Shown: positions 1-64,000 of the stretch, one piece after another
How positions within the stretch are numbered: the first letter of the stretch is position 1
Layout: each line of letters begins with the position of its first letter
DNA from: Patescibacteria group bacterium
GTDB taxonomy: Bacteria > Patescibacteriota > Patescibacteriia > Patescibacteriales > UBA12465
NCBI GenBank assembly: GCA_041651355.1
Contig: JBAZJK010000001.1
Location: 293,883 to 357,882, forward strand
Direction of reading: 5' to 3'
DNA: 64,000 nucleotides
Translations under genes and position numbers: made by a program
Notes under the pieces: model-generated
What the model was told of the DNA's origin: nothing
What the model saw: the letters and a program-made list of their open reading frames with translations, nothing else
The model's database searches: none

Positions 1-1
1 C

Positions 2-1648
2 GATGTTTTCCTGGTTGCTTTGGTCGCCCATAATGAGAGCGAGACCCAGGAGCAGGAGGACAGCCGCTAAGGAGACTCCGGCTAGCAGGTTGTCAGTCAA
101 GATCGTAAAGGTCCCGCTTTGCAGGAGAATGATGCCGAAGATAATGGCGCTTATTGCCAAGAATCCTTTGATCATCCAGAAGAAGAGTTTCTCATGGCGG
201 ACAAACCTTTTTTCATCAGTCATGAATAGTCTGTAGAAGAAGGCAAATCCGGCCGTAAACAGGAGCATCAAGAGGAACCAATTAGACAAGAGCAGGTCGC
301 TGGTATACCAATCCCAAATACCTTGGGCGAAGGCGATTATTCCGGCGATAGCGGCGGCGGCCAGATATTTATCAAATATCACGACGGCGGCAGCAATCAA
401 GGAAAAATGTAGGAGAAATCGGATGGTTTTCGGGGTATCGGAATAATTGTGTCCGGAATCGCCGGCGATAGCGACAAAGAAGAAACCGATGTAGAAGCAG
501 AAAGTCAGGGTGAGCATGACGGCTAGGATTGAACCGACAATTGGAGCTAAAGCGTGGATCACAATCCCGATGCCATAGATAATTACACCGATGACCAATA
601 GGACGAGAGCCGCGAGAGCGATGATGCCGATGGTTTGAGGGATAATCTGTAATTTTTTTGGCAGCATCTCGATTCCTTTAACTATCAAACGACAGCCAGC
701 GATTATTATCCAGGCAATCAGCGGCAGGGAAGCGATCAGGGGAAACAGGGCAACATAACTGCCCTGGCTCTGGACCATCCAGAGGATAGCGCTGATGAGT
801 CCGAGCGGCGAGATTACCCAGAAAGCCAGATGCGTAAGGAAGGTTACCCAGAAACCGGGGCAAACATGGCTTTTTAGCTTGATTTCCTTATTCGGCCAAA
901 AAGCATAATTGGAGCGGGCGGTCCGGTATAGCCACCAGTATTTCCCGTCCTCCTGATTAACGACGAAATCATTGATATGTTCCTTGATCGACAAGAAGCG
1001 AGTGAAGCTTTTGTTGATGATCTTGGAATCATTGTTTTCGCCTTTGGGATAGAGGCTGAAGCCAAAGTCCAGGCCGAGGAGGTTGAAAGCCCAGGCGCCT
1101 TTGCTCTGGTAACGTTTTTCCCTTTGATACGGTTCCTGCAGGAGCTTCTTGCTGGTGATAATTCCGAAGAAGACTTTCAGGCGGTTACGTAACCCCTTTT
1201 TGCAGACCGGTGGCAGTTGTGGCGAATGCGGGTGTTCTTCCATATCCCAGTGGCCGAAAAGGTTGGCGTAATTGTCGGTGATAGCGGCCACCTGTTTGTC
1301 ATCCAAGCGGCGCAGGCAGGCTTCAAAAGAATCCAGGTCGATATTCTCTTCCCAGAGTAATTTTCGCCAAACGCTGTCCGGCAGGGTTTCGATCATGGCC
1401 ACGATTTTAATTAAAGGGTGAACCATCAGTTCGTTTTCAGTTTTCATCAGAGAGGTGATTTTTTCTCTCCTCTTTTGTACGTCGGAGTAATTCAGCTTCC
1501 TGAGATATCTCCAGAAAGTCAGAGCCATCGCAATGGTTTTGCGTTGATTAGGTACCTGGTAAGGGAAGGTGGTTTTTTTGTATTCACCGACCAGGTTGCG
1601 GGCTACAAAGGTTTTTAAGCCTTCATCATGAATGATAACTTTTTTCAT
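2..1648 (-). CDS. Hypothetical multi-pass membrane protein, 3'-truncated by the window edge (at least 549 codons); absent from the supplied ORF track
   Basis: I checked every minus-strand codon in the frame of the ATG at 1648-1646 and found no stop down to position 2. The N-terminal ~290 aa look soluble (MKKVIIHDEGLKTF...). Repeated hydrophobic segments follow (e.g. GIIALAALVLLVIGVIIYGIGIVIHALAPIVGSILAV). Listed ORFs 678..863 and 874..1065 are off-frame shadows. Confidence 0.75.
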   Translation of the reverse strand, partial: MKKVIIHDEGLKTFVARNLVGEYKKTTFPYQVPNQRKTIAMALTFWRYLRKLNYSDVQKRREKITSLMKTENELMVHPLIKIVAMIETLPDSVWRKLLWEENIDLDSFEACLRRLDDKQVAAITDNYANLFGHWDMEEHPHSPQLPPVCKKGLRNRLKVFFGIITSKKLLQEPYQREKRYQSKGAWAFNLLGLDFGFSLYPKGENNDSKIINKSFTRFLSIKEHINDFVVNQEDGKYWWLYRTARSNYAFWPNKEIKLKSHVCPGFWVTFLTHLAFWVISPLGLISAILWMVQSQGSYVALFPLIASLPLIAWIIIAGCRLIVKGIEMLPKKLQIIPQTIGIIALAALVLLVIGVIIYGIGIVIHALAPIVGSILAVMLTLTFCFYIGFFFVAIAGDSGHNYSDTPKTIRFLLHFSLIAAAVVIFDKYLAAAAIAGIIAFAQGIWDWYTSDLLLSNWFLLMLLFTAGFAFFYRLFMTDEKRFVRHEKLFFWMIKGFLAISAIIFGIILLQSGTFTILTDNLLAGVSLAAVLLLLGLALIMGDQSNQENI

Positions 1649-1874
1649 GCTTGTTTGTTTTGGTGAGGTAAATTATTGGGTTATTCAGCTGGCCCAGCTT
1701 GAGCCGGCCAAACAACCCAATAATCAGCCTTTTTGTCAAAGATCTGATAATAGATGACATTAGCATTATAGTATGAATTTGTCAATACTAATCATTGGTT
1801 GCCAAGCCCTCATCCTTATACTAAAATGTTAAGGTAAAATTGAACTTATTTTTAGATTTTTTAAGCCTAATTTA

Positions 1875-4800
1875 ATGTCCTTCGTCCATCTCCATAACCA
1901 CACCCATTATTCCTTGCTTGACGGTCTGACTAAGATCGATGAGCTGGTTAGCTATGTGAAGGAACAGGGCTCGCCGGCGGTCGCTATCACCGATCACGGT
2001 ACTATGTATGGCGTGATAGAATTCTACCAAAAATGCCAGAAGGCCGGGATCAAGCCGATTATCGGTGTGGAAACTTATCTCGCCCCTGGATCCCGGCATG
2101 ACAAGAATATCAAAAGCGATGGCCGCGCCCATCATCTCCTCTTGCTGGCGAAGAACAATACTGGCTATAAGAACCTGATCAAATTAGTCTCATCCGCCCA
2201 TCTCGAAGGCTTCTACTATAAGCCGCGGATCGACTGGGAGCTTTTGAAAGAACATAGCGAAGGCTTAATTGCTTGTTCAGCCTGTTTGGCGGGTGAGATA
2301 CCGCGACTGATCATGGCTGACAAGTTGGCGGAAGCGAAAAAACGGATTTTAGAATATAACGATCTCTTTGGCCAAGGGAATTTTTTCTTAGAGATAATGA
2401 GCCATCCGGAATTAGAGGAGCTTGATAAAGTTAATCCCCAGCTGATTAAATTTTCTCGAGAGCTTGGTATACCCTTAGTGGCGACTAATGATAGCCATTA
2501 TTTGAAAAAGGATGATGCGGCGGCTCAAGATATTCTCTTGTGCCTGCAGAATAAGAAGAAGGTCAAGGATGCCGACCGGATGAAGATGAACGGCGATTAC
2601 TCCGTTAGGCCGAACAGCGAGATGATCGCGGCTTTCAAGGATACTCCAGAGGCAATCTCTAATACTTTGAAGATTGCAGAGATGTGTAATGTGGAATTGG
2701 ATCTAGGTAATATCCAGCTGCCTCATTTCGAAGTGCCCGCTGGCTTTGATGGCAATTCCTATCTCCAAGATCTCTGTGAAAAAGGGATTAAGAAGCGCTA
2801 TCCGAAGCTGAGCAAGGAAGAATTGAAACCGATCAAGGAAAGGCTTAACTATGAATTAGGGGTTGTCGCTAAGATGGGCTGGCCTTCATATTTCTTGATC
2901 GTTGCCGATTTCGTCAATTGGGCGAAAGACAATAAGATCGTCGTCGGTCCGGGCCGCGGCTCGGCTGCCGGCTCCCTGGTTTGTTATCTGACCGGTATCA
3001 CCAACCTCGATCCTTTGGCCTATGACCTATTATTCGAACGTTTCCTTAATCCCGAGCGTATCTCCATGCCTGATATCGATATGGATTTTGCTGACGCCCG
3101 GCGGGATGAGGTCCTAGATTATGTCGGGGATAAATATGGCCATGACCACGTCGCCCAGATCATCACTTTCGGGACTATGGCGGCTCGGGCGGCCGTGCGC
3201 GATGTCGGCCGGGTTTTAGATTATCCCTATGACTATTGCGATAAGCTGGCCAAGAATATCCCGATGCTGACGAAATTGGACAAAGCCTTGAAAGAGGCTC
3301 CGGATTTGAAAGAAATGTATAATAGCGACCCTGAAGCTAAAAGGATTTTAGATTTTGCCAAACGTTTGGAAGGTGTGTCTCGCCATGCCTCGACGCATGC
3401 TTGCGGGGTCGTGATTACCAAACAGCCTTTGACCGATTACGTTCCCATCCAATATGCTTCCTCCTCGGACAAGACGATCATTTCCCAATATTCTTTACAC
3501 CCGATCGAAGATCTTGGCCTATTGAAGATGGATTTTTTAGGCCTCAAGAACCTGACGATTATCGAATCGGCCTTGAAGATCATAAAGAATACGCGCGGAT
3601 TGGAGATAAATATCGATGAGATTCCGCTAGCTGATAAGCTGACATATGAATTATTCCAGAAAGGCGAGACGACCGGCGTCTTTCAGTTCGAATCTTCCGG
3701 CATGAAACGTTATCTGCGCGAGCTAAAGCCGACGGAGTTTGAAGATATCATCGCTATGGTCGCCCTGTATCGCCCCGGTCCGATGGAATGGATTCCGGAT
3801 TATATTGCCGGCAAGCATCAAATCAAGAAAGTCGCCTATCTCCACCCCAAGTTAGAAGGAATATTGAATAAGACTTATGGGGTGGCCATTTATCAGGAAC
3901 AGGTGATGCAAATCGCCCGCGATCTGGCCGGTTTTAGTATGGGCGAGGCTGATGTCCTCAGGAAGGCGGTGGGCAAGAAGATTGCCTCCTTATTGGCCGA
4001 GCAGAAAGAGAAGTTCATTGAAGGCTGCGTGAAGAATGGTATCTATAAAGAACTGGCGGAAAAGGTTTTTTCTTTCATTGAGCCTTTTGCCGGTTATGGT
4101 TTTAACCGTTCTCATGCTGCCTGCTACGCCTTAATCGGCTACCAGACTGCTTATCTTAAAGCCCATTGGCCGGCGGAATTCATGGCCGCGCTTTTAACTT
4201 CCGACCAACATGATAGCGACCGGGTAGCGATCGAGATTGATGAATGCCGCAAGATGGGGATTAAGATAATGGCGCCTGATATTAATGAATCTTTTGCCTC
4301 CTTTACCGTCGTCACGGCCGGCACTAAAGAAAATCGGGCAGTCGCGGCCGGTGAGAAGGTCGAGACGATCCGTTTCGGTTTAAACGCCGTCAAGAACGTG
4401 GGTGAGCATATCGTGGAAGTAATCATCAAGGAAAGGAAGCAGAATGGCAGTTATGTGGATTTATTCAACTTTCTAGAGAGGATCACCGACAAGGATTTGA
4501 ACAAGAAATCTTTAGAGAGTTTGATCAAGAGCGGAGCTCTGGACGCTTATGGCGAAAGAGGCTTCCTGCTCCACAATCTAGAGCGCCTTTTGACTTTCAA
4601 TAAGGAAATTTCTAAAGCGCAGGATTCTCGGCAAAGTAGCCTGTTTTCTGAACCGATTTTTGGCGCTCTCAATCGCCCGCGGCTGGAAGAAGCCTTGCCA
4701 ATTGCCAAAGGCGAAAAGTTAGCCTGGGAGAAAGAGCTTTTGGGTTTATATATTTCCGAGCATCCAGCCAGCACCCTTTGGCCATATTTATCGGGTTGGG

Positions 4801-5462
4801 CTAAGCCACTCTCTAGCCTGGGACAGTATCGCCAAGAAGAAGGAGTCGTCTGCGCCGGTGTCATCGCTAATATCAAAAAGATTATTACCCGGAAGAACGA
4901 ATCGATGTTGTTCGTGAAGATCGAAGACGCCGTGAGCAATATCGAGCTTTTGGTTTTTCCTTCGCTCCTGAAGGAAACGCCGCTTTTATGGCAAGAAGGC
5001 CAAGCAATTATCTGTCAAGGCAAAGTGTCAGAGAAAGATCAGGATTTAAAGCTCTTGGTTAACAAGGCGGCCTTGATCAATCCTAATGACCCTCAGGCTT
5101 CAGTCGATGATTTTAAGCGCCTGATGCTAGAATATAAACCGCGTCCCAGCTTTTATCGCGGCGACAGGAATAATGATAGCCATCATCAGATAGCGCCTGT
5201 TAAAACTAAGCCGGCGGCGCCGGCGAAAGCCGATCCTAACTTAGCAGTTTTAAAAATCACCCTGCCAATCTCCTTGCCGGCAGCGGAACTGCAAGAATTA
5301 AAAAATATTTTAAGCTCTAACCCGGGCGGCAGTGCCGTTTATTTCCGTTTGCGCTCGGATGAGAAGGATAAGGTGATCAAAACCGCTTTCCTGGTGGACA
5401 ATAACGAGTCTTTGCGCCGCGTTATTTCCGAACGCCTCGGTCCTAAGATTTCCGTCGCTTAG
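1875..5462 (+). CDS. dnaE: DNA polymerase III alpha subunit
   Basis: 1195 aa. PHP-domain N-terminus MSFVHLHNHTHYSLLDG. Pol III alpha core motifs GPGRGSAAGSLVCYLTGIT and PDIDMDF. OB-fold-like C-terminal part. Confidence 0.95.
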   Translation: MSFVHLHNHTHYSLLDGLTKIDELVSYVKEQGSPAVAITDHGTMYGVIEFYQKCQKAGIKPIIGVETYLAPGSRHDKNIKSDGRAHHLLLLAKNNTGYKNLIKLVSSAHLEGFYYKPRIDWELLKEHSEGLIACSACLAGEIPRLIMADKLAEAKKRILEYNDLFGQGNFFLEIMSHPELEELDKVNPQLIKFSRELGIPLVATNDSHYLKKDDAAAQDILLCLQNKKKVKDADRMKMNGDYSVRPNSEMIAAFKDTPEAISNTLKIAEMCNVELDLGNIQLPHFEVPAGFDGNSYLQDLCEKGIKKRYPKLSKEELKPIKERLNYELGVVAKMGWPSYFLIVADFVNWAKDNKIVVGPGRGSAAGSLVCYLTGITNLDPLAYDLLFERFLNPERISMPDIDMDFADARRDEVLDYVGDKYGHDHVAQIITFGTMAARAAVRDVGRVLDYPYDYCDKLAKNIPMLTKLDKALKEAPDLKEMYNSDPEAKRILDFAKRLEGVSRHASTHACGVVITKQPLTDYVPIQYASSSDKTIISQYSLHPIEDLGLLKMDFLGLKNLTIIESALKIIKNTRGLEINIDEIPLADKLTYELFQKGETTGVFQFESSGMKRYLRELKPTEFEDIIAMVALYRPGPMEWIPDYIAGKHQIKKVAYLHPKLEGILNKTYGVAIYQEQVMQIARDLAGFSMGEADVLRKAVGKKIASLLAEQKEKFIEGCVKNGIYKELAEKVFSFIEPFAGYGFNRSHAACYALIGYQTAYLKAHWPAEFMAALLTSDQHDSDRVAIEIDECRKMGIKIMAPDINESFASFTVVTAGTKENRAVAAGEKVETIRFGLNAVKNVGEHIVEVIIKERKQNGSYVDLFNFLERITDKDLNKKSLESLIKSGALDAYGERGFLLHNLERLLTFNKEISKAQDSRQSSLFSEPIFGALNRPRLEEALPIAKGEKLAWEKELLGLYISEHPASTLWPYLSGWAKPLSSLGQYRQEEGVVCAGVIANIKKIITRKNESMLFVKIEDAVSNIELLVFPSLLKETPLLWQEGQAIICQGKVSEKDQDLKLLVNKAALINPNDPQASVDDFKRLMLEYKPRPSFYRGDRNNDSHHQIAPVKTKPAAPAKADPNLAVLKITLPISLPAAELQELKNILSSNPGGSAVYFRLRSDEKDKVIKTAFLVDNNESLRRVISERLGPKISVA

Positions 5463-5511
5463 GTGGTAGCTGATAAATTTTGTTTTTAATTTAAAAATTT
5501 GTTATACTTAA

Positions 5512-5534
5512 ATCAAGTGAAGCTTGATTTTTTT
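5512..5534 (+). terminator. Rho-independent terminator after dnaE
   Basis: ATCAAG / CTTGAT stem, 5-nt loop, followed by a T run. Confidence 0.6.
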
Positions 5535-5572
5535 ATGCGCAAAAATTTTTTATATTTTAATTTTTCCATACT

Positions 5573-7153
5573 ATGCCTCCAGTGAAAAAAACTAAAGACT
5601 CTAACCCTAAAAGCTCTAAGTCAGCTCCGCTTGCTAGTAAAAAAGCGAAGCCGAAAGCGGCTAAGAGATCCAAGCCGAAGACTAAGGCGGAAGTGGAAAT
5701 CTTAAAGCCTATCAAACCGAAGAAAGTCGCTCAGGCGATCGCGGTCGAAGTGGCTGAAGATAATTTTAATGCTAGCGCCTTCAATGACTTGCTCGCGAAT
5801 CCAAATTATCAAGCTCCTGAAGAGGAAAATGTTAATCCGCCGGCGATCGAGATGGAAGAGCCTTTAGTCGCCGACGATAAGGGTTTGGATAAGCAGGATA
5901 AGTTTTTTACCCAGTTGGCTCAAGAGATTCAGACGGCGAAGGAAAATCCTCAAGAGGCAGGGAATGAAGCGGCGGTAGCGGCTGATAAGTTTGTAGGTGA
6001 GACCAAGCATTTCAAAAAATCTGCCGGCTTGTACCGTCGTTTAGTTATTAAATTCGTCCTAGCAGTCGCCGTCTTAGTCTTAGTGGTTGCTTATTTTTCC
6101 TTTTCTAAATTAACCTTGCTCATCACTCCTAAGACCGAGCATGTCGGCACCACTTTAGAGCTAGCTGTCTATGATCCGAGTGCGGGCGAGCAGAACCAGG
6201 CTAGCAGTACGGCCACTTTGATGAAAGGGCGACTTAAGAATCTCGGTGTCAGCGCTTTTAAATCCTATCCGGCGGGGGGCGAAGAAATCTTAGGGGAAGA
6301 GGTGGCAGGACGAGTGACTCTAATTAATAATTATAATAAGGACCAGGCTTTAGTGGTCAAAACTAGACTGCTTAGCCCGGATGGCAAATTATTCCGCTTG
6401 CAAGAAGCGGTTAATATTCCCGCCGGCGGGAAGACTGAAGCGGCGATTTATGCCGATGAACCTAGCCAGGAGATGGCAATCGCGCCGACTCGGTTTTCAA
6501 TCCCCGGCCTGTGGGCTGGCCTCCAGGATAAGATCTATGCAGAAAGTTCGGAGAAATTCGTCTATCAGCACAAGATTAAGAAATATATCAAGCCGAGCGA
6601 TCTCGAATTAGCCACTAAGGATATGGCTAACCACCTTTTAGCCCTGGCTCAAGGCCAGGCGGCTGATGAGTTCAACGAAGATTCAATTGCAGTCTATAGT
6701 ATAGATGATAGCCAGGCGACGAGCACTTTTGATTCTAAAGTCGGGGATTATAAGGATAATTTCAATTTGACGGCTACCAGCTCGGTCACTATGGTTTTCT
6801 TTCCTAAGAAAGAAGCGGATGAGTTGATTAAGGAGCGTTTGAAATTATCAGTGCCGGATGACAAGGAATTAATCTCTTGGGATAAGGACCCGGTTTATAC
6901 TTTGGAAAAATATGACCCAGCCACCAAGATTGCGACCGTCAAGGTGGAACTCAATGGCTTGATGGCGCTCAAGAAAGATTCAGAATTGATTGATCGTAGC
7001 AAGCTGGTCAACCTTAATCGGGAACAGATTAAGGAATATTTGGATAATTTTCCGGAAATATCTTCCTACGAATTGAAGTTATCGCCTTCATTCATTAATA
7101 AGGCTCCAGGCTTAGTCGACCGTATCCAGATAAAGATCAAGGCGCCCCAGTAG
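5573..7153 (+). CDS. Hypothetical membrane-anchored protein (Lys/Pro-rich N-terminus, single TM, large extracytoplasmic domain)
   Basis: 526-aa ORF. KPK-rich N-terminus. TM segment LVIKFVLAVAVLVLVVAYFSF. No motif recognised. Confidence 0.6.
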   Translation: MPPVKKTKDSNPKSSKSAPLASKKAKPKAAKRSKPKTKAEVEILKPIKPKKVAQAIAVEVAEDNFNASAFNDLLANPNYQAPEEENVNPPAIEMEEPLVADDKGLDKQDKFFTQLAQEIQTAKENPQEAGNEAAVAADKFVGETKHFKKSAGLYRRLVIKFVLAVAVLVLVVAYFSFSKLTLLITPKTEHVGTTLELAVYDPSAGEQNQASSTATLMKGRLKNLGVSAFKSYPAGGEEILGEEVAGRVTLINNYNKDQALVVKTRLLSPDGKLFRLQEAVNIPAGGKTEAAIYADEPSQEMAIAPTRFSIPGLWAGLQDKIYAESSEKFVYQHKIKKYIKPSDLELATKDMANHLLALAQGQAADEFNEDSIAVYSIDDSQATSTFDSKVGDYKDNFNLTATSSVTMVFFPKKEADELIKERLKLSVPDDKELISWDKDPVYTLEKYDPATKIATVKVELNGLMALKKDSELIDRSKLVNLNREQIKEYLDNFPEISSYELKLSPSFINKAPGLVDRIQIKIKAPQ

Positions 7154-7181
7154 GAAGCAATCTTAATTTTTCTTATATAAT

Positions 7182-7212
7182 AAAAATGGCTAGAAACAGC
7201 CATTTTTATTTT
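7182..7212. terminator. Bidirectional terminator between convergent genes
   Basis: AAAATGGCT / AGCCATTTT stem flanked by an A run and a T run. Confidence 0.7.
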
Positions 7213-7223
7213 TACGTTTATTT

Positions 7224-8183
7224 TTAGAGGCTAAAGAAACTGAATAGGCTCTTAAATCTAGTCTTGGTCTTCAAGGGAGTGTTGAAGATTTTAAGGGCTT
7301 CTTTATCATTCTTATTCTTATAAATCAGGGCATTTAGGGCACGACTGAGGCGGATAGCTTCGTCTAATGATCTTTGATGAAGGTTGCGGCCGATAGCTAG
7401 ACCGACGGTCTGGCCATGCTTGATCTGGAGATAGGTGCTTGTGATCAAGTCTTTGGCTGCTTGCTTGCTGCCGCCGACGCAGATGACTCCGGTATTGCCG
7501 GCTGCCAAGCTGACTTCACGGAAATCAGTCGCCGTCTTCACCTGGTTCTTATTCTTATAAGGGTATTTCACTTTGACGAAATCGGCTCCGAGGGCGGTCG
7601 CGACGCCAGCGGCGCCAGCAATCAGATGGATATCGTCTTCATTCTTCACTTTAGGATGGCGGGGGTAGATCCAAAGGATAGCCAATAGTCCGGCTTGGTG
7701 GGCATCATATATTATCTTAGCCGCTTCTTTGAGCATGCGGCCTTCATGCTCGCTGCCTAAATAGATGGTATAGCCGACGCCGACGATCTTAAGACGACTT
7801 TGATTCTTCAGCCTGACGACCTGGTCGACATTCAACCAACGTCGGCTTAGTAATTTGCTCTTATCTTCCAAGATATTAGTTTTGCTGTTTAATTTTACTA
7901 CGTAGGGTATTTGCCGGTATGAGTCGCCATAGCGGGCGATCATTCCGAGCTGGGTAGCGAAGACGCCGATCTCGCTTTGCGAAGCGATCTTGAAGAGGTG
8001 CTCAGGGCTAGCATCAGCTTGGTCGATGCCGCGCCCGAAAAAATCGTCATTCAAATGCTCCACTTTCTGGTCGCCGGCAAACAGGAAGAGCCGGCCGCTT
8101 CTCTTAGTGGCGAGGCGCCAATTTTTTAGGTATTGGGATCGCTGGTTTTTAGGGACGCTGAGCGGCGGAACAAAGACGGGCAT
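7224..8183 (-). CDS. Class I fructose-bisphosphate aldolase family (DhnA/FbaB-type, DeoC/LacD-like)
   Basis: 319 aa. GADFVKVKYP Schiff-base lysine region and overall similarity to archaeal-type class I aldolases, recognised from memory. Confidence 0.7.
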   Translation of the reverse strand: MPVFVPPLSVPKNQRSQYLKNWRLATKRSGRLFLFAGDQKVEHLNDDFFGRGIDQADASPEHLFKIASQSEIGVFATQLGMIARYGDSYRQIPYVVKLNSKTNILEDKSKLLSRRWLNVDQVVRLKNQSRLKIVGVGYTIYLGSEHEGRMLKEAAKIIYDAHQAGLLAILWIYPRHPKVKNEDDIHLIAGAAGVATALGADFVKVKYPYKNKNQVKTATDFREVSLAAGNTGVICVGGSKQAAKDLITSTYLQIKHGQTVGLAIGRNLHQRSLDEAIRLSRALNALIYKNKNDKEALKIFNTPLKTKTRFKSLFSFFSL

Positions 8184-8240
8184 AATTTTATTTTTAGTTT
8201 AGATATGATATTATTAGAGTGCTAATATTATAACATAATT

Positions 8241-9140
8241 ATGGAAAAAGATAAAAATCAGTTGAGCAAAAAAGCTGATAATAAAAAAATCGATCTTGAT
8301 AAATATTATAAATCTCCGGATAGTCCTTCGGTCCGAACCCTTAATTTCGGTTTATGGCTGGCCAGTAACCGCCGCTCATTTATCCGCGGTTTCATCATGT
8401 TCTTAATCTTGGTCTGCCTTGGTTTCTTCTTGTATTCCGGTTATCATTATTTCATGTATTTTTTCGGTAATCAGGCAGAGAGCGATAAGCTGCTCGGATC
8501 TGCGGCCAGCAACCAAGTGGTGAGCCAGAAGAATCTCTATAGCGACTTAATTCTCGGCGTCCCTCAAGTGTTCAGCAATAAGAACAGCTATGATTTGGCG
8601 CTGAAGATCAAGAATCCTAACGATAAGTTCGTGGCGCGTTTTGATTATTGTTTTACCCAGGCCGGCCAAGACATCAGTTGCACCCCCAGTTTCGTCTTTC
8701 CTCAGGAAGAGAAGTATCTCCTTTCTTTAGGGCAGGAGCTTAAGAGCAGCGATCAAGTGTCTTTCAGCCTGAGGAACCTTTCTTGGTCCAGGTTGAACGC
8801 CCATACTTATCCTGATTGGCCCCAGTTCTATAAGAGTCATACTAATTTCTTAGTGAGCGAGCTCAAATTCAACCAGCAAGAGGCAATTCCTGATTTTAAT
8901 AATCTGGAATTCGTTCTCACTAACCAGACACCGTATAATTTTTGGTCCGTGCCTTTTAATATCCTGATTTTCAACGGTTCTAAGCTAGTAGGCGTAAACA
9001 GCTATACCGCTAAGGATTTCTTGAGCCAGGCGAGCCTGTCAGTCAAACTGAGTTGGTCCGGCCGCTTAAATTCCGCCCAGAGCGTTTCCGTCGTGCCCAA
9101 CCTGGATATCGTGAGTCCTGATATTTATCTCAAGAGATAG
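8241..9140 (+). CDS. Hypothetical single-pass membrane protein
   Basis: 299-aa ORF. TM segment FIMFLILVCLGFFLYSGYHYFMYFF. Sits directly upstream of the SEDS gene. Confidence 0.6.
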   Translation: MEKDKNQLSKKADNKKIDLDKYYKSPDSPSVRTLNFGLWLASNRRSFIRGFIMFLILVCLGFFLYSGYHYFMYFFGNQAESDKLLGSAASNQVVSQKNLYSDLILGVPQVFSNKNSYDLALKIKNPNDKFVARFDYCFTQAGQDISCTPSFVFPQEEKYLLSLGQELKSSDQVSFSLRNLSWSRLNAHTYPDWPQFYKSHTNFLVSELKFNQQEAIPDFNNLEFVLTNQTPYNFWSVPFNILIFNGSKLVGVNSYTAKDFLSQASLSVKLSWSGRLNSAQSVSVVPNLDIVSPDIYLKR

Positions 9141-9142
9141 TT

Positions 9143-10249
9143 ATGTGGTATCGTATCAGGCTGTATTTGAAGAATTTCGATTGGATCCTTCTCGTAGCGG
9201 TCGTTCTTTTAGTGCTGTTTGGTTTGGTCGAGATTTATAGTGTCGCCTTAGGCCAGGAAACGCTAAGCTTATTAAATTTCAAGAAGCAGGTTATTTTTAT
9301 TATCGTTGGTTTAGTCTTGATGTTCGTCTTAGCTTTTACTGATTTCTATTTTCTTAAAAGCCTCAATAAATACCTTTATATCTTAGCCGCCCTGGTCTTA
9401 GTGGCGGTTTTGTTTTTCGGTTCGACTATCCGCGGAACGCGCGGTTGGTTCGATTTGGGTGGTTTTAATTTCCAACCAGTAGAATTCGTCAAGATAGCTC
9501 TCTTGCTCTACCTTTCCAGTTATTTTTCCGATTTAGCTACGAATATCAAGACCTTGAAACATCTTTGGCAATCCGGTTTAGCTACCTTAGTCTTGGTGGC
9601 TTTAGTCCTATTACAGCCGGATTTCGGTTCAGCCTTGATGCTGGTGGCACTATGGCTGGTCCTGTTGCTCTTAGCCGGATTTAAGAAGAAATATTTTTTT
9701 TCAATCATCGGCATCTCTTTGATACTTTTCCTGTCGGCTTGGTTTTTCTTTTTTAAGGATTACCAGAAGGAAAGACTGATGACTTTTATCAATCCCCAGG
9801 CCAACGATCTGGCGGCCGGCTATAATGTTTCTCAGGCTATGATTGCCGTCGGCTCCGGCGGCTTAACCGGCAAGGGGGTTGGTTTCGGTTCCCAATCGCA
9901 GTTGAAATTCTTGCCGGAAGCCCAGACCGACTTCATTTTTGCTGTCGTAGCCGAAGAACTGGGGTTTTTGGGTGTCGGACTAATCTTGAGCTTCTTTGCC
10001 ATCTTTTTCGCCCGTTGTCTAGTCATTATCCGTAAAATCAATAATGATTTCGGGATCTATTTCATCCTCGGGGCGCTTGGCTTGATTTTTATCCAAATGT
10101 TTATTAATATTGCTATGAATATGGGGATGATGCCGGTAGTCGGCCTATCTCTGCCTTTTGTCAGTTATGGCGGCAGTGGCTTGATCTCCTTGTTTATTTT
10201 GGTCGGTATTATCCAAAATATAATTATTAAATCAAAGATAAGTTATTAA
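9143..10249 (+). CDS. SEDS-family peptidoglycan glycosyltransferase (FtsW/RodA)
   Basis: 368 aa, about 10 TM segments. Motifs QPVEFVKIALLLYLS, LPEAQTDFIFAVVAEELGFLG, PFVSYGGS. Confidence 0.85.
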   Translation: MWYRIRLYLKNFDWILLVAVVLLVLFGLVEIYSVALGQETLSLLNFKKQVIFIIVGLVLMFVLAFTDFYFLKSLNKYLYILAALVLVAVLFFGSTIRGTRGWFDLGGFNFQPVEFVKIALLLYLSSYFSDLATNIKTLKHLWQSGLATLVLVALVLLQPDFGSALMLVALWLVLLLLAGFKKKYFFSIIGISLILFLSAWFFFFKDYQKERLMTFINPQANDLAAGYNVSQAMIAVGSGGLTGKGVGFGSQSQLKFLPEAQTDFIFAVVAEELGFLGVGLILSFFAIFFARCLVIIRKINNDFGIYFILGALGLIFIQMFINIAMNMGMMPVVGLSLPFVSYGGSGLISLFILVGIIQNIIIKSKISY

Positions 10250-10260
10250 CTCATAATCCT

Positions 10261-10869
10261 ATGGAATTCAAATTATCAGCTGATCTTCGCGCCGTTGGTG
10301 AAAAGATCGCTCCGGATAGCTTGCCGGCCGTATTATATGGCAAGGGCCGGGCTAACGCTAATTTAAAATTAAAGTTGAACGATTTCATGAAAGTTTTTGC
10401 CGCCGCCGGCGAATCTAATTTGGTTGAGCTTCAGTTCGGTTCTGAAACCGTTAAGGTCTTAATTAAAGATGTGCAGATGGCCCTCATCAAAGACCGGCCG
10501 CAGCATGTCGATTTCTATCAGGTTAACATGAAAGAGAAGATCAAGACTGAAATTCCTTTACATTTTGTCGGTGAATCCAAAGCAGTTAGGGAGTTAGGTG
10601 GTATCTTCTTACACGAAATTACCGAGGTGGAAGTCGAGTGCTTACCTGGAGATTTAGTCGATCATATCGATGTTGATATTTCCAGCCTTAACACCTTCGA
10701 CGATGAAATCAGGATTAATGATCTTAAATTACCAGCTGGTTTGCGCTTAGTCCATGAAACTAACGATATCGTAGCTCAAGTCAGCGCTCCAGCTAAAGCT
10801 GAAGAGGTAGCGGCTCCAGCGGCCGGTGTAGAAGCTGAAGCGCCTAAAGCGGAAGAGAAAAAAGAATAA
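10261..10869 (+). CDS. rplY: 50S ribosomal protein L25 / general stress protein Ctc
   Basis: 202 aa. LPAVLYGKG N-terminal motif, two-domain Ctc-type length, acidic/Ala-rich tail. Confidence 0.85.
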   Translation: MEFKLSADLRAVGEKIAPDSLPAVLYGKGRANANLKLKLNDFMKVFAAAGESNLVELQFGSETVKVLIKDVQMALIKDRPQHVDFYQVNMKEKIKTEIPLHFVGESKAVRELGGIFLHEITEVEVECLPGDLVDHIDVDISSLNTFDDEIRINDLKLPAGLRLVHETNDIVAQVSAPAKAEEVAAPAAGVEAEAPKAEEKKE

Positions 10870-10872
10870 GTA

Positions 10873-11751
10873 TTATTTTTCCAAATCGATCATCAGGAAA
10901 CGACTTAGCCCAGCTAGGTCGTTTTTTATAGTGATTTTCTTTTTTATCCCGGCCAGGTCTCGGTCTATCTGGTCCTTAAGTTTTTCTGTCTGGCTGGGAT
11001 CGATTTCTAAGATCAGGCTGATATGGCTAAAACCTAGATTGAGGAGAGACTTGGCTTGAGGTAAGAGCTGCCGGTAGTATTTTAAGCCGTCCCGTCCGGC
11101 TTCTAAAGCCAATCGGGGTTCATATTTCAATTCTGGGTTAGCTTTGATTTGTTGGGGCCTAAGATAGGGGAGGTTAGCGCTAATAATCAGTTTCTGGTTT
11201 TTTATTGTTTGGAGATATCTAATTAAGGCAGGGGAAGACAGGACCCGGCTTAGCAAGTCGCTTTTTATGAAACGTATCTTGTCTCTTAGGTGATGGCGAT
11301 TGGCATTATATCTAGATATTTTAAGGGCCTGAGGGCTGACATCCAGGCCGAGATATCTATCTCCTTCCGGCCTATTCTTAGCTAGAGCTATTATGATGCT
11401 GCCGCTACCACAGCCTAAATCGATCAAGCTGATCTTTTCTTGGCGGAAGCGTTCCAGGATATAATCGACAATCATTTCTGTTTCGGGACGAGGGATTAGG
11501 ACACCAGGCTTGACTTGGAAATTCAGGCCGTAGAATTCTTTTTCACCGTTGAGGTAAGCGAAAGGGAAGCCGGCTGACCTTTTTTTAATTAAAGTCCGGA
11601 TATGATCAACTTGTTTAGGGCTAAGCTTGGATTCGGGCCGGGATAATACAAAAATACGGTCTTTCTTAAGACCTAAGGCAATCAGGAGTTCGGCATCTAA
11701 AGGGTCTAGGCCTCGGTCCTGGGCTAGTTTTAGCATTTGCTTTATCTGCAT
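10873..11751 (-). CDS. prmC: Release-factor glutamine N5-methyltransferase (PrmC/HemK)
   Basis: 292 aa. SAM-binding DLGCGSGSIIIALA. NPPY-variant motif SANLPY. Lies near prfA. Confidence 0.8.
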   Translation of the reverse strand: MQIKQMLKLAQDRGLDPLDAELLIALGLKKDRIFVLSRPESKLSPKQVDHIRTLIKKRSAGFPFAYLNGEKEFYGLNFQVKPGVLIPRPETEMIVDYILERFRQEKISLIDLGCGSGSIIIALAKNRPEGDRYLGLDVSPQALKISRYNANRHHLRDKIRFIKSDLLSRVLSSPALIRYLQTIKNQKLIISANLPYLRPQQIKANPELKYEPRLALEAGRDGLKYYRQLLPQAKSLLNLGFSHISLILEIDPSQTEKLKDQIDRDLAGIKKKITIKNDLAGLSRFLMIDLEK

Positions 11752-11861
11752 TCGGGTGTTAAGATTTGATGAGGTCTAGCCCGAGATAAGGGTTAGCCGA
11801 AATTTGTTTCATCATTTTTAGGTAATGAGACTAAATAAAAAATAAAGGAAAAGGAGGTGCC

Positions 11862-12218
11862 ATGATCCAACAAAATGTTCTTTTTACTGTCGAAATCTAC
11901 GGTTTCAGCGGCCAGTATAACCAGGCCTTTAATTTCATCAGCCGAGCCATATTGGAGCTCAAACCGGAAGCTAAAGCCTTGTTCATTGAAGAAAAAAGCG
12001 GTATCAAGGATCTTGAAGGGGATGCCCAAGAATACATCAAGATTATCTATTCTGATCGCCGTTTAGCTTTAAAGCTCTGCAAAGCTTTAGAATCTTCAAC
12101 TCTTTTTGACTCCTGCTATGTCGGTATTTTCCCTTTTAAGGAAGCTTTCCGACCGGGCAAGAAAACTAGCTGGCGGGAAAGGAGAGCGAAATCTAAAAAT
12201 TCTAAGTCGAAAGACTGA
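11862..12218 (+). CDS. Hypothetical small protein with a basic tail
   Basis: 118-aa ORF with a strong SD (AAAGGAGGTGCC-ATG) and its own plus-strand terminator. The antisense ORF 11793..12029 is therefore disfavoured. Confidence 0.55.
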   Translation: MIQQNVLFTVEIYGFSGQYNQAFNFISRAILELKPEAKALFIEEKSGIKDLEGDAQEYIKIIYSDRRLALKLCKALESSTLFDSCYVGIFPFKEAFRPGKKTSWRERRAKSKNSKSKD

Positions 12219-12223
12219 ACTGA

Positions 12224-12251
12224 AACAGCCTCAGCAAACAGGCTGTTTTTT
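12224..12251 (+). terminator. Rho-independent terminator
   Basis: AACAGCCT / AGGCTGTT stem, 8-nt loop, T6 run. Overlaps the prfA stop codon on the other strand. Confidence 0.7.
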
Positions 12252-13293
12252 AATTCTGCTGTTTAGCCGCTTTTCTGAGCTCATCGATAATCGTTTTTAG
12301 TTCGCCTTCCAAGATGCGGTTGATGCTATGCCAAGACATGTTTATCCGGTGGTCGGTAATTCGGTCCTGGGGGAAGTTATATGTTCTGATCTTATCGCTC
12401 CTATCGCCACCGCCGACTTGGTTCTTGCGTAAGCTCGACTCCTTGGCTTGGCGTTCTTCTTCTTGTTTAGCGAGCAAGCGGGAACGGAGGACTTGCAAGG
12501 CTTTTTCTTTGTTTTGGTGCTGGGATTTCTGGTCTTGACAGCTGACGATGATGCCGGTTGGAAGATGGAGGATGCGGATGGCAGAATAGGTGGTATTGAC
12601 GCTTTGGCCACCCGGTCCGCTAGAACAGAAAGTATCGATCCTGATGTCGCTGGGCTTGATTTCGATATCAACTTCTTCAGCTTCCGGCAAAACGACGACG
12701 GTCGCGGTTGAGGTGTGGACCCGGCCCTGCTTCTCAGTTTCTGGAACGCGCTGGACTCGGTGGGTGCCACCTTCATATTTAAGCAGGCCATAGGCATTGG
12801 GGCCGATGACGCTAAAGATCACTTCTTTGAAACCGCCGATGCCGATGCGGCTGGCTTCGATCATTTCCAACTTGAAGCCCTGTTGTTCGCTGAAGCGGGT
12901 ATACATGCGGAAGAGGTCGCCGGCGAAGAGGGCGGCCTCATCGCCGCCGGTACCAGCGCGGATTTCAATGATGGCGTTTTTCTTATCTTGGGGATTAGCC
13001 GGATGGACTTCATCTTCGATCTGTTCACTGAGCTTGGTAAATTCTTCTTTAAGTTTGAGATTATCTTGCTGAGCCAGATCTTTGATTTCCGGGTCTGATT
13101 CGGTCTTGATTAGGTCCTCATTGGCGGCTATCTGATTTTTAATCTTTTCCCAGGTGCTTATCAGGTTGACGATGCTTTTAAGAGCGGCGTGGGCTTGGGA
13201 GACCTTAATCATCTCCTCTCGGTCTTTCATGAGACTGCCATCGGCCAGCCTATTTTCCAGCTCAGCAAATTTTTGCTTGATATCTTCGTACAT
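12250..13293 (-). CDS. prfA: Peptide chain release factor 1
   Basis: 347 aa. GGQ motif SGPGGQSVNTT. RF1-type recognition region RVPETEKQGRVHTS (the PxT tripeptide reads PET). Confidence 0.95.
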   Translation of the reverse strand: MYEDIKQKFAELENRLADGSLMKDREEMIKVSQAHAALKSIVNLISTWEKIKNQIAANEDLIKTESDPEIKDLAQQDNLKLKEEFTKLSEQIEDEVHPANPQDKKNAIIEIRAGTGGDEAALFAGDLFRMYTRFSEQQGFKLEMIEASRIGIGGFKEVIFSVIGPNAYGLLKYEGGTHRVQRVPETEKQGRVHTSTATVVVLPEAEEVDIEIKPSDIRIDTFCSSGPGGQSVNTTYSAIRILHLPTGIIVSCQDQKSQHQNKEKALQVLRSRLLAKQEEERQAKESSLRKNQVGGGDRSDKIRTYNFPQDRITDHRINMSWHSINRILEGELKTIIDELRKAAKQQN

Positions 13294-13564
13294 ATTGACT
13301 CTTTATTGTATATATGTTATTTTATAGTCACTAAATAATTAGGCTAGTGAATGTTTGAAGCCTGTTTAAAAACAGTCAAGGACTCATTCAGATAGCCGAC
13401 GGGATCGTCATTAAATCGTGTTTTCCTTCAGCCAGCAGGGTAGCAAGGCCAAAAATTAGGAAAATCTTACGACTGATGGTCCCTTTTTTTAAAACAAAAA
13501 AGCAATTATGGCTTAATTATAGCACAGATACGCTAAAATCAAGCTTAATTGCTTTTTATTGATC

Positions 13565-13900
13565 CTATTTTTTATTTAATTTGACCTGGGCTATTTTTTT
13601 GATATCCTTGGTTTTGACCACTACTTCCTTTTTGCTCTTTTGGCTATCCCTTTTGATTTTTTTGGCTTTTTTGCCTTTGCGGGTCTGGGAGCTTTCGGAC
13701 TGAGCTTTGACCTTGGCGGTGAATTTTTCTACCCGTCGGGCCGTATCAACTAATTTCTGCTTACCGGTATAGAAAGGATGGCAAGCTGAACAGAGCTCAA
13801 CCTTGATTTCCGGTTCGGTCGAACCAGTAGTGAACTTATGGCCGCAGACGCAAGTGACCTGGCAGTCAGGGTAGTATTTAGGATGGATTTCTTTTTTCAT
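13565..13900 (-). CDS. rpmE: 50S ribosomal protein L31 (Zn-ribbon type) with a ~40-aa Lys-rich C-terminal extension
   Basis: [10 protein letters not shown] start. Cys pairs CVCGH and [12 protein letters not shown]. 111 aa. Confidence 0.9.
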
Positions 13901-14003
13901 AAAATAAAAATTGCTTAACGCAAAATTTTAGGATTAGTCTTTTTTTATGATATGATATTATCATAACTTTAAAATTTAATCAAGGGGTGTTATAATTGCC
14001 CAT

Positions 14004-15437
14004 ATGCCAAAGATTCATAATATTGCTAAGAATACTTCATATTTGACTCTAGCCCTGGTTTTGCAGAAAATCATCTCTTTTACTTATTTTGCCATTTTAG
14101 CCCGTTATTTAGGGCCTCATAGCTTAGGGCAGTACTATTTTGCCCTGTCTTTTACGACTATTTTCTCTATCTTGATAGATTTAGGCTTTGCCAACGCTTT
14201 AACCCGGGAAATCGCTAAGATTGCCAGTACGGCCGGCCGGTATTTGAGCAATATCATGACGCTCAAGGTCCTGCTCAGCCTTTTTACTTTAGGGGCGGCT
14301 ATTTTAAGCATCAATCTTCTAGGTTCTGATCCTTTAACTAAGAATTTGGTTTATATTTCTTGTATTTCAATGGTACTTGATTCTTTTACTACCACCTTTT
14401 TCGCTGTTAGCCGCGGTTTCCATAATCTTAAGTACGAAAGCTTCGCTTCGGTTAGTTTCCAGGCAATCGTCCTTTTGGGCGGCTATCTGGCTTTATATTA
14501 TCATCTAGACATCGTTTATATCATGGCCGCCTTAGCGCTAGCCAGCCTGTATAATTTCTTTTTCGCCTGGTGGGTGTTAGTTAAGAAGATGAAGGTCAAG
14601 CTTTTTTTCAGCTTCAATCCTGTAGTCGCTAAAGAGATTTTAACTATCTCTTGGCCTTTCGCGGGCTTTGCTATTTTTCAAAGACTGTATACTTATTTAG
14701 ATTCCGTCCTTTTGACTTTCTTAGCGGGTAGTGCTGCCACCGGCATCTACCAGGTAGCTTTTAAAATAATCTTCGCCCTGCAGTTCTTGCCCATGGCTTT
14801 TACCGCCTCTTTGTATCCGGCCCTGAGCTATTATTGGCTGCATAACAAGAATCAGCTCCATATCACTTTCGAGCGGGCCGTAAATTACCTGGTGATCATT
14901 TCGCTGCCGATTATCGGCGGTGCGATCGCTTTAGCGGATCGGATAGTCCTGATTTTTAAATCCGGTTTCAGCGGCGCGACTTTGCCTCTGCAGATTTCTA
15001 TCCTGGCCTTGTTTTTTATTTTTATCAATTTTCCGATCGGCTCTTTGCTTAACTCTTGCGACCGCCAGCGGCGCAACACTTGGAATATGGCAATCGTGAC
15101 CGTAGCGAGTGTGGTTTTGAATCTTATCCTTATTCCTAGATTCCAAGCAGTGGGCGCCAGCTTGACGGTCTTATTTACCAATATCCTGATGACAGTCCTA
15201 GGTGTATGGCAGGTCAGGAAGATTATCGCCTATCGGCCGCAGCGCAACTTAATCATGATCGCCAAGGCTTTAGGAGCGGCGCTGTTAATGGCGCTTATCG
15301 TTTTTTATGGTAAGGAATATCTGTCTTTAGTGGCGGCGACAGCTTTGGGGGCCCTGATGTATTTCTTATCTTTATTCGCGCTCAAGGGTTTCACGCGCGC
15401 GGATTTGTCGAGCATCCGGAAATCCTTTAAGATCTAA
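14004..15437 (+). CDS. Polysaccharide flippase (Wzx-like, MOP superfamily)
   Basis: 477 aa, about 12-14 TM segments, typical polysaccharide-biosynthesis-protein N-terminus. Followed by glycosyltransferase genes. Confidence 0.75.
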   Translation: MPKIHNIAKNTSYLTLALVLQKIISFTYFAILARYLGPHSLGQYYFALSFTTIFSILIDLGFANALTREIAKIASTAGRYLSNIMTLKVLLSLFTLGAAILSINLLGSDPLTKNLVYISCISMVLDSFTTTFFAVSRGFHNLKYESFASVSFQAIVLLGGYLALYYHLDIVYIMAALALASLYNFFFAWWVLVKKMKVKLFFSFNPVVAKEILTISWPFAGFAIFQRLYTYLDSVLLTFLAGSAATGIYQVAFKIIFALQFLPMAFTASLYPALSYYWLHNKNQLHITFERAVNYLVIISLPIIGGAIALADRIVLIFKSGFSGATLPLQISILALFFIFINFPIGSLLNSCDRQRRNTWNMAIVTVASVVLNLILIPRFQAVGASLTVLFTNILMTVLGVWQVRKIIAYRPQRNLIMIAKALGAALLMALIVFYGKEYLSLVAATALGALMYFLSLFALKGFTRADLSSIRKSFKI

Positions 15438-15441
15438 ACCT

Positions 15442-16470
15442 ATGAGGACTTTACTCTATACGCAGGAATTTCCGCCCTTTAAGGGCGGGGTGGCCAATTA
15501 CTACGGCCAGATGCTGAGCCATTGGCCGGAAGGGGAGGAGATTTTTGTTTTGACCCAGAATCGGCATGGCCGTTTCCGCCAGTATTTCATCCATTTCTGC
15601 CAATTAGTCCGAGCCGTTTATAAGCATAAGATAGATTATATCATCGTCGGCCAGGTCCTGCCTTTAGGTTCGGTCGTCCATTTTTTTTGGCGTTTCCGCC
15701 GTTTGAAATACGCTGTCTTCTTGCATGGCATGGACCTTGCTTTTGCTCTCAAACATCCGCGGAAAGCTTGGCTGGCGAAATTGATCCTCCAGGATGCCAA
15801 CCGAATTATTTGCGCCAATAGCTATACGGCTGAGATGCTGAAGGTGAAGTTCCCCCACTTAGCGTCAACTATCGTGGTCGTTAATCCGGGCGTTAGTCAT
15901 TATCAAGAAAGGGAAAAATTGCCTCAGCTTAGGAAGGATCAAGAAGAAATAATCCTGCTAAGTATCGGGCGCTTGGTTAAGAGAAAAGGTTTCGCTGAAA
16001 CCATTAAAGCTTTGCCATCCGGCGTCCGTTATGTTATTATCGGCCAAGGTCCGGAAGCGGCCGCTTTACACCAGATTGCCGACAGTCGCGTTACCTTTAT
16101 CGAATCCGTGTCTGAAGCAGCTAAATGGTCTTGGCTTGAGGCTTGCGATATCTTTATCATGCCTTCAGTCGATTTAGACGGCGATTTCGAAGGTTTCGGC
16201 ATCGTCTATTTAGAAGCTAATTTAGCTGGGAAGCCGGTGATCGCCGGCAACAGCGGCGGCATCAAGGACGCCGTCATCGATGGCTATAACGGCTTAGTGG
16301 TTAATGGCCATTCTCTGCCAGCTATCAGGGAAGCGATTTTAAAGCTAGCTTCCGATCCTGATTTAAGGCACAAGCTAGGCCAGCAAGGGAAGGCCAGGGC
16401 AGAAAAAGATTTTTCTTGGTCCAAACAAGCCCAGCTCATTTATACGGCCATTACTAATCAAGACAAGTAG
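15442..16470 (+). CDS. Glycosyltransferase family 4 (GT-B)
   Basis: 342 aa. C-terminal EGFGIVYLEANLAGKPVIA motif typical of GT1/GT4 enzymes. Confidence 0.8.
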   Translation: MRTLLYTQEFPPFKGGVANYYGQMLSHWPEGEEIFVLTQNRHGRFRQYFIHFCQLVRAVYKHKIDYIIVGQVLPLGSVVHFFWRFRRLKYAVFLHGMDLAFALKHPRKAWLAKLILQDANRIICANSYTAEMLKVKFPHLASTIVVVNPGVSHYQEREKLPQLRKDQEEIILLSIGRLVKRKGFAETIKALPSGVRYVIIGQGPEAAALHQIADSRVTFIESVSEAAKWSWLEACDIFIMPSVDLDGDFEGFGIVYLEANLAGKPVIAGNSGGIKDAVIDGYNGLVVNGHSLPAIREAILKLASDPDLRHKLGQQGKARAEKDFSWSKQAQLIYTAITNQDK

Positions 16471-16475
16471 TATTT

Positions 16476-17177
16476 ATGATTTCTATAATTATCCCTGTCT
16501 ATAACCAGGCAAAAAAATTAATTAAGACTTTGGAAAGCTTGCGGCGTCAGAGCTGGCGCGATTACGAAGTAATCATTGTCAATGACGGCTCTAGCGACGG
16601 GCCCGAATCTTTGTTTATCGATTACATCAAGAAATTACCGCCGGACAATCATTTTATTTTCATTAACCAAACTAACAGCGGGGCGCCAGCGGCGCGCAAT
16701 CGCGGTTTCCGGGAAGCGCGCGGTGATTATATCCTGTTTTGCGATGCGGATGCCGTTCTAGAAAGCTTCGCCTTGGAGGTGATGCACTCTGCCTTGGAGC
16801 AGAACCCTGATTTCAGTTATGCTTATTCATCTTTCAATTGGGGAAATAAATTATTCAAAGTGGGTAGCTTCGATCCTGAAAAGTTGCGCCGGATGCCCTA
16901 TATCCACACCATGTCTTTGATCAGGCGGCGTGATTTTCCAGAAAGCGGCTGGGATGAGAGCATTAAGAAGCTGCAAGATTGGGATTTATGGTTGACCATG
17001 CTGGAGATGGGAAAATATGGTTTATTCATTCCCCAGGTTTTATTTACCGTCAGCCCCGGAGGCACGATCAGCACTTGGCTGCCGGCCTTTGCCTATCATC
17101 TCCTGCCTTTTTTGCCAGCAGTGAAACGGTATAAGAAAGCGGTTAAAATAATTAAGGCTAAGCACGGCCTGAATTAA
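16476..17177 (+). CDS. Glycosyltransferase family 2
   Basis: ISIIIPVYNQ N-terminus, NDGSSD, and DAD acidic motif. Confidence 0.85.
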   Translation: MISIIIPVYNQAKKLIKTLESLRRQSWRDYEVIIVNDGSSDGPESLFIDYIKKLPPDNHFIFINQTNSGAPAARNRGFREARGDYILFCDADAVLESFALEVMHSALEQNPDFSYAYSSFNWGNKLFKVGSFDPEKLRRMPYIHTMSLIRRRDFPESGWDESIKKLQDWDLWLTMLEMGKYGLFIPQVLFTVSPGGTISTWLPAFAYHLLPFLPAVKRYKKAVKIIKAKHGLN

Positions 17178-17181
17178 ATAT

Positions 17182-17655
17182 ATGTTTCTCAGCACGAGGC
17201 GCGTTATTATTTTCGCCTTAGTAATCATCATCTTAATCTTACTGGGTATCTTCGAGTTGCTTTTGGTTAATAATTTGAAGAAAGAGGTCCGTTACTTGTT
17301 GCATATCAATGACCAAGCGATTTCTGTAGAATTAGCGGATACGGCCGCAGAGCGCTATAAGGGCCTGAGCCAAAGGAATGATCTTTGCGCCGATTGCGGC
17401 TTATTGTTTGTCTTTCCTAAAAAAGAGGTCCAGGATTTTGTGATGCGAGACATGAAATTTTCTTTAGATATAATTTTTATTGCGGATAACAAGATCGTCA
17501 AGATCGTCAGCTCGGCCCCGCCAGAGGGAAGCGATCCGCAGATAATCTATAGCAGCGACGAAGCAGTTGATTATGTCTTGGAATTGACAGGCGATTACGC
17601 CAGGAAAAATAATCTACGCGTCGGCGACCGGGTTTATGGACTCCATTTTAAGTAA
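17182..17655 (+). CDS. DUF192-family protein (membrane-anchored)
   Basis: 157 aa. N-terminal TM segment. GLLFVFP...MRDMKFSLDIIF pattern resembling DUF192 (COG1430), from memory. Confidence 0.55.
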   Translation: MFLSTRRVIIFALVIIILILLGIFELLLVNNLKKEVRYLLHINDQAISVELADTAAERYKGLSQRNDLCADCGLLFVFPKKEVQDFVMRDMKFSLDIIFIADNKIVKIVSSAPPEGSDPQIIYSSDEAVDYVLELTGDYARKNNLRVGDRVYGLHFK

Positions 17656-19045
17656 AAAAATCTTTTATTTCTTGGGCGGCTTCGTTCTCTTGGAAGCCCT
17701 GTCCTTGGTAGCTTTTTCTTGGCCGGTGCTAGGCCCCTGGGTTTTTATCTTGGTGCTTATCGCCAGTTTTACTTTGGCTATTTATCGCCTGGAGTACGGC
17801 CTCCTGTTGTTGGTGGCGGAGATGATCATCGCTTCTAAGGGCTATCTGTTCTCTTGGGGGCCTTGGTCTTGGCGTTTAGCTCTGTTTGTCATTATAATCA
17901 TTGCCTGGCTCTATCATGCTTTGAAGGCAAAGAATCTTTGGTCGCGTTTAAGGCAGCTGCCTCTGCCTTATTATTTCTCCGGGCTACTGTTATTCTGCCT
18001 GATCGGCGCGGTTCAGGGCTATCTGCATTATGGCTTGAGTTCTAATTGGTGGCCCGATCTCAACGGCTGGCTGTTTTTTGCGATCTTGCCGGCCTTAGCT
18101 TTCGTGTATTACAAGAATCCAGATAAGAAGGTTTATGAACGCTTGGCGCTAGTCGCTCTGGCAGCGGTCATCTGGTTAGGCCTTAAAACCTTGGTTTTTT
18201 TCTTTATTTTTTCTCATGATTTTTCTTGGTCTTATCACTTGTACCGTTGGATCAGGGTGAGCGGCGTGGGCGAGATTACTAATATCGGTTTTAATTGGCC
18301 TCGAATCTTTTTGCAATCTCAGGTCTATGCTCCGATCGCTTTCCTTGGCCTCTTATTTTTTCCCAGCAAGAAATTTGCCTATCATGTGCTTTTAACTTTA
18401 TGCCTAATGACAACCTTGATCAGCTTCTCCCGCAGTTTTTGGGCAGGGTTGCTCTTGGCTTATATTTTCGCCGCCTTCATTTTAATTAAGAGGAATTCTT
18501 TGAAAATTTGGTTGAAGCAAACTTTACTGGTTGCGGGCCTGACTGCCGGTAGCCTGGTCTTGATTTATGTTTTGGCTTTTTTCCCTTATCCTAAATCTCT
18601 AGTTTCTTTTTCACCAGACTTATTCCAGCGCCGCGCTAATTTTTTGGAATCCGAAGCAGCCATCGCTTCGCGCTGGTCCTTGCTCAAGCCTTTGTGGCAG
18701 AAAGCCTGGCAAGAGCCGGTCTTAGGGCAGGGTTTTGGAACGCTTGTCAGCTATCATTCCAGCGATCCGCGGATCCTAGAGCTTCATCCGGACGGGTATT
18801 ATACTACCTACGCCTTCGAGTGGGCTTATCTGGATATCCTTTTGAAAATCGGGCTTTTAGGGCTCCTGGCTTATCTGGTCCTCTTAGGTCGAATCTTGCG
18901 CCAAGGATTTAAGAACTCTACGCCCTTAAAAGCAGCTATCATTTCAGCCTTAGTCTTTTTGATAGTGACCAATGTCTTCACTCCCTATCTCAATCATCCG
19001 CTGGGCATCGCTTATCTCCTCTTCAGCTCTTGTCTTATTTTTTAA
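17636..19045 (+). CDS. O-antigen ligase / Wzy-like polymerase family membrane protein
   Basis: 469 aa, polytopic. Large loop with RSFWAG... typical of Wzy_C-type proteins. Sits in the glycan cluster. Confidence 0.6.
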   Translation: MDSILSKKIFYFLGGFVLLEALSLVAFSWPVLGPWVFILVLIASFTLAIYRLEYGLLLLVAEMIIASKGYLFSWGPWSWRLALFVIIIIAWLYHALKAKNLWSRLRQLPLPYYFSGLLLFCLIGAVQGYLHYGLSSNWWPDLNGWLFFAILPALAFVYYKNPDKKVYERLALVALAAVIWLGLKTLVFFFIFSHDFSWSYHLYRWIRVSGVGEITNIGFNWPRIFLQSQVYAPIAFLGLLFFPSKKFAYHVLLTLCLMTTLISFSRSFWAGLLLAYIFAAFILIKRNSLKIWLKQTLLVAGLTAGSLVLIYVLAFFPYPKSLVSFSPDLFQRRANFLESEAAIASRWSLLKPLWQKAWQEPVLGQGFGTLVSYHSSDPRILELHPDGYYTTYAFEWAYLDILLKIGLLGLLAYLVLLGRILRQGFKNSTPLKAAIISALVFLIVTNVFTPYLNHPLGIAYLLFSSCLIF

Positions 19046-19097
19046 GATAAGGTATATTGAATTCCATAATTATTTATCACATCTAAATCAGCAAATT

Positions 19098-19556
19098 ATG
19101 TCGGAGCAAATCATCTCGCAAGAGGGCTATGATAAGCTGCAGAGCGAACTTAATTTCTTGAGCCAAGTCAGGCGCAAGGAAATCGCTGAGCGGATCGAAC
19201 GCGCTAAAGAATTAGGTGACTTGAGTGAGAATGCTGAATACAGTGAAGCTAAGGACGCCCAGGCCTTAAATGAAGGCCGGATCCTGGAACTGGCTAATAT
19301 CTTGAAGAACGTCACCGTAGTCGACAGTCATGGCTCTAAGGATGAAGTGGTGATGGGTTCGGTCGTAACCGTAAAAAGCGATAGCCAGGAAAAGACTTAT
19401 ACGATTGTCAGTTTCAACGAAGCTGATCCGGCTAACGGCAAGATTTCCAATGAATCTCCTTTAGGACTCGCCTTCGTCGGCAAGAAAAAAGGCGCTATGG
19501 TCGAAGTGGAAACTCCGCGCGGGGTTATCAAATATAAGATCATGAAGATCGAGTAG
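19098..19556 (+). CDS. greA: Transcription elongation factor GreA
   Basis: MSEQIISQEGYDKLQSELNFL..., DLSENAEYSEAK motif, 152 aa from the ATG at 19098. The listed ORF starts upstream at 18972 inside the previous gene. Confidence 0.9.
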   Translation: MSEQIISQEGYDKLQSELNFLSQVRRKEIAERIERAKELGDLSENAEYSEAKDAQALNEGRILELANILKNVTVVDSHGSKDEVVMGSVVTVKSDSQEKTYTIVSFNEADPANGKISNESPLGLAFVGKKKGAMVEVETPRGVIKYKIMKIE

Positions 19557-19616
19557 ATGGCAGTTGCTTTCTGATTTTCCCCTCAATTTTTATCTCCATG
19601 CTGGTCGTTTAAAAAA

Positions 19617-19641
19617 GATCATAATTTTATGGTCTTTTTTT
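19617..19641 (+). terminator. Rho-independent terminator after greA
   Basis: GATCAT / ATGGTC stem (one G-T pair) followed by a T8 run. Confidence 0.6.
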
Positions 19642-19669
19642 TGACTTTTGCCGCCGAATCGCTTAAAAT
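19641..19669 (+). promoter_or_regulatory. Sigma70-like promoter for lysS
   Basis: TTGACT, 17-nt spacer, TAAAAT. Confidence 0.55.
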
Positions 19670-19706
19670 TAAGACATGTTAAACCAAGAAAATAAGCTAG
19701 TTAAAT

Positions 19707-21188
19707 ATGAATCATCCAGATAAAAAAGAGGCCGCCCCTAACGAGCGGACCGACCGTTTGAAAAAATTAGAAACTTTGCAAGCTCTCGGCCTAGATCCTT
19801 ATCCCGCGACCGCTCGCCGCGACCATATGATCGCCGAGGTGCTAGCTAAATTTTCCCAATTAGAGAAGAAGTCAGATATTTTTTTCCTGTCCGGCCGCCT
19901 GCGCAGCCTGCGCACCCACGGCAACCTGACTTTTGCTAACTTGGAAGATTTTTCTGGCAATATCCAGGTCGCCCTCTCTAAGAATGACCTAGGAGGCGAG
20001 AGTTATAAGAATTTCGTGAAGTTGGTGGATGGCGGTGATTTCATTGAAGTAGAGGGCAGTTGTTTCGTGACCCATAAAGGTGAAGAAAGCGTCTTGGTAA
20101 AATCATGGCGCCTGCTGACCAAGGCTTTGCGGCCGGTTCCGGATGCTTGGTACGGCCTTAAAGATGAGGAGGAATTATTCCGGAAGCGATATTTAGATAT
20201 CTTACTCAATCCTGAAACTAAAAAAATGGTTCTGACTCGGGCTAAGTTTTGGCAAGCTACCAGGCAGTTCCTATTAGATCGCGGTTTCATCGAAGTTGAG
20301 ACTCCGGTTTTAGAAAATACGACCGGCGGTGCTGATGCCCGGCCTTTCGTCACTCATCATAATGCCTTGGATATGGATGTTTATCTGCGGATCTCCATGG
20401 GCGAATTGTGGCAGAAGAAATTAATGGTGGCGGGCTTGGAAAAGACTTTTGAAATCGGCCGGCAGTTCCGCAATGAAGGTATGGACGCCGAACACCTGCA
20501 GGATTATACCCAGATGGAATTCTATTGGGCTTACGCTAACTATGAGATGGGCATGGAACTGGTCGAGGAGATGTATAAGTATATCGCCCAGGCCGCTTTT
20601 GGTACTTTAAAATTCAAGATCAAAGGCTTTGATATTGATTTGGGTAAGAAATGGGAGCGCTATGATTACCGCGAGACAGTTTTAAATATGACCGGCGTCG
20701 ATGTCTTGAAGGCCTCCGAGAAGGAAATCAAGGCCAAGCTGGATGAGCTTAAGGTTGAATATGATCATAAAGGTTTTAATATTACAAGAGCGATGGATAA
20801 TCTTTGGAAATATTGTCGTAAGCAGATCGCTGGTCCCGGTTTCTTAGTGGGCACGCCAGTTACGGTTTCTCCTTTAGCAAAAAGGGATGAAAAGAATCCG
20901 GATTTAGCCCAGAAGTTCCAACCGATTATTGCCGGTTCCGAGGTTGGCAATGGCTATAGCGAGTTGAATAACCCGATTGATCAGGATATGCGTTTTAGGG
21001 AACAACAATCTTTGCGCGAGGCTGGCGATGACGAAGCCCAGATGTATGACCATGATTTCGTTGAAGCTTTGGAATATGGCATGCCGCCGACTTGCGGCTT
21101 CGGTTTCAGTGAGAGGCTGTTCAGTTTCTTGATGAATAAGAGCGCGCGCGAATGCCAAATTTTCCCCTTAATGAAACCGAGAGCTTAA
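19707..21188 (+). CDS. lysS: Lysyl-tRNA synthetase, class II
   Basis: 493 aa. OB-fold N-domain. Class II motifs FEIGRQFRNEG and GFGFSERL. Confidence 0.95.
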   Translation: MNHPDKKEAAPNERTDRLKKLETLQALGLDPYPATARRDHMIAEVLAKFSQLEKKSDIFFLSGRLRSLRTHGNLTFANLEDFSGNIQVALSKNDLGGESYKNFVKLVDGGDFIEVEGSCFVTHKGEESVLVKSWRLLTKALRPVPDAWYGLKDEEELFRKRYLDILLNPETKKMVLTRAKFWQATRQFLLDRGFIEVETPVLENTTGGADARPFVTHHNALDMDVYLRISMGELWQKKLMVAGLEKTFEIGRQFRNEGMDAEHLQDYTQMEFYWAYANYEMGMELVEEMYKYIAQAAFGTLKFKIKGFDIDLGKKWERYDYRETVLNMTGVDVLKASEKEIKAKLDELKVEYDHKGFNITRAMDNLWKYCRKQIAGPGFLVGTPVTVSPLAKRDEKNPDLAQKFQPIIAGSEVGNGYSELNNPIDQDMRFREQQSLREAGDDEAQMYDHDFVEALEYGMPPTCGFGFSERLFSFLMNKSARECQIFPLMKPRA

Positions 21189-21189
21189 T

Positions 21190-21618
21190 ATGCGTCTTTG
21201 GAGCCTGCATCCTAGGTATTTAGACCAGAAAGGCTTAGTAGCTCTCTGGCGGGAAGGCTTATTAGCCAAGAAAGTCTTAGAAGGGAAGACTAAAGGCTAT
21301 AAGAGACACCCGCAATTGCAGCGTTTCCAAGATAGTCCTCACGCGCTACATGATATCAACGCTTATCTGACCGCCGTCTACCAAGAAGCCAAGGAGCGCG
21401 GCTATAATTTCCAGGCGGCCAAGATAAGTTTTAAAAAGATTAAGAAACAGATAACTGTAAATGAGGGGCAGCTGGCCTATGAATTCCAGCATCTTCTAGC
21501 TAAATTATTAGTTAGGGATAAGGCTCGGCATAAGAGCCTGAAAGCTATTAAATCAATCGCCGCCGCGCCTCTTTTTAAAATTGTCAAAGGCGGCAAGGCT
21601 GATTGGGAAAAAGTATGA
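21190..21618 (+). CDS. Pyrimidine-dimer DNA glycosylase family protein (Pyr_excise-like)
   Basis: 142 aa. MRLWSLHPRYLDQKGLVALWREGLLAKKVL N-terminus matches this family, from memory. Confidence 0.6.
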   Translation: MRLWSLHPRYLDQKGLVALWREGLLAKKVLEGKTKGYKRHPQLQRFQDSPHALHDINAYLTAVYQEAKERGYNFQAAKISFKKIKKQITVNEGQLAYEFQHLLAKLLVRDKARHKSLKAIKSIAAAPLFKIVKGGKADWEKV

Positions 21619-22910
21619 AAAAAATCATTGCCAAGATAAAAAAACTTCTAAAGATCGCCGGCCCCGGGGTAATTACCGGAGCGGCTGATGATGATCCATC
21701 GGGTATCGCTACCTATACCCAGACCGGTGCTCAATTCGGCTATAGCCAGCTGTGGGCGACGATCGGCATCCTGCCTTTCCTAGTGGCCACCCAGGAAGCT
21801 TGCGCCCGGATCGGGGCTGTGACCGGGCAAGGACTCGCCGCGGTCATTAAAAAGAATTATAATAAGAAAATCCTTTTTTTCGCCGTGGCTTTGGTCGTTT
21901 TAGCTAACACTATCAATATCGGCGCTGATATCGGCGCTATGGCGGAAGCGGCCCAATTAATCATACCGGTTAATTTTACGATTCTGGCCCTGGTATTTAC
22001 CTCTCTGATCTTAGTCCTTGAGATTTTCGTACCCTATAAGAATTATTCTAAGATCTTGAAATGGCTAGTTATCGCTCTCTTGTCTTATCCGATTACGGTT
22101 TTCTTGGTGCGCGAACCTTGGCTTTTGATCTTAAAGAATACCTTTGTCCCCAACATCCAGTTCGACTTTAATTTTTTCTTCATCATCACCGGTGTGCTGG
22201 GAACGACGATTTCTCCCTATATGTTTTTTTGGGAAGCTTCGGAAGAAGTAGAGGAGGAGAAAATCAAGCATATCTGGCGCCGTAACCTTTTTCCGCGGGG
22301 CCTGAAGAAATTCTTGCATAATCTCCAGATCGATAATTTTGTCGGCATGCTGTTTTCTAATTTAGCCGCTTGGTGCATTATCGTGCTGGCGGCCACAGTC
22401 TTGCATTCTAACGGGATTACAGACGTCGCTAATGCGGCAGATGCGGCTAGAGCTTTAGAGCCCCTGGTTAACACTTTCCCTAATGCCGGGCTTCTAGCTA
22501 AAATTATTTTTGCTGTTGGCATCATTGGTTTGGGTTTGTTAGCCGTTCCAGTCCTTTCCGGTTCGGCTTCCTATGCCATGTCCGAAGCTTTCGGCTGGAA
22601 TGAGGGCTTGAACCATAGGTTTAGGAAGGCCCAGCATTTTTATGGAGTTATTATTGTAGCGACTCTTATCGGCCTCATCATCAATTTTATCGGTATCGAC
22701 CCGATTAAGGCTTTGGTGTTTACCGCCGTCTTTAATGGCGTCGTGTCCGTCCCTTTGTTGTTTTTGATTGCTAAAATCGCCAGGAGCGAGAAGATTATGG
22801 GCGAGTATCGGAGCGGGGGAGTAAGTAATTTCCTGGTTTGGGGGACTTTTGCCGTCATGGCCCTGTCTTCTATAATCATGTTCTATACTTTAGGGCGTTC
22901 ACTATTCTAA
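21615..22910 (+). CDS. NRAMP-family divalent metal transporter
   Basis: GPGVITGAADDDPSGIATYTQTGAQFGY motif, polytopic. The ATG at 21615 overlaps the upstream stop (ATGA). The ORF track uses a TTG at 21603. Confidence 0.8.
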   Translation: MKKIIAKIKKLLKIAGPGVITGAADDDPSGIATYTQTGAQFGYSQLWATIGILPFLVATQEACARIGAVTGQGLAAVIKKNYNKKILFFAVALVVLANTINIGADIGAMAEAAQLIIPVNFTILALVFTSLILVLEIFVPYKNYSKILKWLVIALLSYPITVFLVREPWLLILKNTFVPNIQFDFNFFFIITGVLGTTISPYMFFWEASEEVEEEKIKHIWRRNLFPRGLKKFLHNLQIDNFVGMLFSNLAAWCIIVLAATVLHSNGITDVANAADAARALEPLVNTFPNAGLLAKIIFAVGIIGLGLLAVPVLSGSASYAMSEAFGWNEGLNHRFRKAQHFYGVIIVATLIGLIINFIGIDPIKALVFTAVFNGVVSVPLLFLIAKIARSEKIMGEYRSGGVSNFLVWGTFAVMALSSIIMFYTLGRSLF

Positions 22911-22913
22911 GCT

Positions 22914-23696
22914 ATGGCTATCATTGAAGTAAATAATCTAAGTAAAAAGTTCAGAGACTTTACAGCCGTATCCGGTTTGTCTTTTCAGGTGTCTGCCGGT
23001 GAAATTGTTGCTTTTTTGGGTCCGAACGGAGCCGGCAAGACGACGACTATCAAGATGCTGACAACGGTTTTGAAGCCGACAGGCGGTCAGCTATCTTTGG
23101 CTGGGGCTAATCCGGTGACGGAAAAGAACCGCGCCCGGCAAGCTTTCGGGATAGTATTCCAAGACGCCAGCCTAGACGAAGAGTTGACTGCCTATGAGAA
23201 TATGCTGGTACACGCTGTTTTATATCATCTGCCAGCCAAGGGCCGGAAAGAGAAGATAGACCAGTTGCTTAGTTTTGTAGAGCTGGCTGATCGGCGCCGG
23301 GAATTAGTCAAAAACTTTTCCGGCGGCATGAAGCGGCGTTTAGAGATTGCTAAGGGTCTTTTGCATCATCCTCAAATACTATTTCTAGATGAGCCCACCC
23401 AAGGTCTTGATCCCCAAACTCGCCATCATATCTGGGACTATATCAAGAAGTTGAACCAGACAGAAAAGATGACTGTTTTCTTTACCACTCATTATATCGA
23501 GGAAGCGGACAAGATGGCTGACCGGGTAATCATAGTTGACCATGGCCGGATAATAGCTATTGGCTCGCCGGCAGAGCTCAAGAGTCAAGCGCAAACGGAC
23601 GACTTGGAAGGAGCATTTATAAAACTGACCGGTTCGGTGATCAGGGAGGAGAAGGCTGACGGTCTTGATCGGATGCGGCGCCGTTTCCACCATTAA
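22914..23696 (+). CDS. ABC transporter ATP-binding protein (ABC-2 type)
   Basis: Walker A GPNGAGKTT, signature SGGMKRRL, Walker B ILFLDEP. Confidence 0.9.
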   Translation: MAIIEVNNLSKKFRDFTAVSGLSFQVSAGEIVAFLGPNGAGKTTTIKMLTTVLKPTGGQLSLAGANPVTEKNRARQAFGIVFQDASLDEELTAYENMLVHAVLYHLPAKGRKEKIDQLLSFVELADRRRELVKNFSGGMKRRLEIAKGLLHHPQILFLDEPTQGLDPQTRHHIWDYIKKLNQTEKMTVFFTTHYIEEADKMADRVIIVDHGRIIAIGSPAELKSQAQTDDLEGAFIKLTGSVIREEKADGLDRMRRRFHH

Positions 23697-23700
23697 ACAT

Positions 23701-24447
23701 ATGGAGATAATTTATATTCTGTGGCTTAGGCAAATAAAGCGCTATTTACGTTCCCGGGCGCGTATCATTGGTTCTTTAGGACAACCCTTGCTTTTTATGG
23801 TCGCTCTTGGATTCGGCTTCGGTCCGATCTTCCAAAAGGCTGGGGCTGGCAATTATATCCAGTTCTTGGTGCCAGGTGTTATCGCGATGACGATTTTATT
23901 TACCGCCGTTTTTAACGGTTTAGAGATAATCTGGGATCGTCAGTTCGGTTTCTTGAAGGAGATGTTGGTAGCGCCAGTTTCCCGTTTGCAAATAATGGTT
24001 GGCCGTAATCTGGGCGGAGCGACTATTGCTGTTATCCAAGGCTTGATCGTCCTGCTTTTATCTTTTTTGATCGGCTTCCGCTTGGATAATTGGTGGAGCA
24101 TTTGGCCGGCCCTTGGTTTCATGTTCCTGATCGCTTATCTTTTCACTCTTTTTGGTACGGCCATCGCCTCTCTGGTTAGGGATATGCAGGGCTTCCAGTT
24201 AATCATGAATTTCTTGATTATGCCTCTGTTTTTTTTGTCAGGTGCTTTTTTCCCCTTGGATGAATTACCCCGGCCCTTGCTGCTTGTTGTTAAAGTCGAC
24301 CCCCTGTCCTATGGGGTTGATGCTATTCGTGGCGTCTTGGCTGGCTTGAATCATTTTTCCTTGTTTACAGATTTTGCCGTTCTTGGGATATTGATAGTTA
24401 TCCTGCTTATAGTAGCTAGCTATCTTTTCTCCAGGATTGAGGCCTGA
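23701..24447 (+). CDS. ABC-2 type transporter permease
   Basis: About 248 aa from the ATG at 23701, six TM segments. Immediately follows the ATPase gene. Confidence 0.8.
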   Translation: MEIIYILWLRQIKRYLRSRARIIGSLGQPLLFMVALGFGFGPIFQKAGAGNYIQFLVPGVIAMTILFTAVFNGLEIIWDRQFGFLKEMLVAPVSRLQIMVGRNLGGATIAVIQGLIVLLLSFLIGFRLDNWWSIWPALGFMFLIAYLFTLFGTAIASLVRDMQGFQLIMNFLIMPLFFLSGAFFPLDELPRPLLLVVKVDPLSYGVDAIRGVLAGLNHFSLFTDFAVLGILIVILLIVASYLFSRIEA

Positions 24448-24508
24448 TTGACTAAGAGACAGATGTCTATTATATTATAAATCAGCGGCTTTATGCCGCG
24501 CTTTAGAT

Positions 24509-24579
24509 TCGGGGATCGTCTAATGGTAGGACAGCAGGTTCTGGCCCTGCTAATCGGGGTTCAAATCCCTGTCCCCGAG
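24509..24579 (+). tRNA. tRNA-Gln (anticodon CTG)
   Basis: Folded by hand. Acceptor TCGGGGA/TCCCCGA (U1:A72 as in bacterial tRNA-Gln). D arm GTCT-AATGGTA-GGAC. Anticodon arm GCAGG-TTCTGGC-CCTGC. T arm CGGGG-TTCAAAT-CCCTG. Discriminator G. CCA not encoded. Confidence 0.85.
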
Positions 24580-24719
24580 CACCTATATAAAAACGAGCAG
24601 AAATGCCCGTTTTTATTATGTTTAATTAGTTCGAAAATAACATCACATTTTTTTATCTTTAGCAAATGCTCTGATTTTATTGACTTAAAAAAGTTCGAAT
24701 CCCTTTGCCTATTTTTTAT

Positions 24720-24764
24720 TTGACAGCCGTTTTGTTAAAAAGTATCATATCAATATAAATTGAT
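24720..24764 (+). promoter_or_regulatory. Promoter plus candidate ArsR operator
   Basis: TTGACA (24720-24725), 17-nt spacer, TATCAT (24743-24748). Immediately followed by the inverted repeat ATCAAT-ATAA-ATTGAT (24749-24764), 11 nt before the arsR start. Confidence 0.55.
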
Positions 24765-24775
24765 TATATAAATTT

Positions 24776-25090
24776 ATGAAAGCAAAATGTTGTACGAATA
24801 AAAAGCTAACCGAGGAATTTTCTAACCTCGCTAAGTTTCTACGGATTATCAGTGACGATAATCGTTTAAGAATTTTATGCTTACTCAAAAATGGGGAACG
24901 CTGTGTTTGCGAAATATATCCTAACCTTGATTTATCTCAAAATCTTGTTTCTAGTCATTTAAAAGTTATGCTTGATTTTGGCTTGCTTAAAATTAGACAA
25001 GAATGGAAGAAAAACTATTACTCTATTAATCCAATAATATTTAAAAAATATAATTTATCATTAACCAATTTCTTTAAAAACTATGAATAA
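24776..25090 (+). CDS. arsR: ArsR/SmtB-family transcriptional repressor
   Basis: 104 aa. Winged HTH. LSDDNRLRILCLL and CVCEI metal-site motif. Confidence 0.8.
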   Translation: MKAKCCTNKKLTEEFSNLAKFLRIISDDNRLRILCLLKNGERCVCEIYPNLDLSQNLVSSHLKVMLDFGLLKIRQEWKKNYYSINPIIFKKYNLSLTNFFKNYE

Positions 25091-25388
25091 GCAAATTACC
25101 TCGATTCAAGTTTTGGGCTCCGGTTGCCCAACTTGTAAAAAACTATTTGAATTAACTCAAAAAGCAGTTGTTGAATTAGAGTTAAAAACAGAAGTTGAAT
25201 ATATTACCGATATTCAAAAGATTATCGAGCTTGGTGTGATGTCATCTCCGGTTTTAACAATTAACGGTAAAGTGGCCTTAGTCGGCCAATTACCCGGTCT
25301 AGAAAAGATAAAAGAATTGCTTGCTTTAAACAGCCAACCAAAGATAGAAGAATCTATTAGTAGTTGTTCTTGTGGTGGTAAGTGCTAA
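25083..25388 (+). CDS. Thioredoxin-fold redox-active disulfide protein (small, CxxC)
   Basis: 101 aa. VLGSGCPTCKKL CxxC near the N-terminus. C-terminal CSCGGKC. Confidence 0.75.
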   Translation: MNKQITSIQVLGSGCPTCKKLFELTQKAVVELELKTEVEYITDIQKIIELGVMSSPVLTINGKVALVGQLPGLEKIKELLALNSQPKIEESISSCSCGGKC

Positions 25389-25396
25389 ATAAAAAT

Positions 25397-26377
25397 ATGG
25401 ACATTTTTTACCCTATACAATGGTTGGCGGATTTAGTAAGTTACAATTTATTAGGATTAGTTAAAGATTCTTATTTAGCTAATGCTGTTAATTTTTTTAT
25501 TTACGACACGATAAAAATTGGGCTTTTATTGTTAGTTATAAACTTGGTAATGGCAGCTGTAAATTATTATTTTCCCATGGAAAGGGCTAGGGATATTTTG
25601 ACTAAGAAGCGTTGGTTGGGTATGAATTATCTAATAGCGGCTTTACTTGGTATAGTCACCCCGTTTTGTTCTTGTTCTTCTATCCCGCTATTTATTGGCT
25701 TTATGGCTGCTAGAATACCGCTAGGCGTGACCTTTGCCTTTTTAATTAGCTCACCACTTATTAATGAATCTTCATTATATTTATTTCCAGCGATGTTCGG
25801 CATGAAAGTAACTATTCTTTATAATTTATTTGGGTTAGCGATTGCGGTTTTAGGCGGAATGCTTATACAAAAATTAAAATTAGAAAAATACGTAAAGCCC
25901 GAATTTTTGAATATTAAGTCACGAGCTAAAATGGAGACGACTATTAACGGGGATAAGCCTAAATTTAAAAAACTTCTCAAAGATTTTTGGCTAGATGGTT
26001 TTGCTTTAACTAAAAAAATATATCCTTACGTAATCTTAGGTGTTGGCGTTGGAGCTATTATTCATGGTTTTATTCCTAGTGATATAATTGGGCAATATTT
26101 GTCAGCCAAATCACTATGGACAGTTCCATTAGCAGTTATTTTTGCCGTTCCTCTGTATGCTAATTCTGTAACTGTTTTGCCAATAATGGAAGCCTTGGTT
26201 GGTAAGGGTGCCCCCCTAGGTACCGTTTTAGCTTTTATGACGGCAATCGTTACCTTGTCGCTGCCAGAGGCGATAATAATAAAAAAAGTGATGCGTTGGC
26301 CGCTTTTATTAATCTTTTTCGGTATCACAACGATTGGAATTATAATAATGGGTTATCTATTTAATATAATTTTATAA
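25397..26377 (+). CDS. COG0701-type permease, ArsP-like (PFCSCS motif)
   Basis: Polytopic. TPFCSCSSIPLF motif characteristic of this permease family. The ATG at 25397 is preferred over the GTG at 25382. Confidence 0.7.
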   Translation: MDIFYPIQWLADLVSYNLLGLVKDSYLANAVNFFIYDTIKIGLLLLVINLVMAAVNYYFPMERARDILTKKRWLGMNYLIAALLGIVTPFCSCSSIPLFIGFMAARIPLGVTFAFLISSPLINESSLYLFPAMFGMKVTILYNLFGLAIAVLGGMLIQKLKLEKYVKPEFLNIKSRAKMETTINGDKPKFKKLLKDFWLDGFALTKKIYPYVILGVGVGAIIHGFIPSDIIGQYLSAKSLWTVPLAVIFAVPLYANSVTVLPIMEALVGKGAPLGTVLAFMTAIVTLSLPEAIIIKKVMRWPLLLIFFGITTIGIIIMGYLFNIIL

Positions 26378-26386
26378 AATTAAATT

Positions 26387-26857
26387 ATGAAGAAAAATAT
26401 ATTTCTCTTTATTACTTTAGGGGCGCTCATCTTAACCCTAACAGGCTGTTCTGGCGATCAAAAAATAACCTATTTTAACGAAGATGGTAGTTCCAAAACT
26501 GTAGCAGTAAAAGACATTGTTAAGCCTGATAAAATAGAGGTGTATCTCTTTCATGCTACTCAGCGTTGCGCTACCTGTATTGCCATTGGCCGCCTAGCCG
26601 GCGAAACTGTTAACGAATATTTTCAGCCGGAATTACGAGACGGAAAAATAGAATTTAGAGAAATAAATATTGATCTGCCGGAAAACAAAGAATTAGCCGA
26701 AAAGTTTGGAGCCACCGGCTCAGCCCTGTATACAAATGTTATTGTTAAAGGGCAAGATGCTATTGCGCAGGATGTTAAGGTGTGGCGCTTAACTACAAAT
26801 GAAGAGGCTTTCAAGAGCTATTTAAAAGATAAACTTAATACCCAGTTAGGAAAATAA
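26387..26857 (+). CDS. Lipoprotein with thioredoxin-like CxxC domain (resembles the family annotated as ArsF-like)
   Basis: Lipobox LTLTGCSG. HATQRCATCIAIG CxxC. The family name is recalled from memory and not verified. Confidence 0.5.
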   Translation: MKKNIFLFITLGALILTLTGCSGDQKITYFNEDGSSKTVAVKDIVKPDKIEVYLFHATQRCATCIAIGRLAGETVNEYFQPELRDGKIEFREINIDLPENKELAEKFGATGSALYTNVIVKGQDAIAQDVKVWRLTTNEEAFKSYLKDKLNTQLGK

Positions 26858-26858
26858 T

Positions 26859-27593
26859 ATGGAAATTATAAATAGCCTAATAGATAATTATAATATACCA
26901 TTGCTTTCCGCCTTTCTTTTGGGAATATTAACTTCAATTAGCCCGTGCCCCTTAGCTACTAACATCACGGCGGTTGCCTTTATTTCCAAAGATTTTAAAA
27001 ATCCCGAACGCTCACTTTGGAATGGCTTGTATTATACTTTGGGACGAGCTTTAAGTTATATAATCATCGCCGCCTTAATTTATTTTGGCTTTTCAACTTT
27101 TAAAATAGCCGGAATTTTTCAAGGTTGGGGCGATAAAGTCTTGGGATTGGTAATGATTATTATCGGCCTGTTAATGTTTGGGTTTATAAAAATCAATCTC
27201 AATTTTAAAAGTGAGAAAATAGAAAAAGCTAAAGTTTGGCTGGCTAGACAGGGCTACCTTGGATCATTTCTATTGGGCATGCTCTTTGCATTAGCATTTT
27301 GTCCATATAGCGGTGCTTTATTTTTTGGGGCAGTTATTCCATTAATCATACATTCTCATTCCGGACTACTATTAAGCCCGATATTTGGCTTAGGAACTGG
27401 GTTGCCTGTTGTTATTTTTGCTTTTTTATTAGCTTATAGCACTCAAAAGATTGGCAAGACATTCTCTGTTATACAGAAAATTGAGAAAGTAATGCGGTAT
27501 TTAGTGGCAACTATTTTTATTTTAGTTGGTATATATTATTCTCAATTTTTGTTGTCATATCTTGTCAGTTTTTTTCAACAAATTGGCAAATAA
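26859..27593 (+). CDS. DsbD/CcdA-like transmembrane protein (resembles the family annotated as ArsG-type efflux permease)
   Basis: 244 aa, six TM segments. SISPCPLATN and FCPYSG Cys-Pro motifs, one in each half. Confidence 0.55.
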   Translation: MEIINSLIDNYNIPLLSAFLLGILTSISPCPLATNITAVAFISKDFKNPERSLWNGLYYTLGRALSYIIIAALIYFGFSTFKIAGIFQGWGDKVLGLVMIIIGLLMFGFIKINLNFKSEKIEKAKVWLARQGYLGSFLLGMLFALAFCPYSGALFFGAVIPLIIHSHSGLLLSPIFGLGTGLPVVIFAFLLAYSTQKIGKTFSVIQKIEKVMRYLVATIFILVGIYYSQFLLSYLVSFFQQIGK

Positions 27594-27635
27594 AGTCCGA
27601 AAGCAGTCCCTCCAAGCGAGTAATCATATATAAAA

Positions 27636-27666
27636 ATAGGCTAATTTGTGTCTATTTTTGTTTTTA
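27636..27666 (+). terminator. Terminator after the ars-like cluster
   Basis: ATAGGC / GTCTAT stem (one G-T pair), 8-nt loop, T run. Confidence 0.5.
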
Positions 27667-27669
27667 ATA

Positions 27670-27698
27670 TTGACAAATTATTAATTATATTACATAAT
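27670..27698 (+). promoter_or_regulatory. Sigma70-like promoter
   Basis: TTGACA, 17-nt spacer, CATAAT. Lies 28 nt upstream of the GTG at 27726. Confidence 0.55.
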
Positions 27699-27725
27699 TA
27701 TTGCAGAATTTTAAAACCCTAGACC

Positions 27726-28301
27726 GTGAAAATTAAAAATGTTATTTTTTTCGGCTTATTATGGGGAGTAATTTATTTCGGAACCAACAATATAATGCTG
27801 TTCACCGCCCGTGAGTTTCCATTATTTCCATTTGAAAGTAAGATTTCGATGAATGAATATTGGATGATTCCTTACGTTTCTTGGATCATTTATATTGTCG
27901 CTTTTTGTTTATCCATTAAAAAAGAGGCAAGAAAATTTATTTTGTTGGCAACACTTTTAGTGGTTATTCATGCTTTGATATTTATTTTTTACCCAGTTGA
28001 GTTTCCTAGGCATTACGATTTCAATTCGCTTTGCGCGGTAAACAAATTCTTATTAAGTTGCGATAACCCGCGGAATTGCTTTCCCAGCTTGCACGTATCT
28101 TTAATTTTCCTAACATTATTATCCGCTCGATTGCTTGGTATATCAAAAATAATGCGCTACCTCTTTGCGATTTGGGGTGCAGTTATCATGATTTCCGTAA
28201 TCTTTGTGAAACAGCATTACTTGATTGATGTACTGGTCGGAATAATAATGACTACCATTTATTTTTATTTATTTAAAAATAGATTTCGAGAGAGCTTTTA
28301 A
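27726..28301 (+). CDS. PAP2-superfamily membrane phosphatase/transferase (PAP2_C-like)
   Basis: 191 aa, polytopic. FPSLHV and KQHYLIDVLVG motifs. Confidence 0.55.
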   Translation: MKIKNVIFFGLLWGVIYFGTNNIMLFTAREFPLFPFESKISMNEYWMIPYVSWIIYIVAFCLSIKKEARKFILLATLLVVIHALIFIFYPVEFPRHYDFNSLCAVNKFLLSCDNPRNCFPSLHVSLIFLTLLSARLLGISKIMRYLFAIWGAVIMISVIFVKQHYLIDVLVGIIMTTIYFYLFKNRFRESF

Positions 28302-28322
28302 TTGTTGGAGCTCTCTTTTTTA
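28290..28322 (+). terminator. Terminator overlapping the PAP2 gene stop
   Basis: GAGAGCT / AGCTCTC stem, 12-nt loop containing the stop codon, T6 run. Confidence 0.6.
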
Positions 28323-28331
28323 AAATAAAAC

Positions 28332-28400
28332 AGTTCTAATTATATCCCAATTCCTGAGTGAGTAGACAAAATACCGCTTTTCGTGGTATTTTTTGTATAT
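28332..28400 (+). repeat. Intergenic hairpin-promoter module, copy A
   Basis: AGTTCTAAT...TAGACAAAATACCGCTTTTCGTGGTATTTTTTGTATAT. Hairpin ATACCGC-TTTTC-GTGGTAT. Sits directly upstream of the ATG at 28399. Confidence 0.8.
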
Positions 28401-28866
28401 GAATAATTTTTTGGAAAAAATTTTACACATCTTAAGCAAATTAAACATCGCGCCAGTTATATATGGATCTTTTGGCGCATCTCTTTATCTTGGCAATTTC
28501 AAAGAATTTGGAGACATCGATATACTCATCGAGGATAATTATATCTCTAATGACTGGGAAGAGTTTAAGAAAACACTTGAAGTAGACGGCTTTACCTTAA
28601 TTAATGAAAAGGAACATGAATTTGCATTTAACGGTAAGCAAGTCGGATTTGCTGGGAAAAGTATATTAATCAGGGATGGGATAATTAAAGATTATAAAGA
28701 GCTGGTCCGATATAAAGATAAGAATGCCCATACCTTAACCCCAGCCGATTTTTTAAGGGCTTACGAGTTCAGCTTCAAAGATGGATATCGTGTTAATAAT
28801 CGAGCCAAAAACGATCATGACATTATCCTAAAGTTGAAAGATTACATAGCGGCCAATGGTAAGTAG
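28399..28866 (+). CDS. Minimal nucleotidyltransferase-fold protein (antibiotic-NTase-like)
   Basis: YGSFGASLYLGNFKEFGDIDILI, i.e. the GS...DxD NTase signature. 155 aa from the ATG at 28399. Confidence 0.6.
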   Translation: MNNFLEKILHILSKLNIAPVIYGSFGASLYLGNFKEFGDIDILIEDNYISNDWEEFKKTLEVDGFTLINEKEHEFAFNGKQVGFAGKSILIRDGIIKDYKELVRYKDKNAHTLTPADFLRAYEFSFKDGYRVNNRAKNDHDIILKLKDYIAANGK

Positions 28867-28925
28867 TTCCAATTGCATACTAAGCTCTGAGCAGTTTAAA
28901 ATAGCCCTATTTTAGTAGGTATAAT
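28865..28925 (+). repeat. Intergenic module, diverged copy B
   Basis: Begins (T)AGTTCCAAT overlapping the stop codon, as in copy C. Ends in TTTAAA...CCTA-TTTTAG-TAGG hairpin...TATAAT. Confidence 0.55.
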
Positions 28926-28979
28926 TGAAGTTTAAGGTAAATAGTGCCAATATTAAAATAAATAAATCAAAATATAATT

Positions 28980-29612
28980 ATGACCATTTGGGATAATATT
29001 TATAAAAAATATAAAAAGGATGGGCAAGAATACGCTACTTTACAGCCAGGTTTAATTCCGGAGTTTTTAAATTTTATTCAGAAACGGGATTTTAAGATAA
29101 AACAAGTTTTGGATATCGGCTGTGGTAATGGGAAATATTTAATTTTTTTAAAAAGTTTAGGCTTTAAGACCGATGGGATTGATTCTAGCCCGACCGCAGT
29201 GGAAATGACTAAAGAGATTTTAAAAGATGACTCAAATATATTATTAGCTGATATATATAAATATGATTTGCCTAAAGAGCAATATGATCTGGTAATTTCC
29301 ATAGCTGCTATTCATCATGGTTTGAAAGCACAGGTCAATCGAGCCATAAAACAGATTTATCCGGCTCTTTTGCCAGGAGGAAGTTTTTTTGTTACCTTAC
29401 CAGATAATGAAGGCAGTTCACATTGGACTAGCATGGTCGAACATAAGGAAATAGAACCAGGGGTCAGAGCGCCTCTGCATGGCCCCGAGGCAGGTTTGCC
29501 CCACAGCTCTTTTACTAAGGAAGAGATAAAAGAAATGTTTTCTGATTTTGCTAAGGTTGATATGCAACTCTTGGCTGATAGAGGTAGATGGATTATAACT
29601 GGTACAAAATAG
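28980..29612 (+). CDS. Class I SAM-dependent methyltransferase
   Basis: VLDIGCGNGKY motif I. 210 aa. Confidence 0.8.
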   Translation: MTIWDNIYKKYKKDGQEYATLQPGLIPEFLNFIQKRDFKIKQVLDIGCGNGKYLIFLKSLGFKTDGIDSSPTAVEMTKEILKDDSNILLADIYKYDLPKEQYDLVISIAAIHHGLKAQVNRAIKQIYPALLPGGSFFVTLPDNEGSSHWTSMVEHKEIEPGVRAPLHGPEAGLPHSSFTKEEIKEMFSDFAKVDMQLLADRGRWIITGTK

Positions 29613-29682
29613 TTCCAATCTTCTCCCAAACTCCGAACTAGATAGACAAAATACCACTTCTTGTGGTATTTTTGTTATATAT
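29611..29682 (+). repeat. Intergenic hairpin-promoter module, copy C
   Basis: AGTTCCAAT...TAGACAAAATACCACTTCTTGTGGTATTTTTGTTATATA. Perfect hairpin ATACCAC-TTCTT-GTGGTAT. Confidence 0.8.
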
Positions 29683-29697
29683 TTAAAATATAAACTT

Positions 29698-30090
29698 ATG
29701 AATAAAGTTACACACTTTGAATTTCCCTGGGATGATAAGGACAGAGCCAAATCTTTTTATCAAAATGTTTTTGGCTGGAAGCCTTTCGAATGGGAACAAT
29801 TTTCTTATACTAGTTGGCAGACCGGTCCAGTCGATGAAAAGATGCAGCCCACTGAGTTTGGATTTATCAATGGTGGTTCCAGTAAGCGCGATCCGCAGAT
29901 GCCTTATCCAATGTTTTACGTCGATGTGGAGGATATTGACGCGACCCTTGAAAAAATTATCGCTCAGGGAGGCGCGATCGTGAGAGGGAAGACCCCTCTT
30001 GGAGAAAATGGCAGCATGGGTTTCTTGGCTTGGTTTAAAGATTCCGAAGGTAATATTCTAGGTTTGTCCCAATATAAACAATCGGCCTGA
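29698..30090 (+). CDS. VOC-family protein (glyoxalase / bleomycin-resistance fold)
   Basis: 130 aa. VTHFEFPWDDKDRAKSFYQNVFGW N-terminus and FKDSEGNILGL C-terminal motif. Confidence 0.7.
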   Translation: MNKVTHFEFPWDDKDRAKSFYQNVFGWKPFEWEQFSYTSWQTGPVDEKMQPTEFGFINGGSSKRDPQMPYPMFYVDVEDIDATLEKIIAQGGAIVRGKTPLGENGSMGFLAWFKDSEGNILGLSQYKQSA

Positions 30091-30094
30091 TGTT

Positions 30095-30718
30095 ATGAGA
30101 CAAGAGATTATAAAAGAAATAATCGATAATAAATTATTATATATTTCTCCGGATATAGATGAAAAAGATTGGGTGCTGCTAAAAAATAATAGTCGCACGC
30201 CAATTTTTTTAGATACATCAAAATTTATTTCTTTTCCTGAATTATTATATAAGGTAAATCTTTTAGTGATTGATATTATCAAAGATAATTCAATCATTTT
30301 TGATAAAATATTGGGTATCCCTTATGGAGGATTGCCATTTAGTTATGGCGTCACCAATATATTGAAAGCGCCTGGCCTAACAATCAGGAAAGAAGGTTAT
30401 AAAGATTATAGTACTAAAGGGGAGTTGTTGGGTAATTACCAACAAGGGGATAAGGTCCTGATTATTGAAGATGCTACCGTGACAGCTAATACCGTCATGG
30501 GCTTTGTAAACAAATTAAAAGCCAATGCCCTAGAAATCAATGACGTGATTACGATTTTAGATATCGAAAAATCAGCCCAAGCTAACCTAGCTAAGTTAGG
30601 AGTGAATTTGCAGGCCTTATTTACCTGGAAAGAGCTATATGAAAGCTACAAAAAAGAGTATCCTGGTGTTATCACTAGGGATATGGAACTTTTCTTAGAT
30701 GCATTTGTGAGCAATTAG
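30095..30718 (+). CDS. Type I phosphoribosyltransferase (orotate PRTase-like)
   Basis: PRPP-binding loop KVLIIEDATVTANT. 207 aa. Confidence 0.65.
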   Translation: MRQEIIKEIIDNKLLYISPDIDEKDWVLLKNNSRTPIFLDTSKFISFPELLYKVNLLVIDIIKDNSIIFDKILGIPYGGLPFSYGVTNILKAPGLTIRKEGYKDYSTKGELLGNYQQGDKVLIIEDATVTANTVMGFVNKLKANALEINDVITILDIEKSAQANLAKLGVNLQALFTWKELYESYKKEYPGVITRDMELFLDAFVSN

Positions 30719-30756
30719 TTTGGGATACGTATATTTAAAATCAATAATCAAACGAT

Positions 30757-31377
30757 ATGAAATTTTATCTTTCTTCATACAAGCTCGGAGACAGGGTTGG
30801 AGAATTAACCCAGCTTATTAATGGCCTCCCTAAGAGGGCAGTCTATATTCCTAATGCTTTGGATTTTGCTTCCGACCTGGAGAGACGGCAGAAGAGCGAG
30901 GACGGGGATCTGAGCGAATTATCTGTTCTGGGTCTTGGTATCGAACGGGTCGACCTCCGTGATTATTTCGGTAAAAAAGACGAGCTTAAGGAGAAGCTGT
31001 CTGCCTGTGGCCTTATTTATGTCCGGGGCGGTAATGTTTTTGTTCTCAGACAAGCCATGAAACTGAGCGGTTTTGATGACATCTTGAAAGAAATCAGCTC
31101 CCGGAACGATTTAGTTTACGGCGGCTATAGCGCCGGCGCTTGCGTGTTAGCTCCTTCTTTGCGTGGCGCCGAATTAGTTGATGACATAAGTGTTTTTCCC
31201 TATGAAGCTAATGACAGGGTTATTTGGGAAGGTCTTGGTCTTATAAGCTATGCCATCTTGCCTCATTTTCGCTCCGATCATCCAGAATCAGCGGCTATGG
31301 AGAAGGTCTTAGAATTTTATATTTCTTCGAAAATCCCCTTCGTAGCCCTAAAAGATGGAGAGGTTTTAATCTTTTGA
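30757..31377 (+). CDS. Peptidase S51 family (dipeptidase E-like)
   Basis: YVRGGNVFVL and GGYSAGACVLAP nucleophile-elbow motifs. Confidence 0.7.
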   Translation: MKFYLSSYKLGDRVGELTQLINGLPKRAVYIPNALDFASDLERRQKSEDGDLSELSVLGLGIERVDLRDYFGKKDELKEKLSACGLIYVRGGNVFVLRQAMKLSGFDDILKEISSRNDLVYGGYSAGACVLAPSLRGAELVDDISVFPYEANDRVIWEGLGLISYAILPHFRSDHPESAAMEKVLEFYISSKIPFVALKDGEVLIF

Positions 31378-31381
31378 TTAT

Positions 31382-31410
31382 TTGACTTCTTGCCTTTTAT
31401 ATGATATTAT
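31382..31410 (+). promoter_or_regulatory. Sigma70-like promoter for the helicase gene
   Basis: TTGACT, 17-nt spacer, TATTAT. Confidence 0.55.
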
Positions 31411-31481
31411 AGACTATTATAATAATCGGATTCGAATCTCATATTTAAGTGATCTTGAGAAAATCGGGTCACTTATTTTTT

Positions 31482-32744
31482 ATGACTGAAAAAACAAATC
31501 TTGAAGTCGCTTCCCAAGCTAAGCAGGGTTTTAACGATCTCGGAATCAGCGCTTCGATCGTCAAAATAATTACCGGCTTAGGACTTGAGACTCCGACTCC
31601 AATCCAAAGAAAAACTATGCCGCTGGCCTTAGCTGGCCAAGATGTAATCGGCATTGCCCAGACAGGAACCGGCAAAACCTTAGCCTTCGGCGTGCCGATG
31701 ATTGAGCGCTTGGCCCAACTCAAGGGCCAGGGCCTAATCGTCGCCCCGACCCGCGAATTAGCTCTGCAAGTCGAGGAAAGCATCAAAAAGATTGGTCGCC
31801 CCCTAGGCTTGCGGACAGCGGTCTTAATAGGCGGCGAAGCTCTAGACCGCCAGCTTTTTTGCTTGCGCAAAAAGCCGCATATAGTTATCGCTACTCCGGG
31901 GCGCCTGATTGATCATCTTAAACGTCGGACCTATCGCTTAGACCAGGTTAAGGTCATCGTGCTAGACGAAGCCGACATGATGTTAGACCTTGGTTTTGCT
32001 CCCCAGATTGCCGAAATAATGGAACAGGCTCCCTCAGAGCGCCAGACCATGCTTTTTTCGGCTACTATGCCAGCAGCCATCGTCAAGATTGCGGCTAAAT
32101 ATATGAAGACGCCGGTCAGTATCGAGGTGGCGCCTCCAGGAACGACAGCCGAACAGGTTGATCAGGAGATATTTATCATTAATGGTGAAGAACGCCTGAC
32201 GCATCTGCAAAAGATCTTGGCCCGCTATTCTGGCTCAGTCTTGGTGTTCGTCCGTACTAAGCACGGAGTGAAAGCGTTGACGATCAAATTGAAAGCGGCT
32301 GGTCATCGGGCGGTAGAAATCCATTCCAATCTTTCTCTCGGCCGTCGAAAGGCTGCTTTGGAGAGCTTTAAGAATAAGAAGGAACGAATCTTAGTGGCCA
32401 CTGATGTCGCCGCTCGCGGTTTGGATGTGAAGGGAATAGAATTGGTGGTTAACTATAACCTACCGGACTGTTCGGAAGATTATGTCCATCGTATCGGCCG
32501 GACCGGCCGAGCCGGCCAGCCGGGCAAGGCGATTTCTTTCGCGACAGCCGGTGAAAGCCGGGAGATAAGAGCAATCGAAAAGTTGATTAATAAGAATATC
32601 AAGCGGACGGAGTTCGTGAAACTAATCAAGCCGGTTCATCCCGCCACAGCTAAAAAGAGAAGGCGCTTCCAACCCAAACCGGCCAAAAAGGGTCAAGCTC
32701 CTTTTGCCAAGCGCTTCCGCAAGCCAAAGTATAGAAAAAATTAA
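31482..32744 (+). CDS. DEAD-box ATP-dependent RNA helicase with a basic C-terminal tail
   Basis: Q motif TPIQ, AQTGTGKT, DEAD, SAT, HRIGRTGRAG. The ATG at 31482 is preferred over the GTG at 31449. Confidence 0.9.
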   Translation: MTEKTNLEVASQAKQGFNDLGISASIVKIITGLGLETPTPIQRKTMPLALAGQDVIGIAQTGTGKTLAFGVPMIERLAQLKGQGLIVAPTRELALQVEESIKKIGRPLGLRTAVLIGGEALDRQLFCLRKKPHIVIATPGRLIDHLKRRTYRLDQVKVIVLDEADMMLDLGFAPQIAEIMEQAPSERQTMLFSATMPAAIVKIAAKYMKTPVSIEVAPPGTTAEQVDQEIFIINGEERLTHLQKILARYSGSVLVFVRTKHGVKALTIKLKAAGHRAVEIHSNLSLGRRKAALESFKNKKERILVATDVAARGLDVKGIELVVNYNLPDCSEDYVHRIGRTGRAGQPGKAISFATAGESREIRAIEKLINKNIKRTEFVKLIKPVHPATAKKRRRFQPKPAKKGQAPFAKRFRKPKYRKN

Positions 32745-32750
32745 TATTAA

Positions 32751-32789
32751 TAGACAAAATACCGCTTTCCGTGGTATTTTTGTTATATA
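32751..32789 (+). repeat. Intergenic hairpin-promoter module, copy D
   Basis: TAGACAAAATACCGCTTTCCGTGGTATTTTTGTTATATA. Lies 6 nt after the helicase stop and 17 nt before the next ATG. Confidence 0.8.
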
Positions 32790-32805
32790 AATAGACTCTA
32801 AAAAT

Positions 32806-33282
32806 ATGCTAGATCTCAAACAGCTCAAAGACTTCTTGGCCAAAGCTAAAAAAGCCGGCTATGCTAGCGGCGAAACGGCCGTTAAGGCAGTTGAGGAAGA
32901 TAAGTCTAAGACTATTGTTTTTGAAGAAGGAGACTTTAAGTATCATGATAATTATTTTGGCGGCGAACCCTACGGAGGCAGGGAAGTTGTCTTTTTTAAG
33001 GGTGAGCCAGTCTATCTGATGGTCTATTATGGTTTGGTTAAAGAAGATATTAGCGACTTCAAGGCAGTCTATCGGATCCTGCAGAAATCGCTATCTTTGA
33101 TTCCAGCTGACTACCCATATCGCGGGCCCAAGGAATTTAGTGAAGGGGATTATAGATACCAGAATGATTTTATGGGCGAGATTAATGATTTTTCCGGCGA
33201 AGAGCTGATAGAATTCCAAGGCCGGGAAATATATCGGGCTAAGTATATCGGCGGTTTGGTCGACCAAAGGAAAGAAGAATAA
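32806..33282 (+). CDS. Hypothetical protein
   Basis: 158-aa ORF preceded by module copy D. No catalytic motif recognised. Confidence 0.6.
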   Translation: MLDLKQLKDFLAKAKKAGYASGETAVKAVEEDKSKTIVFEEGDFKYHDNYFGGEPYGGREVVFFKGEPVYLMVYYGLVKEDISDFKAVYRILQKSLSLIPADYPYRGPKEFSEGDYRYQNDFMGEINDFSGEELIEFQGREIYRAKYIGGLVDQRKEE

Positions 33283-33297
33283 AATCTAAAAAGAATT

Positions 33298-34224
33298 ATG
33301 CTATTATCATCTCTTCTGCTTTTACTAGCCTTGTTCGTAGTCGTAAAAAGCGCTAATTTTGCCATTCATTATGCTACCCTCTTAGCCGAAAGTTTGAGTT
33401 TGCCTAAATATGTAGTGGGTTTTGCCGTGGTGGCAGTCATCTCTATCTTGCCGGAAACTTTTGTTGCGGTGACTTCAGCGCTTGAAGGTCTGCCGGCTTT
33501 CGGCTTAGGCACCCTGTTCGGATCTAATATCGCCGATTTGACTTTAGTTTTTGCCTTGGTAGTCTTCTTGTCCGGCCGGAAGCTGAAGATAGAGAGCCGC
33601 CTGATCAAGAATCGCTTCTTCCATATCGGCGCGATGGCGGTTCCGATTATCTTGGGTTTAGATGGCCGCTATTCCAGGTGGGACGCCTTGATTTTGATCT
33701 TAGCCGGTATCGCGTTTTATTATGTCATCTTGAAGAAGAATATTTATATCGCCAAAACCGATCGGGAAAAGTTCCGTATCCAGAATATTCTCCTCTTATT
33801 ATTAAGTATGGCCGGCTTATTAGCTGGTTCGCATTTTACCGTCAGATACGGAGTCAGCCTGGCTAATAGCTTAGAGATCAGCCCAATCTTAATCGGCATG
33901 CTAGTCGTCGGTCTAGGCACGACCTTACCGGAACTATTTTTTTCCGTTAAAGCCGCCCGGCACCATCACGACGATTTAGCCCTGGGAGATATCTTGGGCA
34001 CGGTTATCGCTGACGCTACCATCGTGGTCGGGCTCATCGCCCTGATTAGTCCCTTTTCCTTTAATCTAAGGATTATCTATATTACTGGCGCCTTTATGTT
34101 TCTGGCCACCTTTCTTTTGTTTATCTTCATGAAGTCAGACAAAAGATTGAGCCGGAAAGAAGCGGGGTTACTTTTCCTTTTCTATGTCATATTCGTCATT
34201 ACTGAGTTCTTAGCTAACCGTTAG
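33298..34224 (+). CDS. Ca2+/cation antiporter (CaCA, YrbG-like)
   Basis: Two alpha-repeat motifs, GSNIADLTLVFALV and GDILGTVIADATIVVGL. 308 aa, polytopic. Confidence 0.75.
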   Translation: MLLSSLLLLLALFVVVKSANFAIHYATLLAESLSLPKYVVGFAVVAVISILPETFVAVTSALEGLPAFGLGTLFGSNIADLTLVFALVVFLSGRKLKIESRLIKNRFFHIGAMAVPIILGLDGRYSRWDALILILAGIAFYYVILKKNIYIAKTDREKFRIQNILLLLLSMAGLLAGSHFTVRYGVSLANSLEISPILIGMLVVGLGTTLPELFFSVKAARHHHDDLALGDILGTVIADATIVVGLIALISPFSFNLRIIYITGAFMFLATFLLFIFMKSDKRLSRKEAGLLFLFYVIFVITEFLANR

Positions 34225-34252
34225 TCCTGCCTTTGGATTTAATCTTTAATCT

Positions 34253-34280
34253 AAAAAACTTGCCTTCAGGCAAGTTTTTT
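34253..34280. terminator. Bidirectional terminator
   Basis: AACTTGCC-TTCA-GGCAAGTT, flanked by an A6 run and a T6 run. Confidence 0.8.
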
Positions 34281-34291
34281 GATGTAAGTAA

Positions 34292-35293
34292 TTATTTGTC
34301 ATCTTCATTCTTGGCGGCTTGGGCGCGATTGTTCACTTCATAGTTGGTATTCTGGGTTTCAAAGAAGTTGACCAGTTCTAAGGCGTCGGTGGCTGTCGCC
34401 ATCCACTTGGCCGGGTTAGTGGCTTTGAAATGCGCTTCAAAGCCTAGTTCTTCCAGGCGCCGGTCAGCTACGTATCGGACATATTGGTTGACGTAGTCAG
34501 CGTTAACGCCAAGGATGCCACGGGGAAACATATCTTGGTTATAGCTAGTTTCCAGGTTGACGCCGTTAATGATGATGTCCTTAATTTCTTGGCTGAATTC
34601 TTTGGTAACTATTTCCGGGTTCTCTTCCAGGATAGTCAGGATGAGATTGAGACCGAATTTAAGATGCAGGCTTTCATCCCTGACTACCCAATCGATCATC
34701 GAGCCGAAATTCCTTAATTGGCGTCGTTGACGGAAGCTGAGAGCGACCATAAAGCCGCTATAGAACCAGATGCCTTCCATCACGATATTATAGGCGACTA
34801 AGTTACGGACGAAATCTTTCTTGCCCTCGGCGGTCTCGATATCTAAAGTCATTTCCGTCATCCTTTTCAGGTGATTAGTAATGAAATCTTCCTTGGCTTT
34901 AATGGAGGGCGTGTCCAGGTGCTTCTTAAAGACTTCTTCTCGGTTCAAAGGGAAGGTCTCTAAGACGTATTCAAAGGCTAAGCAATGATTAGCCTCTTCC
35001 CACATTTGCTTAGCTAGATAAAGGTGGGCTTCCGGGGCTTTGAGATAGGGATAGACGCCAAGCGCTAGAGTCCGGTTCACTATCAATTCGGCCGGATTAA
35101 AGAAACTCATTAGGAAGCTGACAGCTTGCCTTTCATCATCAGTCATCTTCTTCCAATCATCCAAGTCTTCGCCTAAGGCGATTTCATGAGGGAACCAGGT
35201 GTTAGCCACGGCTTGGTGATAGAGGTCATAGGCCCATTGATATTTTAAGGGACGAAGTTGCATGTCTTCGTTCAAAGGTTTTCCTAGTATCAT
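34292..35293 (-). CDS. nrdB: Class I ribonucleotide reductase small subunit (R2)
   Basis: 333 aa. Di-iron ligand helices (EEANHCLAFEY, ESLH). Immediately downstream of nrdA. Confidence 0.9.
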   Translation of the reverse strand: MILGKPLNEDMQLRPLKYQWAYDLYHQAVANTWFPHEIALGEDLDDWKKMTDDERQAVSFLMSFFNPAELIVNRTLALGVYPYLKAPEAHLYLAKQMWEEANHCLAFEYVLETFPLNREEVFKKHLDTPSIKAKEDFITNHLKRMTEMTLDIETAEGKKDFVRNLVAYNIVMEGIWFYSGFMVALSFRQRRQLRNFGSMIDWVVRDESLHLKFGLNLILTILEENPEIVTKEFSQEIKDIIINGVNLETSYNQDMFPRGILGVNADYVNQYVRYVADRRLEELGFEAHFKATNPAKWMATATDALELVNFFETQNTNYEVNNRAQAAKNEDDK

Positions 35294-35318
35294 ATTTTTT
35301 ATTGATTAATTATTTATA

Positions 35319-37781
35319 TTATTGGCAGCTGTCACAGAGTAAACGTTCTTGCGGATCGATAGGACAAGCTGTTTTGCCTGTCTTGGTTTCATTGCTAGCC
35401 CAGAGGGCGCCAAAGCCCTTTTTGCCGCTATTTTCCGCCTTGTTGACCTTAACGGTGCTTTGTTCAGCGGTGTGCCTAGGTTTGAGATGGAGATAATAGG
35501 TGGTTTTTAGGCCTTTTCCCCAGGCGGTTTGGTAGATTTTCATGATTTCATCGGTATCCCTGGTGCTTAGATACATGTTGCGGCTGATAGCCTGGTCGAC
35601 CCATTTTTGGGCCCGAGCGGCGATTTCGATGAAGGCTTTCGGATCGACCGAGAAAGAGTCTTTATAGATGTTTTTCAAGTTTAGGGGGATTTCTTCTATC
35701 TGGCTGAGGTCACCTTGAGCCGCTAGGATCTTTTCCCGAACTTTTTCCCAAATTCCCAGAGCCTTTAGTTCACTGGCGAGATTGAAGTTCAGTTCGAGAT
35801 ATTTACCCGATAGAGTGTTGCGGCTGAAAATCTGGGCGAAGCGCGGGTCGATACCGGTGGAGGTCCCGGCCACCAAGCCGATGTTGGCGGTTGGGGCGAT
35901 CGCGAGCAGGGTAGAGTTACGCATGCCTTGCCTGCTTTTATTTTTTAAAGCTTCCCAATCTAAATTCAGGTCCGATTTGCTCAAGCTCACGCTTATCTCC
36001 CGGCCGCGGTTATCAGCCAGGCGCTTGATCGTATCATAGGGCAGATAGCCTTTTGACCAGAGTGAACCGGAAAAGTTAGAGTATGAGCCTCTTTCTTGAG
36101 CTAGATCGGCACTGGTGTCTATCGCCTGGTAGCTGATGAATTCCATCAGCCGGTCGCTCAGCTCGAAAGCCTCGGGGCTATCATAGGCTAGGCCCATCTT
36201 TTCTAAGAGATCAGCTAGTCCCATCACCCCTAAACCTAGGGCGCGGTTATGGCTGTCGAAGTTAATGGCTTCTGGGACAGGCGGCTGGTTGATATCAACC
36301 AGGTTATCTAATTGCCTGATGCCTAAGCGGACGCTATCTTTCAAGTTTGCCCAGTCGATCTCGATCTTGTTTCCCTCGGTTTTTAGATGCCGAGCCAAGT
36401 TGAGAGACAGCAGGTTGCAAACCGCGACGTTGTCCTTGTTAGTCGGCAGGGTGATTTCGGTGCAGAGGTTGGAGCTATAGATCGGTCCGGTGTTGTCGTT
36501 TAGGGCCCTGATATTTATCGCATCCTTCCAGGTAAGCCAGGGGTGGGAGGTGCCCTGGAGAGAGATGATTATCTGCCGGAATTGTTCGCCGGCCTTTATC
36601 TTTTGGAAAGCGCGCAATTCACCTTTTTCCGCTTTCTCGATATATTCCTGGTACCTCTGGCTAAAAGCTTGCCCTGACAAATCGACTAAGTCAGGAGTTT
36701 CTTTGGGGTCGAACAGATACCACCAATCATTGTTATCTACTCTTTTCATGAATTCATCCGAAAGATAGACGGCGGTATCGGCTGTCCGGGTGCGACGATA
36801 GTCGTCGCCGGCATTTTGCTTGAGGTCAAGGAAGTCTTGGAAGTCTAAATGCCAGTTCTCCATATAGAAGCAGAGGGCGCCCATCTTTTTTCCGGCCCGG
36901 GAGATAGCCCTAATCGTCGAGTCGATAATATGCAGGAAGGGGACTGGTCCGGAAGAAAAGGTATTATTGGTGCTGATGGGAGAACCGTTAGCTCGGAGCT
37001 TGGTGACTGACAAGCCGATACCCCCGGTAGCTTTAGATAGTTTCATGACATCAGAAACGGTTTTACCGATGTGGTCGATGTTATCTTCCATATCCAGAAT
37101 GAAGCAGTTGCTCAGGGCCGGCTTTTTTGAGCCGGCATTGATATTGGTGGAGCCGCCGGGTATATATTCCAAGCGTGACATCTTGTGATAGAAGAGCTTG
37201 GCGCTAGCTGTCGGGTCCTTTTCTTTATAAGCCAGGCCCATCGCCACTCGCATCCAGAAGTATTGAGGACTTTCTTGGAGCTTCTGTTCGGCGCTTTTTA
37301 TGAGATAACGGTGCTTCATGGTTGAAAGACCAGTGTAGGTGAGGAGCTGATCCCTTTCTAAATCTAAAGCTTGGGCTAGTTCCTCTAGATTGAATACTTC
37401 TAATTCTGTACTGAGCCAAGCGGCTTTGATGGCCCGGGTAATATAGGCAGGGAAGCCATGGCGGTGTTTTTCAAGCAGTTCTGTCCGGTCTTTAAAATCC
37501 CCCAAGACTTCCTTATAGATGGTTTTGAGCAAGAGGCGGGTAGCGACAATATCGAAATCTGGATCGTCCTTGATGTTTTGGACAGCCGCGTTGATTAGAG
37601 CCTGGTCTAATTCCAGAGTCGTGATGCCATCATAGAGAGTCAGCTCGGTTTCGGTCGCGATCTGGGTGATCTTAGCGCTAGCTTCAGGCAGGCCAGCACA
37701 AGCGGCGGCCACGGCTCGGTTTATTTTATCAGCTTCGAAGGCTTCTAAGCGGCCATCGATTTTTTTTATATTGATCGGCAT
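35319..37781 (-). CDS. nrdA: Class I ribonucleotide reductase large subunit (R1) with N-terminal ATP-cone
   Basis: 820 aa. ATP-cone start MPINIKKIDGRLEAF. NLCTEI catalytic motif. C-terminal Cys pair region CPIDPQERLLCDSCQ. Confidence 0.93.
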   Translation of the reverse strand: MPINIKKIDGRLEAFEADKINRAVAAACAGLPEASAKITQIATETELTLYDGITTLELDQALINAAVQNIKDDPDFDIVATRLLLKTIYKEVLGDFKDRTELLEKHRHGFPAYITRAIKAAWLSTELEVFNLEELAQALDLERDQLLTYTGLSTMKHRYLIKSAEQKLQESPQYFWMRVAMGLAYKEKDPTASAKLFYHKMSRLEYIPGGSTNINAGSKKPALSNCFILDMEDNIDHIGKTVSDVMKLSKATGGIGLSVTKLRANGSPISTNNTFSSGPVPFLHIIDSTIRAISRAGKKMGALCFYMENWHLDFQDFLDLKQNAGDDYRRTRTADTAVYLSDEFMKRVDNNDWWYLFDPKETPDLVDLSGQAFSQRYQEYIEKAEKGELRAFQKIKAGEQFRQIIISLQGTSHPWLTWKDAINIRALNDNTGPIYSSNLCTEITLPTNKDNVAVCNLLSLNLARHLKTEGNKIEIDWANLKDSVRLGIRQLDNLVDINQPPVPEAINFDSHNRALGLGVMGLADLLEKMGLAYDSPEAFELSDRLMEFISYQAIDTSADLAQERGSYSNFSGSLWSKGYLPYDTIKRLADNRGREISVSLSKSDLNLDWEALKNKSRQGMRNSTLLAIAPTANIGLVAGTSTGIDPRFAQIFSRNTLSGKYLELNFNLASELKALGIWEKVREKILAAQGDLSQIEEIPLNLKNIYKDSFSVDPKAFIEIAARAQKWVDQAISRNMYLSTRDTDEIMKIYQTAWGKGLKTTYYLHLKPRHTAEQSTVKVNKAENSGKKGFGALWASNETKTGKTACPIDPQERLLCDSCQ

Positions 37782-37818
37782 AAGTTTGGGAAACGGTTAA
37801 ACTAAGAGTTTTAATCCA

Positions 37819-37867
37819 TTTCTATATATAGTGTTTAAAGTATTCTTTAGTATACCATATATTGTGT
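37819..37867 (-). promoter_or_regulatory. Two NrdR-box-like palindromes upstream of nrdA
   Basis: TTTCTATATATAGTGT (37819-37834) and ATACCATATATTGTGT (37852-37867), compared with the known NrdR box ACACnATATATnGTGT. Spacing is 33 bp. The first box matches on only one half. Confidence 0.5.
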
Positions 37868-38039
37868 TTATGTGCCAAGGCTAAAAAAGAGAGTTTATTG
37901 TAATCGCTTGTGGATAAGTTAAGCTAGCAATAAATGATTTTATTTTTTTAAATAAAAAAGACTGATTTTTATGATCAGTCCTTGAACCTTACACGGAGTT
38001 TTATTTTATATAGATTAAAATCATTCTTTCACTCTAGTA

Positions 38040-38069
38040 TTGACAAAATAACTATTTTAATGTTATAGT
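38040..38069 (+). promoter_or_regulatory. Sigma70-like promoter
   Basis: TTGACA, 18-nt spacer, TATAGT. Confidence 0.5.
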
Positions 38070-38107
38070 TTTTGTCTAAACGGTTCTTTTTTATAAAACC
38101 CTTGAAA

Positions 38108-38386
38108 ATGGCAAAATTGATAGCAACATTATTGGTAATTATCGTTAAAGTGATGCTCTACATGATTAAAATTATTTATTTTTTTACCCACTTTATATCA
38201 AAAATTGTAGAGATCGTAGTGACCCTCGCCATCTTCGGCTGTATTGGTTTTTTGCTTAAAGAGTTCGGCTCGCCCTGGATATTCATAGTTATTCTTGGGT
38301 CAGCTTTTTGGTTCATATGTTTTATCATATTATTGATTTGGAAACCAAAAACAATGAACAAACTGATAAGCGATATATTGAAATAA
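38108..38386 (+). CDS. Small membrane protein (3 TM)
   Basis: 92 aa from the ATG at 38108 (MAKLIATLLVIIV...). The track start at 38072 is a TTG. Confidence 0.5.
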   Translation: MAKLIATLLVIIVKVMLYMIKIIYFFTHFISKIVEIVVTLAIFGCIGFLLKEFGSPWIFIVILGSAFWFICFIILLIWKPKTMNKLISDILK

Positions 38387-38422
38387 TTTAAATGGGATGT
38401 AAAATCCCATTTTTTATTTAAC

Positions 38423-39673
38423 TTAAGAAATCAAATCACGCTTGATATTGATTTTTTTCGGGGTGAATATAAGTAAGAAGATGGCAATCAAACTGCCTGT
38501 CAAGCCGATAAAAGAGAAGGCTCCGGAATTGCCGAAGCGATCGGCTATGAAACCAGCTACCATCGGTCCCAAGACATAGCCCAGATTCGTGAAAAAGTCC
38601 TCTAGGCTTTCTATCTCTTTTTCGTAGTCAGGACTTTCACTGATGTAGTCGGCGTAGGCACCGTTAATAGCCGGCCAGGAAATAGAGATGAAGATTGAAG
38701 ATATGAAAATGGTTAGGATTATCAATATCGGGTTGTCTAAGAAATATATCATAAATAAGAGCAGTGACCCGATGCCTAAAGACGTGAAGGCTGTCTTTTT
38801 TTTGCCGTAGCGTCGGGTGAGTGAGCCAACTAGCCAGCCAACCAAGAGAGCGGGCAGAGAGTAGGCGGTCATGAAGAACCCGGAAAATTTCCTGATTTCG
38901 CTCATGCCTTCGGCGAAGATCGGACCGACAGTCCAGAAGAAGGCATCAATGAAGTTAAGCATCAGGGTGAGGATCAGGACGGGCAAGAGGATTCGGCCTA
39001 GCTTCTTCCAGGTTTTTATTTCTAGCCAGAGGCCTTTTTCTTTGATTTTAGGAGCCGTGCTTTCTGTTTGGCGGCGGTTAGGGCTGAAATAATACATGAC
39101 CAAGAAAAAGAAAATAGCGATGATCAGAAATATCCAAGCCAGGATTAAGGACTTATAGTCAAAGGCTTCAGCGATCATGAAGCCGACTAAGATCGGTGCG
39201 ATCAGGAAACCGATCGATTGGAAGACTTGGATCAAGCCAAAGCCCTCACTGTGCTCGGATTTCTTCAGCTGGCGCCCGACAAAGTCGAAATTACCGATAT
39301 TTTTCAGGTCGAAATAGACTCCCCAGATAGCCATTGCTAAGATATATAAGATGAAAGTATTGGCTTTAAATAAGATTAGGGGGTAGAACAGGCAGATAGC
39401 TAACATGATGAGGAACATCCGCTTGTAGTAAGTATTTTTGAATATCCGGCAGGCGATGAAATCGAATAGGGCGCCGGCCACCGAAGAGCTGCCGATGATT
39501 ATTCCCATCAGGGTTTCAGAAATCCCCCGTTCGCTGATAATAAGAGGAGTCATATAGGAAATGACGCCTTCGTATAAGGACCAGAAAAGCATGACGAAGC
39601 AGAGGAGATAGAGGGTGCTTTTTCCGTGCTTGTATTTCTTGATAAAGTCGGCCAGCAGTCTCAAGGTAGGCAT
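38423..39673 (-). CDS. MFS transporter
   Basis: 416 aa, 12 TM segments in two halves with a central loop. Confidence 0.75.
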   Translation of the reverse strand: MPTLRLLADFIKKYKHGKSTLYLLCFVMLFWSLYEGVISYMTPLIISERGISETLMGIIIGSSSVAGALFDFIACRIFKNTYYKRMFLIMLAICLFYPLILFKANTFILYILAMAIWGVYFDLKNIGNFDFVGRQLKKSEHSEGFGLIQVFQSIGFLIAPILVGFMIAEAFDYKSLILAWIFLIIAIFFFLVMYYFSPNRRQTESTAPKIKEKGLWLEIKTWKKLGRILLPVLILTLMLNFIDAFFWTVGPIFAEGMSEIRKFSGFFMTAYSLPALLVGWLVGSLTRRYGKKKTAFTSLGIGSLLLFMIYFLDNPILIILTIFISSIFISISWPAINGAYADYISESPDYEKEIESLEDFFTNLGYVLGPMVAGFIADRFGNSGAFSFIGLTGSLIAIFLLIFTPKKINIKRDLIS

Positions 39674-39823
39674 ATTATTGGTAATTATACTATTATCATA
39701 GCATATTTCCTGATTATTAATATAATATTCTTAATTGCTACCCACCTTTAGGCGTGCTATAATTTTAATAATCTAATTAATTCATGCTTGGTATTTTAAA
39801 ATATCAAGCTGATCGTCAATAAT

Positions 39824-40519
39824 ATGAAAAAAATCATAGTTAGCGTATTGCTTGTTTCTTTTCTGGGTCTGCCTTTAGCTTGGCAGGGGGCTCGAGCTGA
39901 AGACAGCTTTTCCGGGATTGCCGGGACGGTCGTGACTTCCGTGAATCGGCCGAGCGAGGATCTAGAAAAGATTCCCGCTCCGCAATTCATCAATCTCTAT
40001 CGCTCCATCCGTAAGGTCGGGAGCGCTTTATGGGGCGTCAAGAAGGAAAGCAAGACTGAAGATACTAAATTGGAAAAGATCGCTACTCCTAATCAGATTT
40101 CCCAATATAGCAATATCCAACGCAAGGGTAATGCCTTGTGGGGGATCAAGAAATCAGATCCCTTTGTCGCTGTCACAGCCGAGCAATCAGCTTGCGTGAT
40201 TAGCGCGATTGAGAACAAGGATAAAGCGGTAATTGAAAATCGGAATCAGGAACTCAAGGCTTTAACTGATCTGATCAATAATCGGACCGCTTGCCAGAAG
40301 AGCGCTTTAGCTAGCCTGGATGAACAGAAGGATAACCTGAAAAAATGTGCTAGCATCTTCAAATCATCCAATCGAGAGTTGCGGGTGATGACGCAAAAAT
40401 CACAAACAGCCATTTGGCAGACATATAAGACAAGTTTAGCTGCCTGTTCCAAAGACTTGGTCGTTATCGAAGACGGTGATGAAACCGTGATGTCTACGAC
40501 CAATGCCAAACTCGATTAA
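39824..40519 (+). CDS. Secreted protein with an internal repeat and a coiled-coil C-terminus
   Basis: Signal peptide MKKIIVSVLLVSFLGLPLAWQGARA. Repeat (K/R)xGxALWG(V/I)KK occurs twice. Confidence 0.65.
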   Translation: MKKIIVSVLLVSFLGLPLAWQGARAEDSFSGIAGTVVTSVNRPSEDLEKIPAPQFINLYRSIRKVGSALWGVKKESKTEDTKLEKIATPNQISQYSNIQRKGNALWGIKKSDPFVAVTAEQSACVISAIENKDKAVIENRNQELKALTDLINNRTACQKSALASLDEQKDNLKKCASIFKSSNRELRVMTQKSQTAIWQTYKTSLAACSKDLVVIEDGDETVMSTTNAKLD

Positions 40520-40554
40520 AAGCAAAGAAAAAAAATATTAGTGCGTATTAATTA

Positions 40555-40577
40555 AAAGATGAAGCCTTTCATCTTTT
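40555..40577 (+). terminator. Rho-independent terminator
   Basis: AAAGATGAA-GCCT-TTCATCTTT. Confidence 0.6.
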
Positions 40578-40604
40578 AATTATTTAATTATTAAACAAAA
40601 AATT

Positions 40605-40997
40605 ATGGAAGAAAATAAAAATGGCGAAAAGAAGTCTCATCATGGCGATCATTGCTGCCAAGCTTTTAAGGGTTGCTGCGGTTCCCATGGCAAATTCATC
40701 AAGATTTTTTTGGCCTTGGTGATTGCGGTCTTCATCTTTTGCTTAGGCCTTAATTTCGGCTCCCACTTCGGACGCTATAAGGGTGCTTTCTATGGACCAG
40801 GCGCAATGATGGGGGGACGTTATTTCCGGGGAGGCGATAGGGACGGACAGGCTTGCCGTTTCCAGAATAAGGATAATAGCGCTTGCCCGATGCAGAGGCA
40901 ATTGAACCAGGCTAGTCCGGAAGCGAGTAATAACCCGTCGACCGACCAAACTCCACCCGCTAGCGCTCCGCTCGAGAACGCAAATCCAGCCCAGTAA
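40605..40997 (+). CDS. Small single-pass membrane protein with a His/Cys-rich N-terminus
   Basis: HHGDHCCQAFKGCCGSHGK, then a TM segment, then a Gly/Arg-rich and Pro-rich tail. Confidence 0.55.
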   Translation: MEENKNGEKKSHHGDHCCQAFKGCCGSHGKFIKIFLALVIAVFIFCLGLNFGSHFGRYKGAFYGPGAMMGGRYFRGGDRDGQACRFQNKDNSACPMQRQLNQASPEASNNPSTDQTPPASAPLENANPAQ

Positions 40998-41016
40998 ATC
41001 ATTTTTTCCTATTAGA

Positions 41017-41041
41017 AAAGGCCCTTTTATCGGGGCCTTTT
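41017..41041. terminator. Bidirectional terminator
   Basis: AAAGGCCC / GGGCCTTT stem with an 8-nt loop. Confidence 0.55.
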
Positions 41042-41057
41042 GGCGATTACTGCTTTC

Positions 41058-41345
41058 TCAACCATGGATTTTCATGCATGTAACGCAGGTAGTGGCCGTC
41101 GGGATGATTTCCAGCCTTCGTTGTTCGATTTCTTGGCCGCATTTTTCGCAGAATTCATAGCGGTTGTTACTGATCCTCTGCAGGGCTTTAAGGAGTTGGG
41201 TGATTTTTTGGCTTTTCTGTTCGACTAAGTAATTAGAGGCCTCACCCTGGATAGCGAGTTCTTCCTCAAGTTTTTGCTTGTCTTGGAGCCTTTTCAAATG
41301 GCTCGAAAGCCGCAGCCTTTGTTGTTCGATAAATTCCTTGTCCAT
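41058..41345 (-). CDS. DksA/TraR-family C4 zinc-finger protein
   Basis: 95 aa. Coiled-coil N-terminus. CEKCGQEI...CVTCM zinc finger. Confidence 0.7.
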   Translation of the reverse strand: MDKEFIEQQRLRLSSHLKRLQDKQKLEEELAIQGEASNYLVEQKSQKITQLLKALQRISNNRYEFCEKCGQEIEQRRLEIIPTATTCVTCMKIHG

Positions 41346-41501
41346 CCTGATTGTTTTTATGTTGTTTATGTAATGTGCGAAGTTTCTAAATTATCATTTC
41401 GTTATCAATATGTCAAATGTTTGTTTAGTTGATAAAAGATAGGTATTCTGTTATCTTAAAAGCAAATCATCATTCGTTCATTAAAAGTCAGGAGGTGTTT
41501 C

Positions 41502-42239
41502 ATGAAAAAAAAGAAAAGAGCTGTCTGGCTCAGAAAGTTAGCAGACGCCTTTTTTTTCTGGTTGCTGCTCTATCCGGCCATCATCGTATTAGGTTGGCTG
41601 TTTTTGGGCTCTTTAGAGCTTTTCGGAGCAATCCGGATCCGTAATAAGAATCTGCTTCCTAAATGGCCCCGAGGCCTTTTAGTGGTTTCTAACCATCCTT
41701 CTTTTTGGGAACCTTTTGCTTTAAATTATCTTTTTATCCGAGCGGCTAGCCTTAATCCGATCCGATTCTTTCCTTATGGGACTCCGGATTTCCATAATTT
41801 CAATAAATGGTATTGGACAACCTTAAAGAACCGCTTCATCTTTTTTCCGCGCGGGGACGACCGTTCTTGCGCGGCTGCTCATGCTCGGACCGCCCGCTTG
41901 CTCAAGAAAGGCAGGATTGTGATCATTTTCCCTGAAGGCGGAAGAACTGGAACCAATAAAAGCAATATTTGGTTGCAGTCTCCTAAGGGAAACCGTCTAC
42001 GGCCCCTGAAAAGCGGAGCCGCACGTTTGGCCTTGCAGTCTAAATGCGACATCCTGCCGGTTTGGGTGAGAGGCGCCGATCGGGTTATGCCCTTGGGCTC
42101 TAAGTTGCCTAAATTTTGGCGCCGGACTGAGATTGTCGTAGGGGAAAGCTTTCGTTTAGAAGGCGAAGAAAGTCGCAGTTACCTGAAGTCGGCTAACGAA
42201 GAAATCGCTAATCGGCTCTTAAGCTTATCCGACCAATGA
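41502..42239 (+). CDS. 1-acyl-sn-glycerol-3-phosphate acyltransferase family (PlsC-like)
   Basis: SNHPSFWE (HX4D-type box, with E) and FPEGGRTG motifs. Confidence 0.75.
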   Translation: MKKKKRAVWLRKLADAFFFWLLLYPAIIVLGWLFLGSLELFGAIRIRNKNLLPKWPRGLLVVSNHPSFWEPFALNYLFIRAASLNPIRFFPYGTPDFHNFNKWYWTTLKNRFIFFPRGDDRSCAAAHARTARLLKKGRIVIIFPEGGRTGTNKSNIWLQSPKGNRLRPLKSGAARLALQSKCDILPVWVRGADRVMPLGSKLPKFWRRTEIVVGESFRLEGEESRSYLKSANEEIANRLLSLSDQ

Positions 42240-42365
42240 AAAGTCGGGAAAAGGGATGAGAAAATCATCTCTTTTTATATATTTGTCTTTATCGATATAT
42301 TTGTTATACTAATATATACCTTATATTATTTATAAGTTTTAATTTATTTAATCTTTATCAATATT

Positions 42366-42758
42366 ATGAAGAAAATAAGCTTGTCTTTATTGTTACTTTC
42401 CGCTGTTTTCGTTTTGGCGGCCTGCAGTACTAAAAGCAGCCAAGTCGTTAACGATCAAACCCCAATCCAGACTAACGCTCCGGCTGACTCAGCTATTCCG
42501 ACTGAGCCGACTACTAACACCGCTTTTTTCACTTTAGCGGATGTGGCTAAGCATAATAGCCCTAGCGATTGCTGGCTAGCTGTTGACGGTAATGTCTTCG
42601 ATGTCACGGCCTATGTCAAAGCCGGCTTACATCCGGGAGGAGAAGCGATTCTCAAGGGTTGCGGCCTAGATGCCAGCCAAATGTTCGCCCAGGTGAAGAA
42701 ACACGGTGATAAGGCCAGGGGGATGCTCGATTCCTATTTCATCGGTAAATTACAATAA
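42366..42758 (+). CDS. Lipoprotein with cytochrome b5-like heme/steroid-binding domain
   Basis: Lipobox VLAACS. CWLAVDGNVFDVT...HPGG motif. Confidence 0.7.
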   Translation: MKKISLSLLLLSAVFVLAACSTKSSQVVNDQTPIQTNAPADSAIPTEPTTNTAFFTLADVAKHNSPSDCWLAVDGNVFDVTAYVKAGLHPGGEAILKGCGLDASQMFAQVKKHGDKARGMLDSYFIGKLQ

Positions 42759-42785
42759 CCAACTAGGTAGATTTTATCTTATTCA

Positions 42786-42819
42786 GGGATTAGGGCTTAT
42801 GTCCTAATCCCGCCTTTTT
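42786..42819 (+). terminator. Rho-independent terminator
   Basis: 9-bp stem GGGATTAGG / CCTAATCCC, then a T5 run. Confidence 0.7.
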
Positions 42820-42836
42820 ATCGCTTATCAGGATTT

Positions 42837-44672
42837 ATGGGTCAATTATTCCAGCTAAAATCAGAATTTTCTCCGGCGGGCGATCAGCCGGAAGCAATCA
42901 AGAGATTGCAATCAGGCCTGGCACGCGGCGAGCGCTACCAGACGCTTTTAGGCGTGACTGGGTCCGGTAAAACATTCACGGTTGCTAATGTGATTGCGAG
43001 CCAAGATAAGCCGGTTTTGGTGATGGCTCCTAACAAGGCTTTGGCCGCCCAGCTCTATCGGGAGTATAAGAATTTCTTTCCTGATAATGCGGTCCATTAT
43101 TTCGTTTCCTATTACGACTACTATCAGCCGGAAGCCTATTTGCCAATCACTGATACCTATATCGATAAGGAAGCGATGATTAACCAGGAAATCGAGCGTT
43201 TGCGCCATGCCGCTACTTCGTCTCTTATGACCAGGCGTGATGTTATCATTGTCGCATCGGTCTCTTGCATATACAACCTAGGAGTGCCGGAAAACTACTC
43301 TGAATCAAAACTCCATTTAGAAAAAAATAAGCCAATGGTGCGAGCTGATCTGATTAAGCAATTAGTTAAAATGCAGTTTGAACGCACTAATGGCGAAATC
43401 AGTCGTGGCCAATTTAGGGCGCGGGGCGATATTTTAGAGATTCGGGCGATGTCGGAAAACATCGTTTATCAAGTTGAGATTATTGAGCAAAAGATTGCGG
43501 GACTAAAGATCATTGATAATCTTACCAAGAATATCCTGGATGATCTATCAGAAATAGTCGTTTTTCCTCCCAAGCACTTCGTTTCTACCCAGCCTCAGAT
43601 TCAAGTTGCCATTAATAATATCAAGGAAGAACTAAAAGATCGTCTTAAGTATTTTAATAAGAATAAATTATATTTGGAGGCCGAACGCTTGGAGCGCCGG
43701 ATCCGCTATGATATGGAGATGCTCAAGACTCTGGGCTATTGTCACGGGATTGAAAATTATTCCCGCCATCTGACCGGGAAGTTAGCTGGGGAAGCGCCAG
43801 ATTCTCTTTTGGCCTATTTCCCCCAGAAAGCCGGCCAGCCTGATTTTTTAACCATCATCGATGAATCGCATATCGCGGTGCCGCAGGTAGGCGGAATGTA
43901 TAACGGCGACCGGGCACGCAAAGAAACCTTAGTCCAATATGGCTGGCGTCTGCCTTCGGCTTTAGATAACCGCCCCCTTAAATTCTCTGAATTTGAACAG
44001 CGGATAGGCCAAGTTATATTCACAACGGCAACGCCGGGCGATTTCGAAATCAAGCACTCTAGCCAAGTTGTCGAGCAAGTAATCAGGCCGACAGGCCTAG
44101 TCGATCCAGAAATCGAGATCCGTCCAGTGTTTGATAAAGAATCTAATTACAGCCAGATAAATGATATTATTAAAGAAATCAAGGTTTTAGCCGCTAAGAA
44201 CGAGAGGGTGATCGTTAATACCTTAACTAAGAAGCAGGCGGAGGAGCTGAACACTTATCTGCAAGCCCAAGGCTTGAAATCCAATTATCTTCATTCCGAC
44301 GTTAAGACCTTGGAAAGGACAGAAATCCTCCAGCAATTTAGAGAAGGGAAATTTGACACTTTAATTGGAGTTAATCTTCTGCGTGAGGGCCTTGATTTGC
44401 CCGAGGTAACCCTAGTGGCGATCCTAGACGCTGATCGCGAAGGCTTTTTGCGTAGCCAGACTTCGCTTATCCAGACCATGGGCCGGGCGGCTCGTAATGT
44501 CAGGGGAAAGATCATCTTGTATGCTGATAAAATGACCGGTTCGATCAAGCGCGCTAAGCGGGAAGTTGACCGTCGCCGCCAAAAACAGCTGGCTTATAAT
44601 GAGAAGCACAGCATTACTCCGATGTCGGTCTCCAAAAAGATAGAACACTTTCTAGATATTGAAGAGAAATAA
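42837..44672 (+). CDS. uvrB: Excinuclease ABC subunit B (lacks the C-terminal UVR domain)
   Basis: 611 aa. GVTGSGKT Walker A, helicase motifs, YADKMTGS. Ends right after the ...EKHSITPMSV region, where E. coli UvrB (673 aa) continues into its UvrC-binding domain. Confidence 0.95.
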   Translation: MGQLFQLKSEFSPAGDQPEAIKRLQSGLARGERYQTLLGVTGSGKTFTVANVIASQDKPVLVMAPNKALAAQLYREYKNFFPDNAVHYFVSYYDYYQPEAYLPITDTYIDKEAMINQEIERLRHAATSSLMTRRDVIIVASVSCIYNLGVPENYSESKLHLEKNKPMVRADLIKQLVKMQFERTNGEISRGQFRARGDILEIRAMSENIVYQVEIIEQKIAGLKIIDNLTKNILDDLSEIVVFPPKHFVSTQPQIQVAINNIKEELKDRLKYFNKNKLYLEAERLERRIRYDMEMLKTLGYCHGIENYSRHLTGKLAGEAPDSLLAYFPQKAGQPDFLTIIDESHIAVPQVGGMYNGDRARKETLVQYGWRLPSALDNRPLKFSEFEQRIGQVIFTTATPGDFEIKHSSQVVEQVIRPTGLVDPEIEIRPVFDKESNYSQINDIIKEIKVLAAKNERVIVNTLTKKQAEELNTYLQAQGLKSNYLHSDVKTLERTEILQQFREGKFDTLIGVNLLREGLDLPEVTLVAILDADREGFLRSQTSLIQTMGRAARNVRGKIILYADKMTGSIKRAKREVDRRRQKQLAYNEKHSITPMSVSKKIEHFLDIEEK

Positions 44673-44699
44673 GAAATTAATTTAAAGTAAGCTATTCTT

Positions 44700-45269
44700 A
44701 TGAAGATAGAATACGAAGCTACGTTTACTAACATCGACAAAGAAGAGATTCGGGGGCGTTTGCGCCAAGCTGGAGCCTCTTTGATAAAGCCAGAATTTTT
44801 GCAGAAACGGGCGGTTTTTAATTTGCCGGATAATGATAGTAATTCTTGGCTACGCGTCCGAGATGAGGGGGATAAGATAACTATGAGCTTGAAGCGGGTA
44901 GATGGTGGGAGTATCCAGAATCAGAAAGAAACTTGTTTTACAGTCAGCGATTTTGAGGAAGCAAAAGAATTCCTGCAGCTTCTGGGTTGTCCATATAAAT
45001 CATACCAAGAAACCAAGAGGGAAATCTGGCTGTTAGGCGAAGCGGAGATCAGTCTTGATGAATGGCCCTATTTGGAGCCATTCGTGGAAATTGAGGCTCA
45101 GGATGAGGCTTCGGTTAAGGCGGCGGCCCAGCGTCTTGGTTTTAACTACGAAGATGCTTATTTTGGCGCGGTTGATGTTTTGTATAGCAAGAAATATGCT
45201 TGTCCTTTGGAATTAATAAACCAGCGGACACCGCGGATAACTTTTGAAGACCCAAATCCTTTCCTTTAG
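44700..45269 (+). CDS. CYTH-domain protein (CyaB / thiamine-triphosphatase-like)
   Basis: 189 aa. N-terminal IEYEATF (ExExK-type) and WLRVRDEGDKITMSLK strands. Confidence 0.65.
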   Translation: MKIEYEATFTNIDKEEIRGRLRQAGASLIKPEFLQKRAVFNLPDNDSNSWLRVRDEGDKITMSLKRVDGGSIQNQKETCFTVSDFEEAKEFLQLLGCPYKSYQETKREIWLLGEAEISLDEWPYLEPFVEIEAQDEASVKAAAQRLGFNYEDAYFGAVDVLYSKKYACPLELINQRTPRITFEDPNPFL

Positions 45270-45273
45270 CCAT

Positions 45274-47778
45274 ATGGAAGAAAAAATAATCATCCGCGGC
45301 GCGCGGATGCACAATTTAAAGAATATCGATTTAGAGATTCCTCATAATAAGCTGACAGTCATCAGCGGCGTTTCTGGTTCCGGCAAATCATCCTTAGCTT
45401 TTGATACGCTCTTTGCTGAAGGGCAGAGGCAATATGTAGAATCCTTGTCGCCTTATATGCGCCAATTTTTAGGACAGAAGAAACCGGCAGACGTTGATGA
45501 AATCATCGGTTTAGCCCCTTCGATTTCCATTGACCAGAAGGCTCTTTCCCATAATCCCCGCTCGACTGTCGGGACCCTAACGGACATCTATGATTACTTG
45601 CGCGTCCTCTATGCCCGGGTGGGAGAGGTGTTTTGTCCTTTGTGCGGTACTAAGATTGAAAAGCTATCCGCGGAAGAGATGGTTGATATCATTATCAAAC
45701 GCGGAGAGGATATATCAGAAGAATATGTCACCATCTTAGCTCCTGTCATTTTGGATCGAAAGGGTGAGTACTACCAGCTTTTATATAATTATCTTTCTTT
45801 GGGCTTTGCTGAAGCCAGAATCGACGGTTCCTGGCATTCCTTGCGGGAGCAAATCAAGTTATCGCCTAAACAGAAGCATGATATCCAGATCGTGATGGAC
45901 AAAGTGATGCTCAGCGACCAGAGCCGGATGTTTGAAGCAGTCGAGAACGCCTTATCATACAGCCAGGGATTAGTAATTGCTAAATACAAAGAGGCGGAAT
46001 TCTTATTATCGGCCAACTGGACTTGTCCAAAAGATAATTTTTCTTTCCCTGAAGTTGAACCTCGCCTATTTTCTTTTAATTCTCCCCATGGAGCTTGCCC
46101 AGAATGCAACGGTTTGGGGAAGATAGGCTTTTTTGCTGAGAAATCCTGCCCCAAATGCCAGGGCGACCGCTTGCGTCCGGAGGCTTTATCCGTCCGGGTG
46201 AATAATAAGAATTTAGCCGAAGTGGCCAGGATGCCAATCGATAAGGCGACGGATTTCTTTACCAAATATTATCACAAGATGACTAAGCGACAATTAGCGA
46301 TCGCTGAACCGGTTGTCCTGCAGATCATTAGTCGTTTCGAATTTTTGTTGAAAGTCGGCTTGCATTATCTTAATCTCTCTCGGGAAGCGGAAACCTTATC
46401 CGGCGGAGAGGCTCAGAGGATCAGGCTGTCTTCCCAGATAGGATCCCATCTTTCCCGGACTTTATATGTCTTAGACGAGCCGACTATCGGTTTACATGAG
46501 CGGGATACAGCTAGATTAATCCAGACGCTTAAAGCCCTGCGTGATAAGAATAATACGGTCGTGATCGTGGAACATGACGAAAAAACTCTTCGGGAATCTG
46601 ATTATCTGGTAGACCTTGGCCCCTTAGCCGGAGTCCATGGCGGCGAAGTCGTCGCCGCCGGCAGAACCGAGGATCTTTTAGTTGAGAAAAATAAAGACGG
46701 CCAGGGGTCTCTGACATTGGAGTACTTGCGTGGCCAAAGAGATATCTCTTTGCCGGATAAAAGGCGCAGCCAGAATCATGGGAGCTTGAAAATCTTGGGA
46801 GCGAAAGCTAATAACCTAAAAAACCTAAAAGTTGAAATTCCTTTAGGGAGACTGGTGGGACTAAGCGGCGTTTCTGGTTCAGGCAAGTCATCCTTGATGT
46901 ATGATGTTTTATATAAGAATATCAACCATATTAAGAATCGTCCGGGCGGGCGGGCTAAATTGGAGGACGTGAGCGATATCAAAGGTACCGATTACATTAA
47001 TAAGGTGGTAGTTATCGACCAGTCGCCAATCGGTAGGACGCCGCGTTCTAATCCAGCCACTTATACCGGCATCTTCACTCCGATTCGCGATTTCTTTGCT
47101 GCCTTGCCTGAGGCCAAAGAAAGAGCCTATACTTTGTCGCGTTTTTCCTTTAATCGTCCGGGCGGACGCTGTGAAGCTTGCGAAGGCGCTGGTTCTAATT
47201 TGATTGAGATGCATTTCCTACCCCCGGTCTTGGTTGAGTGCGAGGTTTGCCGGGGTAAAAGGTTTAATCGGGAAACTTTGCAAGTGAAGTACAAAGGCAA
47301 GAATATCGCTGATGTTCTAGATTTGACGATTGATGAGGCGGTTAATTTATTCGCTGAACATTATTATATCGTAGATAAGTTGAAAGTCCTGCAGTCGGTC
47401 GGACTGGGCTATCTAAAATTAGGCCAAAGCGCCACCACTTTATCTGGCGGCGAAGCTCAGCGTATTAAGATCGCTAAAGAATTAACCTATACTTTAGGTA
47501 AGCGCACCCTATATCTCCTGGATGAGCCGACTACCGGCCTTCATTATTACGACATCGAGATGTTGCTTAGCGTCCTAAATAAATTAGTGGAGAAAGGGAA
47601 CTCGGTTCTAGTCATTGAGCATAATCTTCATATGCTAAAATCAATGGATTATATCATTGACTTGGGTCCGGATGGCGGCGATCAAGGCGGCCGATTAGTG
47701 GCTAGCGGCAGTCCGGAAGAGATAGCCGCTAATAGCAAGAGCATTACCGGTGAGTATCTTAAAGAATATCTTAAATAA
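45274..47778 (+). CDS. uvrA: Excinuclease ABC subunit A (insertion domain absent)
   Basis: 834 aa from the ATG at 45274. Two ABC modules (GVSGSGKSS twice, LSGGEAQR twice). Only 9 residues lie between the zinc-module pairs CPECNGLG and CPKCQG. Confidence 0.95.
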   Translation: MEEKIIIRGARMHNLKNIDLEIPHNKLTVISGVSGSGKSSLAFDTLFAEGQRQYVESLSPYMRQFLGQKKPADVDEIIGLAPSISIDQKALSHNPRSTVGTLTDIYDYLRVLYARVGEVFCPLCGTKIEKLSAEEMVDIIIKRGEDISEEYVTILAPVILDRKGEYYQLLYNYLSLGFAEARIDGSWHSLREQIKLSPKQKHDIQIVMDKVMLSDQSRMFEAVENALSYSQGLVIAKYKEAEFLLSANWTCPKDNFSFPEVEPRLFSFNSPHGACPECNGLGKIGFFAEKSCPKCQGDRLRPEALSVRVNNKNLAEVARMPIDKATDFFTKYYHKMTKRQLAIAEPVVLQIISRFEFLLKVGLHYLNLSREAETLSGGEAQRIRLSSQIGSHLSRTLYVLDEPTIGLHERDTARLIQTLKALRDKNNTVVIVEHDEKTLRESDYLVDLGPLAGVHGGEVVAAGRTEDLLVEKNKDGQGSLTLEYLRGQRDISLPDKRRSQNHGSLKILGAKANNLKNLKVEIPLGRLVGLSGVSGSGKSSLMYDVLYKNINHIKNRPGGRAKLEDVSDIKGTDYINKVVVIDQSPIGRTPRSNPATYTGIFTPIRDFFAALPEAKERAYTLSRFSFNRPGGRCEACEGAGSNLIEMHFLPPVLVECEVCRGKRFNRETLQVKYKGKNIADVLDLTIDEAVNLFAEHYYIVDKLKVLQSVGLGYLKLGQSATTLSGGEAQRIKIAKELTYTLGKRTLYLLDEPTTGLHYYDIEMLLSVLNKLVEKGNSVLVIEHNLHMLKSMDYIIDLGPDGGDQGGRLVASGSPEEIAANSKSITGEYLKEYLK

Positions 47779-47801
47779 AAAAACCAGCTTTTGTGGCTGG
47801 T
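47777..47801. terminator. Bidirectional terminator (uvrA / small minus-strand ORF)
   Basis: ACCAGC-TTTTGTG-GCTGGT, preceded by an A7 run. Confidence 0.65.
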
Positions 47802-47825
47802 GTGAGAGAGGGAAGTAAGGAGAGT

Positions 47826-47963
47826 TCAATGGAATTGGGGGCAGTACATGATTAAGGCGGAATAAGCGAAGAGGATCAAGACGGCTATGAGTATAACCTT
47901 CCCGTAATCGAGATTCTGGAGCCTTCTTTCAAGCCAATCTGGTTTTTGGGTTTCTTCATTCAT
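47826..47963 (-). CDS. Candidate 45-aa single-TM protein (below the ORF-track cutoff)
   Basis: MNEETQKPDWLERRLQNLDYGKVILIAVLILFAYSALIMYCPQFH. Perfect consensus promoter upstream, terminator downstream. Confidence 0.4.
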   Translation of the reverse strand: MNEETQKPDWLERRLQNLDYGKVILIAVLILFAYSALIMYCPQFH

Positions 47964-48004
47964 CTTATCTGGATTTTGGATTTATAATCAAAGGAACTGA
48001 GGAT

Positions 48005-48033
48005 ATTATAGTATAAATTAATATTTTTGTCAA
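48005..48033 (-). promoter_or_regulatory. Perfect consensus sigma70 promoter (minus strand)
   Basis: Reverse complement reads TTGACA, 17-nt spacer, TATAAT. Confidence 0.7.
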
Positions 48034-48044
48034 TACTAGAAGAG

Positions 48045-48334
48045 AAAGAAAAAACCGGAAAAAGTTCTTTTGTGGGCCCGCTTTCTTTAAAAACCTAGCG
48101 GGTGCAAAATATTTTTTCCGGCTTTCTGAGCCTGACCATCATTTTTTAAGATCACCTGCCGCGCTAGCGATTTAAGCGGTTTTACCAGGGAAAACCAATC
48201 GTCTTAGGGGAAAAGGACTAATTTCTTCTTTTATGGAAGAGGCTCATTTTCCGGTTTGTCTAGATGACGAAATAACCGGGTTTGTGAAGAGCAAGATGTC
48301 AATTGCCTCATCAGGACTAAACCTTCACGAAGCT
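48045..48334 (-). ncRNA. Candidate ~290-nt structured non-coding transcript (unclassified)
   Basis: Minus-strand promoter TTGACA-17-TAAGAT (48369-48341). No ORF of 60 aa or more on either strand. At least six local stem-loops. Ends in a compound hairpin CCGGAAAAA...TTTTTCCGG plus a T6 run (48045-48121). Confidence 0.35.
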
Positions 48335-48373
48335 ATTTAAATCTTATCTTCCTTATAAAAATTTGTCAATCAT

Positions 48374-48712
48374 ATGCCAGATAAAAGTTTAGTAACTCCC
48401 TTTGCCCATCAGGTCTATAGCGCTTGCCGTAAGGTGCCCAAGGGCCGGGTTGTGACCTATAAAGGTTTGGCTATCCTTTTGGGCAAGCCCGGGGCTAGTC
48501 GAGCGGTCGGCAATGCTTTGCATCGGAATCCTTATGCGCCCGAGGTTCCTTGCCATCGAGTAATCAGAAGTAATGGCCAGGTTGGCGGCTTTGCTGGAGG
48601 AAAGGCGCGGAAGCTTAGGCTGTTAAGGGAAGAGGGGATTGTTATTAAAGATGGCCGGATAGATCTGAAGAAGTATCTGTATAATTTCAAGCCGACAAAA
48701 AATCTCCCGTAA
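48374..48712 (+). CDS. ogt: Methylated-DNA-protein-cysteine methyltransferase (C-terminal domain only)
   Basis: 112 aa. Active-site PCHRVI. NPYAPEVPCHRV context. Confidence 0.85.
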   Translation: MPDKSLVTPFAHQVYSACRKVPKGRVVTYKGLAILLGKPGASRAVGNALHRNPYAPEVPCHRVIRSNGQVGGFAGGKARKLRLLREEGIVIKDGRIDLKKYLYNFKPTKNLP

Positions 48713-48825
48713 GGGGAGATTCTTGTAACTTCGCCAAGCGGCTTTTTGATTGAACTTTGACTATTATATCTTAGCAAATAATATGATAATAGTCAATCTG
48801 TATTATATAAATTAAAGCGCGCGTG

Positions 48826-48892
48826 TGGACCCGCGGGGAGTTGAACCCCGGAGTTGGAATGTCAAAGTCCAATTTGCCACCTGGCCGGGCCC
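48826..48892 (-). ncRNA. Aberrant tRNA-like gene (67 nt, G3:U70, reduced D arm, 9-nt anticodon-position loop)
   Basis: Hand fold. Acceptor GGGCCCG/CGGGTCC, extendable to 9 bp. GCC-AGGT-GGC mini D arm. TTGGA-CTTTGACAT-TCCAA. 3-nt variable region. T arm CGGGG-TTCAACT-CCCCG. Discriminator A. Extended -10 TGTTAAAAT lies just upstream. Confidence 0.45.
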
Positions 48893-48964
48893 ACGCTAAA
48901 TTATTTTAACATAAGCCACTTAACCGGGGATTAAACGAAGGCTAAAATAAACATAAGAATACCT

Positions 48965-50140
48965 ATGCCAAAAGGCAACAATCATTCTAACTTATTAAAG
49001 TCTCAATTAAAGACGATTCCTCTGAAACCGGGTGTCTATTTTTGGCTGGACAAGAAGGGGCGAGTCCTCTATGTCGGCCGAGCTACTAAGCTGCGGCAGA
49101 GGCTAAGCCAATATTTTTCAAACAGAGTTGAGGCGCGGATTCAGGAGATGGTGGCCCAGGCGGTTAAGATAAGATATGAAGTGACTGAGAATGTTCTAGA
49201 AGCGATTATTTTAGAGGCTAAGAATATCAAGAAGTATTGGCCGAAGTATAATGTGGTTGACCGCGATGACCGTTCTTTTATTTATATCGTTATCCCGAAG
49301 GATGACTATCCTCGTCCCTTAATCGTCCGCGGACGGGATTTGCGTAAATTTTCCTTGACCAGCGCTAAGGTTTTCGGACCCTACCAATCTTTCCATTTAG
49401 TGCAGAGCGCTCTCCGCTTAATCCGCCGCGTTTTCCCTTATAGCACTTGCCGCCCACTGAGCGGTCGTGCTTGCTTTGATTATCAGATCGGCCTCTGCCC
49501 AGGCGCCTGCCTAGGTACGATTAGCTCGCCTGCCTACCGCAAGAATATTAGGAATCTCGAGTTATTTTTAGCTGGTGATAAAAAAACTTTAGTTAAGAGA
49601 CTAATGAAAGACAATCCTGATAAACTCCGGGCCCTTCAGCATATTCAGGACGTCTCTTTGCTGGGTCGGGAGGAGAATCTGGAAGAAGCTAAGTTAAGCC
49701 GGATCGAAGGCTATGATATCAGCCACCATGCCGGTCGCGAAACCTACGCCTCCTTAGTGGTCTTTGAAAATGGCCAGGCTAATCCCAATGAATACCGTTT
49801 GTTTAAAATCAAGAAAGCGGCCGCTGGTGATGATGAGCGGGCCCTCTTGGAAGCCCTAGAGAGGCGTTTTAACCATCCGGGGTGGCCTTCACCGGATATG
49901 ATAATGATTGATGGCGGTAGTCCTCAGATCAGTTTCCTTTCCAGGCACTTAGCTAAATATAATCTTAAAGCGCCTTTGGTTGGTATTTCTAAATTCGGTG
50001 GTGATCGCTTGGTCTTTGCGACCGGGACTAAACAGAGCGTTAAGGAGTTAGCGACCAACCTGAAGCCGACGCTGTTAAAACTCCGCGAAGAGGCTCATCG
50101 TTTTGCTAATTACGGCCGGACCAGGCGGAAGCTTCGTTAA
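48965..50140 (+). CDS. uvrC: Excinuclease ABC subunit C, shortened form
   Basis: 391 aa. GIY-YIG (GVYFWLDKKGRVLYVGRA). Four-Cys region. RNase H-like endonuclease motif IEGYDISH. No (HhH)2 tail and no full UVR domain recognisable (E. coli UvrC is 610 aa). Confidence 0.85.
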   Translation: MPKGNNHSNLLKSQLKTIPLKPGVYFWLDKKGRVLYVGRATKLRQRLSQYFSNRVEARIQEMVAQAVKIRYEVTENVLEAIILEAKNIKKYWPKYNVVDRDDRSFIYIVIPKDDYPRPLIVRGRDLRKFSLTSAKVFGPYQSFHLVQSALRLIRRVFPYSTCRPLSGRACFDYQIGLCPGACLGTISSPAYRKNIRNLELFLAGDKKTLVKRLMKDNPDKLRALQHIQDVSLLGREENLEEAKLSRIEGYDISHHAGRETYASLVVFENGQANPNEYRLFKIKKAAAGDDERALLEALERRFNHPGWPSPDMIMIDGGSPQISFLSRHLAKYNLKAPLVGISKFGGDRLVFATGTKQSVKELATNLKPTLLKLREEAHRFANYGRTRRKLR

Positions 50141-50142
50141 TT

Positions 50143-50170
50143 AAAAAACCCTCATTTTTTAGAGGGTTTA
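50143..50170. terminator. Bidirectional terminator
   Basis: AACCCTC / GAGGGTT stem, flanked by an A run and a T run. Confidence 0.6.
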
Positions 50171-50641
50171 AAGCAGTCGAGGCATAATGTCTGGACCAAT
50201 ACGTGATTCCTTAGTCTTGATGATTATGAAATCTGGAGATAAACCAGCTTCTTGGAAGGCTTTGGCTTCAGTCAGGGTCAGACAAACAGCGATGAAATTA
50301 AATCCCAGCTCTTTAGCGGCTTGGTAATCAGCTAGATTAGAGCTGAGTAAGACGACTTTCCCTGGGAAATAAGCTTGCTGGTCGATTAAGGCAATTTTTT
50401 GCAAGTGGGTGGCAAATTCTCCCAAAGCTTCACTTGCCTCCTTTTTTTCTTTAAGCCAGAAGAATAGATTGAGGTTAAGACGTAGCTTATGGGCCTTGCT
50501 TTCTATCTGGCCAGTCTGGCCATAGAGTCCGATGACATAGCCCGCCTGGCGCAATTGGAAGAAATCCGAATCGCTCAGCGGCTGATAGGCCGAATTTTGG
50601 AAAAGTCGGCTATCCACGGAAAAGATTAGGATTCTGTCCAT
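50168..50641 (-). CDS. Hypothetical protein (possibly HAD-like fold)
   Basis: 157-aa ORF. Only weak resemblance to HAD hydrolases. Confidence 0.5.
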   Translation of the reverse strand: MDRILIFSVDSRLFQNSAYQPLSDSDFFQLRQAGYVIGLYGQTGQIESKAHKLRLNLNLFFWLKEKKEASEALGEFATHLQKIALIDQQAYFPGKVVLLSSNLADYQAAKELGFNFIAVCLTLTEAKAFQEAGLSPDFIIIKTKESRIGPDIMPRLL

Positions 50642-50707
50642 TTTTAAGGTTTTTTTGAAAGAAAGTTTATTAGAATATTATTAAAATCATAGCAAAAATC
50701 GGAGGTA

Positions 50708-50735
50708 TTGACAATATTTTAGGAAATGATAAGAT
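50708..50735 (+). promoter_or_regulatory. Promoter of the rplJ-rplL operon
   Basis: TTGACA, 16-nt spacer, TAAGAT. Confidence 0.55.
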
Positions 50736-50753
50736 ATAGGCAATCAAATACTA

Positions 50754-50851
50754 CCACAGACAGCCAGCTTTCCAGGTTTCCTGGATATAAGACTTGCCGA
50801 GGTAAAACCTTTCTAGGCTTTTATTGTCGTCTGTGGAAACACAGATTTTTT
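50754..50851 (+). promoter_or_regulatory. Ribosomal protein L10 leader (attenuator type)
   Basis: CCACAGAC (50754-50761) can pair with GTCTGTGG (50829-50836). That segment alternatively forms the terminator TCTGTG-GAAA-CACAGA plus T6 (50830-50851). Position upstream of rplJ matches the known L10-leader arrangement. Confidence 0.6.
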
Positions 50852-50874
50852 ATTTATAATCAATTCAAAATAAT

Positions 50875-51402
50875 ATGCCTAAATCAAAAATCCAAAAGCA
50901 AGAGATTTTACGGACTCTGGTTGAGAAGATCAAACAATCGAAGTCTATCGTTTTTACCAATTTTAACGCTCTAGGAGTGAAAGAAAATGAGGATCTCAGA
51001 GCTAAGCTCCGGGAAGAGAACGGCGAATATTATGTCGCCAAAAAAACCTTGATGGAATTAGCTTTCAAGGATCAGAAAGTCGAAGGTCTTAAGATCAGGG
51101 GCCTGGAAGGCAAGGTAGCGGCCATCTTCTCCTATGCTGATGAAGTGGCTCCAGCTAAAGTAGTTTTCAACTTCAAGAAAGATAAGGAAGGGAAGATAGT
51201 TTTCTTGGGTGGAGTCTTAAATGATAAATTTTTAAATCAGAATGAGGTCGAGGCTCTAGCTAAGCTTCCCAGCAAATTGGAATTACAAGCCAAACTTGTT
51301 GGTTCCTTGAATGCTCCGGTTAGTGGTTTCGTTAACGTTTTAGCCGGCAATCTAAGAAGCCTGGTAACCGTCTTAAAAGCGATCGAAGAGAAAAAAGCTT
51401 AA
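50875..51402 (+). CDS. rplJ: 50S ribosomal protein L10
   Basis: 175 aa, typical L10 sequence. Followed by rplL. Confidence 0.9.
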   Translation: MPKSKIQKQEILRTLVEKIKQSKSIVFTNFNALGVKENEDLRAKLREENGEYYVAKKTLMELAFKDQKVEGLKIRGLEGKVAAIFSYADEVAPAKVVFNFKKDKEGKIVFLGGVLNDKFLNQNEVEALAKLPSKLELQAKLVGSLNAPVSGFVNVLAGNLRSLVTVLKAIEEKKA

Positions 51403-51464
51403 TTATAAATATAATAATAAGATAGCGTTTAGCCTTATCAAAGACTGCTCGCATCAATAAAATT

Positions 51465-51869
51465 ATGTCAGAAGAAAAAAAACAAGTTGAAGTTCCAGCC
51501 AAATTCGAGAAGCTGGTTAAGGAAATCGAAACCATGAGCGTTTTGGATTTAGCGGAATTAGTTAAGATCTTAGAAGAAAAGTTTGGCGTCTCTGCCGCCG
51601 CTCCAGCCATGATGATGGCTGGTCCAGCTGGAGCTGCCGCTGAAGCTGCTCCAGAAAAAGACAGCTTTGACATCGAAATCACTGACGGCGGCGCTAATAA
51701 GATTGCTGTCATCAAGGTGGTTCGCGAATTGACTGAGATGGGCTTAAAGGAAGCCAAGGATCTCGTTGATGCCGCTCCGAAAATGGTAAAAGAAGGCGTC
51801 AAGAAAGAAGAAGCAGAGAAGATTAAAGCTAAATTAGAAGAAGCAGGCGCTAAGGTTACTTTGAAATAA
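51465..51869 (+). CDS. rplL: 50S ribosomal protein L7/L12
   Basis: Ala-rich hinge. C-terminal [12 protein letters not shown]...[10 protein letters not shown]...[15 protein letters not shown]. Confidence 0.95.
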
Positions 51870-51892
51870 GCTTAAAAAGCTAAATAACAAGA

Positions 51893-51916
51893 AACCGTCT
51901 ATTAGGCGGTTTTTTG
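51893..51916 (+). terminator. Terminator after rplL
   Basis: AACCGTC-TATTA-GGCGGTT, then a T run. Confidence 0.7.
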
Positions 51917-52100
51917 TTATATTAGGTAAATATACTTTATTGACTCTTTTAAGTAATTATGTTAATATAAGTTATTATTGTCCTTTGACAATCAATGGAG
52001 CTTTTGCCGGCTCTTTAAACCTGCTGTTAAAACAGTTAGGAGGTCTATCTGTCCGATTGGCCTAAGGTAGCTATTTTGTCCCAATCAAATACCGTAAAAA

Positions 52101-53525
52101 ATGAAAAAGTTCATGAAAAGTCTTTGGGTCAGGATTTTCCAGACCTTGGTTTTTGTTTTGTCGTTCGGCTCTTTCTCCTTCAAGAAAAGAGGCCGGGTCC
52201 AGCGCTATCAATACTTAAGCACTCTGTGTTTGCTGCTTTGGGCGTTTATTGCCACGGTTGATGTTTATTTGGTAGTACGTTACTTCCAAGTCGGCAGCTA
52301 TCTGCCCGTATTAATCGCGGTCATTCCTAGCATAATCATATCTATGCTGATCGGGAAATTATTCGCTCGGCATTTAGAAAGTCTCGATGACAACTTTGGC
52401 ATGGAAGCCACCTTTATCATCGGGTTTTATTTGGTCTTTTATATCTTGATCGTGCTCTTCGGAGTTTACCTGCTCTTAGCTGAGCTAACTGGGTTTTTCC
52501 CTTGGTGCAGCTGGTTCTTTAGCAACTATTGGTTGGAGTCCTTGCTGATTATTCCCCTGTTTCTGATTTATCGTTCCCGCTTCTATCTGAGTGTCCTCTT
52601 GCGGCCGCTTGGGAGCTTAAAGCGGGTAGCCAGAATCATGGAAAAAATCGCTAAACAAGAAAATCAGCGTCGCCTGGATTTCTTTTACTGGCGACTGAGC
52701 AAAAGTCGTAATCTGCTGTTTATATCAATGGTTCTGTCTGATTTGATCCTAAACAAGTATCACGAGAAGCTGGGCCGCGACTATCGCCTTTTCAGGCGTT
52801 TTTCCGTCCTGCTTATAAATGCCGGACCGGATGAGCGCGACTCGATCAGACCTATCTTTATCACGACTGGCAGTTATAGCCAGACCACGGCTAAATTGCT
52901 GGCTTGTTTGCGCAATCTTATGAAAGAAGGCAGCGTTGAACGCAAGTTGGAAGTCCCAGCTATTTTGGAGATCGTGCTTAATTTCCTGGGTGCGCCGAAA
53001 GAAGCCAAAGATCATGATATGCTTAGAGGTTTTTTACCTTTCCGTGATTTCATAAACAGCCGGGTATTTGCTGAATACGTAGCCATCGAAGAATTCACCC
53101 AAAAAGAGGCGGCTAAATTAGCCCGGGAAAAACTGGCTAAACTTTTACGCGATATGAATAATGGGGATGTGGAGTCCTTCCTTTTCTTCTATAGCAAATA
53201 TGGCATTAATCTCTTAGGTATCCACCGGGAAGAGACTTATAATTTCTTCGAATGCGTGTTTTCGGATTTAAGCAATGAACCCACGACTCTGTTCCATTAT
53301 TCCCGGGAAAAGCGCCAAGCTTTCTGGGGTCCGAATCTCGATCTTTTTTTTATGGCCTGCCGGGAATTATATCGTTCTAGCCATGATGACGCATTGCTCG
53401 CTTGGATTAAAAGGGCCTGTAAAGCTCTCTTGACCCACATGGAATCATTTGCCGCTTCAGCCGTGAATCCGGCCAGCATCACCCGCTTATGTAAAAACAA
53501 AAGGGATGAGCTAAATTTCCTTTAG
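52101..53525 (+). CDS. Hypothetical membrane protein (N-terminal ~5 TM, C-terminal soluble helical domain)
   Basis: 474-aa ORF. Upstream promoter-like TTGACT-17-TAATAT at about 51946-51974. Confidence 0.6.
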   Translation: MKKFMKSLWVRIFQTLVFVLSFGSFSFKKRGRVQRYQYLSTLCLLLWAFIATVDVYLVVRYFQVGSYLPVLIAVIPSIIISMLIGKLFARHLESLDDNFGMEATFIIGFYLVFYILIVLFGVYLLLAELTGFFPWCSWFFSNYWLESLLIIPLFLIYRSRFYLSVLLRPLGSLKRVARIMEKIAKQENQRRLDFFYWRLSKSRNLLFISMVLSDLILNKYHEKLGRDYRLFRRFSVLLINAGPDERDSIRPIFITTGSYSQTTAKLLACLRNLMKEGSVERKLEVPAILEIVLNFLGAPKEAKDHDMLRGFLPFRDFINSRVFAEYVAIEEFTQKEAAKLAREKLAKLLRDMNNGDVESFLFFYSKYGINLLGIHREETYNFFECVFSDLSNEPTTLFHYSREKRQAFWGPNLDLFFMACRELYRSSHDDALLAWIKRACKALLTHMESFAASAVNPASITRLCKNKRDELNFL

Positions 53526-53553
53526 CCATCCTTAATCGTACTTTTTATAACAG

Positions 53554-53586
53554 AAAAGCTGCTTTCAAAAGAAGGCAGCTTTTTTC
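53554..53586. terminator. Bidirectional terminator
   Basis: AAAAGCTGC / GCAGCTTTT stem between convergent genes. Confidence 0.7.
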
Positions 53587-53596
53587 TTTGTCGTTG

Positions 53597-55879
53597 TTAG
53601 TAGTTAAGTTTAAGGGAATAGACGCTACTCCCATCTAGAATATAGGCTAGCTTTTCCGTTTCATTGATCTGGATATCTTTAAGTGAGTCAAAGGCTGAAA
53701 GGTCGAATTGGGCCAGGAAGGCACCGGCTTTAGGTCCGTCTTTCACGTCGTTCTTAGCGAAGACGGCTAAGCGTTTAGACGCCAGTTCGAAGACATAGAA
53801 ATATTTGCTGCCGCTGATCAATTTAGAAGCTTGGGTCAGCGGGGGAATGATGCTTGAGGTATTTAAGTCCTGTCTTTTACCGCGATAGAGCTTAGTAATA
53901 CTGCCGTCTTTTTTTAGGACATAGATTGTGCCGTCGATGGTGAAAGTAGTGCCATCTTTCAGATCAACTTGCTCTTTCAGCCAAGGAGTCGGACTAGAGA
54001 AGGTGTCGCCTTTCAGGTTTAGGCGATATATCTGGCTGCTATCAGCGCTGAGGATGTAAAGGCCGCTATTATAGAGGCGATAGTCGCTGAGAGCGCTGTT
54101 TAAGCCTTCGATCTTTAGGATCTGGCCTGTCTTGGTTTTCAGGTCGACTTTCATCAATTGCTTGTCGTCTAAATAATAAATATTGCCATCTGCTTCGCTC
54201 GGGTGGCTTAAGTTGGAACTGTTAGCTAAGCCGATAGTGGCCTGAGTCTTATTTTTCAAATCAAAACTATAAACGTTGTGGTTCTTATTGTCCGCCAGAT
54301 ATAATTGGCCATTTAAGAAAAAGAGATTGTCAATCGCCGCCTCCGGCTTGATATCGGAGGCTTTAAGGATTTCTTGGCCACGATCGGTTTTTGTCAGGTG
54401 TTGCACCCTCTCTGCTACAGCCGTGACTTTAGCTTCTAATAGTTTATATTTTTCTTTCTCTTTCTTGCTTTTCTGCGGGAAACTCTTGAGCAATTCTTGG
54501 AGGTTGATAAGCACCAGTTTAGCGCCTTCTTCGTTGTTATATAAGAGATATGAGTCAACCTGGCTCTGCTTGTCTTCGATCTGCGCTACCAAGTCGTCGA
54601 AGGCTTTCTGTTGCGCCTGGTAATGGTTATTAATCTTAGTGTAGGCCAGGCTGGCTATTAAGATGAGGATAAAGGCACCGAGGATGATCAAGAGGCCGCG
54701 CCGGTTCCGATTGAGCCCGCTAAAAGCATTTTTTATATTCTTTCCCAGTTGTTGGATGAAGCTCCCGGAAAATATCAGGACGAAATTTTGCAAGGCATTC
54801 TTGATCGGCGGCCAGATAGAAATGGTCTGGCGCCGGCCGAAGATTTTTTCTTTGATAATGAAGGATTCACGCGGCGCCGGGCTGTCTTTGGCTTTTAAAG
54901 GCAGGGCCGGCATCGGCGTTCTTTCTGATCGGACTTCTTGGCGGCTGATTTCCCGGCTTGACTGGGGTCGTTCAGGTTTTTTCGGCCAGAGATTCCGGAT
55001 GATCTTGCCTAAGCTGCGGCTGGTTTTCTTGAGATTGATGATCCCGGCCGGGCTTAGCATCTTTTCCGTCTTTTCTTCGGTATAGTTCAGACTGGATATG
55101 GAGGATTGGGCTGAGACGTTCTTTTCATAGATTTCGCTTTCCAAATCCTGGCCGAAGGAATTCTTGATGATGATGCCCAAGAAAGGGACATAGGAGTTGA
55201 TTTGGGCTAAAGTATTTTTGATCTGCTCCGCGGCTACAATCGGCGGTAGCTTAGTGACAATAGTCGTCAGTTCTTTAGGGGAGAGATATTCCGGTAAAGC
55301 TTCATTAGTGAAGACGAAATAGGAATTAGCGGGGATTTCGCCGCTCACGACCGAGGAAAAGAATTTGGGTTCATGGACTAGACCACCCGCCTTATTGGCT
55401 CCGTTTTCTTCTTCACTGCCGGATTCGACATTAGTGACAGCGAATCTGTCTTGGCGCGGATAGATCAGTAGGGACTTGTTTTTGCCTAGGTTGGAAAAGT
55501 ATAGCTTGTTTTCATAAACTACTCCGACCACTAGATTGGCTGAATATTGGGAGATTTTTATTTTCTCTTCGTTGATAAAATCGACCAGGCTCTTGTTAGT
55601 TTTAGTCAAGACCGATTCGAAGATGTTCTCGACTTTGATCGTTTCTACTTTTTGCCTCAAGAGGATCTTTTCGTCGCCATAATAATCAGCATTGATAGTA
55701 TTAACCAAAAAAGCCAGGATTTTCTCCGATTCTACCCGGCGACCTTTTATCTCCGCTAAGACGAAAAGACGACCAGCCAGGCTTTCTTTAAGGGCGTCCG
55801 GTTGAGCGATGAAGACGCGGTTAATCGTATTAGGAGTCTTGCCGGCGTTCAGGATGAGAGAGGCGATTTTATAATGCAT
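53597..55879 (-). CDS. Large bitopic envelope protein: N-terminal PP2C-like (degenerate) domain, TM, coiled coil, C-terminal beta-propeller-like repeats
   Basis: 760 aa. VVGVVYENKLYFSNLGKNKSLLI resembles the PP2C GDSR strand but lacks the Asp. TM segment LLIILGAFILILIASLAY. The C-terminal half has repeated Y-x-L/D strands. Confidence 0.6.
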   Translation of the reverse strand: MHYKIASLILNAGKTPNTINRVFIAQPDALKESLAGRLFVLAEIKGRRVESEKILAFLVNTINADYYGDEKILLRQKVETIKVENIFESVLTKTNKSLVDFINEEKIKISQYSANLVVGVVYENKLYFSNLGKNKSLLIYPRQDRFAVTNVESGSEEENGANKAGGLVHEPKFFSSVVSGEIPANSYFVFTNEALPEYLSPKELTTIVTKLPPIVAAEQIKNTLAQINSYVPFLGIIIKNSFGQDLESEIYEKNVSAQSSISSLNYTEEKTEKMLSPAGIINLKKTSRSLGKIIRNLWPKKPERPQSSREISRQEVRSERTPMPALPLKAKDSPAPRESFIIKEKIFGRRQTISIWPPIKNALQNFVLIFSGSFIQQLGKNIKNAFSGLNRNRRGLLIILGAFILILIASLAYTKINNHYQAQQKAFDDLVAQIEDKQSQVDSYLLYNNEEGAKLVLINLQELLKSFPQKSKKEKEKYKLLEAKVTAVAERVQHLTKTDRGQEILKASDIKPEAAIDNLFFLNGQLYLADNKNHNVYSFDLKNKTQATIGLANSSNLSHPSEADGNIYYLDDKQLMKVDLKTKTGQILKIEGLNSALSDYRLYNSGLYILSADSSQIYRLNLKGDTFSSPTPWLKEQVDLKDGTTFTIDGTIYVLKKDGSITKLYRGKRQDLNTSSIIPPLTQASKLISGSKYFYVFELASKRLAVFAKNDVKDGPKAGAFLAQFDLSAFDSLKDIQINETEKLAYILDGSSVYSLKLNY

Positions 55880-55958
55880 AAATAAACAATAGCCAAGCTA
55901 TTTATTGGTTTGACTGATTAACGCCTATATTATACTATAAAGACATAAATAAATAAAT

Positions 55959-56564
55959 ATGTTGAATAAGTTATTCGGTTCAGAATTAAGAGCGCGCGTT
56001 TTAGAAAAGATCCTAGCGGCGCCCGAAAAAAAATATTATCTACGTGCCTTAAGCCGGGAGCTGAAAGTGACGCCGGCCGCCCTGCAAAAAGAATTAGATA
56101 ATTTAGAAAAATTAGGTTTGGTCGCATCCGGCCTAGATACGGAAATATCTGACCCGAAGAACAAGGAAAAGAAGTTTTTCATCCTAAAGCGAAATTTTCT
56201 ATTATTCGATGAGCTTCAAGCCCTTTTCGCTAAGGCGCAATTATTCTTTGTCCAAGAGTTCCTGGGCCGCTTAGAGAAGCTGACTAACTTGAAGTATTTT
56301 GTCTTGACCGGCCGTTTTAGCGGTAATCCATTATCTAAAACCGACTTACTGATCGTGAGCCGTATCAAGCATGATAAGTTCTTGCCGATTTTAAATGACT
56401 TAGAGAAGAAAATCGGACAGGAAGTTAATTTCACCTTGATGGACGAAACTGAATTCTATTATCGCCGCGATATCATGGATATTTTTCTCTATTCAATACT
56501 AAATAACCGCAAGATCGTAATGGTGGACAACCTGGAGCCGCGTAAGGGGATAATTAAGGGCTAA
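55959..56564 (+). CDS. Winged-helix transcriptional regulator-like protein
   Basis: N-terminal RARVLEKIL...YLRALSRELKVTPAALQKELDNLEKLGLV HTH. 201 aa. Confidence 0.6.
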   Translation: MLNKLFGSELRARVLEKILAAPEKKYYLRALSRELKVTPAALQKELDNLEKLGLVASGLDTEISDPKNKEKKFFILKRNFLLFDELQALFAKAQLFFVQEFLGRLEKLTNLKYFVLTGRFSGNPLSKTDLLIVSRIKHDKFLPILNDLEKKIGQEVNFTLMDETEFYYRRDIMDIFLYSILNNRKIVMVDNLEPRKGIIKG

Positions 56565-56565
56565 T

Positions 56566-58434
56566 ATGGCTAAATCTAGGTCACCAATCATTAAATGGTT
56601 TAAACGTATACTGTGGCTTTTTTTAATATTAGTAGCCCTATCGATATTGTTGCTCAGCAGTTCGATTAATCAGTTTAAAAACTTCTATCGCCACACCCTC
56701 TCGGCGAAAGCTGGGCTAGAAACCGCTTTGCAAGCTCTGGAATCTAAGAATCTAGAGTCGGCCGGGGCTTCAGCTCAGAAGGCGGAGGCGGAATTTAAAG
56801 CCGCCTTATTAGAGCTAGACTCTACCCGTGATAATTTTTTGATTAAGAATCTGTATTTTTTCCGAGGCCAGATAGACGACTTAGCCGCTTTGGACCAGGC
56901 CGGTTTGTCTTTAAGCCAAGCCTTTAGTCGCGGCCTTAACATCGTCAGGCCCTTCCAAAGCGCCTTGGTTGATAATCAAGGCAAGAAATTTTTTGAATTT
57001 CCCGGGAGCGATAAAGCTCTAATTTTGCAGTCGATCAAGGATTCAGAGGCGGAATTTTCTAAACTGCAGGCCGATTTAGATACGGCCGCGGCCAATCTGG
57101 AAAGTATCCCTAAATTCAGCATCCTCTATCCCGTTCACAAACAGATTGATGATCTTAGGATCAAGGTTGAGGCTGGGCGCGAGCTTCTATTGGCTTTACG
57201 TCCTTGGCTGAGGCTAGCTCCGGTTATAGCCGGTTATCCTGAGCCGAGCCGTTTTCTTTTGCTTCTACAGAACACCGATGAGCTTAGGCCGACCGGCGGC
57301 TTCTTGGGTACTTATGGGATCTTGGAGTTGAGTGGCGGAGAAATTAAGACTTTAGTGACCGAGGATACATATCATCTTGATATGCCGGTGAAGGATACGC
57401 TCACGACCACGCCGCCCTTGGTCCTTAAAACCTATCTCAAGGTGGATAAATGGTTCCTGCGTGATTCCAACTGGTCGCCTGATTGGCCAACCGCGGCTAA
57501 AGATATCCAGTTTGTCTATAGGGAAGAGTTGAACCTTTTGAAACAGGCTGATTCTGGTTTTAGCGGCGTTATCGGGATTACGCCCGACTTAATCTCCGAT
57601 TTGATCAGATTGACCGGACCGATCAGCGTCAAGGGCCAGGAATATAACCAGGATAATTTTCAGAAATTACTTCAATATAATGTCGAGGTTGCCTATAAGG
57701 ACGATAATATATCCTCTTGGGACCGAAAAGAAATAATTAATGATATTATCAAAGAACTTAAAGATAGATTGATGGCTCTGCCGCTTAGTCGCGTTCAGGA
57801 CCTGGTTCTATTACTGGAAAGGAATCTGGAGCAGAAGAATGTCCTGGTCTATTTCAATAATCCCGTCTATCAAGATCAGATTAATGACCTGAGTTGGGCG
57901 GGCAGGGTTAAGAAGAGCGCCGGTGATTATTTAATGGTTGTAGACGCTAATCTGGCCGCCTTTAAAAGCGATGCCGTAATGGTTAAGAGTATTGACTATG
58001 CCCTCAAAGCCAGGGATGAATATGAAGCTAAGCTTAAACTCCACTATCGCCATACTGGTGGCTTTGATTGGCGGACGACCAGATACCGCAGTTATACCAG
58101 GGTCTATGTTCCCAATGGGAGCCAGATAGTTAGTATTAAGGGAGAAGAGCCCGGGACGCTGAATGTCTACTATGACCCCGCCCTTGATAAGAATGTCTTT
58201 GCTTTTTTCTTAGTGGTTGAACCGGGCAAGGAAAAGACGATCGAAATAGATTATAAACTTTCAGATCAACTAAAGAAAGAAATGAACGCCGATAATTATT
58301 CACTCCTAGTGCAAAAGCAACCAGGGCGGAGAACTAGCCAATTAACGGTTGGTTTAGATTTTAAGAACAGGGTCAATAGATATACTAGCGACTTATTGAC
58401 AGATAAGGTTTTTCAGCTGAAGCTCGAAGAATAG
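56566..58434 (+). CDS. DUF4012-domain membrane-anchored protein
   Basis: 622 aa. N-terminal TM. RPTGGFLGTYG motif typical of DUF4012, from memory. Confidence 0.65.
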   Translation: MAKSRSPIIKWFKRILWLFLILVALSILLLSSSINQFKNFYRHTLSAKAGLETALQALESKNLESAGASAQKAEAEFKAALLELDSTRDNFLIKNLYFFRGQIDDLAALDQAGLSLSQAFSRGLNIVRPFQSALVDNQGKKFFEFPGSDKALILQSIKDSEAEFSKLQADLDTAAANLESIPKFSILYPVHKQIDDLRIKVEAGRELLLALRPWLRLAPVIAGYPEPSRFLLLLQNTDELRPTGGFLGTYGILELSGGEIKTLVTEDTYHLDMPVKDTLTTTPPLVLKTYLKVDKWFLRDSNWSPDWPTAAKDIQFVYREELNLLKQADSGFSGVIGITPDLISDLIRLTGPISVKGQEYNQDNFQKLLQYNVEVAYKDDNISSWDRKEIINDIIKELKDRLMALPLSRVQDLVLLLERNLEQKNVLVYFNNPVYQDQINDLSWAGRVKKSAGDYLMVVDANLAAFKSDAVMVKSIDYALKARDEYEAKLKLHYRHTGGFDWRTTRYRSYTRVYVPNGSQIVSIKGEEPGTLNVYYDPALDKNVFAFFLVVEPGKEKTIEIDYKLSDQLKKEMNADNYSLLVQKQPGRRTSQLTVGLDFKNRVNRYTSDLLTDKVFQLKLEE

Positions 58435-58470
58435 CTCGGTATAGTTGCTAATATTACTTAAATTAACTGA

Positions 58471-58499
58471 TTGACATAATCGCTTAATTTGTTATTATA
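58471..58499 (+). promoter_or_regulatory. Promoter for tRNA-Asn
   Basis: TTGACA, 16-nt spacer, TATTAT. About 30 nt upstream of the tRNA. Confidence 0.55.
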
Positions 58500-58527
58500 T
58501 TTACGTAGCTTAACAATTTAATATTAT

Positions 58528-58602
58528 TCCCGGGTAGCGCAGCGGTAGCGCAGTTGGCTGTTAACCAATTGGTCGTCGGTTCGAATCCGACCCCGGGAGC
58601 CA
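58528..58602 (+). tRNA. tRNA-Asn (anticodon GTT), CCA encoded
   Basis: Hand fold. TCCCGGG / CCCGGGA acceptor. GCGC-AGCGGTA-GCGC D arm. GTTGG-CTGTTAA-CCAAT anticodon arm. GTCGG-TTCGAAT-CCGAC T arm. G73. CCA. Confidence 0.9.
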
Positions 58603-60195
58603 ACGTAGATTAAGCGAGGTTAAAGCCTCGCTTTTTCTTTTATTTTCGCCAAAATATGTCGGTTCGAACCTAGCGATTTCAGCGTTAAATTTTTCAACGT
58701 TATTTCTGAGTGGAATAAGCCAATTATGATAAGAAATGCTAATGTTTTTGCCAATTATTCTTTGGTTCGAACCTAACTTCTTAATGATGTTATTTCGTGT
58801 TTCTTTGTCTCCTTTATCAAACTCCTTTCGAGCTTGAGCACAGAAAATAAAATTTTCTTTGGTAAGCTCTATTAGTTCTGCCTTGCTTGGTTTTGTTTTA
58901 ATTTCATTTTGGCTTAAAGCTTCAATCTCAGCTTTTAATTTAGTCCGTTCGACTAAATAATCAGCATCATCAAGCATCTTTTTCATTCTCATGCTATTAA
59001 GCTCAGATAACTGATCTTCTAAATCTTTAACCTTCTTTTCTCTATCCAGTTTAACCGGCTTTTCTGTTTCAAATTCCTCTTTCATATTTTTCTCTAAATA
59101 ATCTAAGGCTAAGCTTAAAAACTGGGGATGCATTTCCAGTTTTTTAAGGTCGCTTTTAACTTGTTTTTCTAATTCTTCTTCTTGAATAGAACCTTCTCGA
59201 CAGCCAGTTTCTTTTCGTTTATGCGTACAATGGTAATAGTGATAAGTTTTAACTTCATTAGCTTCTAAAATATATTTTCTTTTGCGTTCAGCGGTAATAG
59301 CACAACCACAAAAACCACAGGTAAAAGCGCCAGAATACATAAAGTCTAACTTTTTAACATTTCTTTTATTACCCCTTAAGCCTAATAACTCTTGAATCCG
59401 ATTATAATCTTCAAGACTAATTATCGGCTTATGTTTGCCCGGGCTTTCTTTACCGTTATAAGTGATTATGCCGCAATAAAATGAGCTAGTTAACATTTTA
59501 TACCAGGTGCTTCTAGATAATGAATTGCCCCCAGTTTTAGCTTTTGCCCTAGTCTTATAACCCCAATCATTATTTAGCTTATTTAATACCTCTTGAGCAG
59601 TATAATTACCAGTTAAAAAGAGCTTAAAAGCCTCTTTAAGAAGCGGTGCACGCTTCTTGTCGGTAATTAGTGTCCGTTGACCTTTCTCGAGCCTCATATC
59701 GTTTAAATAGCCCTCAGGAGCTTGTCCTGGAAGCCAACCGAGAGAGACTTTCTTCTCTAAACCACGCTTTACATCCTTGCCTAATTTAGAAGAGAAATAT
59801 TGAGACTGACTGAGAGCTAATTGGAGCATCATTATGCCTTCCGGGGAATTATCAAAATTATATGATCCGAATTTTAAATCTTTAATAATCCCGGTACGGA
59901 CTAAATAGGTAATAGTTGAAGCATCTATTTCATTTCTTGATAATCTATCAGGATGCCAGGCAATAATGCCGTGCGCTTCACCTTTCCTTATTCTTTTTAT
60001 CATCTCAGCGAAAACCGGCCGATTGTATGGCGAAAAAGCGCTATGCTTTTCTTCCATAACTGCAACAATTTCTAAGCCGCTAAAAAACTCTTTAACTTTA
60101 TCCATTTGACTTTCAATGGATAAAGCCTGTCTTTCATCGCCTTCAGTTGATTTGCGGACATAGGCAAAATATTTAATTGGATTTTCGCTCGTCAT
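58561..60195 (-). CDS. Large serine recombinase (integrase)
   Basis: YFAYVRKSTEGDERQALSIESQ catalytic-Ser region. Recombinase domain (GWLPGQAPEGY). Zinc ribbon CGFCGCAI...YHCTHKRKETGC. Coiled coil. ATG at 60195 (the track uses a TTG at 60240). The last 14 codons are antisense to tRNA-Asn. Confidence 0.85.
   Translation of the reverse strand: MTSENPIKYFAYVRKSTEGDERQALSIESQMDKVKEFFSGLEIVAVMEEKHSAFSPYNRPVFAEMIKRIRKGEAHGIIAWHPDRLSRNEIDASTITYLVRTGIIKDLKFGSYNFDNSPEGIMMLQLALSQSQYFSSKLGKDVKRGLEKKVSLGWLPGQAPEGYLNDMRLEKGQRTLITDKKRAPLLKEAFKLFLTGNYTAQEVLNKLNNDWGYKTRAKAKTGGNSLSRSTWYKMLTSSFYCGIITYNGKESPGKHKPIISLEDYNRIQELLGLRGNKRNVKKLDFMYSGAFTCGFCGCAITAERKRKYILEANEVKTYHYYHCTHKRKETGCREGSIQEEELEKQVKSDLKKLEMHPQFLSLALDYLEKNMKEEFETEKPVKLDREKKVKDLEDQLSELNSMRMKKMLDDADYLVERTKLKAEIEALSQNEIKTKPSKAELIELTKENFIFCAQARKEFDKGDKETRNNIIKKLGSNQRIIGKNISISYHNWLIPLRNNVEKFNAEIARFEPTYFGENKRKSEALTSLNLRWLPGSDSNRRPIG
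58612..58640 (+). terminator. Terminator after tRNA-Asn
   Basis: AAGCGAGG-TTAAAG-CCTCGCTT, then a T run. Confidence 0.75.
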
Positions 60196-60231
60196 ATATG
60201 TATTTTTAGATAACAAAAAGGGACGGTCCTG

Positions 60232-60337
60232 AGCATCCAACTAAATATTGCCAAAAGCAATACTCGTCAGCAGAACCATCCCTTTTTGGGGGCGAGTATA
60301 AAAAAAGCTTTTGGGCTGTGTTATTTAGTTGGATGCT
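60232..60337. repeat. Nested inverted-repeat structure upstream of the recombinase gene
   Basis: 16-bp perfect inverted repeat AGCATCCAACTAAATA / TATTTAGTTGGATGCT (60232-60247, 60322-60337). It encloses the inner repeat CGAGTAT / ATACTCG and the small hairpins TTGC-CAAAA-GCAA and CCC-TTTTTGG-GGG. Confidence 0.7.
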
Positions 60338-60356
60338 ACTTATATATTACTACATT

Positions 60357-60542
60357 TTAAATTTTTTTCAAGTTTCTATAATATTGATTGTGCTGCGATT
60401 TTGTCATCGGCTTATAAGTCTGTTCCACTAGCCATAATAAATCAGCTGCCTGTTTGTAGGCCTCTTCGTCGCTTATTTCGATTTTAAAGATCTTCTGATA
60501 AAGCTTCTTGAATTCCTTCATGAAGCTGGGCGTAATTTCCAT
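60357..60542 (-). CDS. Small hypothetical protein (61 aa)
   Basis: MEITPSFMKEFKKLYQKIF... from the ATG at 60542. The track start at 60620 overlaps the Rep 3' end. Confidence 0.45.
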   Translation of the reverse strand: MEITPSFMKEFKKLYQKIFKIEISDEEAYKQAADLLWLVEQTYKPMTKSQHNQYYRNLKKI

Positions 60543-60580
60543 ACTAGAACGGGAACTATGTTTATTTTTCAAAGGTAAAG

Positions 60581-61345
60581 TTAGAAACCGTATAAACGAT
60601 ATTGAATTTTTCCTAACCAATCAGAACGGTATGATTTTTCAAATAACGGCGGAATATTGCCAATAGCATTTGTGATAAATTCTTTTACTTCTTTAAAGAC
60701 GGTAATAATAATTGGTTGCTCAAGGTTTTTTGAGGCTAATATTTTTCTCATTCCAAAATAGCGAATATCAAACAAATTTTTACTGACATATTTTGAAACG
60801 TAAAGCCCTAAATGATTAACGTGTTTAATTCTATTTATTTTTATAAATCCATTTTGCCAAATAGCTTTTAATTCATCAGAAGCCATTTCAAAATTAACTA
60901 ATAAATGATAATGAACGGCTCCGCCATTTGGTTTTGGTCTACCATAGTAATCGTTATCAGATTGAAATTCAGGAATAGCGATATATTTTAAATTTGGCCT
61001 TTTTCTCTTTAGTCTTTTAATAAACTTCTTAAATATCGGATTAGCTTCAACTAGACTGGGAACATCAGAATCAAAGGTTAGGGTGATAAATACTTTTAAA
61101 TCAGGATTAGCGTTTATTAAACGCACAATTCTTGATCTAGTCCGGCGCAAGGAAAAATCTCTCATTACCTCAACTTGAAAAGCCTTGTTAGCGCACTCTT
61201 TAATCTGCTTCATTATTTCTTCTTTTGTGCGACGTTTGGCGGCTTTTTTCTTCCTCTTCTTTTGGCCAACATGAATAGGCGTCTCGTATTGATAGAGCTC
61301 CACTTTCTTCCCGGATATTATTAACTTGTTCTGATAGGTGGTCAT
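60581..61345 (-). CDS. HUH rolling-circle replication initiator (phage/plasmid Rep, two-Tyr type)
   Basis: Motif 1 FITLTF, motif 2 HYHLLV (HUH), motif 3 YVSKYVSK (YxxKY). ATG at 61345. An alternative TTG lies at 61375. Confidence 0.8.
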   Translation of the reverse strand: MTTYQNKLIISGKKVELYQYETPIHVGQKKRKKKAAKRRTKEEIMKQIKECANKAFQVEVMRDFSLRRTRSRIVRLINANPDLKVFITLTFDSDVPSLVEANPIFKKFIKRLKRKRPNLKYIAIPEFQSDNDYYGRPKPNGGAVHYHLLVNFEMASDELKAIWQNGFIKINRIKHVNHLGLYVSKYVSKNLFDIRYFGMRKILASKNLEQPIIITVFKEVKEFITNAIGNIPPLFEKSYRSDWLGKIQYRLYGF

Positions 61346-61541
61346 CTTTGAGGAGGAAATACAATTCTTCAACAACAGAAGTGTATTCTTCTTGATATGA
61401 GTTAAGTTTTCGAACTAAAAGCTCGAAATCGGTGGTTGAATCGGTTTTTATTCTTCTAGTAATTCCAAATCTTAAAGTTTTAATTCTTTCTCGAAGCCAA
61501 ATAATGTAATCAAATTCTCTTTTAATGTTTTTATATATCAT
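61200..61541 (-). CDS. Hypothetical 113-aa ORF overlapping the Rep 5' end in another frame
   Basis: The N-terminal ~70 aa look protein-like (MIYKNIKREFDYIIWLRERIKTLRF...). The C-terminal part overlaps Rep by about 146 nt. Confidence 0.35.
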   Translation of the reverse strand: MIYKNIKREFDYIIWLRERIKTLRFGITRRIKTDSTTDFELLVRKLNSYQEEYTSVVEELYFLLKDDHLSEQVNNIREESGALSIRDAYSCWPKEEEEKSRQTSHKRRNNEAD

Positions 61542-61564
61542 ATATTTATCAAATATTCGTAGTG

Positions 61565-61866
61565 ACGGCCCGGTGTGTGCGTATGGTCAAGTTAATTATA
61601 TTAGGGAGGGGGCCGGGCCTCATTTCTAGTCTTAAGTCTCATTTACCGGCTGCGGTTTTTCTTTTTTGGCTCCCCCAAGGGGATGCCGCCAAAAAAGAAA
61701 AAAACTGCAGCAGCCGGTCGTAGTTTTAAATTTTAAAGGGAGTTGATTGTCTATCTGTGGCTTCTCATTTTAACGTCAGCTTATCGCCTATCAAGGTAGT
61801 AGCAAGTCTCCACTTTGACTGTCGCAAGCAATCAGACGTTGTCTCATTTCGTGCCGATAGATAATC
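61565..61866. other. Origin-like ORF-free region: long hairpins, four CTCATTT repeats, flanking inverted repeat
   Basis: GGCCCGG / CCGGGCC (61567-61573 / 61613-61619). 74-nt imperfect hairpin at 61645-61718 (about 31 bp, apical TCCCC-CAA-GGGGA). CTCATTT at 61619, 61638, 61764, 61844. GATTGTCTATC / GATAGATAATC (61745-61755 / 61856-61866). Confidence 0.6.
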
Positions 61867-61916
61867 TAAGGCGACGTTATCCGGCAATTTAAAAATCAGT
61901 CGCTACATTTAATTTT

Positions 61917-62210
61917 ATGACTATATCAGTCAAATCAAATTGGACAGGTTCAGAGAGCACCTCTGATCTTGTTAGAAAACAGATTGCCGAGAGATGGGGC
62001 GAAGATGAAGCTAAACGTTATAATCCGTTTGTTAATTGCTTCACTTTTAAAGGTTGGCTTAAGAACGGTTATGTCGTCCGTAAGGATGAAAAAGCTATTC
62101 GGTCTTTCATTATCGTTGAAAAGAAAGACAAGAAAACCGGAGCGGTAGTTGAAAGACGACCGAAAACGATTTACCTTTTCTACGAGAAACAGGTTGAAGC
62201 GCAAGCTTAA
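61917..62210 (+). CDS. Small basic protein, possible ssDNA-binding (ArdC-N / DUF1738-like motif)
   Basis: 97 aa. FTFKGWLKNGYVVRKDEKA resembles the ArdC N-terminal ssDNA-binding motif, from memory. The only plus-strand gene in the element. Confidence 0.4.
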   Translation: MTISVKSNWTGSESTSDLVRKQIAERWGEDEAKRYNPFVNCFTFKGWLKNGYVVRKDEKAIRSFIIVEKKDKKTGAVVERRPKTIYLFYEKQVEAQA

Positions 62211-62218
62211 TAAATTTA

Positions 62219-62251
62219 GGAGTTAATCCTTCGGGATTGACTCCTTTTTTT
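62219..62251. terminator. Strong bidirectional terminator
   Basis: 11-bp stem GGAGTTAATCC-TTCG-GGATTGACTCC, then a T7 run. Confidence 0.8.
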
Positions 62252-62270
62252 GTATAGACAATTTAAAGAA

Positions 62271-63122
62271 CTATCTTACAGTTAATTCTTTTTGTTTCAA
62301 GAATTCTCCTTCACTTAATGCACCTCTATAACCACCTTTATTTTCTCGTCCGCAATCAGAACAAATGCTAACAGGTTTCCAATAATGTTTTTTAGGTCGT
62401 AGCTTAATGTCATAACAACTGTCGTAAATTCCCGTTGGCTTAATAATTAAAACTTGCTTACATTTTGGACAATTATTTAAATTGAAGTCATGCCTTTCGT
62501 GGCACTTCTCACAAAATTTATGCTCAAGCTCTAATTTATATTCATTCCATTTAGTAAAAAGCAGTTTTGATTTAAGAAAAAATCTAAGCTCTGATAACCA
62601 AGAAAAAAAACCATTATCTTTTGGCTCCGGTTCTTCTTTTAGCATTTGGGTTCTATCAATAGAGCGTTCCCGGAAAATAATAACTCCTGGAATAAAGGTT
62701 AGGATGCGAAAACAATCAGTCCATTCATCGATAACAATACGAGCGCTTTTGGCGACTAACGTAATATTTTGGGTCGTGCCATAAACATCAACGTGGTGGT
62801 GGCGATGTTGTTGAAAAAATCTTCTGATAGCACCGCTTTCGTTTTCCCAGTTTCTAGGATCGAGCGGCTCGGCTATTTCATCGCAAACTACAATACAATT
62901 TCTGACATCAACAATGTCTTCCATTTCTTGGTAATAATGAAGATTATTTTTATCAGTATCCCATTCACCTAAAACATCAAAGCGTTTCCAGTTAAGCCAT
63001 AAGTTAGAATATACTTGATAACCGGCGACAAGATAAGGATAAACAAAGGTCGCCATTATTAATGATTTACCGCTGCCAGGAAGCCCGGTAATTAATTTGA
63101 ATTTTGAACCATCTAAAGCCAT
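62271..63122 (-). CDS. Zot/pI-like P-loop morphogenesis ATPase with C-terminal zinc-ribbon motifs
   Basis: Walker A ITGLPGSGKS, Walker B IVVCDEIAE. C-terminal CEKCHERHDFNLNNCPKC and CSDCG. No hydrophobic TM segment seen. Confidence 0.7.
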   Translation of the reverse strand: MALDGSKFKLITGLPGSGKSLIMATFVYPYLVAGYQVYSNLWLNWKRFDVLGEWDTDKNNLHYYQEMEDIVDVRNCIVVCDEIAEPLDPRNWENESGAIRRFFQQHRHHHVDVYGTTQNITLVAKSARIVIDEWTDCFRILTFIPGVIIFRERSIDRTQMLKEEPEPKDNGFFSWLSELRFFLKSKLLFTKWNEYKLELEHKFCEKCHERHDFNLNNCPKCKQVLIIKPTGIYDSCYDIKLRPKKHYWKPVSICSDCGRENKGGYRGALSEGEFLKQKELTVR

Positions 63123-63126
63123 ATTA

Positions 63127-63402
63127 TTATTCTCTTAAACCGGAATTATTAATTAATATCTTAATGGCCATAATTGACCACAAGAAAGGATAAACAGAAA
63201 ATATTAAACCAACTATTTGCCAGAGCGTATCAGTCGGAAAAATAAAATCAATGAGACTCGACCATTGTCTAATCATTCCGAAGAATATCGTAATGTTAGA
63301 CCAGGGAATTAAGCTATTAACCGCTTGGCCAATAGCGTAAAGCAATCCTGATAAAAATGTTGTGATAAGAATTACTTTAATGAATTGAATTATTGCGTTC
63401 AT
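63127..63402 (-). CDS. Small 3-TM membrane protein (minor virion/assembly protein candidate)
   Basis: 91 aa, strongly hydrophobic. Lies 4 nt upstream of the Zot-like gene start on the same strand. Confidence 0.55.
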   Translation of the reverse strand: MNAIIQFIKVILITTFLSGLLYAIGQAVNSLIPWSNITIFFGMIRQWSSLIDFIFPTDTLWQIVGLIFSVYPFLWSIMAIKILINNSGLRE

Positions 63403-63406
63403 ATAT

Positions 63407-64000
63407 TTATTGGCCGCCGGTCATTTTTTCAATGAAGGCTTTACCGTTTTTAATTGCCCATAAACCAAACAATCCCCACAGAGCCCATTTAATAATTGTT
63501 TTAATGGCTAAAAATAATTGATTGGTTTTTTGAGCATTAACTGTTCCTAATGTCGAGCTAGAAGTGAAAATATCTTTACCCCATAAGACAATGGTGGCGG
63601 TTGAGGTTCCGGTGGTTGGAATTTGAGCAGTTAAATTACCATCTACCGGCGAAAGAAAAGAAAGCTCGGTCATTACTGTCGCATTAGCACTCGCTTTCCA
63701 GGAATCATTTAAATTAGTGTATATATTAAAAGGGAAAACATTTTTTAAGATATTTCCGGCTTTATAAATTCCGTCAGTTGCTAGTGTGGTAAATTTATTA
63801 CCAGCGATAATAAAGCCCAATTTAAATTTGCAACCGATAACTGTTAGATTAAGAGCGGGGACATCAACACCAAATATCTCCGGTGGTGGTGTATTCCAAT
63901 CATCTTCGCTGCAAGCGGCGTCATACATCACGTCATCGTCATAAAAGGGATTACTTGAACTAGCCGCTAATATATCGGCTACGGTCGGAATTTGAGTCGG
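63407..64000 (-). CDS. Structural/adsorption protein candidate with C-terminal membrane anchor; 5' end outside the window
   Basis: The frame stays open from 63931 up to position 64000 (checked codon by codon). C-terminal anchor WALWGLFGLWAI followed by a basic tail. Confidence 0.5.
   Translation of the reverse strand, partial: PTQIPTVADILAASSSNPFYDDDVMYDAACSEDDWNTPPPEIFGVDVPALNLTVIGCKFKLGFIIAGNKFTTLATDGIYKAGNILKNVFPFNIYTNLNDSWKASANATVMTELSFLSPVDGNLTAQIPTTGTSTATIVLWGKDIFTSSSTLGTVNAQKTNQLFLAIKTIIKWALWGLFGLWAIKNGKAFIEKMTGGQ

Follow-up and report, generated by a model that had tools for sequence, protein, structure and literature searches.

A 39-nucleotide motif as a probable terminator-promoter fusion at the seams of tRNA-Gln-linked gene cassettes in Patescibacteria

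A 39-nt motif that recurs in front of small genes in a Patescibacteria genome is probably a fused terminator-promoter, located at the seams of portable gene cassettes that would have been linked to a tRNA-Gln gene by serial integration. Read as DNA, the motif would be a sigma-70/sigma-A-type promoter with an extended -10 element. Read as RNA transcribed from upstream, it would give an intrinsic-terminator-like hairpin followed by a U-rich run. The motif most likely both stops transcription of the preceding gene and starts that of the following gene, so that a single short element would shield a gene from read-through and then restart transcription for that gene. We infer the promoter and terminator activities from consensus and position only. 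In this genome the motif would stand at the left boundary of small, portable gene units piled up downstream of tRNA-Gln, and direct-repeat boxes in this zone are probably att-type scars left by repeated site-specific insertion at that tRNA gene.

The three near-identical motif copies reported in an earlier note are real. A pattern search of the window (the whole stretch of 64,000 nt that was analysed) for TAGACAAAATACCRC-N5-GTGGTATTTTTGT, with 0-2 mismatches allowed, matched the plus strand at 28363-28395, 29643-29675 and 32751-32783, and 100 dinucleotide-preserving shuffles contained no match. The note also had the positions right, as well as the 7-bp stem (ATACCRC/GTGGTAT in all three copies), the variable loops (TTTTC, TTCTT and TTTCC), and the A-T pair in the copy at 29643 where the copies at 28363 and 32751 have G-T. 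Its proposal of a promoter with a hairpin in the spacer is supported by the anatomy of the motif and by comparison between genomes. A -35 element, T(A/T)GACA, is separated by an 18-nt spacer from TG-n-TATTTT (TGgTATTTT), an extended -10 whose TG often lies within TRTG. The hairpin has 10 bp (AAAATACCRC/GTGGTATTTT), begins with the final base of the -35, runs through the whole -10, and is followed by the U-rich run. Each copy was picked out by the consensus scans twice, once as a TG-bearing promoter and once as a terminator-like hairpin, and the RNA folds of the copies are stable (-10.4 to -13.6 kcal/mol; z-scores relative to shuffles, -3.7 to -5.0). The stem has only three G-C pairs, and the T-run is interrupted. 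The window copies carry TAGACA as the -35 and TTGACA is found elsewhere; the second T of a -35 is normally important.

The motif copies, boxes and gene units of the tRNA-Gln zone all lie on the plus strand. In copy A (28363-28400), the -35 TAGACA occupies 28363-28368, the hairpin 28368-28392, the TG 28384-28385 and the -10 TATTTT 28387-28392. An ATG at 28399, 6 nt past TATTTT, gives this copy a leaderless geometry. Copy C (29643-29682; -35 at 29643-29648, hairpin at 29648-29672, -10 at 29667-29672) lies 30 nt past the stop codon of a methyltransferase gene and has its downstream ATG at 29698. Copy D (32751-32789; -35 at 32751-32756, hairpin at 32756-32780, -10 at 32775-32780) starts 6 nt past the stop codon of a DEAD-box helicase gene, is followed by an ATG at 32806, and lacks an upstream box.

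The motif recurs across lineages and is linked to gene starts. In a scan of genomes, TTGACAAAATACCAC-N5-GTGGTATTTT turned up in Doudnabacteria, Paceibacterota and Saccharibacteria MAGs, and other CPR lineages carry the block with a perfect TTGACA in at least eight unrelated contexts. Exact matches to the motif are rare, at 8 loci across 185,579 species genomes. In a metagenome scan that left the upstream flank unconstrained, T[TA]GAC abutted the palindrome in register at 12 of 44 sites outside the ACCGC/GCGGT class (about 0.2-0.3 expected by chance), versus none of 79 ACCGC/GCGGT palindromes, whose right arm lacks the TG. At 26 of 27 sites, an ORF of 80 aa or more in the same orientation as the motif starts -1 to 103 nt past the -10. 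In copy A and in the cassettes of L114 and L027 the ATG is 6-8 nt past TATTTT, a leaderless geometry, and Shine-Dalgarno sequences precede the downstream genes in the other lineages. The stem shows changes that keep its pairing and spare the promoter positions, from C:G to G:C at the unconstrained n of TGn (L063, L005 and L076) and from C:G to U:A (L088), together with alternation of A-U and G-U pairs. Alternative stems (TGGTATATT, TGCTATATT and GGTATTAT) retain TTGACA, a spacing of 17-18 nt and a -10. Because the search pattern behind most sites fixed the stem, the apparent conservation and the 98% pairing are biased, and only about six variant sites are informative. The motif also stands 2-6 nt past intact tRNAs, namely tRNA-Gln in L043 and L063 and tRNA-Gly in L005, and these positions, like those past the helicase and methyltransferase stop codons, would suit a terminator.

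The box upstream of the motif is, by its sequence, a degenerate copy of the tRNA-Gln 3' end preceded by a short conserved arm. The earlier note had singled out AGTTCYAAT before copies A and C and in a third element, B. The sites at 28332, 28865 and 29611 are there, and the two ORFs that end at 28866 and 29612 have TAG stops overlapping the box as described, but the 9-mer alone is not significant (4 found versus 1.5 expected). It opens a 30-nt direct-repeat family, D2, at 28328, 28861 and 29607. In each box, the final ~17 nt of tRNA-Gln are repeated, with varying degrees of degeneracy, behind the arm GTTCCAAT. Between the box core and tRNA-Gln 3' ends, 11-13 of 16 positions agree, as compared with 10 or fewer for 44 other tRNAs. 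The window boxes are degenerate (10-11 of 17 positions match the tRNA core), and in one L114 box the GTTCCAAT arm is joined to the tRNA 3' 17-mer without a mismatch. Arrays of 2-7 boxes in direct repeat lie downstream of tRNA-Gln in the window and in L003, L027, L055, L058, L063, L094, L114 and L139. They separate units of one to a few genes whose content differs between genomes, a pattern characteristic of repeated site-specific integration at a tRNA gene. Other boxes precede unrelated A-tract/hairpin/T-tract structures.

In the window, the variable zone is anchored by tRNA-Gln(CTG) at 24509-24580 (ARAGORN and Rfam; 3' end ATCCCTGTCCCCGAGCA). Sequence inspection placed a terminator-like hairpin, AAAAACGAGCAGAAATGCCCGTTTTT, directly 3' of it at 24588-24618. 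The same hairpin follows a box instead of the tRNA in L114, where an orthologous ArsR operon is also found downstream. Unit 1 (24776-27593; Pfam; GC about 33% in the GC profile) is an operon encoding ArsR (HTH_5), a thioredoxin-like protein, an ArsP permease, a 156-aa protein and DsbD_2, and its ArsR is 84% identical in amino acids to the L114 ortholog. A variant boundary box, AAGTCCGAAAGCAGTCCCTCCAAGCGAGTAATC, at 27593-27625 is similar to L094 2489-2520, after which the TAGACA motif comes. Behind the window box lie a hairpin (27632-27660) and then a separate promoter (TTGACA-17-CATAAT, 27670-27698), and the sequence downstream of this box matches L003 726-771 at 85%. Unit 2 is a PAP2 gene (27726-28301; Pfam) with its own terminator hairpin at 28288-28321. 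This strong separate terminator upstream of the copy A module makes the motif hairpin redundant there. Box A (28331-28362; nhmmer box profile E = 3.9e-5; family D2) comprises the GTTCTAAT arm and the degenerate tRNA-Gln 3' core ATCCCAATTCCTGAG. Unit 3 is a 155-aa gene (28399-28866) that had been called NTase-like and has no Pfam match. Boundary B (28865-28925), regarded in the note as a diverged motif copy, shares the box (28865-28894), but its downstream part is a separate lineage, 72% identical over 131 nt to L003 1381-1507. It has a left end of the type TTAAAA-18-TATAAT and has lost half of a different hairpin, which L003 keeps intact as AAAATAGCCCT/AGGGTTATTTT. Unit 4 is a class I SAM methyltransferase gene (28980-29612; Pfam), whose TAG stop is overlapped by box C, TAGTTCCAATCTTCTCCCAAACTCCGAACTAGA (29610-29642; nhmmer box profile E = 7e-5; family D2). 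Unit 5 (29698-31377; Pfam) encodes VOC/glyoxalase (29698-30090), a phosphoribosyltransferase-like protein (30095-30718) and peptidase S51 (30757-31377). A DUF5680 gene (32806-33282) lies downstream of copy D.

Sequence comparison shows that related Patescibacteria genomes have kept the tRNA-Gln-anchored variable zone. GreA, AsxRS, Pyr_excise and tRNA-Gln are common to the relatives (56-79% amino-acid identity), and in L139, L141 and L143 a tRNA-Gln gene occupies the corresponding position behind the conserved left flank. The small genes after tRNA-Gln are entirely different in these relatives. In L114, two additional units separate the orthologous ArsR operon from the tRNA side. Units with VOC, HD and PEP-utilizers genes recur in different contexts. 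The motif and VOC unit is also found in another context in L076, with 78% nucleotide identity from 7 nt before TAGACA through the VOC stop. No box follows the VOC unit of the window or the HD units.

The integrations were probably carried out by large serine recombinases like those in one related array and beside the window tRNA-Asn. The array of L027 contains a serine recombinase gene whose 3' end reads across a box. A homolog of this recombinase, the sole recombinase in the window and a candidate member of a trans-acting integrase family, is encoded on the minus strand at 58561-60195, next to tRNA-Asn (58528-58602, plus strand). The arm after this tRNA-Asn, ACGTAGATTAAGCGAGGTTAAAGCCTCG, is present as well behind tRNA-Gln in L139 and behind a tRNA-Gln-type box in L043. 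No recombinase was found in the tRNA-Gln zone of the window and no attR repeat for the tRNA-Asn element. Both the responsible recombinase and whether single cassettes still move are matters that we infer.

Other readings of the motif have to be weighed against this one. The earlier note proposed a palindromic operator that defines a small regulon; ATACCRC-N5-GTGGTAT in the promoter spacer would then bind a dimeric transcription factor that co-regulates the downstream genes. The dyad is perfect and overlaps the promoter as many repressor sites do, its sequence is strongly conserved across CPR lineages, and there is an ArsR-family gene no more than a few kb away in the window, L006/L007 and L114. 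However, this ArsR, the only HTH regulator found nearby, has a different palindrome of its own in its operon (ATCAAT-ATAA-ATTGAT, 24749-24764). The downstream genes are unrelated (the unknown 155-aa protein, VOC, DUF5680, HD, PEP-utilizers and small membrane proteins), and in three relatives the DUF5680 gene lies within the tRNA-Gln variable zone directly after another gene, without the motif. The palindrome keeps a constant register with the -35 and -10 and is never elsewhere in a promoter, the conservation of its right arm is accounted for by TRTGn and the -10, and the compensatory or G-U stem changes indicate RNA pairing. The exact motif also lies at very few loci, unlike a conserved regulon. 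An operator is very improbable. It is unlikely that the motif is solely an intrinsic, possibly bidirectional, terminator whose TTGACA/TATTTT likeness is incidental in AT-rich sequence. The terminator scan hits, the compensatory changes, the position directly after tRNAs and stop codons, the unrelated terminator-like hairpins after all other boxes, and the common occurrence of generic AAAATACCGC...GCGGTATTTT hairpins in unrelated metagenomic contigs would all fit such a terminator. It would leave unexplained the excess of abutting T[TA]GAC, the perfect TTGACA in unrelated contexts, the retention of -35, spacing and -10 by stems of other sequence, the co-oriented genes, three of them with the ATG 6-8 nt past the -10, and a copy A that already follows an independent terminator.

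The note's own alternative, terminator-promoter cassette boundaries that travel with genes without an integron integrase, is better supported, with boxes derived from tRNA-Gln. It is decidedly unlikely that TAGAC and the palindrome are instead part of an integrase-bound att site, such as the dyad of a serine-recombinase site, and conserved through recombination rather than transcription. Motifs of the TAGACA subfamily invariably begin 2-3 nt past the tRNA-Gln-derived core, TAGAY at an identical offset opens the different arm near a serine recombinase (window tRNA-Asn, tRNA-Gln in L139, and L043), and serine-recombinase crossover sites are imperfect dyads. Against this, copy D and most TTGACA-type copies adjoin neither box nor tRNA, many boxes precede unrelated hairpins without TAGAC, homology between shared units continues through the palindrome, loop sequences vary freely, and identical half-sites would give no attP/attB asymmetry. 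A rather improbable reading is one without site-specific mobility, in which the modules are duplicated intergenic sequence, a locally reused promoter, and gene content varies by homologous recombination or deletion between repeats in a fast-evolving region. The lack of a recombinase in the window's tRNA-Gln zone, the unit ends without boxes and the degeneracy of the window boxes are consistent with it, as is a Logan assembly of the same strain, in which no alternative arrangement of the region was seen. The boxes, however, are specifically tRNA-Gln-like, and in many genomes they are confined to the region downstream of tRNA-Gln, where they are in direct orientation. Serial integration of cassettes is further favoured by the hybrid box in L114, by the overlap of the L027 recombinase gene with a box, and by the presence of the same architecture at tRNA-Gly in the Saccharibacteria genome L005.

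The repeated module is best read as the boundary between small gene cassettes, in which a terminator would be fused to a promoter, and the cassettes appear to have accumulated by serial integration anchored at the tRNA-Gln gene (24509-24580, + strand). The earlier note had kept cassette boundaries as an alternative to a promoter with a palindromic operator. This alternative gains from recurring units, boxes derived from tRNA-Gln and variable gene content. The window sits on a 372-kb contig, and its GC content drops directly past the tRNA, from about 46% to about 33%, and stays low until about 30.8 kb. The low-GC stretch carries, in order, an ArsR/thioredoxin/ArsP/DsbD operon and genes for PAP2, a 155-aa protein of unknown function, a methyltransferase, a VOC protein, a phosphoribosyltransferase-like protein and peptidase S51. 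A DEAD-box helicase gene and then DUF5680 lie past it. GreA, AsxRS, Pyr_excise and tRNA-Gln are common to the window and three related loci (L139, L141 and L143), with 56-79% amino-acid identity. The small genes 3' of the tRNA in these relatives are wholly different from those of the window; examples are NUDIX, HD, an ECF sigma factor, YHS, peptidase S51 and an ArsR operon of another type, and DUF5680 is embedded in their variable zone. Atypical composition is accompanied by differing content beside a conserved left flank in these loci and in a fourth, L114. The latter has an ArsR operon orthologous to that of the window (84% amino-acid identity). The hairpin ahead of this operon is the one located after the window's tRNA-Gln; at L114 a box precedes it, and two extra units lie on its tRNA side.

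Several units recur in different contexts. The motif and VOC gene are shared by the window and L076 at 78% nucleotide identity, from 7 nt before TAGACA to the stop codon. Box, motif and HD gene recur in L003 and L058 at 83% nucleotide identity, and the motif, a PEP-utilizers-domain gene and a box recur in L027, L114 and L055. These recurrences indicate that the composite module combines the right end of a unit with the left end of the unit that follows. The right end would consist of a short arm and a tRNA-derived core, often providing the stop codon, and the left end would be the terminator-promoter. A search for a second strain with another cassette order gave one further assembly (SRR8542065), which is of the same strain. 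The Logan contigs of SRR8542065 (L136 and L138) break past the ABC permease at tRNA-Gln and about 50 nt into the VOC gene at the second motif copy, as would be expected if repeats at the modules interrupt assembly.

The 39-nt motif was described correctly in the earlier note. Its three copies, TAGACAAAATACCRC-N5-GTGGTATTTTTGT, lie at 28363 (copy A), 29643 (copy C) and 32751 (copy D) on the + strand, where none is expected by chance, and their stems, loops and the G-T versus A-T difference are as stated there. The proposal of a promoter containing a hairpin is plausible. A consensus scan called a promoter at all three copies (TAGACA-18-TATTTT with TG preceding the -10) and also a terminator (10 pairs, 3 of them G-C, then a T-run). 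The distance between the two hexamers is thus within the usual 16-18 nt, TATTTT has the A (position 2) and T (position 6) of a -10 element, and in each copy the TG of an extended -10 lies one base 5' of it. RNA folds of the three copies range from -10.4 to -13.6 kcal/mol, far under shuffled controls. As in an intrinsic terminator, the stable stem-loop and U-rich tract lie 3' of a co-oriented gene, and the 5' neighbouring ORF or tRNA ends 6-90 nt ahead of most motif sites. From the sequence and the comparison with other loci, we infer that the motif would act in both initiation and termination. The ATG lies 6-8 nt past TATTTT in copy A and at L114 and L027, the geometry of a leaderless transcript. 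The gene starts at 28399, 29698, 30095, 30757, 31482 and 32806 have no recognisable Shine-Dalgarno sequence.

A covariance-model search of the 64-kb window returned the three motif copies and ordinary promoters, and nothing else. A dispersed repeat of the MITE or REP type was rejected, since the window holds only three copies, about 10 kb of additional flanking sequence searched with the model has none, and no Rfam family was matched. Rfam returned only tRNAs, both at gathering thresholds for the window and related loci and at relaxed thresholds for 24.4-33.4 kb. The model match at 38032-38071 was discarded as a motif copy, being an ordinary TTGACA-18-TATAGT promoter that has only an AT-rich spacer in common with the motif. 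This promoter (TTGACAAAATAACTATTTTAATGTTATAGT, 38040-38069, TTGACA-18-TG-n-TATAGT) keeps a self-complementary AAAATA/TATTTT spacer without the GC core of the hairpin. Two tRNA promoters (24448 and 58471) likewise come near consensus, and together with the one at 38040 they indicate that the lineage uses canonical sigma-70-type promoters.

The search beyond the window that the earlier note had called for showed that the block recurs in other lineages of Patescibacteria (CPR), positioned ahead of co-oriented genes. In a scan of one genome per species, MAGs of Doudnabacteria, Paceibacterota and Saccharibacteria contained the block as TTGACAAAATACCAC-N5-GTGGTATTTT with a perfect -35. A metagenome scan with the palindrome alone as query gave at least 120 loci, and most of those among the matches listed are ordinary ACCGC/GCGGT terminator hairpins of unrelated organisms. 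Among the same listed matches, 44 sites fall outside the ACCGC/GCGGT class, and 12 of them have T[TA]GAC directly beside the hairpin and in register; of the 79 sites within the class none does. About 0.2-0.3 such cases are expected by chance. The -35 element therefore goes with the arm type that normally bears the extended -10 TG. The sites flanked by T[TA]GAC represent at least eight unrelated sequence contexts in addition to the TAGACA group. TTGACA is present in 14 of 29 aligned motif sites, and a co-oriented ORF starts -1 to 103 nt past the -10 at 26 of 27. Genes downstream of the motif in other lineages have clear Shine-Dalgarno sequences, whereas those of the window's lineage have none; strong GGAGG motifs were seen at the TTGACA-type sites of seven loci from other CPR lineages (L002, L004-L007, L053 and L104). 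A scan of viral contigs for the palindrome gave a single match, an unrelated GCGG-type terminator.

Variation in the stem bears on whether the palindrome is a hairpin or an operator. Variable stem positions were judged from sites retrieved by profile, not by pattern. The stem is ATAGCAC/GTGCTAT in L063 and L005 and ATACCAT/ATGGTAT in L088, and L139, L143 and L058 have wholly different stems (TGGTATATT, TGCTATATT and GGTATTAT). All of these sites retain TTGACA, a spacing of 17-18 nt and a -10-like hexamer. The change from C:G to G:C falls on the unconstrained n of TGn, and where A alternates with G in the left arm, pairing as G-U is tolerated. Changes on both sides occur at two pairs (CG/GC in three sequences, CG/UA in one), with G-U in four; because retrieval mostly relied on a pattern with a fixed stem, this evidence of covariation comes from a handful of sites. 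The right arm would be fixed by RNA polymerase, through TRTGn and TATTTT, and the left arm by the need to pair with it. Judged from the sequences, such a double constraint would be the simplest account of the motif's conservation, and it would explain conservation across phyla without a transcription factor. An operator, the main reading of the earlier note, would instead make the conserved palindrome the binding site of a regulator with its own small regulon. That reading is not supported: the downstream genes are unrelated, and the DUF5680 orthologs of three relatives lack the site. As for the co-occurring HTH regulator that the note had proposed to look for, ArsR was considered and rejected because the palindrome of its own operon differs. 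That palindrome is a perfect inverted repeat (ATCAAT-ATAA-ATTGAT, 24749-24764) directly 3' of the -10 of a TTGACA-17-TATCAT promoter (24720-24748), between this promoter and the start of ArsR at 24776. This repeat is likely the ArsR operator, unrelated to the palindrome of the motif.

The AGTTCYAAT box ahead of the motif stands as part of a larger repeat, not as a word by itself. It begins a family of 30-nt direct repeats at 28328, 28861 and 29607. In the window neither the 9-mer alone nor the 13-mer CCCAAWYTCCKRR is significant, so the box is convincing only through its profile and the comparative series. The motif copy at 32751 has no box upstream. The supposed diverged copy B (28865-28925) does share the box, and its downstream half comes from another sequence lineage. 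An alignment of the flanks of all TAGACA-type sites identified the end of the box, ...ATCCC-nnnn(n)-CCGAGCA, as the 3' end of tRNA-Gln. In L043 the motif lies 2 nt past an intact tRNA-Gln, and in L055, L114 and L094 a perfect or near-perfect tRNA 3'-end fragment precedes it. The box profile found 2-7 copies per locus, all in direct orientation 3' of tRNA-Gln, each followed by an A-tract, a hairpin and a T-tract; the hairpin sequences are many and diverse. The common degenerate box, GTTCCAAT-nnnn-ATCCCAAACTCCGAGC, is identical to tRNA-Gln 3' ends at 11-13 of 16 positions by ungapped identity, against at most 10 of 16 for 44 other tRNAs. A profile built from degenerate boxes only has tRNA-Gln genes as its sole matches, but at about 1 bit it is less useful than the identity count. 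In one box of L114 the GTTCCAAT arm is joined to a tRNA 17-mer without any mismatch. A Saccharibacteria locus (L005) shows this architecture at tRNA-Gly, where the motif follows the tRNA and, about 870 nt on, a degenerate tRNA-Gly 3'-end fragment is followed by a motif variant.

Arrays with an intact tRNA and downstream direct repeats of its 3' end were found in eight related loci. In the window the boxes are at 28331 (box A), 28865 (boundary B) and 29610 (box C), with a variant box at 27593. From 30.1 to 31.5 kb only one candidate for a right-end box was seen, an inverted 17-mer (AACCCTGTCTCCGAGCT, 30782-30798, - strand) within the first part of the peptidase S51 gene; this 17-mer has three mismatches to the tRNA-Gln 3' end, a match of which about 0.14 is expected by chance in the window. 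About 110 nt past tRNA-Gln, AAGTTCGAATCCCTTTGCC (24691-24709) is similar to the T-arm and 3' end of a tRNA, perhaps as another decayed att scar. L055 has a gene-free unit of about 230 nt in three repeats (3064-6480), each made of a tRNA-Gln 3' end or degenerate box, a hairpin, about 200 nt and a perfect tRNA 3'-end fragment. This unit could be what is left of recombinase-bearing elements, or else a minimal insert with an att site only.

Pfam searches found no recombinase among the called genes of the window's tRNA-Gln zone (24.5-34 kb) and no tyrosine recombinase or Phage_integrase domain among all called genes of the window. An integrase beside an att site is present in the L027 array and at tRNA-Asn in the window. 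The L027 enzyme, a 401-aa serine recombinase with Resolvase and Zn_ribbon_recom domains, is encoded within the array, and the 3' end of its gene reads over a box. Its homolog in the window (544 aa, 58561-60195, reverse strand) lies directly past tRNA-Asn, with an ORF that extends into the tRNA. The sequence ACGTAGATTAAGCGAGGTTAAAGCCTCG occurs right after the window's tRNA-Asn, after tRNA-Gln in L139 and after a tRNA-Gln-type box in L043, which indicates that the tRNA-Gln site is used by this family of serine recombinases. We infer that the family may also move the units that lack an integrase. The serine recombinase ORFs run over the att core into tRNA-derived sequence (L027, 3583-3656; window, 58561-58602). 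The junction consequently supplies the last 15-25 codons, and integration and excision would give the protein different C-termini. A second low-GC island (58528-64000) begins at tRNA-Asn and continues to about 73 kb in L134. Its genes include the large serine recombinase, a rolling-circle Rep (REP_ORF2-G2P) and a Zot-like ATPase, and HNH, DNA methylase and GmrSD genes lie past the element. The element looks like an integrated filamentous-phage-like or plasmid-like one. A search of 14.5 kb for its far-end att repeat, matching the tRNA-Asn 3' end, gave none.

By analogy, the tandem ssrA islands of Dehalococcoides are the closest described case. They lie 3' of a small-RNA gene and are bounded by direct repeats of the RNA 3' end, with an additional conserved motif just 5' of each repeat that has no match to the RNA gene (McMurdie et al. 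2011, PMC3146451). A serine recombinase of about 540 aa is encoded on the reverse strand beside attL, and some islands have no integrase and were read as cis-mobilizable (PMC3146451). The 3'-end repeats, the motif 5' of the repeat, the reverse-strand recombinase of about 540 aa and the integrase-less members are all found here as well. In contrast to ssrA, the target here is tRNA-Gln (tRNA-Gly or tRNA-Asn elsewhere), and the host is a member of the Patescibacteria. The units are also far smaller, many of them one gene in 0.5-1.3 kb, mostly without an integration module, and each begins with a putative fused terminator-promoter. Tycheposons of Prochlorococcus target tRNA 3' ends for integration into a streamlined genome, where newcomers displace older elements deeper and partial tRNAs and degraded elements are scattered across a hypervariable island (Hackl et al., bioRxiv 10.1101/2020.12.28.424599). 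Build-up at a tRNA and partial-tRNA repeats are common to this locus and to tycheposons and Islander-type islands. Unlike tycheposons, which have tyrosine recombinases and replication modules, the recombinases linked here are serine only and most units are cargo only.

Integron arrays share with this locus their single-gene units, a boundary at or overlapping the stop codon, a hairpin repeat at the boundaries and variable content. An integron was rejected, as the window has no IntI or tyrosine recombinase and attC site pairs are absent. The boundary has no paired R''/R' (RYYYAAC/GTTRRRY) and L''/L' sites, its hairpin is a short perfect 10-bp stem, and AGTTCYAAT has no reverse-complement partner downstream. 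Integron cassettes are usually promoterless (PMC11014356), whereas each unit here seemingly brings its own promoter; the array is also anchored at a tRNA, unlike an integron. The motif resembles extended -10 sigma-70/sigma-A promoters in its TTGACA, 17-18 nt spacing and TG one base 5' of TATTTT, TATATT or TATTAT, often with a T two bases further 5' (TRTG). It differs in that spacer and -10 are self-complementary and the window copies have TAGACA. With intrinsic terminators, including bidirectional ones, it shares the A-tract, stem-loop and T-tract straight after genes or tRNAs. Overlap of promoters and terminators was very recently reported to be widespread in bacteria, and terminator sequences can act as TGn promoters (preprint 10.64898/2026.02.12.705533). 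In contrast to the coupling reported there, the overlap here is complete, with the hairpin inside the promoter, and the block is conserved across CPR classes and tied to the ends of putatively mobile units. No description of such arrays or of such a promoter design in CPR bacteria was found in the searchable literature.

A broader proposal, which we consider tentative and rather unlikely, is an integron-like platform of single-gene cassettes, each with tRNA 3'-end sites at its limits and a fused terminator-promoter of its own, inserted serially at tRNA-Gln by large serine recombinases acting in trans. In Saccharibacteria the target would be tRNA-Gly, and the recombinases would be encoded elsewhere, for example on the filamentous-phage-like element at tRNA-Asn. 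Such a platform would be an integron analogue that relies on another recombinase and another site and whose cassettes are self-expressed. To our knowledge, almost nothing has been established experimentally about how CPR bacteria start and stop transcription or gain accessory genes, and we know of very few genetic tools for these organisms. If the reading is correct, the 39-mer would be a concrete promoter and terminator design, ready for reporters, and the recombinase and its site would be a candidate pair for genetic tools. The tRNA-Gln hot spot and the boundary sequence could then yield a catalogue of cassettes across thousands of CPR genomes. The motif would also be a natural example of complete promoter-terminator overlap serving as an insulator between mobile genes.

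Another hairpin with a T-run, GTGATCTTGAGAAAATCGGGTCAC-TTATTTTTT, was observed in the helicase leader at 31449-31481, past the promoter (31382-31410) and ahead of the ATG (31482). This hairpin could belong to an attenuator or to a leader of the cold-shock type.

Follow-up and report, generated by a model that had tools for sequence, protein, structure and literature searches.

A tRNA-shaped RNA gene and a predicted antisense sRNA gene in tandem between atl and uvrC of a Patescibacteria genome: a candidate tmRNA-like tRNA mimic

In a Falkowbacteria-like genome, an atl-like gene is separated from a short uvrC by 252 bp, within which lies a 67-nt sequence that combines an alanine-type acceptor with a 3-bp D mini-arm, and the question it raises is whether this is a tRNA, the relic of one, or an RNA that imitates one. 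We analysed it within a 64,000-nt stretch of DNA, hereafter the window, and in related genomes, with uvrC as the anchor for every comparative locus. A reading of the sequence alone had offered a degenerate pseudogene or att remnant, a regulatory or decoy tRNA-like RNA, or an Ala-accepting tRNA with unusual decoding. The evidence supports the regulatory or decoy RNA. We consider it probable that the locus encodes, as a tandem pair on the minus strand, an alanine-type tRNA mimic resembling the tRNA-like domain (TLD) of tmRNA and a dedicated antisense sRNA that either controls it or is sponged by it. The sRNA gene beside the mimic, which the sequence-only reading had missed, tells us more than any other feature here.

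The tRNA-shaped RNA and its conservation

The element is present on the minus strand exactly as that reading stated: in order, GGGCCCG, GCC-AGGT-GGC, AAA, TTGGA-CTTTGACAT-TCCAA, CTC, CGGGG-TTCAACT-CCCCG, CGGGTCC and A, the acceptor strands GGGCCCG and CGGGTCC including a G3:U70 pair (Table 1). Two further details were also borne out: the acceptor helix is extendable to 9 bp, by GT upstream and AC downstream, and the extended -10 lies 10 nt upstream of G1. All four lineages that carry the tRNA-like gene have a TGnTAnnnT element ending 9-10 nt short of G1, and the predicted transcription start is 2-4 nt before G1. The cloverleaf is both the MFE and the centroid structure (RNAfold, -28.9 kcal/mol); fold energy alone is unexceptional, with z = -1.63 and 17 of 200 shuffles folding as well. 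The hairpin at the anticodon position had been read with a 9-nt loop, and here the description has to be amended: relatives show a 7-nt loop on a 6-position stem, closed by a C.U mismatch in the window and in L110 and by A-U in L083 and L084. The 7-nt loop is also the one read by ARAGORN at relaxed thresholds.

Table 1. Features of the locus, with positions in the window.
Feature	Position	Strand	Basis
atl: alkyltransferase-like (ATL) DNA-binding protein	48374..48712	+	Pfam PF01035
Partner sRNA, 65 nt, intrinsic terminator	48697..48761	-	predicted
Terminator hairpin (U run 48702-48697)	48724-48698	-	
Conserved single-stranded motif and terminator 5′ arm, GAAGTTACAAGAATCTCCC	48732-48714	-	
Anti-D segment	48742-48733	-	
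5′ seed Z	48761-48749	-	
P2: sRNA promoter, TTGACT, 17 nt, TGC-TAAGAT	48768..48796	-	promoter scan; putative
Segment Y: palindrome arm overlapping P2 -35	48786..48796	-	inverted repeat I2
tRNA-shaped RNA, 67 nt	48826..48892	-	sequence and MFE cloverleaf
A73	48826	-	
Acceptor 3′ strand	48833-48827	-	
T arm	48850-48834	-	
CTC	48853-48851	-	
7-nt anticodon-like loop	48866-48860	-	
Anticodon-like stem	48872-48867 with 48859-48854	-	
Target segment X: linker, anticodon-like stem 5′ strand, loop positions 32-37 (canonical numbering)	48861..48873	-	predicted sRNA 5′-end site
AAA linker	48875-48873	-	
D mini-hairpin	48885-48876	-	
Acceptor 5′ strand	48892-48886	-	
P1: extended -10 TGTTAAAAT of tRNA-like gene	48903..48911	-	putative promoter
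uvrC: short UvrC, 391 aa	48965..50140	+	Pfam GIY-YIG and UvrC RNase H domain

The four lineages with the element, all metagenomic, are those of the window, L083, L084 and L110; the copy in L106 is identical to that of L084. About 90 related uvrC loci are without it: BLAST, motif, structure and covariance-model searches found no copy at 80 GTDB Falkowbacteria uvrC loci, nor at L108, L111-L113, L115 and L116. When JGI metagenomes were scanned for the 22-mer GTGGGCCCGGCCAGGYGGCRAA, only L106 and one chance match came up. The neighbour gene specific to the lineage, which encodes a hypothetical protein of 157 aa, led only to the three known contigs, and a search by the L110 UvrC found no closer relatives. 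Among IMG/VR viral sequences, the 5′ motif gave 21 chance matches, in high-GC phages, and the sRNA motif none. Comparison by blastn with phage and plasmid collections found no similar DNA, only short insignificant matches; the acceptor/T half has an 88% match over 34 nt within an archaeal virus integrase gene (E = 0.02).

Conservation and covariation in relatives, a check that the sequence-only reading had proposed, are both seen across the four lineages. The acceptor helix is invariant in 9/9 pairs, as is A73, while the D, anticodon and T stems vary by compensatory substitutions. Counted over the cloverleaf, 95.7% of cells are paired, compared with 30-52% in slid controls, and 6 pairs are changed on both sides; on four of five measures at most 2 of 500 shuffles reach the observed values, the count of further pair types not being distinctive (238/500). 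A strict search for a 7-bp acceptor with a 5-bp T stem and TTCRA loop, run on both strands of ~0.56 Mb, matched the two true tRNAs of the window, a single spurious site, and the element together with identical copies of it, and nothing else. Because this search is so selective and the element is conserved with compensatory changes, we regard it as more than a chance resemblance. In 614 kb, a covariance model of the element (R1) found these copies and no others, with scores of 87-95 bits for the minus strand versus 17-21 bits for the plus strand; together with the G.U pairs in both helix sets, that of the cloverleaf and that described below, these scores fix the strand as minus. The L084 copy looks partly decayed, with an A.C mismatch in the T stem, C56 changed to U and weaker -10 elements, and the L110 copy encodes CCA.

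In most relatives atl abuts or overlaps uvrC without a gap; the operon that is contiguous there is split here by the two-RNA module, and the sRNA terminator overlaps the last codons of atl. L084 keeps the module though atl is absent. No integrase was found near the element and no flanking direct repeats bounding the module, and for lack of such repeats we rejected a mobile insertion.

The adjacent sRNA gene and its pairing with the mimic

A second gene, predicted to give a 65-nt sRNA, lies 7-30 nt downstream of the tRNA-like gene on the same strand; the spacer has no conserved structure and no terminator. Its putative promoter P2 has the same layout in 5/5 lineages, a -35 TTGAnn, a 17-nt spacer, TGC, a -10 hexamer and exactly 6 nt to GUC, with near-consensus hexamers in L083, and the predicted sRNA start is exactly the first paired nucleotide. 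The motif of an intrinsic terminator is likewise present in all five, in identical geometry. The 5′ 19 nt of the free sRNA are predicted to be unpaired. Upstream, segment Y forms the 11-nt, 100% complementary inverted repeat I2 with 48757-48767, which adjoins the seed Z and overlaps its start; Y may keep Z sequestered when an RNA reads through, or may be no more than part of the promoter, and its complementarity is weaker in L083, L084 and L110. The fifth lineage, L109, also metagenomic, has kept the sRNA alone, the tRNA-like part being absent at the same locus, and for this reason the sRNA may have another, primary function. Searches of the window for further targets of the sRNA seed or of the conserved 3′ motif gave counts equal to chance, and no credible small ORF, protein-coding toxin or mRNA target was evident. 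A type I toxin-antitoxin system was rejected for want of a credible small ORF.

The anticodon-like loop, the 5′ strand of its stem and the D arm all have their antisense in the 5′ end of the sRNA, and in the window segment X forms with this end a 13-nt, 92% complementary inverted repeat (I1). The complementarity has been kept across lineages by compensatory change. In the inter-gene helix of 15 pairs, 93.3% of cells are paired and 8/15 pairs are changed on both sides; none of 500 shuffles reaches the observed values and slid controls are 21-48% paired. The second helix, against the D arm, likewise tracks the D-arm changes. By RNAduplex, the four cognate duplexes have energies of -36.4, -30.4, -27.1 and -35.1 kcal/mol, compared with -14.3 to -27.7 kcal/mol for non-cognate duplexes and about -16 to -18 kcal/mol (sd about 3.3) for shuffled sRNAs. 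The cognate duplex is the most stable in 7/8 row and column comparisons, in every sRNA column and in 3/4 tRNA-like rows, the L084 row being a near-tie (-27.1 kcal/mol for the cognate and -27.7 with the window sRNA). After unfolding costs, the net dimer gain is -17.1, -10.1, 0.0 and -17.5 kcal/mol, the zero being that of L084. The YUNR pattern fits 4/4 loops (UUUG, CUCG, CUUA and UUUG).

We propose that the first gene would give a tRNA-shaped RNA with an alanine-type acceptor/T minihelix, a 3-bp D mini-arm and a U-turn loop, in other words the architecture of the tmRNA tRNA-like domain with nothing else attached, and the second a terminator-ended sRNA with an unstructured antisense 5′ end. This end would nucleate on the YUNR loop, zip up about 13-15 bp and then a further 6-10 bp, and in doing so unfold the lower half of the mimic; such unfolding would turn the mimic off or mark it for cleavage or, equivalently, the mimic would sponge the sRNA. 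Both genes are presumably expressed, and the mimic is presumably matured by RNase P, provided with CCA and charged by AlaRS. A built-in, co-evolving antisense partner implies that the free, folded mimic has an activity that the cell must dose. As for the cellular role of the pair, we infer from the analogy with TLD-only tmRNAs that it most likely concerns proteins that handle tRNA or tmRNA, SmpB for example, which would be engaged or titrated.

A bolder version, which we regard as a long shot, is a chromosomal RNA-only switch on ribosome rescue, in which an Ala-accepting, TLD-only mini-tmRNA is held in check by the antisense sRNA and, when free, would titrate away SmpB, AlaRS or EF-Tu, with trans-translation blocked or bypassed. 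If true, it would in effect be a toxin-antitoxin pair with RNA on both sides, or an RNA rheostat, acting on the translation quality control of an ultra-small bacterium. Alanine-identity tRNA mimics are the business end of tmRNA and a few tag-less mini forms have been catalogued; the locus offers a handle on the largely obscure question of what such forms do. To our knowledge, almost no regulatory RNAs have been characterised in Patescibacteria. Should both RNAs prove to be expressed, this group would offer a compact, testable case of RNA-RNA regulation, and a natural one of a tRNA-shaped RNA switched by strand invasion at an anticodon-like loop. There is a consequence for annotation too: tRNA and tmRNA finders overlook the element at default settings, and with relaxed ones it would be labelled wrongly, as tRNA-Ser, tRNA-Pro or tRNA-Leu.

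Weighing other explanations

That the element takes part in decoding is scarcely credible to us, whether as an Ala-accepting tRNA for UCA or other codons or, with its loop enlarged, as a decoder of frameshifts or quadruplets. The canonical acceptor and T arm (a 7-bp acceptor stacked on a 5-bp T stem with a TTCRANN loop, from which L084 deviates), U33 and the 7-nt loop do suit a tRNA, and ARAGORN, which calls the element at -ps80 or -ps90 only, gives tRNA-Ser(tga), tRNA-Pro(cgg) or tRNA-Leu(taa) at these 80-90% thresholds. However, the anticodon-position triplet shifts between relatives whose UvrC is about 81% identical (UGA in the window and L110, CGG in L083, UAA in L084), and an RNA in which it differs between copies is not a decoding tRNA. 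All copies have C at position 37; nucleotides 8-9 are missing, which leaves zero nucleotides between acceptor and D stem, a departure from standard cloverleaf geometry; the D stem has 3 bp, the D loop 4-6 nt and the linker after the D arm 3 nt; and the loop doubles as the sRNA pairing site. The unusual decoding entertained earlier is thus contradicted by the variable triplet, C37 and the missing nucleotides. The ARAGORN and covariance-model runs that the sequence-only reading had also proposed leave the element uncalled at default settings and Rfam gathering thresholds: in the window ARAGORN finds only tRNA-Gln and tRNA-Asn, and the Rfam tRNA model RF00005 has no match to the element at gathering or at E up to 10. 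A functionless tRNA or tmRNA pseudogene or integration-site remnant might account for a presence in very few genomes at a variable intergenic spot, for the damaging changes of the L084 copy and for an acceptor/T half that weakly resembles att-type tRNA fragments. We find it very improbable: the invariant acceptor, together with compensatory change in the other stems, argues against a decaying pseudogene, as do the 8 such changes in the inter-gene helix and the conserved promoters, that of the mimic standing at a fixed distance in four lineages. The lack of an integrase, of bounding direct repeats and of similar phage or plasmid DNA also speaks against a remnant, and the earlier suggestion of one does not hold. 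Since the module splits an operon that relatives keep contiguous and shares its terminator with atl, the minus-strand RNAs might instead matter only through complementarity to read-through atl-uvrC mRNA or through transcription interference. Such cis-antisense control, very unlikely in our view, would leave the tRNA shape, the invariant G3.U70 acceptor and the same-strand covariation unexplained, and the module persists in L084, where there is no atl.

Two alternatives deserve more weight. Because no terminator separates the genes, a single read-through RNA of ~200 nt, from P1 to the terminator, could form the X:Z and D:anti-D helices in cis, with the tRNA-like part as a 5′ processing or stabilising module and cleavage of RNase P and RNase Z type freeing the sRNA; MALAT1/mascRNA and tRNA-linked spacer sRNAs are precedents for tRNA-like release. 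Full-length folds of -66.7 and -63.8 kcal/mol (z = -4.7 and -3.7; 0/200 shuffles as stable) use the same long-range helix, and the Y:Z palindrome could manage the folding order. Against one RNA stand the conservation of P2 in all five lineages at exact spacing to the first paired nucleotide, the retention of P2 and sRNA in L109 after loss of the tRNA-like part, and the variable length of a spacer with no conserved structure, and we judge it rather unlikely. A true tmRNA homologue cut down to its tRNA-like domain, that is, a CDS-less mini-tmRNA, Ala-charged, bound by SmpB and EF-Tu and regulated by the sRNA, is a tentative but possible alternative; the same reading includes action on stalled ribosomes, as tagless rescue or as inhibition of canonical trans-translation. 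The alanine identity set G3.U70 and A73, which is invariant in 4/4 lineages, is consistent with it, as are the encoded CCA of L110, a layout like that of the 80-nt TLD-only gene of mycobacteriophage DS6A, and the existence of other CDS-less tmRNAs (PMC11915505, PMC4131195). The Rfam tmRNA model RF00023 aligns end to end in L110 with the whole middle deleted (20-28.6 bits, E = 3.5e-8 to 1.8e-6) and in the window copy covers the T arm only (11.1 bits), but the scores of 11-28.6 bits compare with a gathering score of 47, and no tmRNA at gathering threshold was found in the 64-kb window. GG is kept in the D loop, whereas the tmRNA D-loop UCGAC and the 3′ GGAC are absent and a D stem of 3 bp forms; the DS6A TLD, at JN698994 28478-28557, keeps GGUCGAC and scores only 16.7 bits with R1; and the distribution is narrow. 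The mRNA-like domain of tmRNA, with its resume codon, tag ORF, stop codon and pseudoknots, is absent, the RNA being 67-70 nt in total. A split tmRNA with the sRNA as its mRNA-like piece was rejected: there is no in-frame stop, nor any stop codon between the 5′ seed of the sRNA and its 3′ end, what is conserved is nucleotides rather than codons, and the D region would be lost on pairing. As for the tmRNA likeness proposed earlier, the overall architecture stands, but the T-loop sequence cited for it does not: TTCAACT is not conserved, relatives having TTCAAGT, TTTAAGT (L084) and TTCGAAC, and because these differ it is on its own no specific tmRNA signal.

Likeness to known RNAs

Our literature search found no report of such a pairing between a tRNA mimic and an antisense sRNA and no description of a tRNA-like RNA in Patescibacteria. 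With canonical bacterial tRNAs (RF00005), especially tRNA-Ala, the mimic shares the acceptor/T minihelix, G3.U70, A73, U33 and the 7-nt loop; it differs in the missing nucleotides 8-9, C37, the short D stem and loop, a variable region of 3-4 nt and an unconserved anticodon.

The best Rfam match is the mascRNA-menRNA family (RF01684; 28.6 and 26.7 bits, E about 1e-3, gathering 42.5). In the mimic as in these RNAs, the acceptor leads directly into a D mini-arm of 3 bp whose loop is short (4 nt in the window, 6 nt in L110), and a short central hairpin and the T arm follow. However, mascRNA is eukaryotic and arises by cleavage at the 3′ end of a long nuclear ncRNA, whereas the element is bacterial and has its own putative promoter immediately upstream; the match is one of convergent shape and not of homology.

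The TLD-only tmRNAs are those of DS6A, the ~65-bp genes of Mallomonadaceae plastids, mitochondrial tmRNAs and the Patescibacteria 'Standard NoCDS' entries (PMC11915505, PMC4131195). The 2025 tmRNA database that lists the ~65-bp CDS-less plastid tmRNAs and three such Patescibacteria entries, likened here by their database listing, puts standard tmRNA genes at about 0.78 per Patescibacteria genome (PMC11915505), and tmRNA is reported to be strongly inhibited by a TLD-only molecule, which may titrate SmpB (PMC4131195). In common with the TLD-only forms the mimic has a 7-bp acceptor with G3.U70 and A73, a canonical T arm stacked on it, GG in the D region, no tag reading frame, a length in the range of 65-80 nt, and a plain stem where an anticodon arm or helix P2 would stand. 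Unlike them it lacks UCGAC and GGAC, has a 3-bp D stem and a 7-nt U-turn loop, scores below gathering, and is chromosomal in a free bacterial lineage. A co-evolving antisense sRNA goes unmentioned for TLD-only forms in PMC11915505 and PMC4131195; beside the DS6A gene, our search for an antisense segment gave duplex output that is uninterpretable in GC-rich DNA.

With regard to the pairing, the closest parallels are of two kinds. CopA/CopT, RNAI/RNAII and Sok/hok are antisense pairs that start at a U-turn (YUNR) loop, and the tRNA 3′ETS-leuZ spacer with RyhB and RybB is an sRNA-sponge pair. The proposed pair departs from the YUNR systems in that its two genes follow one another on one strand, with no opposite-strand overlap, no mRNA target or toxin is evident and the loop-bearing partner is a complete tRNA mimic. 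As in those systems, a single-stranded RNA would meet the YUNR loop of a structured one and pair with it onwards into the stem, and the 3′ETS-leuZ sponge provides the precedent for a tRNA-related RNA as the partner of an sRNA.

A tRNA-shaped gene between atl and uvrC

The minus strand at the element reads GGGCCCG GCCAGGTGGC AAA TTGGA CTTTGACAT TCCAA CTC CGGGG TTCAACT CCCCG CGGGTCC A, a tRNA-shaped gene of 67 nt carrying the alanine-type identity elements, the G3:U70 pair and the discriminator A. The sequence-only reading is also borne out for the acceptor helix (9 bp through a GT/AC extension), the canonical T arm, the D mini-arm (3 bp with a 4-nt loop) and the upstream promoter motif TGTTAAAAT, which ends 10 nt before G1. 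The cloverleaf is both the minimum-free-energy and the centroid structure (−28.9 kcal/mol, RNAfold), an energy that is unremarkable alone (z = −1.63; 17 of 200 shuffles equally good). When about 0.56 Mb was scanned on both strands under strict motif criteria (acceptor of 7 bp, T stem of 5 bp, TTCRA loop), the matches were the window's two genuine tRNAs, the element with its identical copies, one spurious site and no others; with so few matches, the shape is no common accident.

With default ARAGORN and Rfam gathering thresholds, the element is not called and the only calls in the window are tRNA-Gln (24509) and tRNA-Asn (58528); with a lowered threshold, ARAGORN names it tRNA-Ser(tga). At permissive E-values, its best Rfam family is mascRNA, a eukaryotic tRNA-like RNA (28.6 bits versus a gathering score of 42.5), and the tmRNA model covers the T arm only (11.1 bits).

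The window is Patescibacteria chromosome, near Falkowbacteria, with the gene order uvrB, CYTH-domain gene, uvrA, atl (alkyltransferase-like), 252-bp gap, short uvrC, lineage-specific 157-aa ORF, rplJ and rplL. The element sits in the atl–uvrC gap, on the strand opposite to atl and uvrC. Neither an integrase nor bounding direct repeats were found near it, nor any similarity to phage or plasmid DNA. Among the comparison loci, anchored on uvrC of related genomes, it occupies the equivalent site in the two closest UvrC relatives (L083 and L084, 81–82% identity; L106 is identical to L084) and in the more distant L110 (73%). No copy is present in 80 species-representative Falkowbacteria genomes and six further contigs, where atl, if present, abuts or overlaps uvrC. 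The element and a predicted partner sRNA occur together in four lineages and the sRNA alone in one (L109), all metagenomic; the matches listed from collection scans held no further members.

Features of the window and of related loci
Feature	Sequence	Position	Strand	Remark
tRNA-Gln(CTG)	window	24509-24580
Low-GC stretch	window	24600-30000		GC 0.34-0.36; begins directly after tRNA-Gln
Predicted partner sRNA	window	48761..48697	minus	promoter and terminator geometry
sRNA anti-D segment	window	48742-48733		complementary to the D hairpin of the element
Palindrome	window	48757-48796		perfect, 11 bp: TTGACTATTAT, 18 nt, ATAATAGTCAA
tRNA-like gene	window	48892..48826	minus
157-aa ORF	window	50168-50641	minus	convergent with uvrC
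Expected L10 leader equivalent	window	about 50700-50870		by position
tRNA-Asn(GTT)	window	58528-58602
Inovirus-like region	window	58528-64000		GC 0.36-0.37, from about 0.45
Large serine recombinase	window	58561-60240	minus	its end overlaps the tRNA-Asn 3′ end
Rep ORF2/G2P-like gene	window	60581-61375
Zot-like ATPase	window	62271-63122
sRNA without tRNA-like gene	L109	2387-2452	minus
RF00557 example	L110	2922-3056
uvrC-upstream sequence	L111	1260-1640	minus	unannotated
uvrC-upstream sequence	L112	1-110	minus	unannotated
uvrC-upstream sequence	L113	320-520	minus	repeated GTCGTGAGAC hairpins and terminator
uvrC-upstream sequence	L084	2250-2715	minus	unannotated
TLD-only tmRNA gene, phage DS6A	JN698994	28478-28557		80 nt

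Other features of these loci deserve mention. The gap upstream of uvrC looks like a hotspot of lineage-specific small RNA genes: other Falkowbacteria have different sequences there, the four unannotated ones tabulated, which have no Rfam match and each lie behind a strong TTGACAAA-type promoter directed away from uvrC. The 157-aa ORF has no Pfam family, and a search of 5.8 billion proteins detects just two homologues of it, those of the L083 and L084 contigs; L109 has an equal-sized ORF at the matching position, undetected by the homologue search. Upstream of rplJ in five Falkowbacteria loci (L109–L113), the ribosomal protein L10 leader (RF00557) scores 34–40 bits, short of its gathering score of 44; a genuine leader of this phylum is probably being missed at that cutoff. 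The tRNA-Asn region appears to be a filamentous, inovirus-like prophage that integrated at a tRNA and continues past the window end. The stretch after tRNA-Gln, with genes for an ArsP-type permease, a DsbD_2 protein, a PAP2 phosphatase and a SAM methyltransferase and no integrase seen, may represent an old tRNA-associated island.

Conservation of the element and its predicted partner

Our cloverleaf was applied to four sequences (window, L083, L084 and L110), in which 95.7% of cells are paired. Both partners have changed in six pairs: one of the D stem, four of the anticodon-like stem and one of the T stem. On four of five measures, the observed values are reached by no more than 2 of 500 shuffles; the number of further pair types is not distinctive (reached by 238 of 500), and shifting the partner by one to three columns gives 30–52% pairing. 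None of the nine pairs in the extended acceptor helix varies, G3:U70 included. Since the stems vary around this invariant acceptor, the comparison suggests that the acceptor end may be recognised sequence-specifically. The element is conserved in relatives with compensatory changes.

The proposed hairpin at the anticodon position is present, its loop being redrawn by the relatives as 7 nt on a 6-position stem, closed by C·U in the window and L110. U33, C37 and A38 are invariant and a YUNR pattern fits the loop in all four copies. The L110 copy encodes ACCA at its 3′ end, with a TTCGAAC T loop and a GCU-GAAGGU-AGC D arm. The L084 copy looks partly eroded: its T stem contains an A·C mismatch, its T loop reads TTTAAGT and its −10 hexamers are weaker.

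A second conserved, predicted promoter lies 7–30 nt downstream of the tRNA-like gene, on the same strand: −35 TTGAnn, a 17-nt spacer, TGC plus the −10 hexamer (TATAAT in L083), exactly 6 nt, then GUC. This geometry is kept in 5/5 lineages, and about 65 nt beyond comes a strong predicted intrinsic terminator, complete with its U run. The sRNA 3′ motif GAAGUUACAAGAAU is invariant. L109 keeps the promoter, sRNA and terminator, and the tRNA-like gene is absent at the locus; there the seed (GUCGAGAUCCAAUUC) has diverged again, the anti-D segment could still pair with a D arm like the window's, and the partner may be elsewhere in the genome or lost. Around the window's sRNA promoter, the palindrome gives each strand a promoter-like site, one the mirror image of the other; that of the plus strand (TTGACT, 16 nt, TAATAT) is directed at uvrC. 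The palindrome is weaker in relatives.

Predicted pairing between the two RNAs and competing readings

The sRNA begins with 13–15 nt complementary to three parts of the tRNA-like RNA, namely its linker, the anticodon-like stem on its 5′ strand and loop positions 32–37, a match independently reported by a repeat finder as inverted repeat I1. In the resulting 15-bp inter-gene helix, 93.3% of cells are paired and 8 pairs changed on both sides; none of 500 shuffles reaches the observed values, slid controls pair at 21–48%, and its G·U pairs would be A·C mismatches if read from the other strand. The altered D arm of L110 is accompanied by a matching change in the anti-D segment. Cognate duplexes reach −36.4, −30.4, −27.1 and −35.1 kcal/mol in four lineages, compared with −14.3 to −27.7 for non-cognate and about −16 to −18 for shuffled sRNAs. 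Once the unfolding cost is paid, three lineages keep a net gain from dimerisation (−17.1, −10.1 and −17.5 kcal/mol), and in the eroded L084 it is zero. The seed is predicted single-stranded in the free sRNA.

The locus most likely consists of two tandem small-RNA genes forming a cognate pair. The main alternative is a single read-through RNA containing the same helices in cis, as the full-length folds (z = −4.7 and −3.7) would allow; however, the exact geometry of the sRNA promoter and the survival of the sRNA without the mimic in L109 favour two transcripts. The unusual decoding tRNA entertained by the sequence-only reading is rejected, because the anticodon-position triplets of the four copies are UGA, CGG, UAA and UGA, and a decoding tRNA would not move between Ser, Pro and Leu anticodons over such an evolutionary distance. 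Its pseudogene or att remnant fails as well, since a pseudogene would not preserve helices by compensation. Pure cis-antisense control of atl–uvrC is contradicted by specific results. The remaining candidate of the sequence-only reading, a regulatory or decoy tRNA-like RNA, gains support and is sharpened to a two-gene module.

RNase P, the CCA-adding enzyme and AlaRS all act on an acceptor/T minihelix with G3:U70 and A73, and YUNR U-turn loops are classical nucleation sites of antisense RNAs. We infer from the former that the mimic would be handled by these three enzymes. Given the identity elements, the YUNR loop and the inter-gene covariation, we propose that the sRNA 5′ end would dock on the anticodon-like loop and invade the stem and D arm, which would unfold the mimic's lower half and set the amount of folded mimic available. 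It is equally possible that the mimic sponges the sRNA, as the invariant GAAGUUACAAGAAU motif and the lone sRNA of L109 would allow.

Comparison with tag-less tmRNAs

The nearest known objects are tag-less tmRNAs reduced to the tRNA-like domain (TLD). The L110 copy can be aligned over the whole span of the Rfam tmRNA model, whose 308 central positions are deleted (20–28.6 bits, E = 1.8e-6 to 3.5e-8), and the layout of the TLD-only gene of mycobacteriophage DS6A matches that of the element. CDS-less tmRNA genes of ~65 bp in Mallomonadaceae plastids and tag-less mitochondrial forms are on record in the 2025 tmRNA database, whose “Standard NoCDS” entries include three from Patescibacteria, a group with about 0.78 standard tmRNA genes per genome (PMC11915505). 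A TLD-only molecule inhibits tmRNA strongly, perhaps via SmpB titration (PMC4131195). Neither source mentions an antisense partner for such forms, and our literature search returned nothing relevant on tRNA-like RNAs in Patescibacteria.

However, the element scores below gathering, lacks the conserved tmRNA motifs UCGAC and GGAC and has a D stem, and the DS6A TLD scores only 16.7 bits against R1, a covariance model that detects the element's copies. For these reasons we do not classify the element as a tmRNA: it is built like a TLD and perhaps works like one, family membership not being established. The comparisons support a putative module that combines an alanine-type, TLD-like mimic with an antisense sRNA co-evolving with it, and that would draw on two known kinds of system, mini-tmRNA-like mimics and antisense RNA control.

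Follow-up and report, generated by a model that had tools for sequence, protein, structure and literature searches.

The end of the window (by which we mean the whole stretch of DNA that was analysed, 64,000 nt) raises two questions: what is the block of genes that begins at a tRNA-Asn gene, and how did it come to lie there? The initial annotation had described an AT-richer block starting at the tRNA and taken it for one part of an inovirus-type element in a CPR-type host. GC content does drop at this point, from 0.42-0.46 ahead of the tRNA-Asn to 0.33-0.39 past it (about 0.45 to about 0.36 overall), and the tRNA, the integrase, Rep, the ORF-free region, the 97-aa protein, Zot and the ORF that runs off the window all lie where they had been placed (Table 1). 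The host is assigned to Patescibacteria, in line with the prediction. Positions 58528-64000 are very probably the first 5.4 kb, counted from the tRNA, of a filamentous ssDNA prophage of about 8.9 kb that appears intact and lies in a patescibacterial chromosome, and we are similarly confident that this prophage is an inovirus (Tubulavirales).

Table 1. Coordinates of the features of the element and of its target (window positions unless L001, the source contig, is named)
Feature	Position	Strand	Basis
Host tRNA-Asn(GTT), integration target	58528..58602	+	ARAGORN; intact, no intron
tRNA-side junction (GAGCCAACG)	58597..58605	.	Host to phage switch within GAGC(C)A
Large serine integrase, 544 aa as integrated	58561..60195	-	Pfam, PHROG, A118 matches
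Phage-supplied hairpin (AAGCGAGG-TTAA-AGCCTCGCTT) and T-run	58612..58643	+	Terminator scan
61-aa protein linked to int	60357..60542	-	Co-occurrence with int
HUH rolling-circle initiator (Rep), 254 aa	60581..61345	-	PF23343, phrog_3584
Small ORF, 113 aa, overlapping Rep start	61200..61541	-	Protein-level conservation
Conserved non-coding intergenic region, 375 bp	61542..61916	.	Conservation, DNA fold
74-nt imperfect hairpin in intergenic region	61645..61718	-	Inverted repeats I1-I3
97-aa basic protein (p97), ArdC-N-like ssDNA-binding fold	61917..62210	+	Pfam, AF2, Foldseek
Hairpin terminator between converging p97 and Zot genes	62218..62245	.	Terminator scan, 12-bp stem and T-run
Zot/pI-family morphogenesis ATPase, 283 aa	62271..63122	-	PF05707, phrog_197, phrog_1675
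91-aa multi-TM protein, positional counterpart of M13 gpVI	63127..63402	-	Hydropathy scan
C-terminal third, with membrane anchor, of 605-aa gpIII-like minor coat/adsorption protein	63407..64000	-	L001 7899-9716
Major coat protein, 82 aa	L001 7442-7690 (outside window)		Signal peptide, TM, phrog_1109

Membership of the inoviruses was judged, among other things, on a conserved gene order and on a genome of about 5-12 kb carried mostly on one strand. The element, at 8.9 kb, falls inside the size range and nearly all of its genes are on one strand, p97 being the sole exception. The profile searches proposed in the initial annotation found the expected families for Zot, the phage Rep and the Resolvase, Recombinase and zinc-ribbon domains of the integrase; together with a module in M13 order past position 64000, the Rep and Zot/pI matches support the inovirus reading. 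The Zot protein matches PF05707 (3e-10; 40.2 bits, the cutoff being 20.3), phrog_197 (2.5e-14) and phrog_1675, which is protein I of M13 (8e-7). It has the two Walker motifs, A (GLPGSGKS) and B (VVCDE), and zinc-ribbon-like CxxC pairs in its C-terminal part. The protein lacks a predicted TM segment, no 19-residue window reaching a Kyte-Doolittle value of 1.6. A membrane-spanning segment is present in M13 pI, a feature that is typical of pI and does not define the Zot family. For the 91-aa protein, which is 78-93% conserved in siblings, three TM segments had been announced: two appear as strong hydrophobic blocks in a hydropathy scan, while the third is read by eye.

The sequence past 64000 was read from the source contig, L001. 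The membrane-anchored protein running off the window turned out to be the C-terminal part of the 605-aa protein, which has a signal peptide, a weak Laminin_G_3 match and a C-terminal TM, and whose gene extends to the equivalent of window position 65224. A coat gene had been anticipated in the same region, and one is present there: the 82-aa product has a signal peptide with an AHA/AADPD cleavage motif, an acidic N-terminus, a single TM at residues 45-74 and a basic KKIRGTIK tail, it matches phrog_1109 (coat protein Cep of CTXphi) at 6e-5, and its gene has the sole strong ribosome-binding site (GGGGGTGA). The circular phage genome would read Rep, 61-aa protein, Int, attP, 269-aa protein, 90-aa protein (gpV position), three tiny single-TM tip proteins (55, 33 and 33 aa), 82-aa major coat protein, 54-aa protein, 605-aa adsorption protein, 91-aa membrane protein, Zot/pI ATPase, ArdC-like protein (opposite strand) and an intergenic origin/packaging region that leads back to Rep. 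No secretin gene was found in the element, and no family match for the 90-aa, 55-aa, 33-aa, 54-aa, 91-aa and 269-aa proteins, whose putative roles are assigned from size, position and hydropathy.

On the replication side, the predicted HUH Rep matches PF23343 (REP_ORF2-G2P, 3e-15) and phrog_3584 (3e-18); its motifs FITLTF, VHYHLL and YVSKYVSK, with the HUH and YxxKY signatures, are invariant in eight relatives (alignment A4). The ORF overlapping the start of Rep is probably a real small gene, judging from the protein-level conservation of its first ~66 aa in L007, L010, L003 and L020. The 375-bp region reported as ORF-free and structured is conserved over its first ~345 nt even in L008, where Rep is just 39% identical, and DNA folding of the surrounding segment 61346-61916 gives a more stable structure than that of shuffled sequences (z = -3.8). 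It is a candidate for the origin(s) of replication, the packaging signal and divergent promoters. The outer stems of the 74-nt hairpin that it contains vary among relatives yet remain complementary (CCGGCTGC/GCAGCCGG, CCGTCCG/CGGACGG, CCGCCCCCGA/TCGGGGCGG, CCAGCCGA/TCGGCTGG), and this hairpin is a candidate packaging signal or minus-strand origin. The neighbouring p97 (pI 9.6) matches Pfam ArdcN (0.0024) and has homologues in 114 clusters in Patescibacteria, several of them named ArdC-like; the top Foldseek matches of its AF2 model (pLDDT 85) are to ArdC of R388, with a probability of 0.99-1.0 but weak scores (E 4e-3 to 1e-2, TM 0.40-0.49). It may serve in ssDNA coating, in protection of incoming ssDNA or in regulation.

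As for the way the element arrived, the enzyme that had been called a large serine recombinase contains the three corresponding domains: Resolvase (PF00239, 7e-17, aa 25-165), Recombinase (PF07508, 2e-12, aa 196-286) and Zn_ribbon_recom (PF13408, 1.6e-9, aa 302-366), positions being those of a 559-aa ORF. It also matches phrog_95 (integrase, 6e-74) and, in a PDB sequence match, the C-terminal domain of the A118 integrase (8e-9), and has a YVRKS motif near its N-terminus. The ORF and the tRNA share 42 nt: the frame crosses the integration junction, and its final ~13-14 codons run antisense to the tRNA, ending at a TAA stop in the anticodon loop. The 61-aa protein, a candidate directionality factor or accessory protein, accompanies int in four loci (L026, L038, L046, L055) that give no other tblastn match to the proteins of the element.

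The tRNA-side junction falls on the discriminator base and CCA terminus of the tRNA. Unoccupied tRNA ends (n=5) read GAG-CA-N, and all occupied sites of the lineage read GAGC-CA-ACGTAGATTAAG (GAGC-CA-ACG), for tRNA-Asn and tRNA-Gln alike. In four relatives (L010, L018, L020, L045), a group I intron lies inside the same tRNA-Asn gene. The hairpin supplied by the phage lies in the 3'-terminal part of int and looks like a tRNA terminator. It is included in a phage-side 24-mer that 35 metagenome contigs share without a mismatch, about 28 of which continue with CGTTGGCTC and then an antisense tRNA or tRNA-like arm. Complete siblings are homologous up to the tRNA itself on one side and up to L001 5579-5619 on the other, some 8.9 kb away. 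The second junction is therefore beyond 64000, as had been expected, although the exact crossover is bounded only to ~35 nt, with CA (L001 5605-5606) or GC/GCTC (5587-5590) as candidates. As a serine integrase would lead one to expect, a search for tRNA-derived direct repeats of at least 14 nt found none; nor did any repeat longer than a few bp turn up. Comparison with relatives lacking the insert, another check named at the outset, identified an empty site in L018, from a relative of the host whose flanking gene is 86% identical and whose neighbouring genes are the same.

Is the prophage still functional? It could be cryptic or domesticated, i.e. derived from an inovirus and correctly integrated, but no longer able to excise, replicate or make particles. 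No contig with a circular (attP) junction was found among 35 metagenome hits or by exact-protein look-ups, and no empty site (attB) from the same species, so that phage activity counts as inferred. Decayed copies are, moreover, common at these tRNAs: L034, L047 and L049 retain C-terminal int fragments only, L039 has the 269-aa and 90-aa genes followed by a deletion and int, and L036 is reduced to the ends. Against this, all 14-15 genes are full length by comparison with siblings that are 89-96% identical, and protein identity with L007 (93-96%) exceeds DNA identity (~88%), as expected under purifying selection. Near-identical phages also occur in different hosts and at different tRNAs: in L059, L060 and L061, phages 89-91% identical lie at tRNA-Asn in a different host, with housekeeping genes directly past the 269-aa gene, while L032 and L025 carry a 93% identical Int at tRNA-Gln(TTG). 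One integrase clade is thus found at two tRNA identities, and all these junctions fall on GAGC(C)A, where the tRNA terminates at its 3' side. We therefore regard a cryptic prophage as unlikely.

Much less probable still is a non-viral integrative rolling-circle element, of the integrative plasmid or defence-island kind, in which the Zot-like ATPase and the membrane proteins would not serve to make virions. It is true that L057 and L058 have the same p97-intergenic-Rep-61aa-Int backbone without Zot, with type III restriction-modification, NYN, WYL and Abi genes as cargo, that the int-61aa module adjoins methylase-like genes in L046, and that tblastn of Zot against 50,697 deposited phage genomes gave no match. 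However, the gene order here is that of a complete inovirus within the inovirus size range, its coat protein combines all the classic features with the Cep profile match, and six sibling contigs in IMG/VR are classed as viral. Finally, that the serine recombinase is a passenger (e.g. a dimer resolvase) and that host XerCD or a tyrosine integrase did the tRNA insertion is hardly credible: these are common inovirus integration routes (PMC4471427) and a distant relative of the morphogenesis module adjoins a tyrosine recombinase (L005), but the host-phage junction falls within the last int codons in >30 loci, the element has no tyrosine recombinase, the tRNA end is not repeated at length, and Int has the full A118-type DNA-binding domains.

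For the inovirus prophage, integration is shown at the level of sequence: Int joined a predicted attP, overlapping the last int codons, to the very 3' terminus of tRNA-Asn. The tRNA remains whole, int now running antisense through it to the anticodon-loop stop, and past GAGC the sequence comes from the phage, with CA of the encoded CCA, ACG and the terminator hairpin following one another. From what is known of the family, Rep may nick an origin in the intergenic region and start rolling-circle ssDNA synthesis, the 90-aa and/or 97-aa proteins could coat the ssDNA, and Zot and the small membrane proteins would extrude it across a single membrane while the 82-aa coat is added; with no outer membrane in the envelope, a secretin would not be needed. 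Excision would presumably take Int and a directionality factor, possibly the 61-aa protein.

Among known systems, Ff/M13 (Inoviridae) shares with the present element the order gpV, small tip proteins, gpVIII-like coat, gpIII-like, gpVI-like and pI/Zot. Both have a Rep of the HUH type, an intergenic region rich in structure that includes a long hairpin, and less than 10 kb of genome. Unlike M13, the element has no secretin (pIV), has an extra ArdC-like gene, is temperate with its own integrase, and has a Rep nearer to microvirus-type Reps (24-35% identity) and a pI homologue with zinc-ribbon-like motifs and no predicted TM. The extra protein, p97, resembles the N-terminal ssDNA-binding domain of ArdC of plasmid R388 in profile and predicted fold, but lacks the C-terminal metalloprotease domain. 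CTXphi, likewise an integrated filamentous prophage, shares the Zot-family ATPase and the Cep-type coat (phrog_1109) but has no integrase, uses host XerCD at dif and lives in a host with two membranes. The large serine integrases of A118/LI, Bxb1 and phiC31 have the same three-domain architecture and, as seems likely here too, a short or absent shared core; known enzymes of this type mostly integrate within protein-coding genes, which are thereby disrupted (PMC8092301), while the present Int targets the acceptor/T-arm end of tRNA genes, which are left intact. A parallel in target is given by phiRSM1 and phiRSM3 of Ralstonia, inoviruses that a serine recombinase of their own inserts at the 3' end of tRNA-Ser, attP lying beside int (PMC4471427). 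Their Int is of the small resolvase/invertase type, with a 13-bp shared core. The present one is a large serine integrase of 544 aa that includes Recombinase and zinc-ribbon domains, its targets are tRNA-Asn and tRNA-Gln, and repeats longer than a few bp were not found. The survey of Roux et al. (2019) found inovirus prophages in Candidate Phyla Radiation genomes and listed serine recombinases among inovirus integration genes (PMC6813254), although its att criterion (direct repeats of at least 10 bp) would miss the present junction. The use of a serine integrase is supported but, since serine-recombinase inoviruses and inoviruses of CPR bacteria are already published (PMC6813254; phiRSM, PMC4471427), it is less unusual than the initial annotation implied; the prophage described here adds a well-supported new example to both.

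The prophage starts at a tRNA-Asn gene, where the GC content passes from 0.42-0.46 over the preceding 5 kb to 0.33-0.39 beyond. Every ORF of the initial annotation was found in the window, with clear profile matches for the integrase (Int), the HUH replication initiator (Rep) and the pI-family ATPase (Zot), and its overall interpretation, i.e. an integrated inovirus-type element, is supported. The Rep motifs FxTLTF, VHYHxL and YxxKY are invariant across eight relatives; identity to deposited Reps is 34.5% at best, and a PDB sequence search with Rep gave no significant match. A tblastn search with Zot against 50,697 deposited phage genomes gave zero matches, and sibling contigs were already present in IMG/VR. 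That this pI homologue has no predicted TM segment is one point of interest.

The source contig, L001 (ENA ERZ27247363 k141_956022, 372 kb), which carries the rest of the prophage, was retrieved by exact match to the Zot protein (L001 position = 73123 - window position). The ORF cut by the window end is that of the 605-aa protein. A coat gene had been foretold past 64000, and it is there: the 82-aa protein matches phrog_1109 ('core encoded pilin', CTXphi coat) at 6e-5, and its gene has the sole strong ribosome-binding site of the element. The gene order is the same as in M13, and the element has no secretin gene. For the small proteins without a family match, we infer the roles. A LexA-like gene lies directly upstream of the 269-aa homologue in two sibling contigs (L009 1-636 and L012 1-600), recognised by its LexA_DNA_bind and Peptidase_S24 domains in L012 and by sequence similarity only in L009; in either case the contig has been cut precisely where this gene starts, at the start codon.

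Features of the prophage and tRNA-Asn introns of relatives (window coordinates unless a contig is named)
Feature	Position	Strand	Matches and remarks
tRNA-Asn(GTT)	58528-58602	+	ARAGORN
Large serine integrase	58561-60195	-	Resolvase, Recombinase, Zn_ribbon_recom; phrog_95 integrase 6e-74
Rep	60581-61345	-	PF23343 REP_ORF2-G2P 3e-15
ORF-free stretch, 375 bp	61542-61916		
Zot	62271-63122	-	PF05707 3e-10; phrog_1675, 'protein I of M13'
269-aa protein	upstream of Zot	same as Zot	own terminator after gene
90-aa soluble protein	upstream of Zot	same as Zot	gpV position
55-, 33- and 33-aa proteins	upstream of Zot	same as Zot	single-TM
82-aa protein	upstream of Zot	same as Zot	signal cleavage motif AHA|AADPD, acidic N-terminus, one TM, basic tail KKIRGTIK
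54-aa protein	upstream of Zot	same as Zot	
605-aa protein	upstream of Zot	same as Zot	signal peptide, weak Laminin_G_3 match, C-terminal anchor
91-aa membrane protein	upstream of Zot	same as Zot	
tRNA-Asn intron, L010	12722-12963		
tRNA-Asn intron, L018	11990-12540		
tRNA-Asn intron, L020	12020-12575		
tRNA-Asn intron, L045			

The first ~345 nt of the intergenic region are kept even where Rep diverges, and its fold is more stable than that of shuffled controls (z = -3.8). In a 74-nt hairpin of this region the outer stems vary among relatives with complementarity kept; RNAalifold on a MAFFT alignment recovered the inner stem only. The 97-aa protein p97 has homologues in 114 clusters in Patescibacteria, several of them annotated ArdC-like, and the best PDB matches of its AF2 model (pLDDT 85) are to ArdC of R388, with a probability of 0.99-1.0 and weak structural scores (E 4e-3 to 1e-2, TM 0.40-0.49). 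A 61-aa protein accompanies int. Another small ORF, at 61200-61541(-), overlaps the Rep start in a different frame and is without a gene call in L001; its first ~66 residues (MIYKNIKREFDYIIWLRERIK...) are kept at the protein level in L007, L010, L003 and L020.

Sibling phages from other samples (L007, L032, L054 and L059-L061) are 89-96% identical. Homology with complete siblings stops at the tRNA on one end and, on the far end, at L001 5619 (versus L010, from IMG/VR) or L001 5579 (versus L059 and L061); the prophage is therefore ~8.9 kb long, window-equivalent 58601 to ~67520. Directly beyond it lies a very AT-rich island (at least L001 1-5517, window-equivalent 67606-73122, GC 0.25-0.34) that codes for an HNH protein of 385 aa, a fused C5 + N6/N4 DNA methylase of 611 aa and a GmrSD_N-HNH protein of 415 aa, and looks like a defence island. 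Since in L059 and L060 housekeeping genes (HTH, glycosyltransferase, UDP-glucose dehydrogenase) border the 269-aa gene directly on its outer side, this island is a separate neighbour and not part of the prophage. As to the host, the DUF4012 protein in the flank matches one from an NCBI 'Patescibacteria group bacterium' at 100% identity and those of Ca. Falkowbacteria at ~60%. In L018, a host relative in which this protein is 86% identical, the order L10-L12-760aa-201aa-DUF4012-tRNA-Asn is kept and isochorismatase and DUF5672 genes come next, with the phage absent, which marks the prophage as an insertion. The phage is presumably active.

Two other blocks may be mentioned here. Another Patescibacteria contig of the same sample (L005/L006 6459-10855) has a distant morphogenesis block (94/55/61/81/456/91 aa; Zot 40% identical) that adjoins a tyrosine recombinase, with no recognisable Rep. 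The window itself holds a second AT-rich block (24509-31400, GC 0.32-0.38) from tRNA-Gln(CTG) on, coding for ArsR, a thioredoxin-like protein, an ArsP-type permease, DsbD_2, PAP2, and a methyltransferase, among others; the block lacks an integrase, and the tRNA end reads GAGC-ACC, with encoded CCA absent and no phage arm.

On the tRNA side, the int ORF runs 42 nt into the tRNA, its TAA stop being in the anticodon loop; this antisense read-through is a by-product, because attP overlaps the int end. The phage-side 24-mer GAGGCTTTAACCTCGCTTAATCTA is present in 35 metagenome contigs and is followed by CGTTGGCTC in ~28 of them, after which comes antisense tRNA-Asn, antisense tRNA-Gln(TTG or CTG) (~20 loci) or tRNA-like arms. 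Unoccupied tRNA ends (n=5, the window's own tRNA-Gln at 24509-24580 among them) read GAG-CA-N, with encoded CCA absent, whereas the occupied sites of the prophage's lineage all read GAGC-CA-ACGTAGATTAAG; thus the switch from host to phage falls within GAGC(C)A. The phage gives the bases after the junction and a hairpin with a T-run, which is scored as a tRNA terminator. A search of L001 for the 3' half of the tRNA as a direct repeat gave nothing. An 8-bp core TAGATTAA common to both junctions was ruled out: the CCAACG between it and the tRNA is phage-conserved across Asn and Gln sites and missing from all five unoccupied ends. In four relatives (L010, L018, L020, L045) the anticodon loop of tRNA-Asn holds a group I intron (Rfam RF00028, 92 bits), with an HNH-type ORF of 143 aa in L018 and 108 aa in L020; int ORFs at intron-bearing genes continue into the intron. 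The tRNA-Asn of the window is intron-free.

At the far end, the crossover lies within L001 5580-5613, and its exact place is putative. The candidate CA, at L001 5605-5606, is compatible with L001, L010, L039 and L059; an alternative is GC/GCTC at L001 5587-5590, and AG was ruled out, L059 having AT at the aligned position. Depending on this choice, the Int C-terminus of the free form would extend 8-19 codons past ...LNLR. The predicted circle junction is ...CGCTTAATCTACGT-TG-TCTCACTTCCAAATTTAATCTATAATAAGC..., or the GCTC variant, and the predicted empty site GGTTCGAATCCGACCCCGGGAGC(CA)AGTTGATAGAAATCGAGC. The empty-site pattern TCCGACCCYGGGAGCCAN{3,33}GGAAGTG had no match in metagenome contigs, and its only match in a genome contig (L017) is a chance one, within GC-rich coding sequence. 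Circular-junction (attP) contigs were not found, 35/35 metagenome matches being integrated copies or remnants; in IMG/VR each of the two arms, phage-side and far-end, occurs only in the L010 contig. Pseudo-tRNA arms (GCTC-N15-16-TTCnGAAC) follow int at ~10 loci and were considered as attP, but with a genuine tRNA-Gln 0.3-1.6 kb farther on in L023, L048 and L056, decayed copies of tRNA ends are the likelier reading. Nor does L039 show the far-end junction independently for a Gln site: the sequence past its far end is homologous to the far flank in L059 (Asn site), so that L039 is probably a deletion or a recombinant.

Compared over residues 1-531, the window's Int shares 94.0% identity with that of L054 (Asn site), 93.2% with those of L032 and L025 (Gln-TTG) and only 84% with that of L010 (Asn); the first two values therefore place one integrase clade at two tRNA identities. 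The Asn and Gln targets have GGTTCGAATCC and GAG in common, and the acceptor stem between them differs. We may tentatively propose that what the clade recognises is a general feature of tRNAs and not a single gene; the T-arm GGTTCGAATCC together with the acceptor end GAG-C(C)A is the candidate. If this were true, a single filamentous phage would be able to insert at tRNA-Asn, at tRNA-Gln(TTG/CTG) and at decayed copies of tRNA ends in many Patescibacteria, and each insertion would restore the 3' end of the tRNA, together with the encoded CCA missing from unoccupied genes, and bring the phage terminator; the integrase C-terminal tail would not be the same in the free and integrated forms, and the integrase-Rep-ArdC backbone would be a common chassis, loaded with a virion module in some elements and with defence cargo in others.

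Remnants of the element are frequent. In a decayed copy in L039 (9245-11044), p269-p90 is joined to residues 402-539 of int; L034, L047 and L049 keep int C-terminal fragments only, and L036 (5700-5960) just both element ends, ~25 nt apart. In L056 (381-801, motif orientation) there are three tandem copies of the 17-nt tRNA-Gln 3' end GCTCGGGGACCAGGATT, with a small hairpin before each of the two tRNA-proximal copies and the phage arm on the outermost; this tRNA end seems to be an insertion hot spot, used repeatedly. Modules are swapped among elements: at tRNA-Trp, L008 has structural genes 93% identical, with Int at 65% and Rep at 39%, and at tRNA-Asn, L020 has an Int only 27% identical. Two further elements (L057, L058), headed by proteins 94-97% identical to p97, carry N6/N4 methylase, ResIII/RE_endonuc, NYN, WYL, Abi_alpha or Fic genes; Zot is absent, and in L058 there is also Rep, with a cut 527-aa ORF, unannotated, where int would be. 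The backbone for replication and integration thus seems common to these non-virion cargo elements, and such sharing with defence-cargo elements is another point of interest.

Few mobile elements of CPR/Patescibacteria have been detailed to gene and junction level. The prophage gives a complete, comparably annotated filamentous prophage with a bounded attachment site, a sibling set in other hosts, and a candidate serine integrase whose targets, the 3' ends of tRNAs, form an unusual class that could be of use in integrase engineering and in the tracing of CPR gene flow. Both the occurrence of inoviruses in CPR genomes and that of serine recombinases among inovirus genes were already reported (PMC6813254); inovirus knowledge is in principle unchanged by the prophage, which is a well-delimited example of an already described kind of element. 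The serine integrases of PMC8092301 insert within ORFs, which makes a target at a tRNA end less usual; the use of such targets by a large serine integrase is a point of interest. phiRSM has a small serine recombinase and targets tRNA-Ser (PMC4471427), whereas the prophage described here has a large serine integrase and targets tRNA-Asn.
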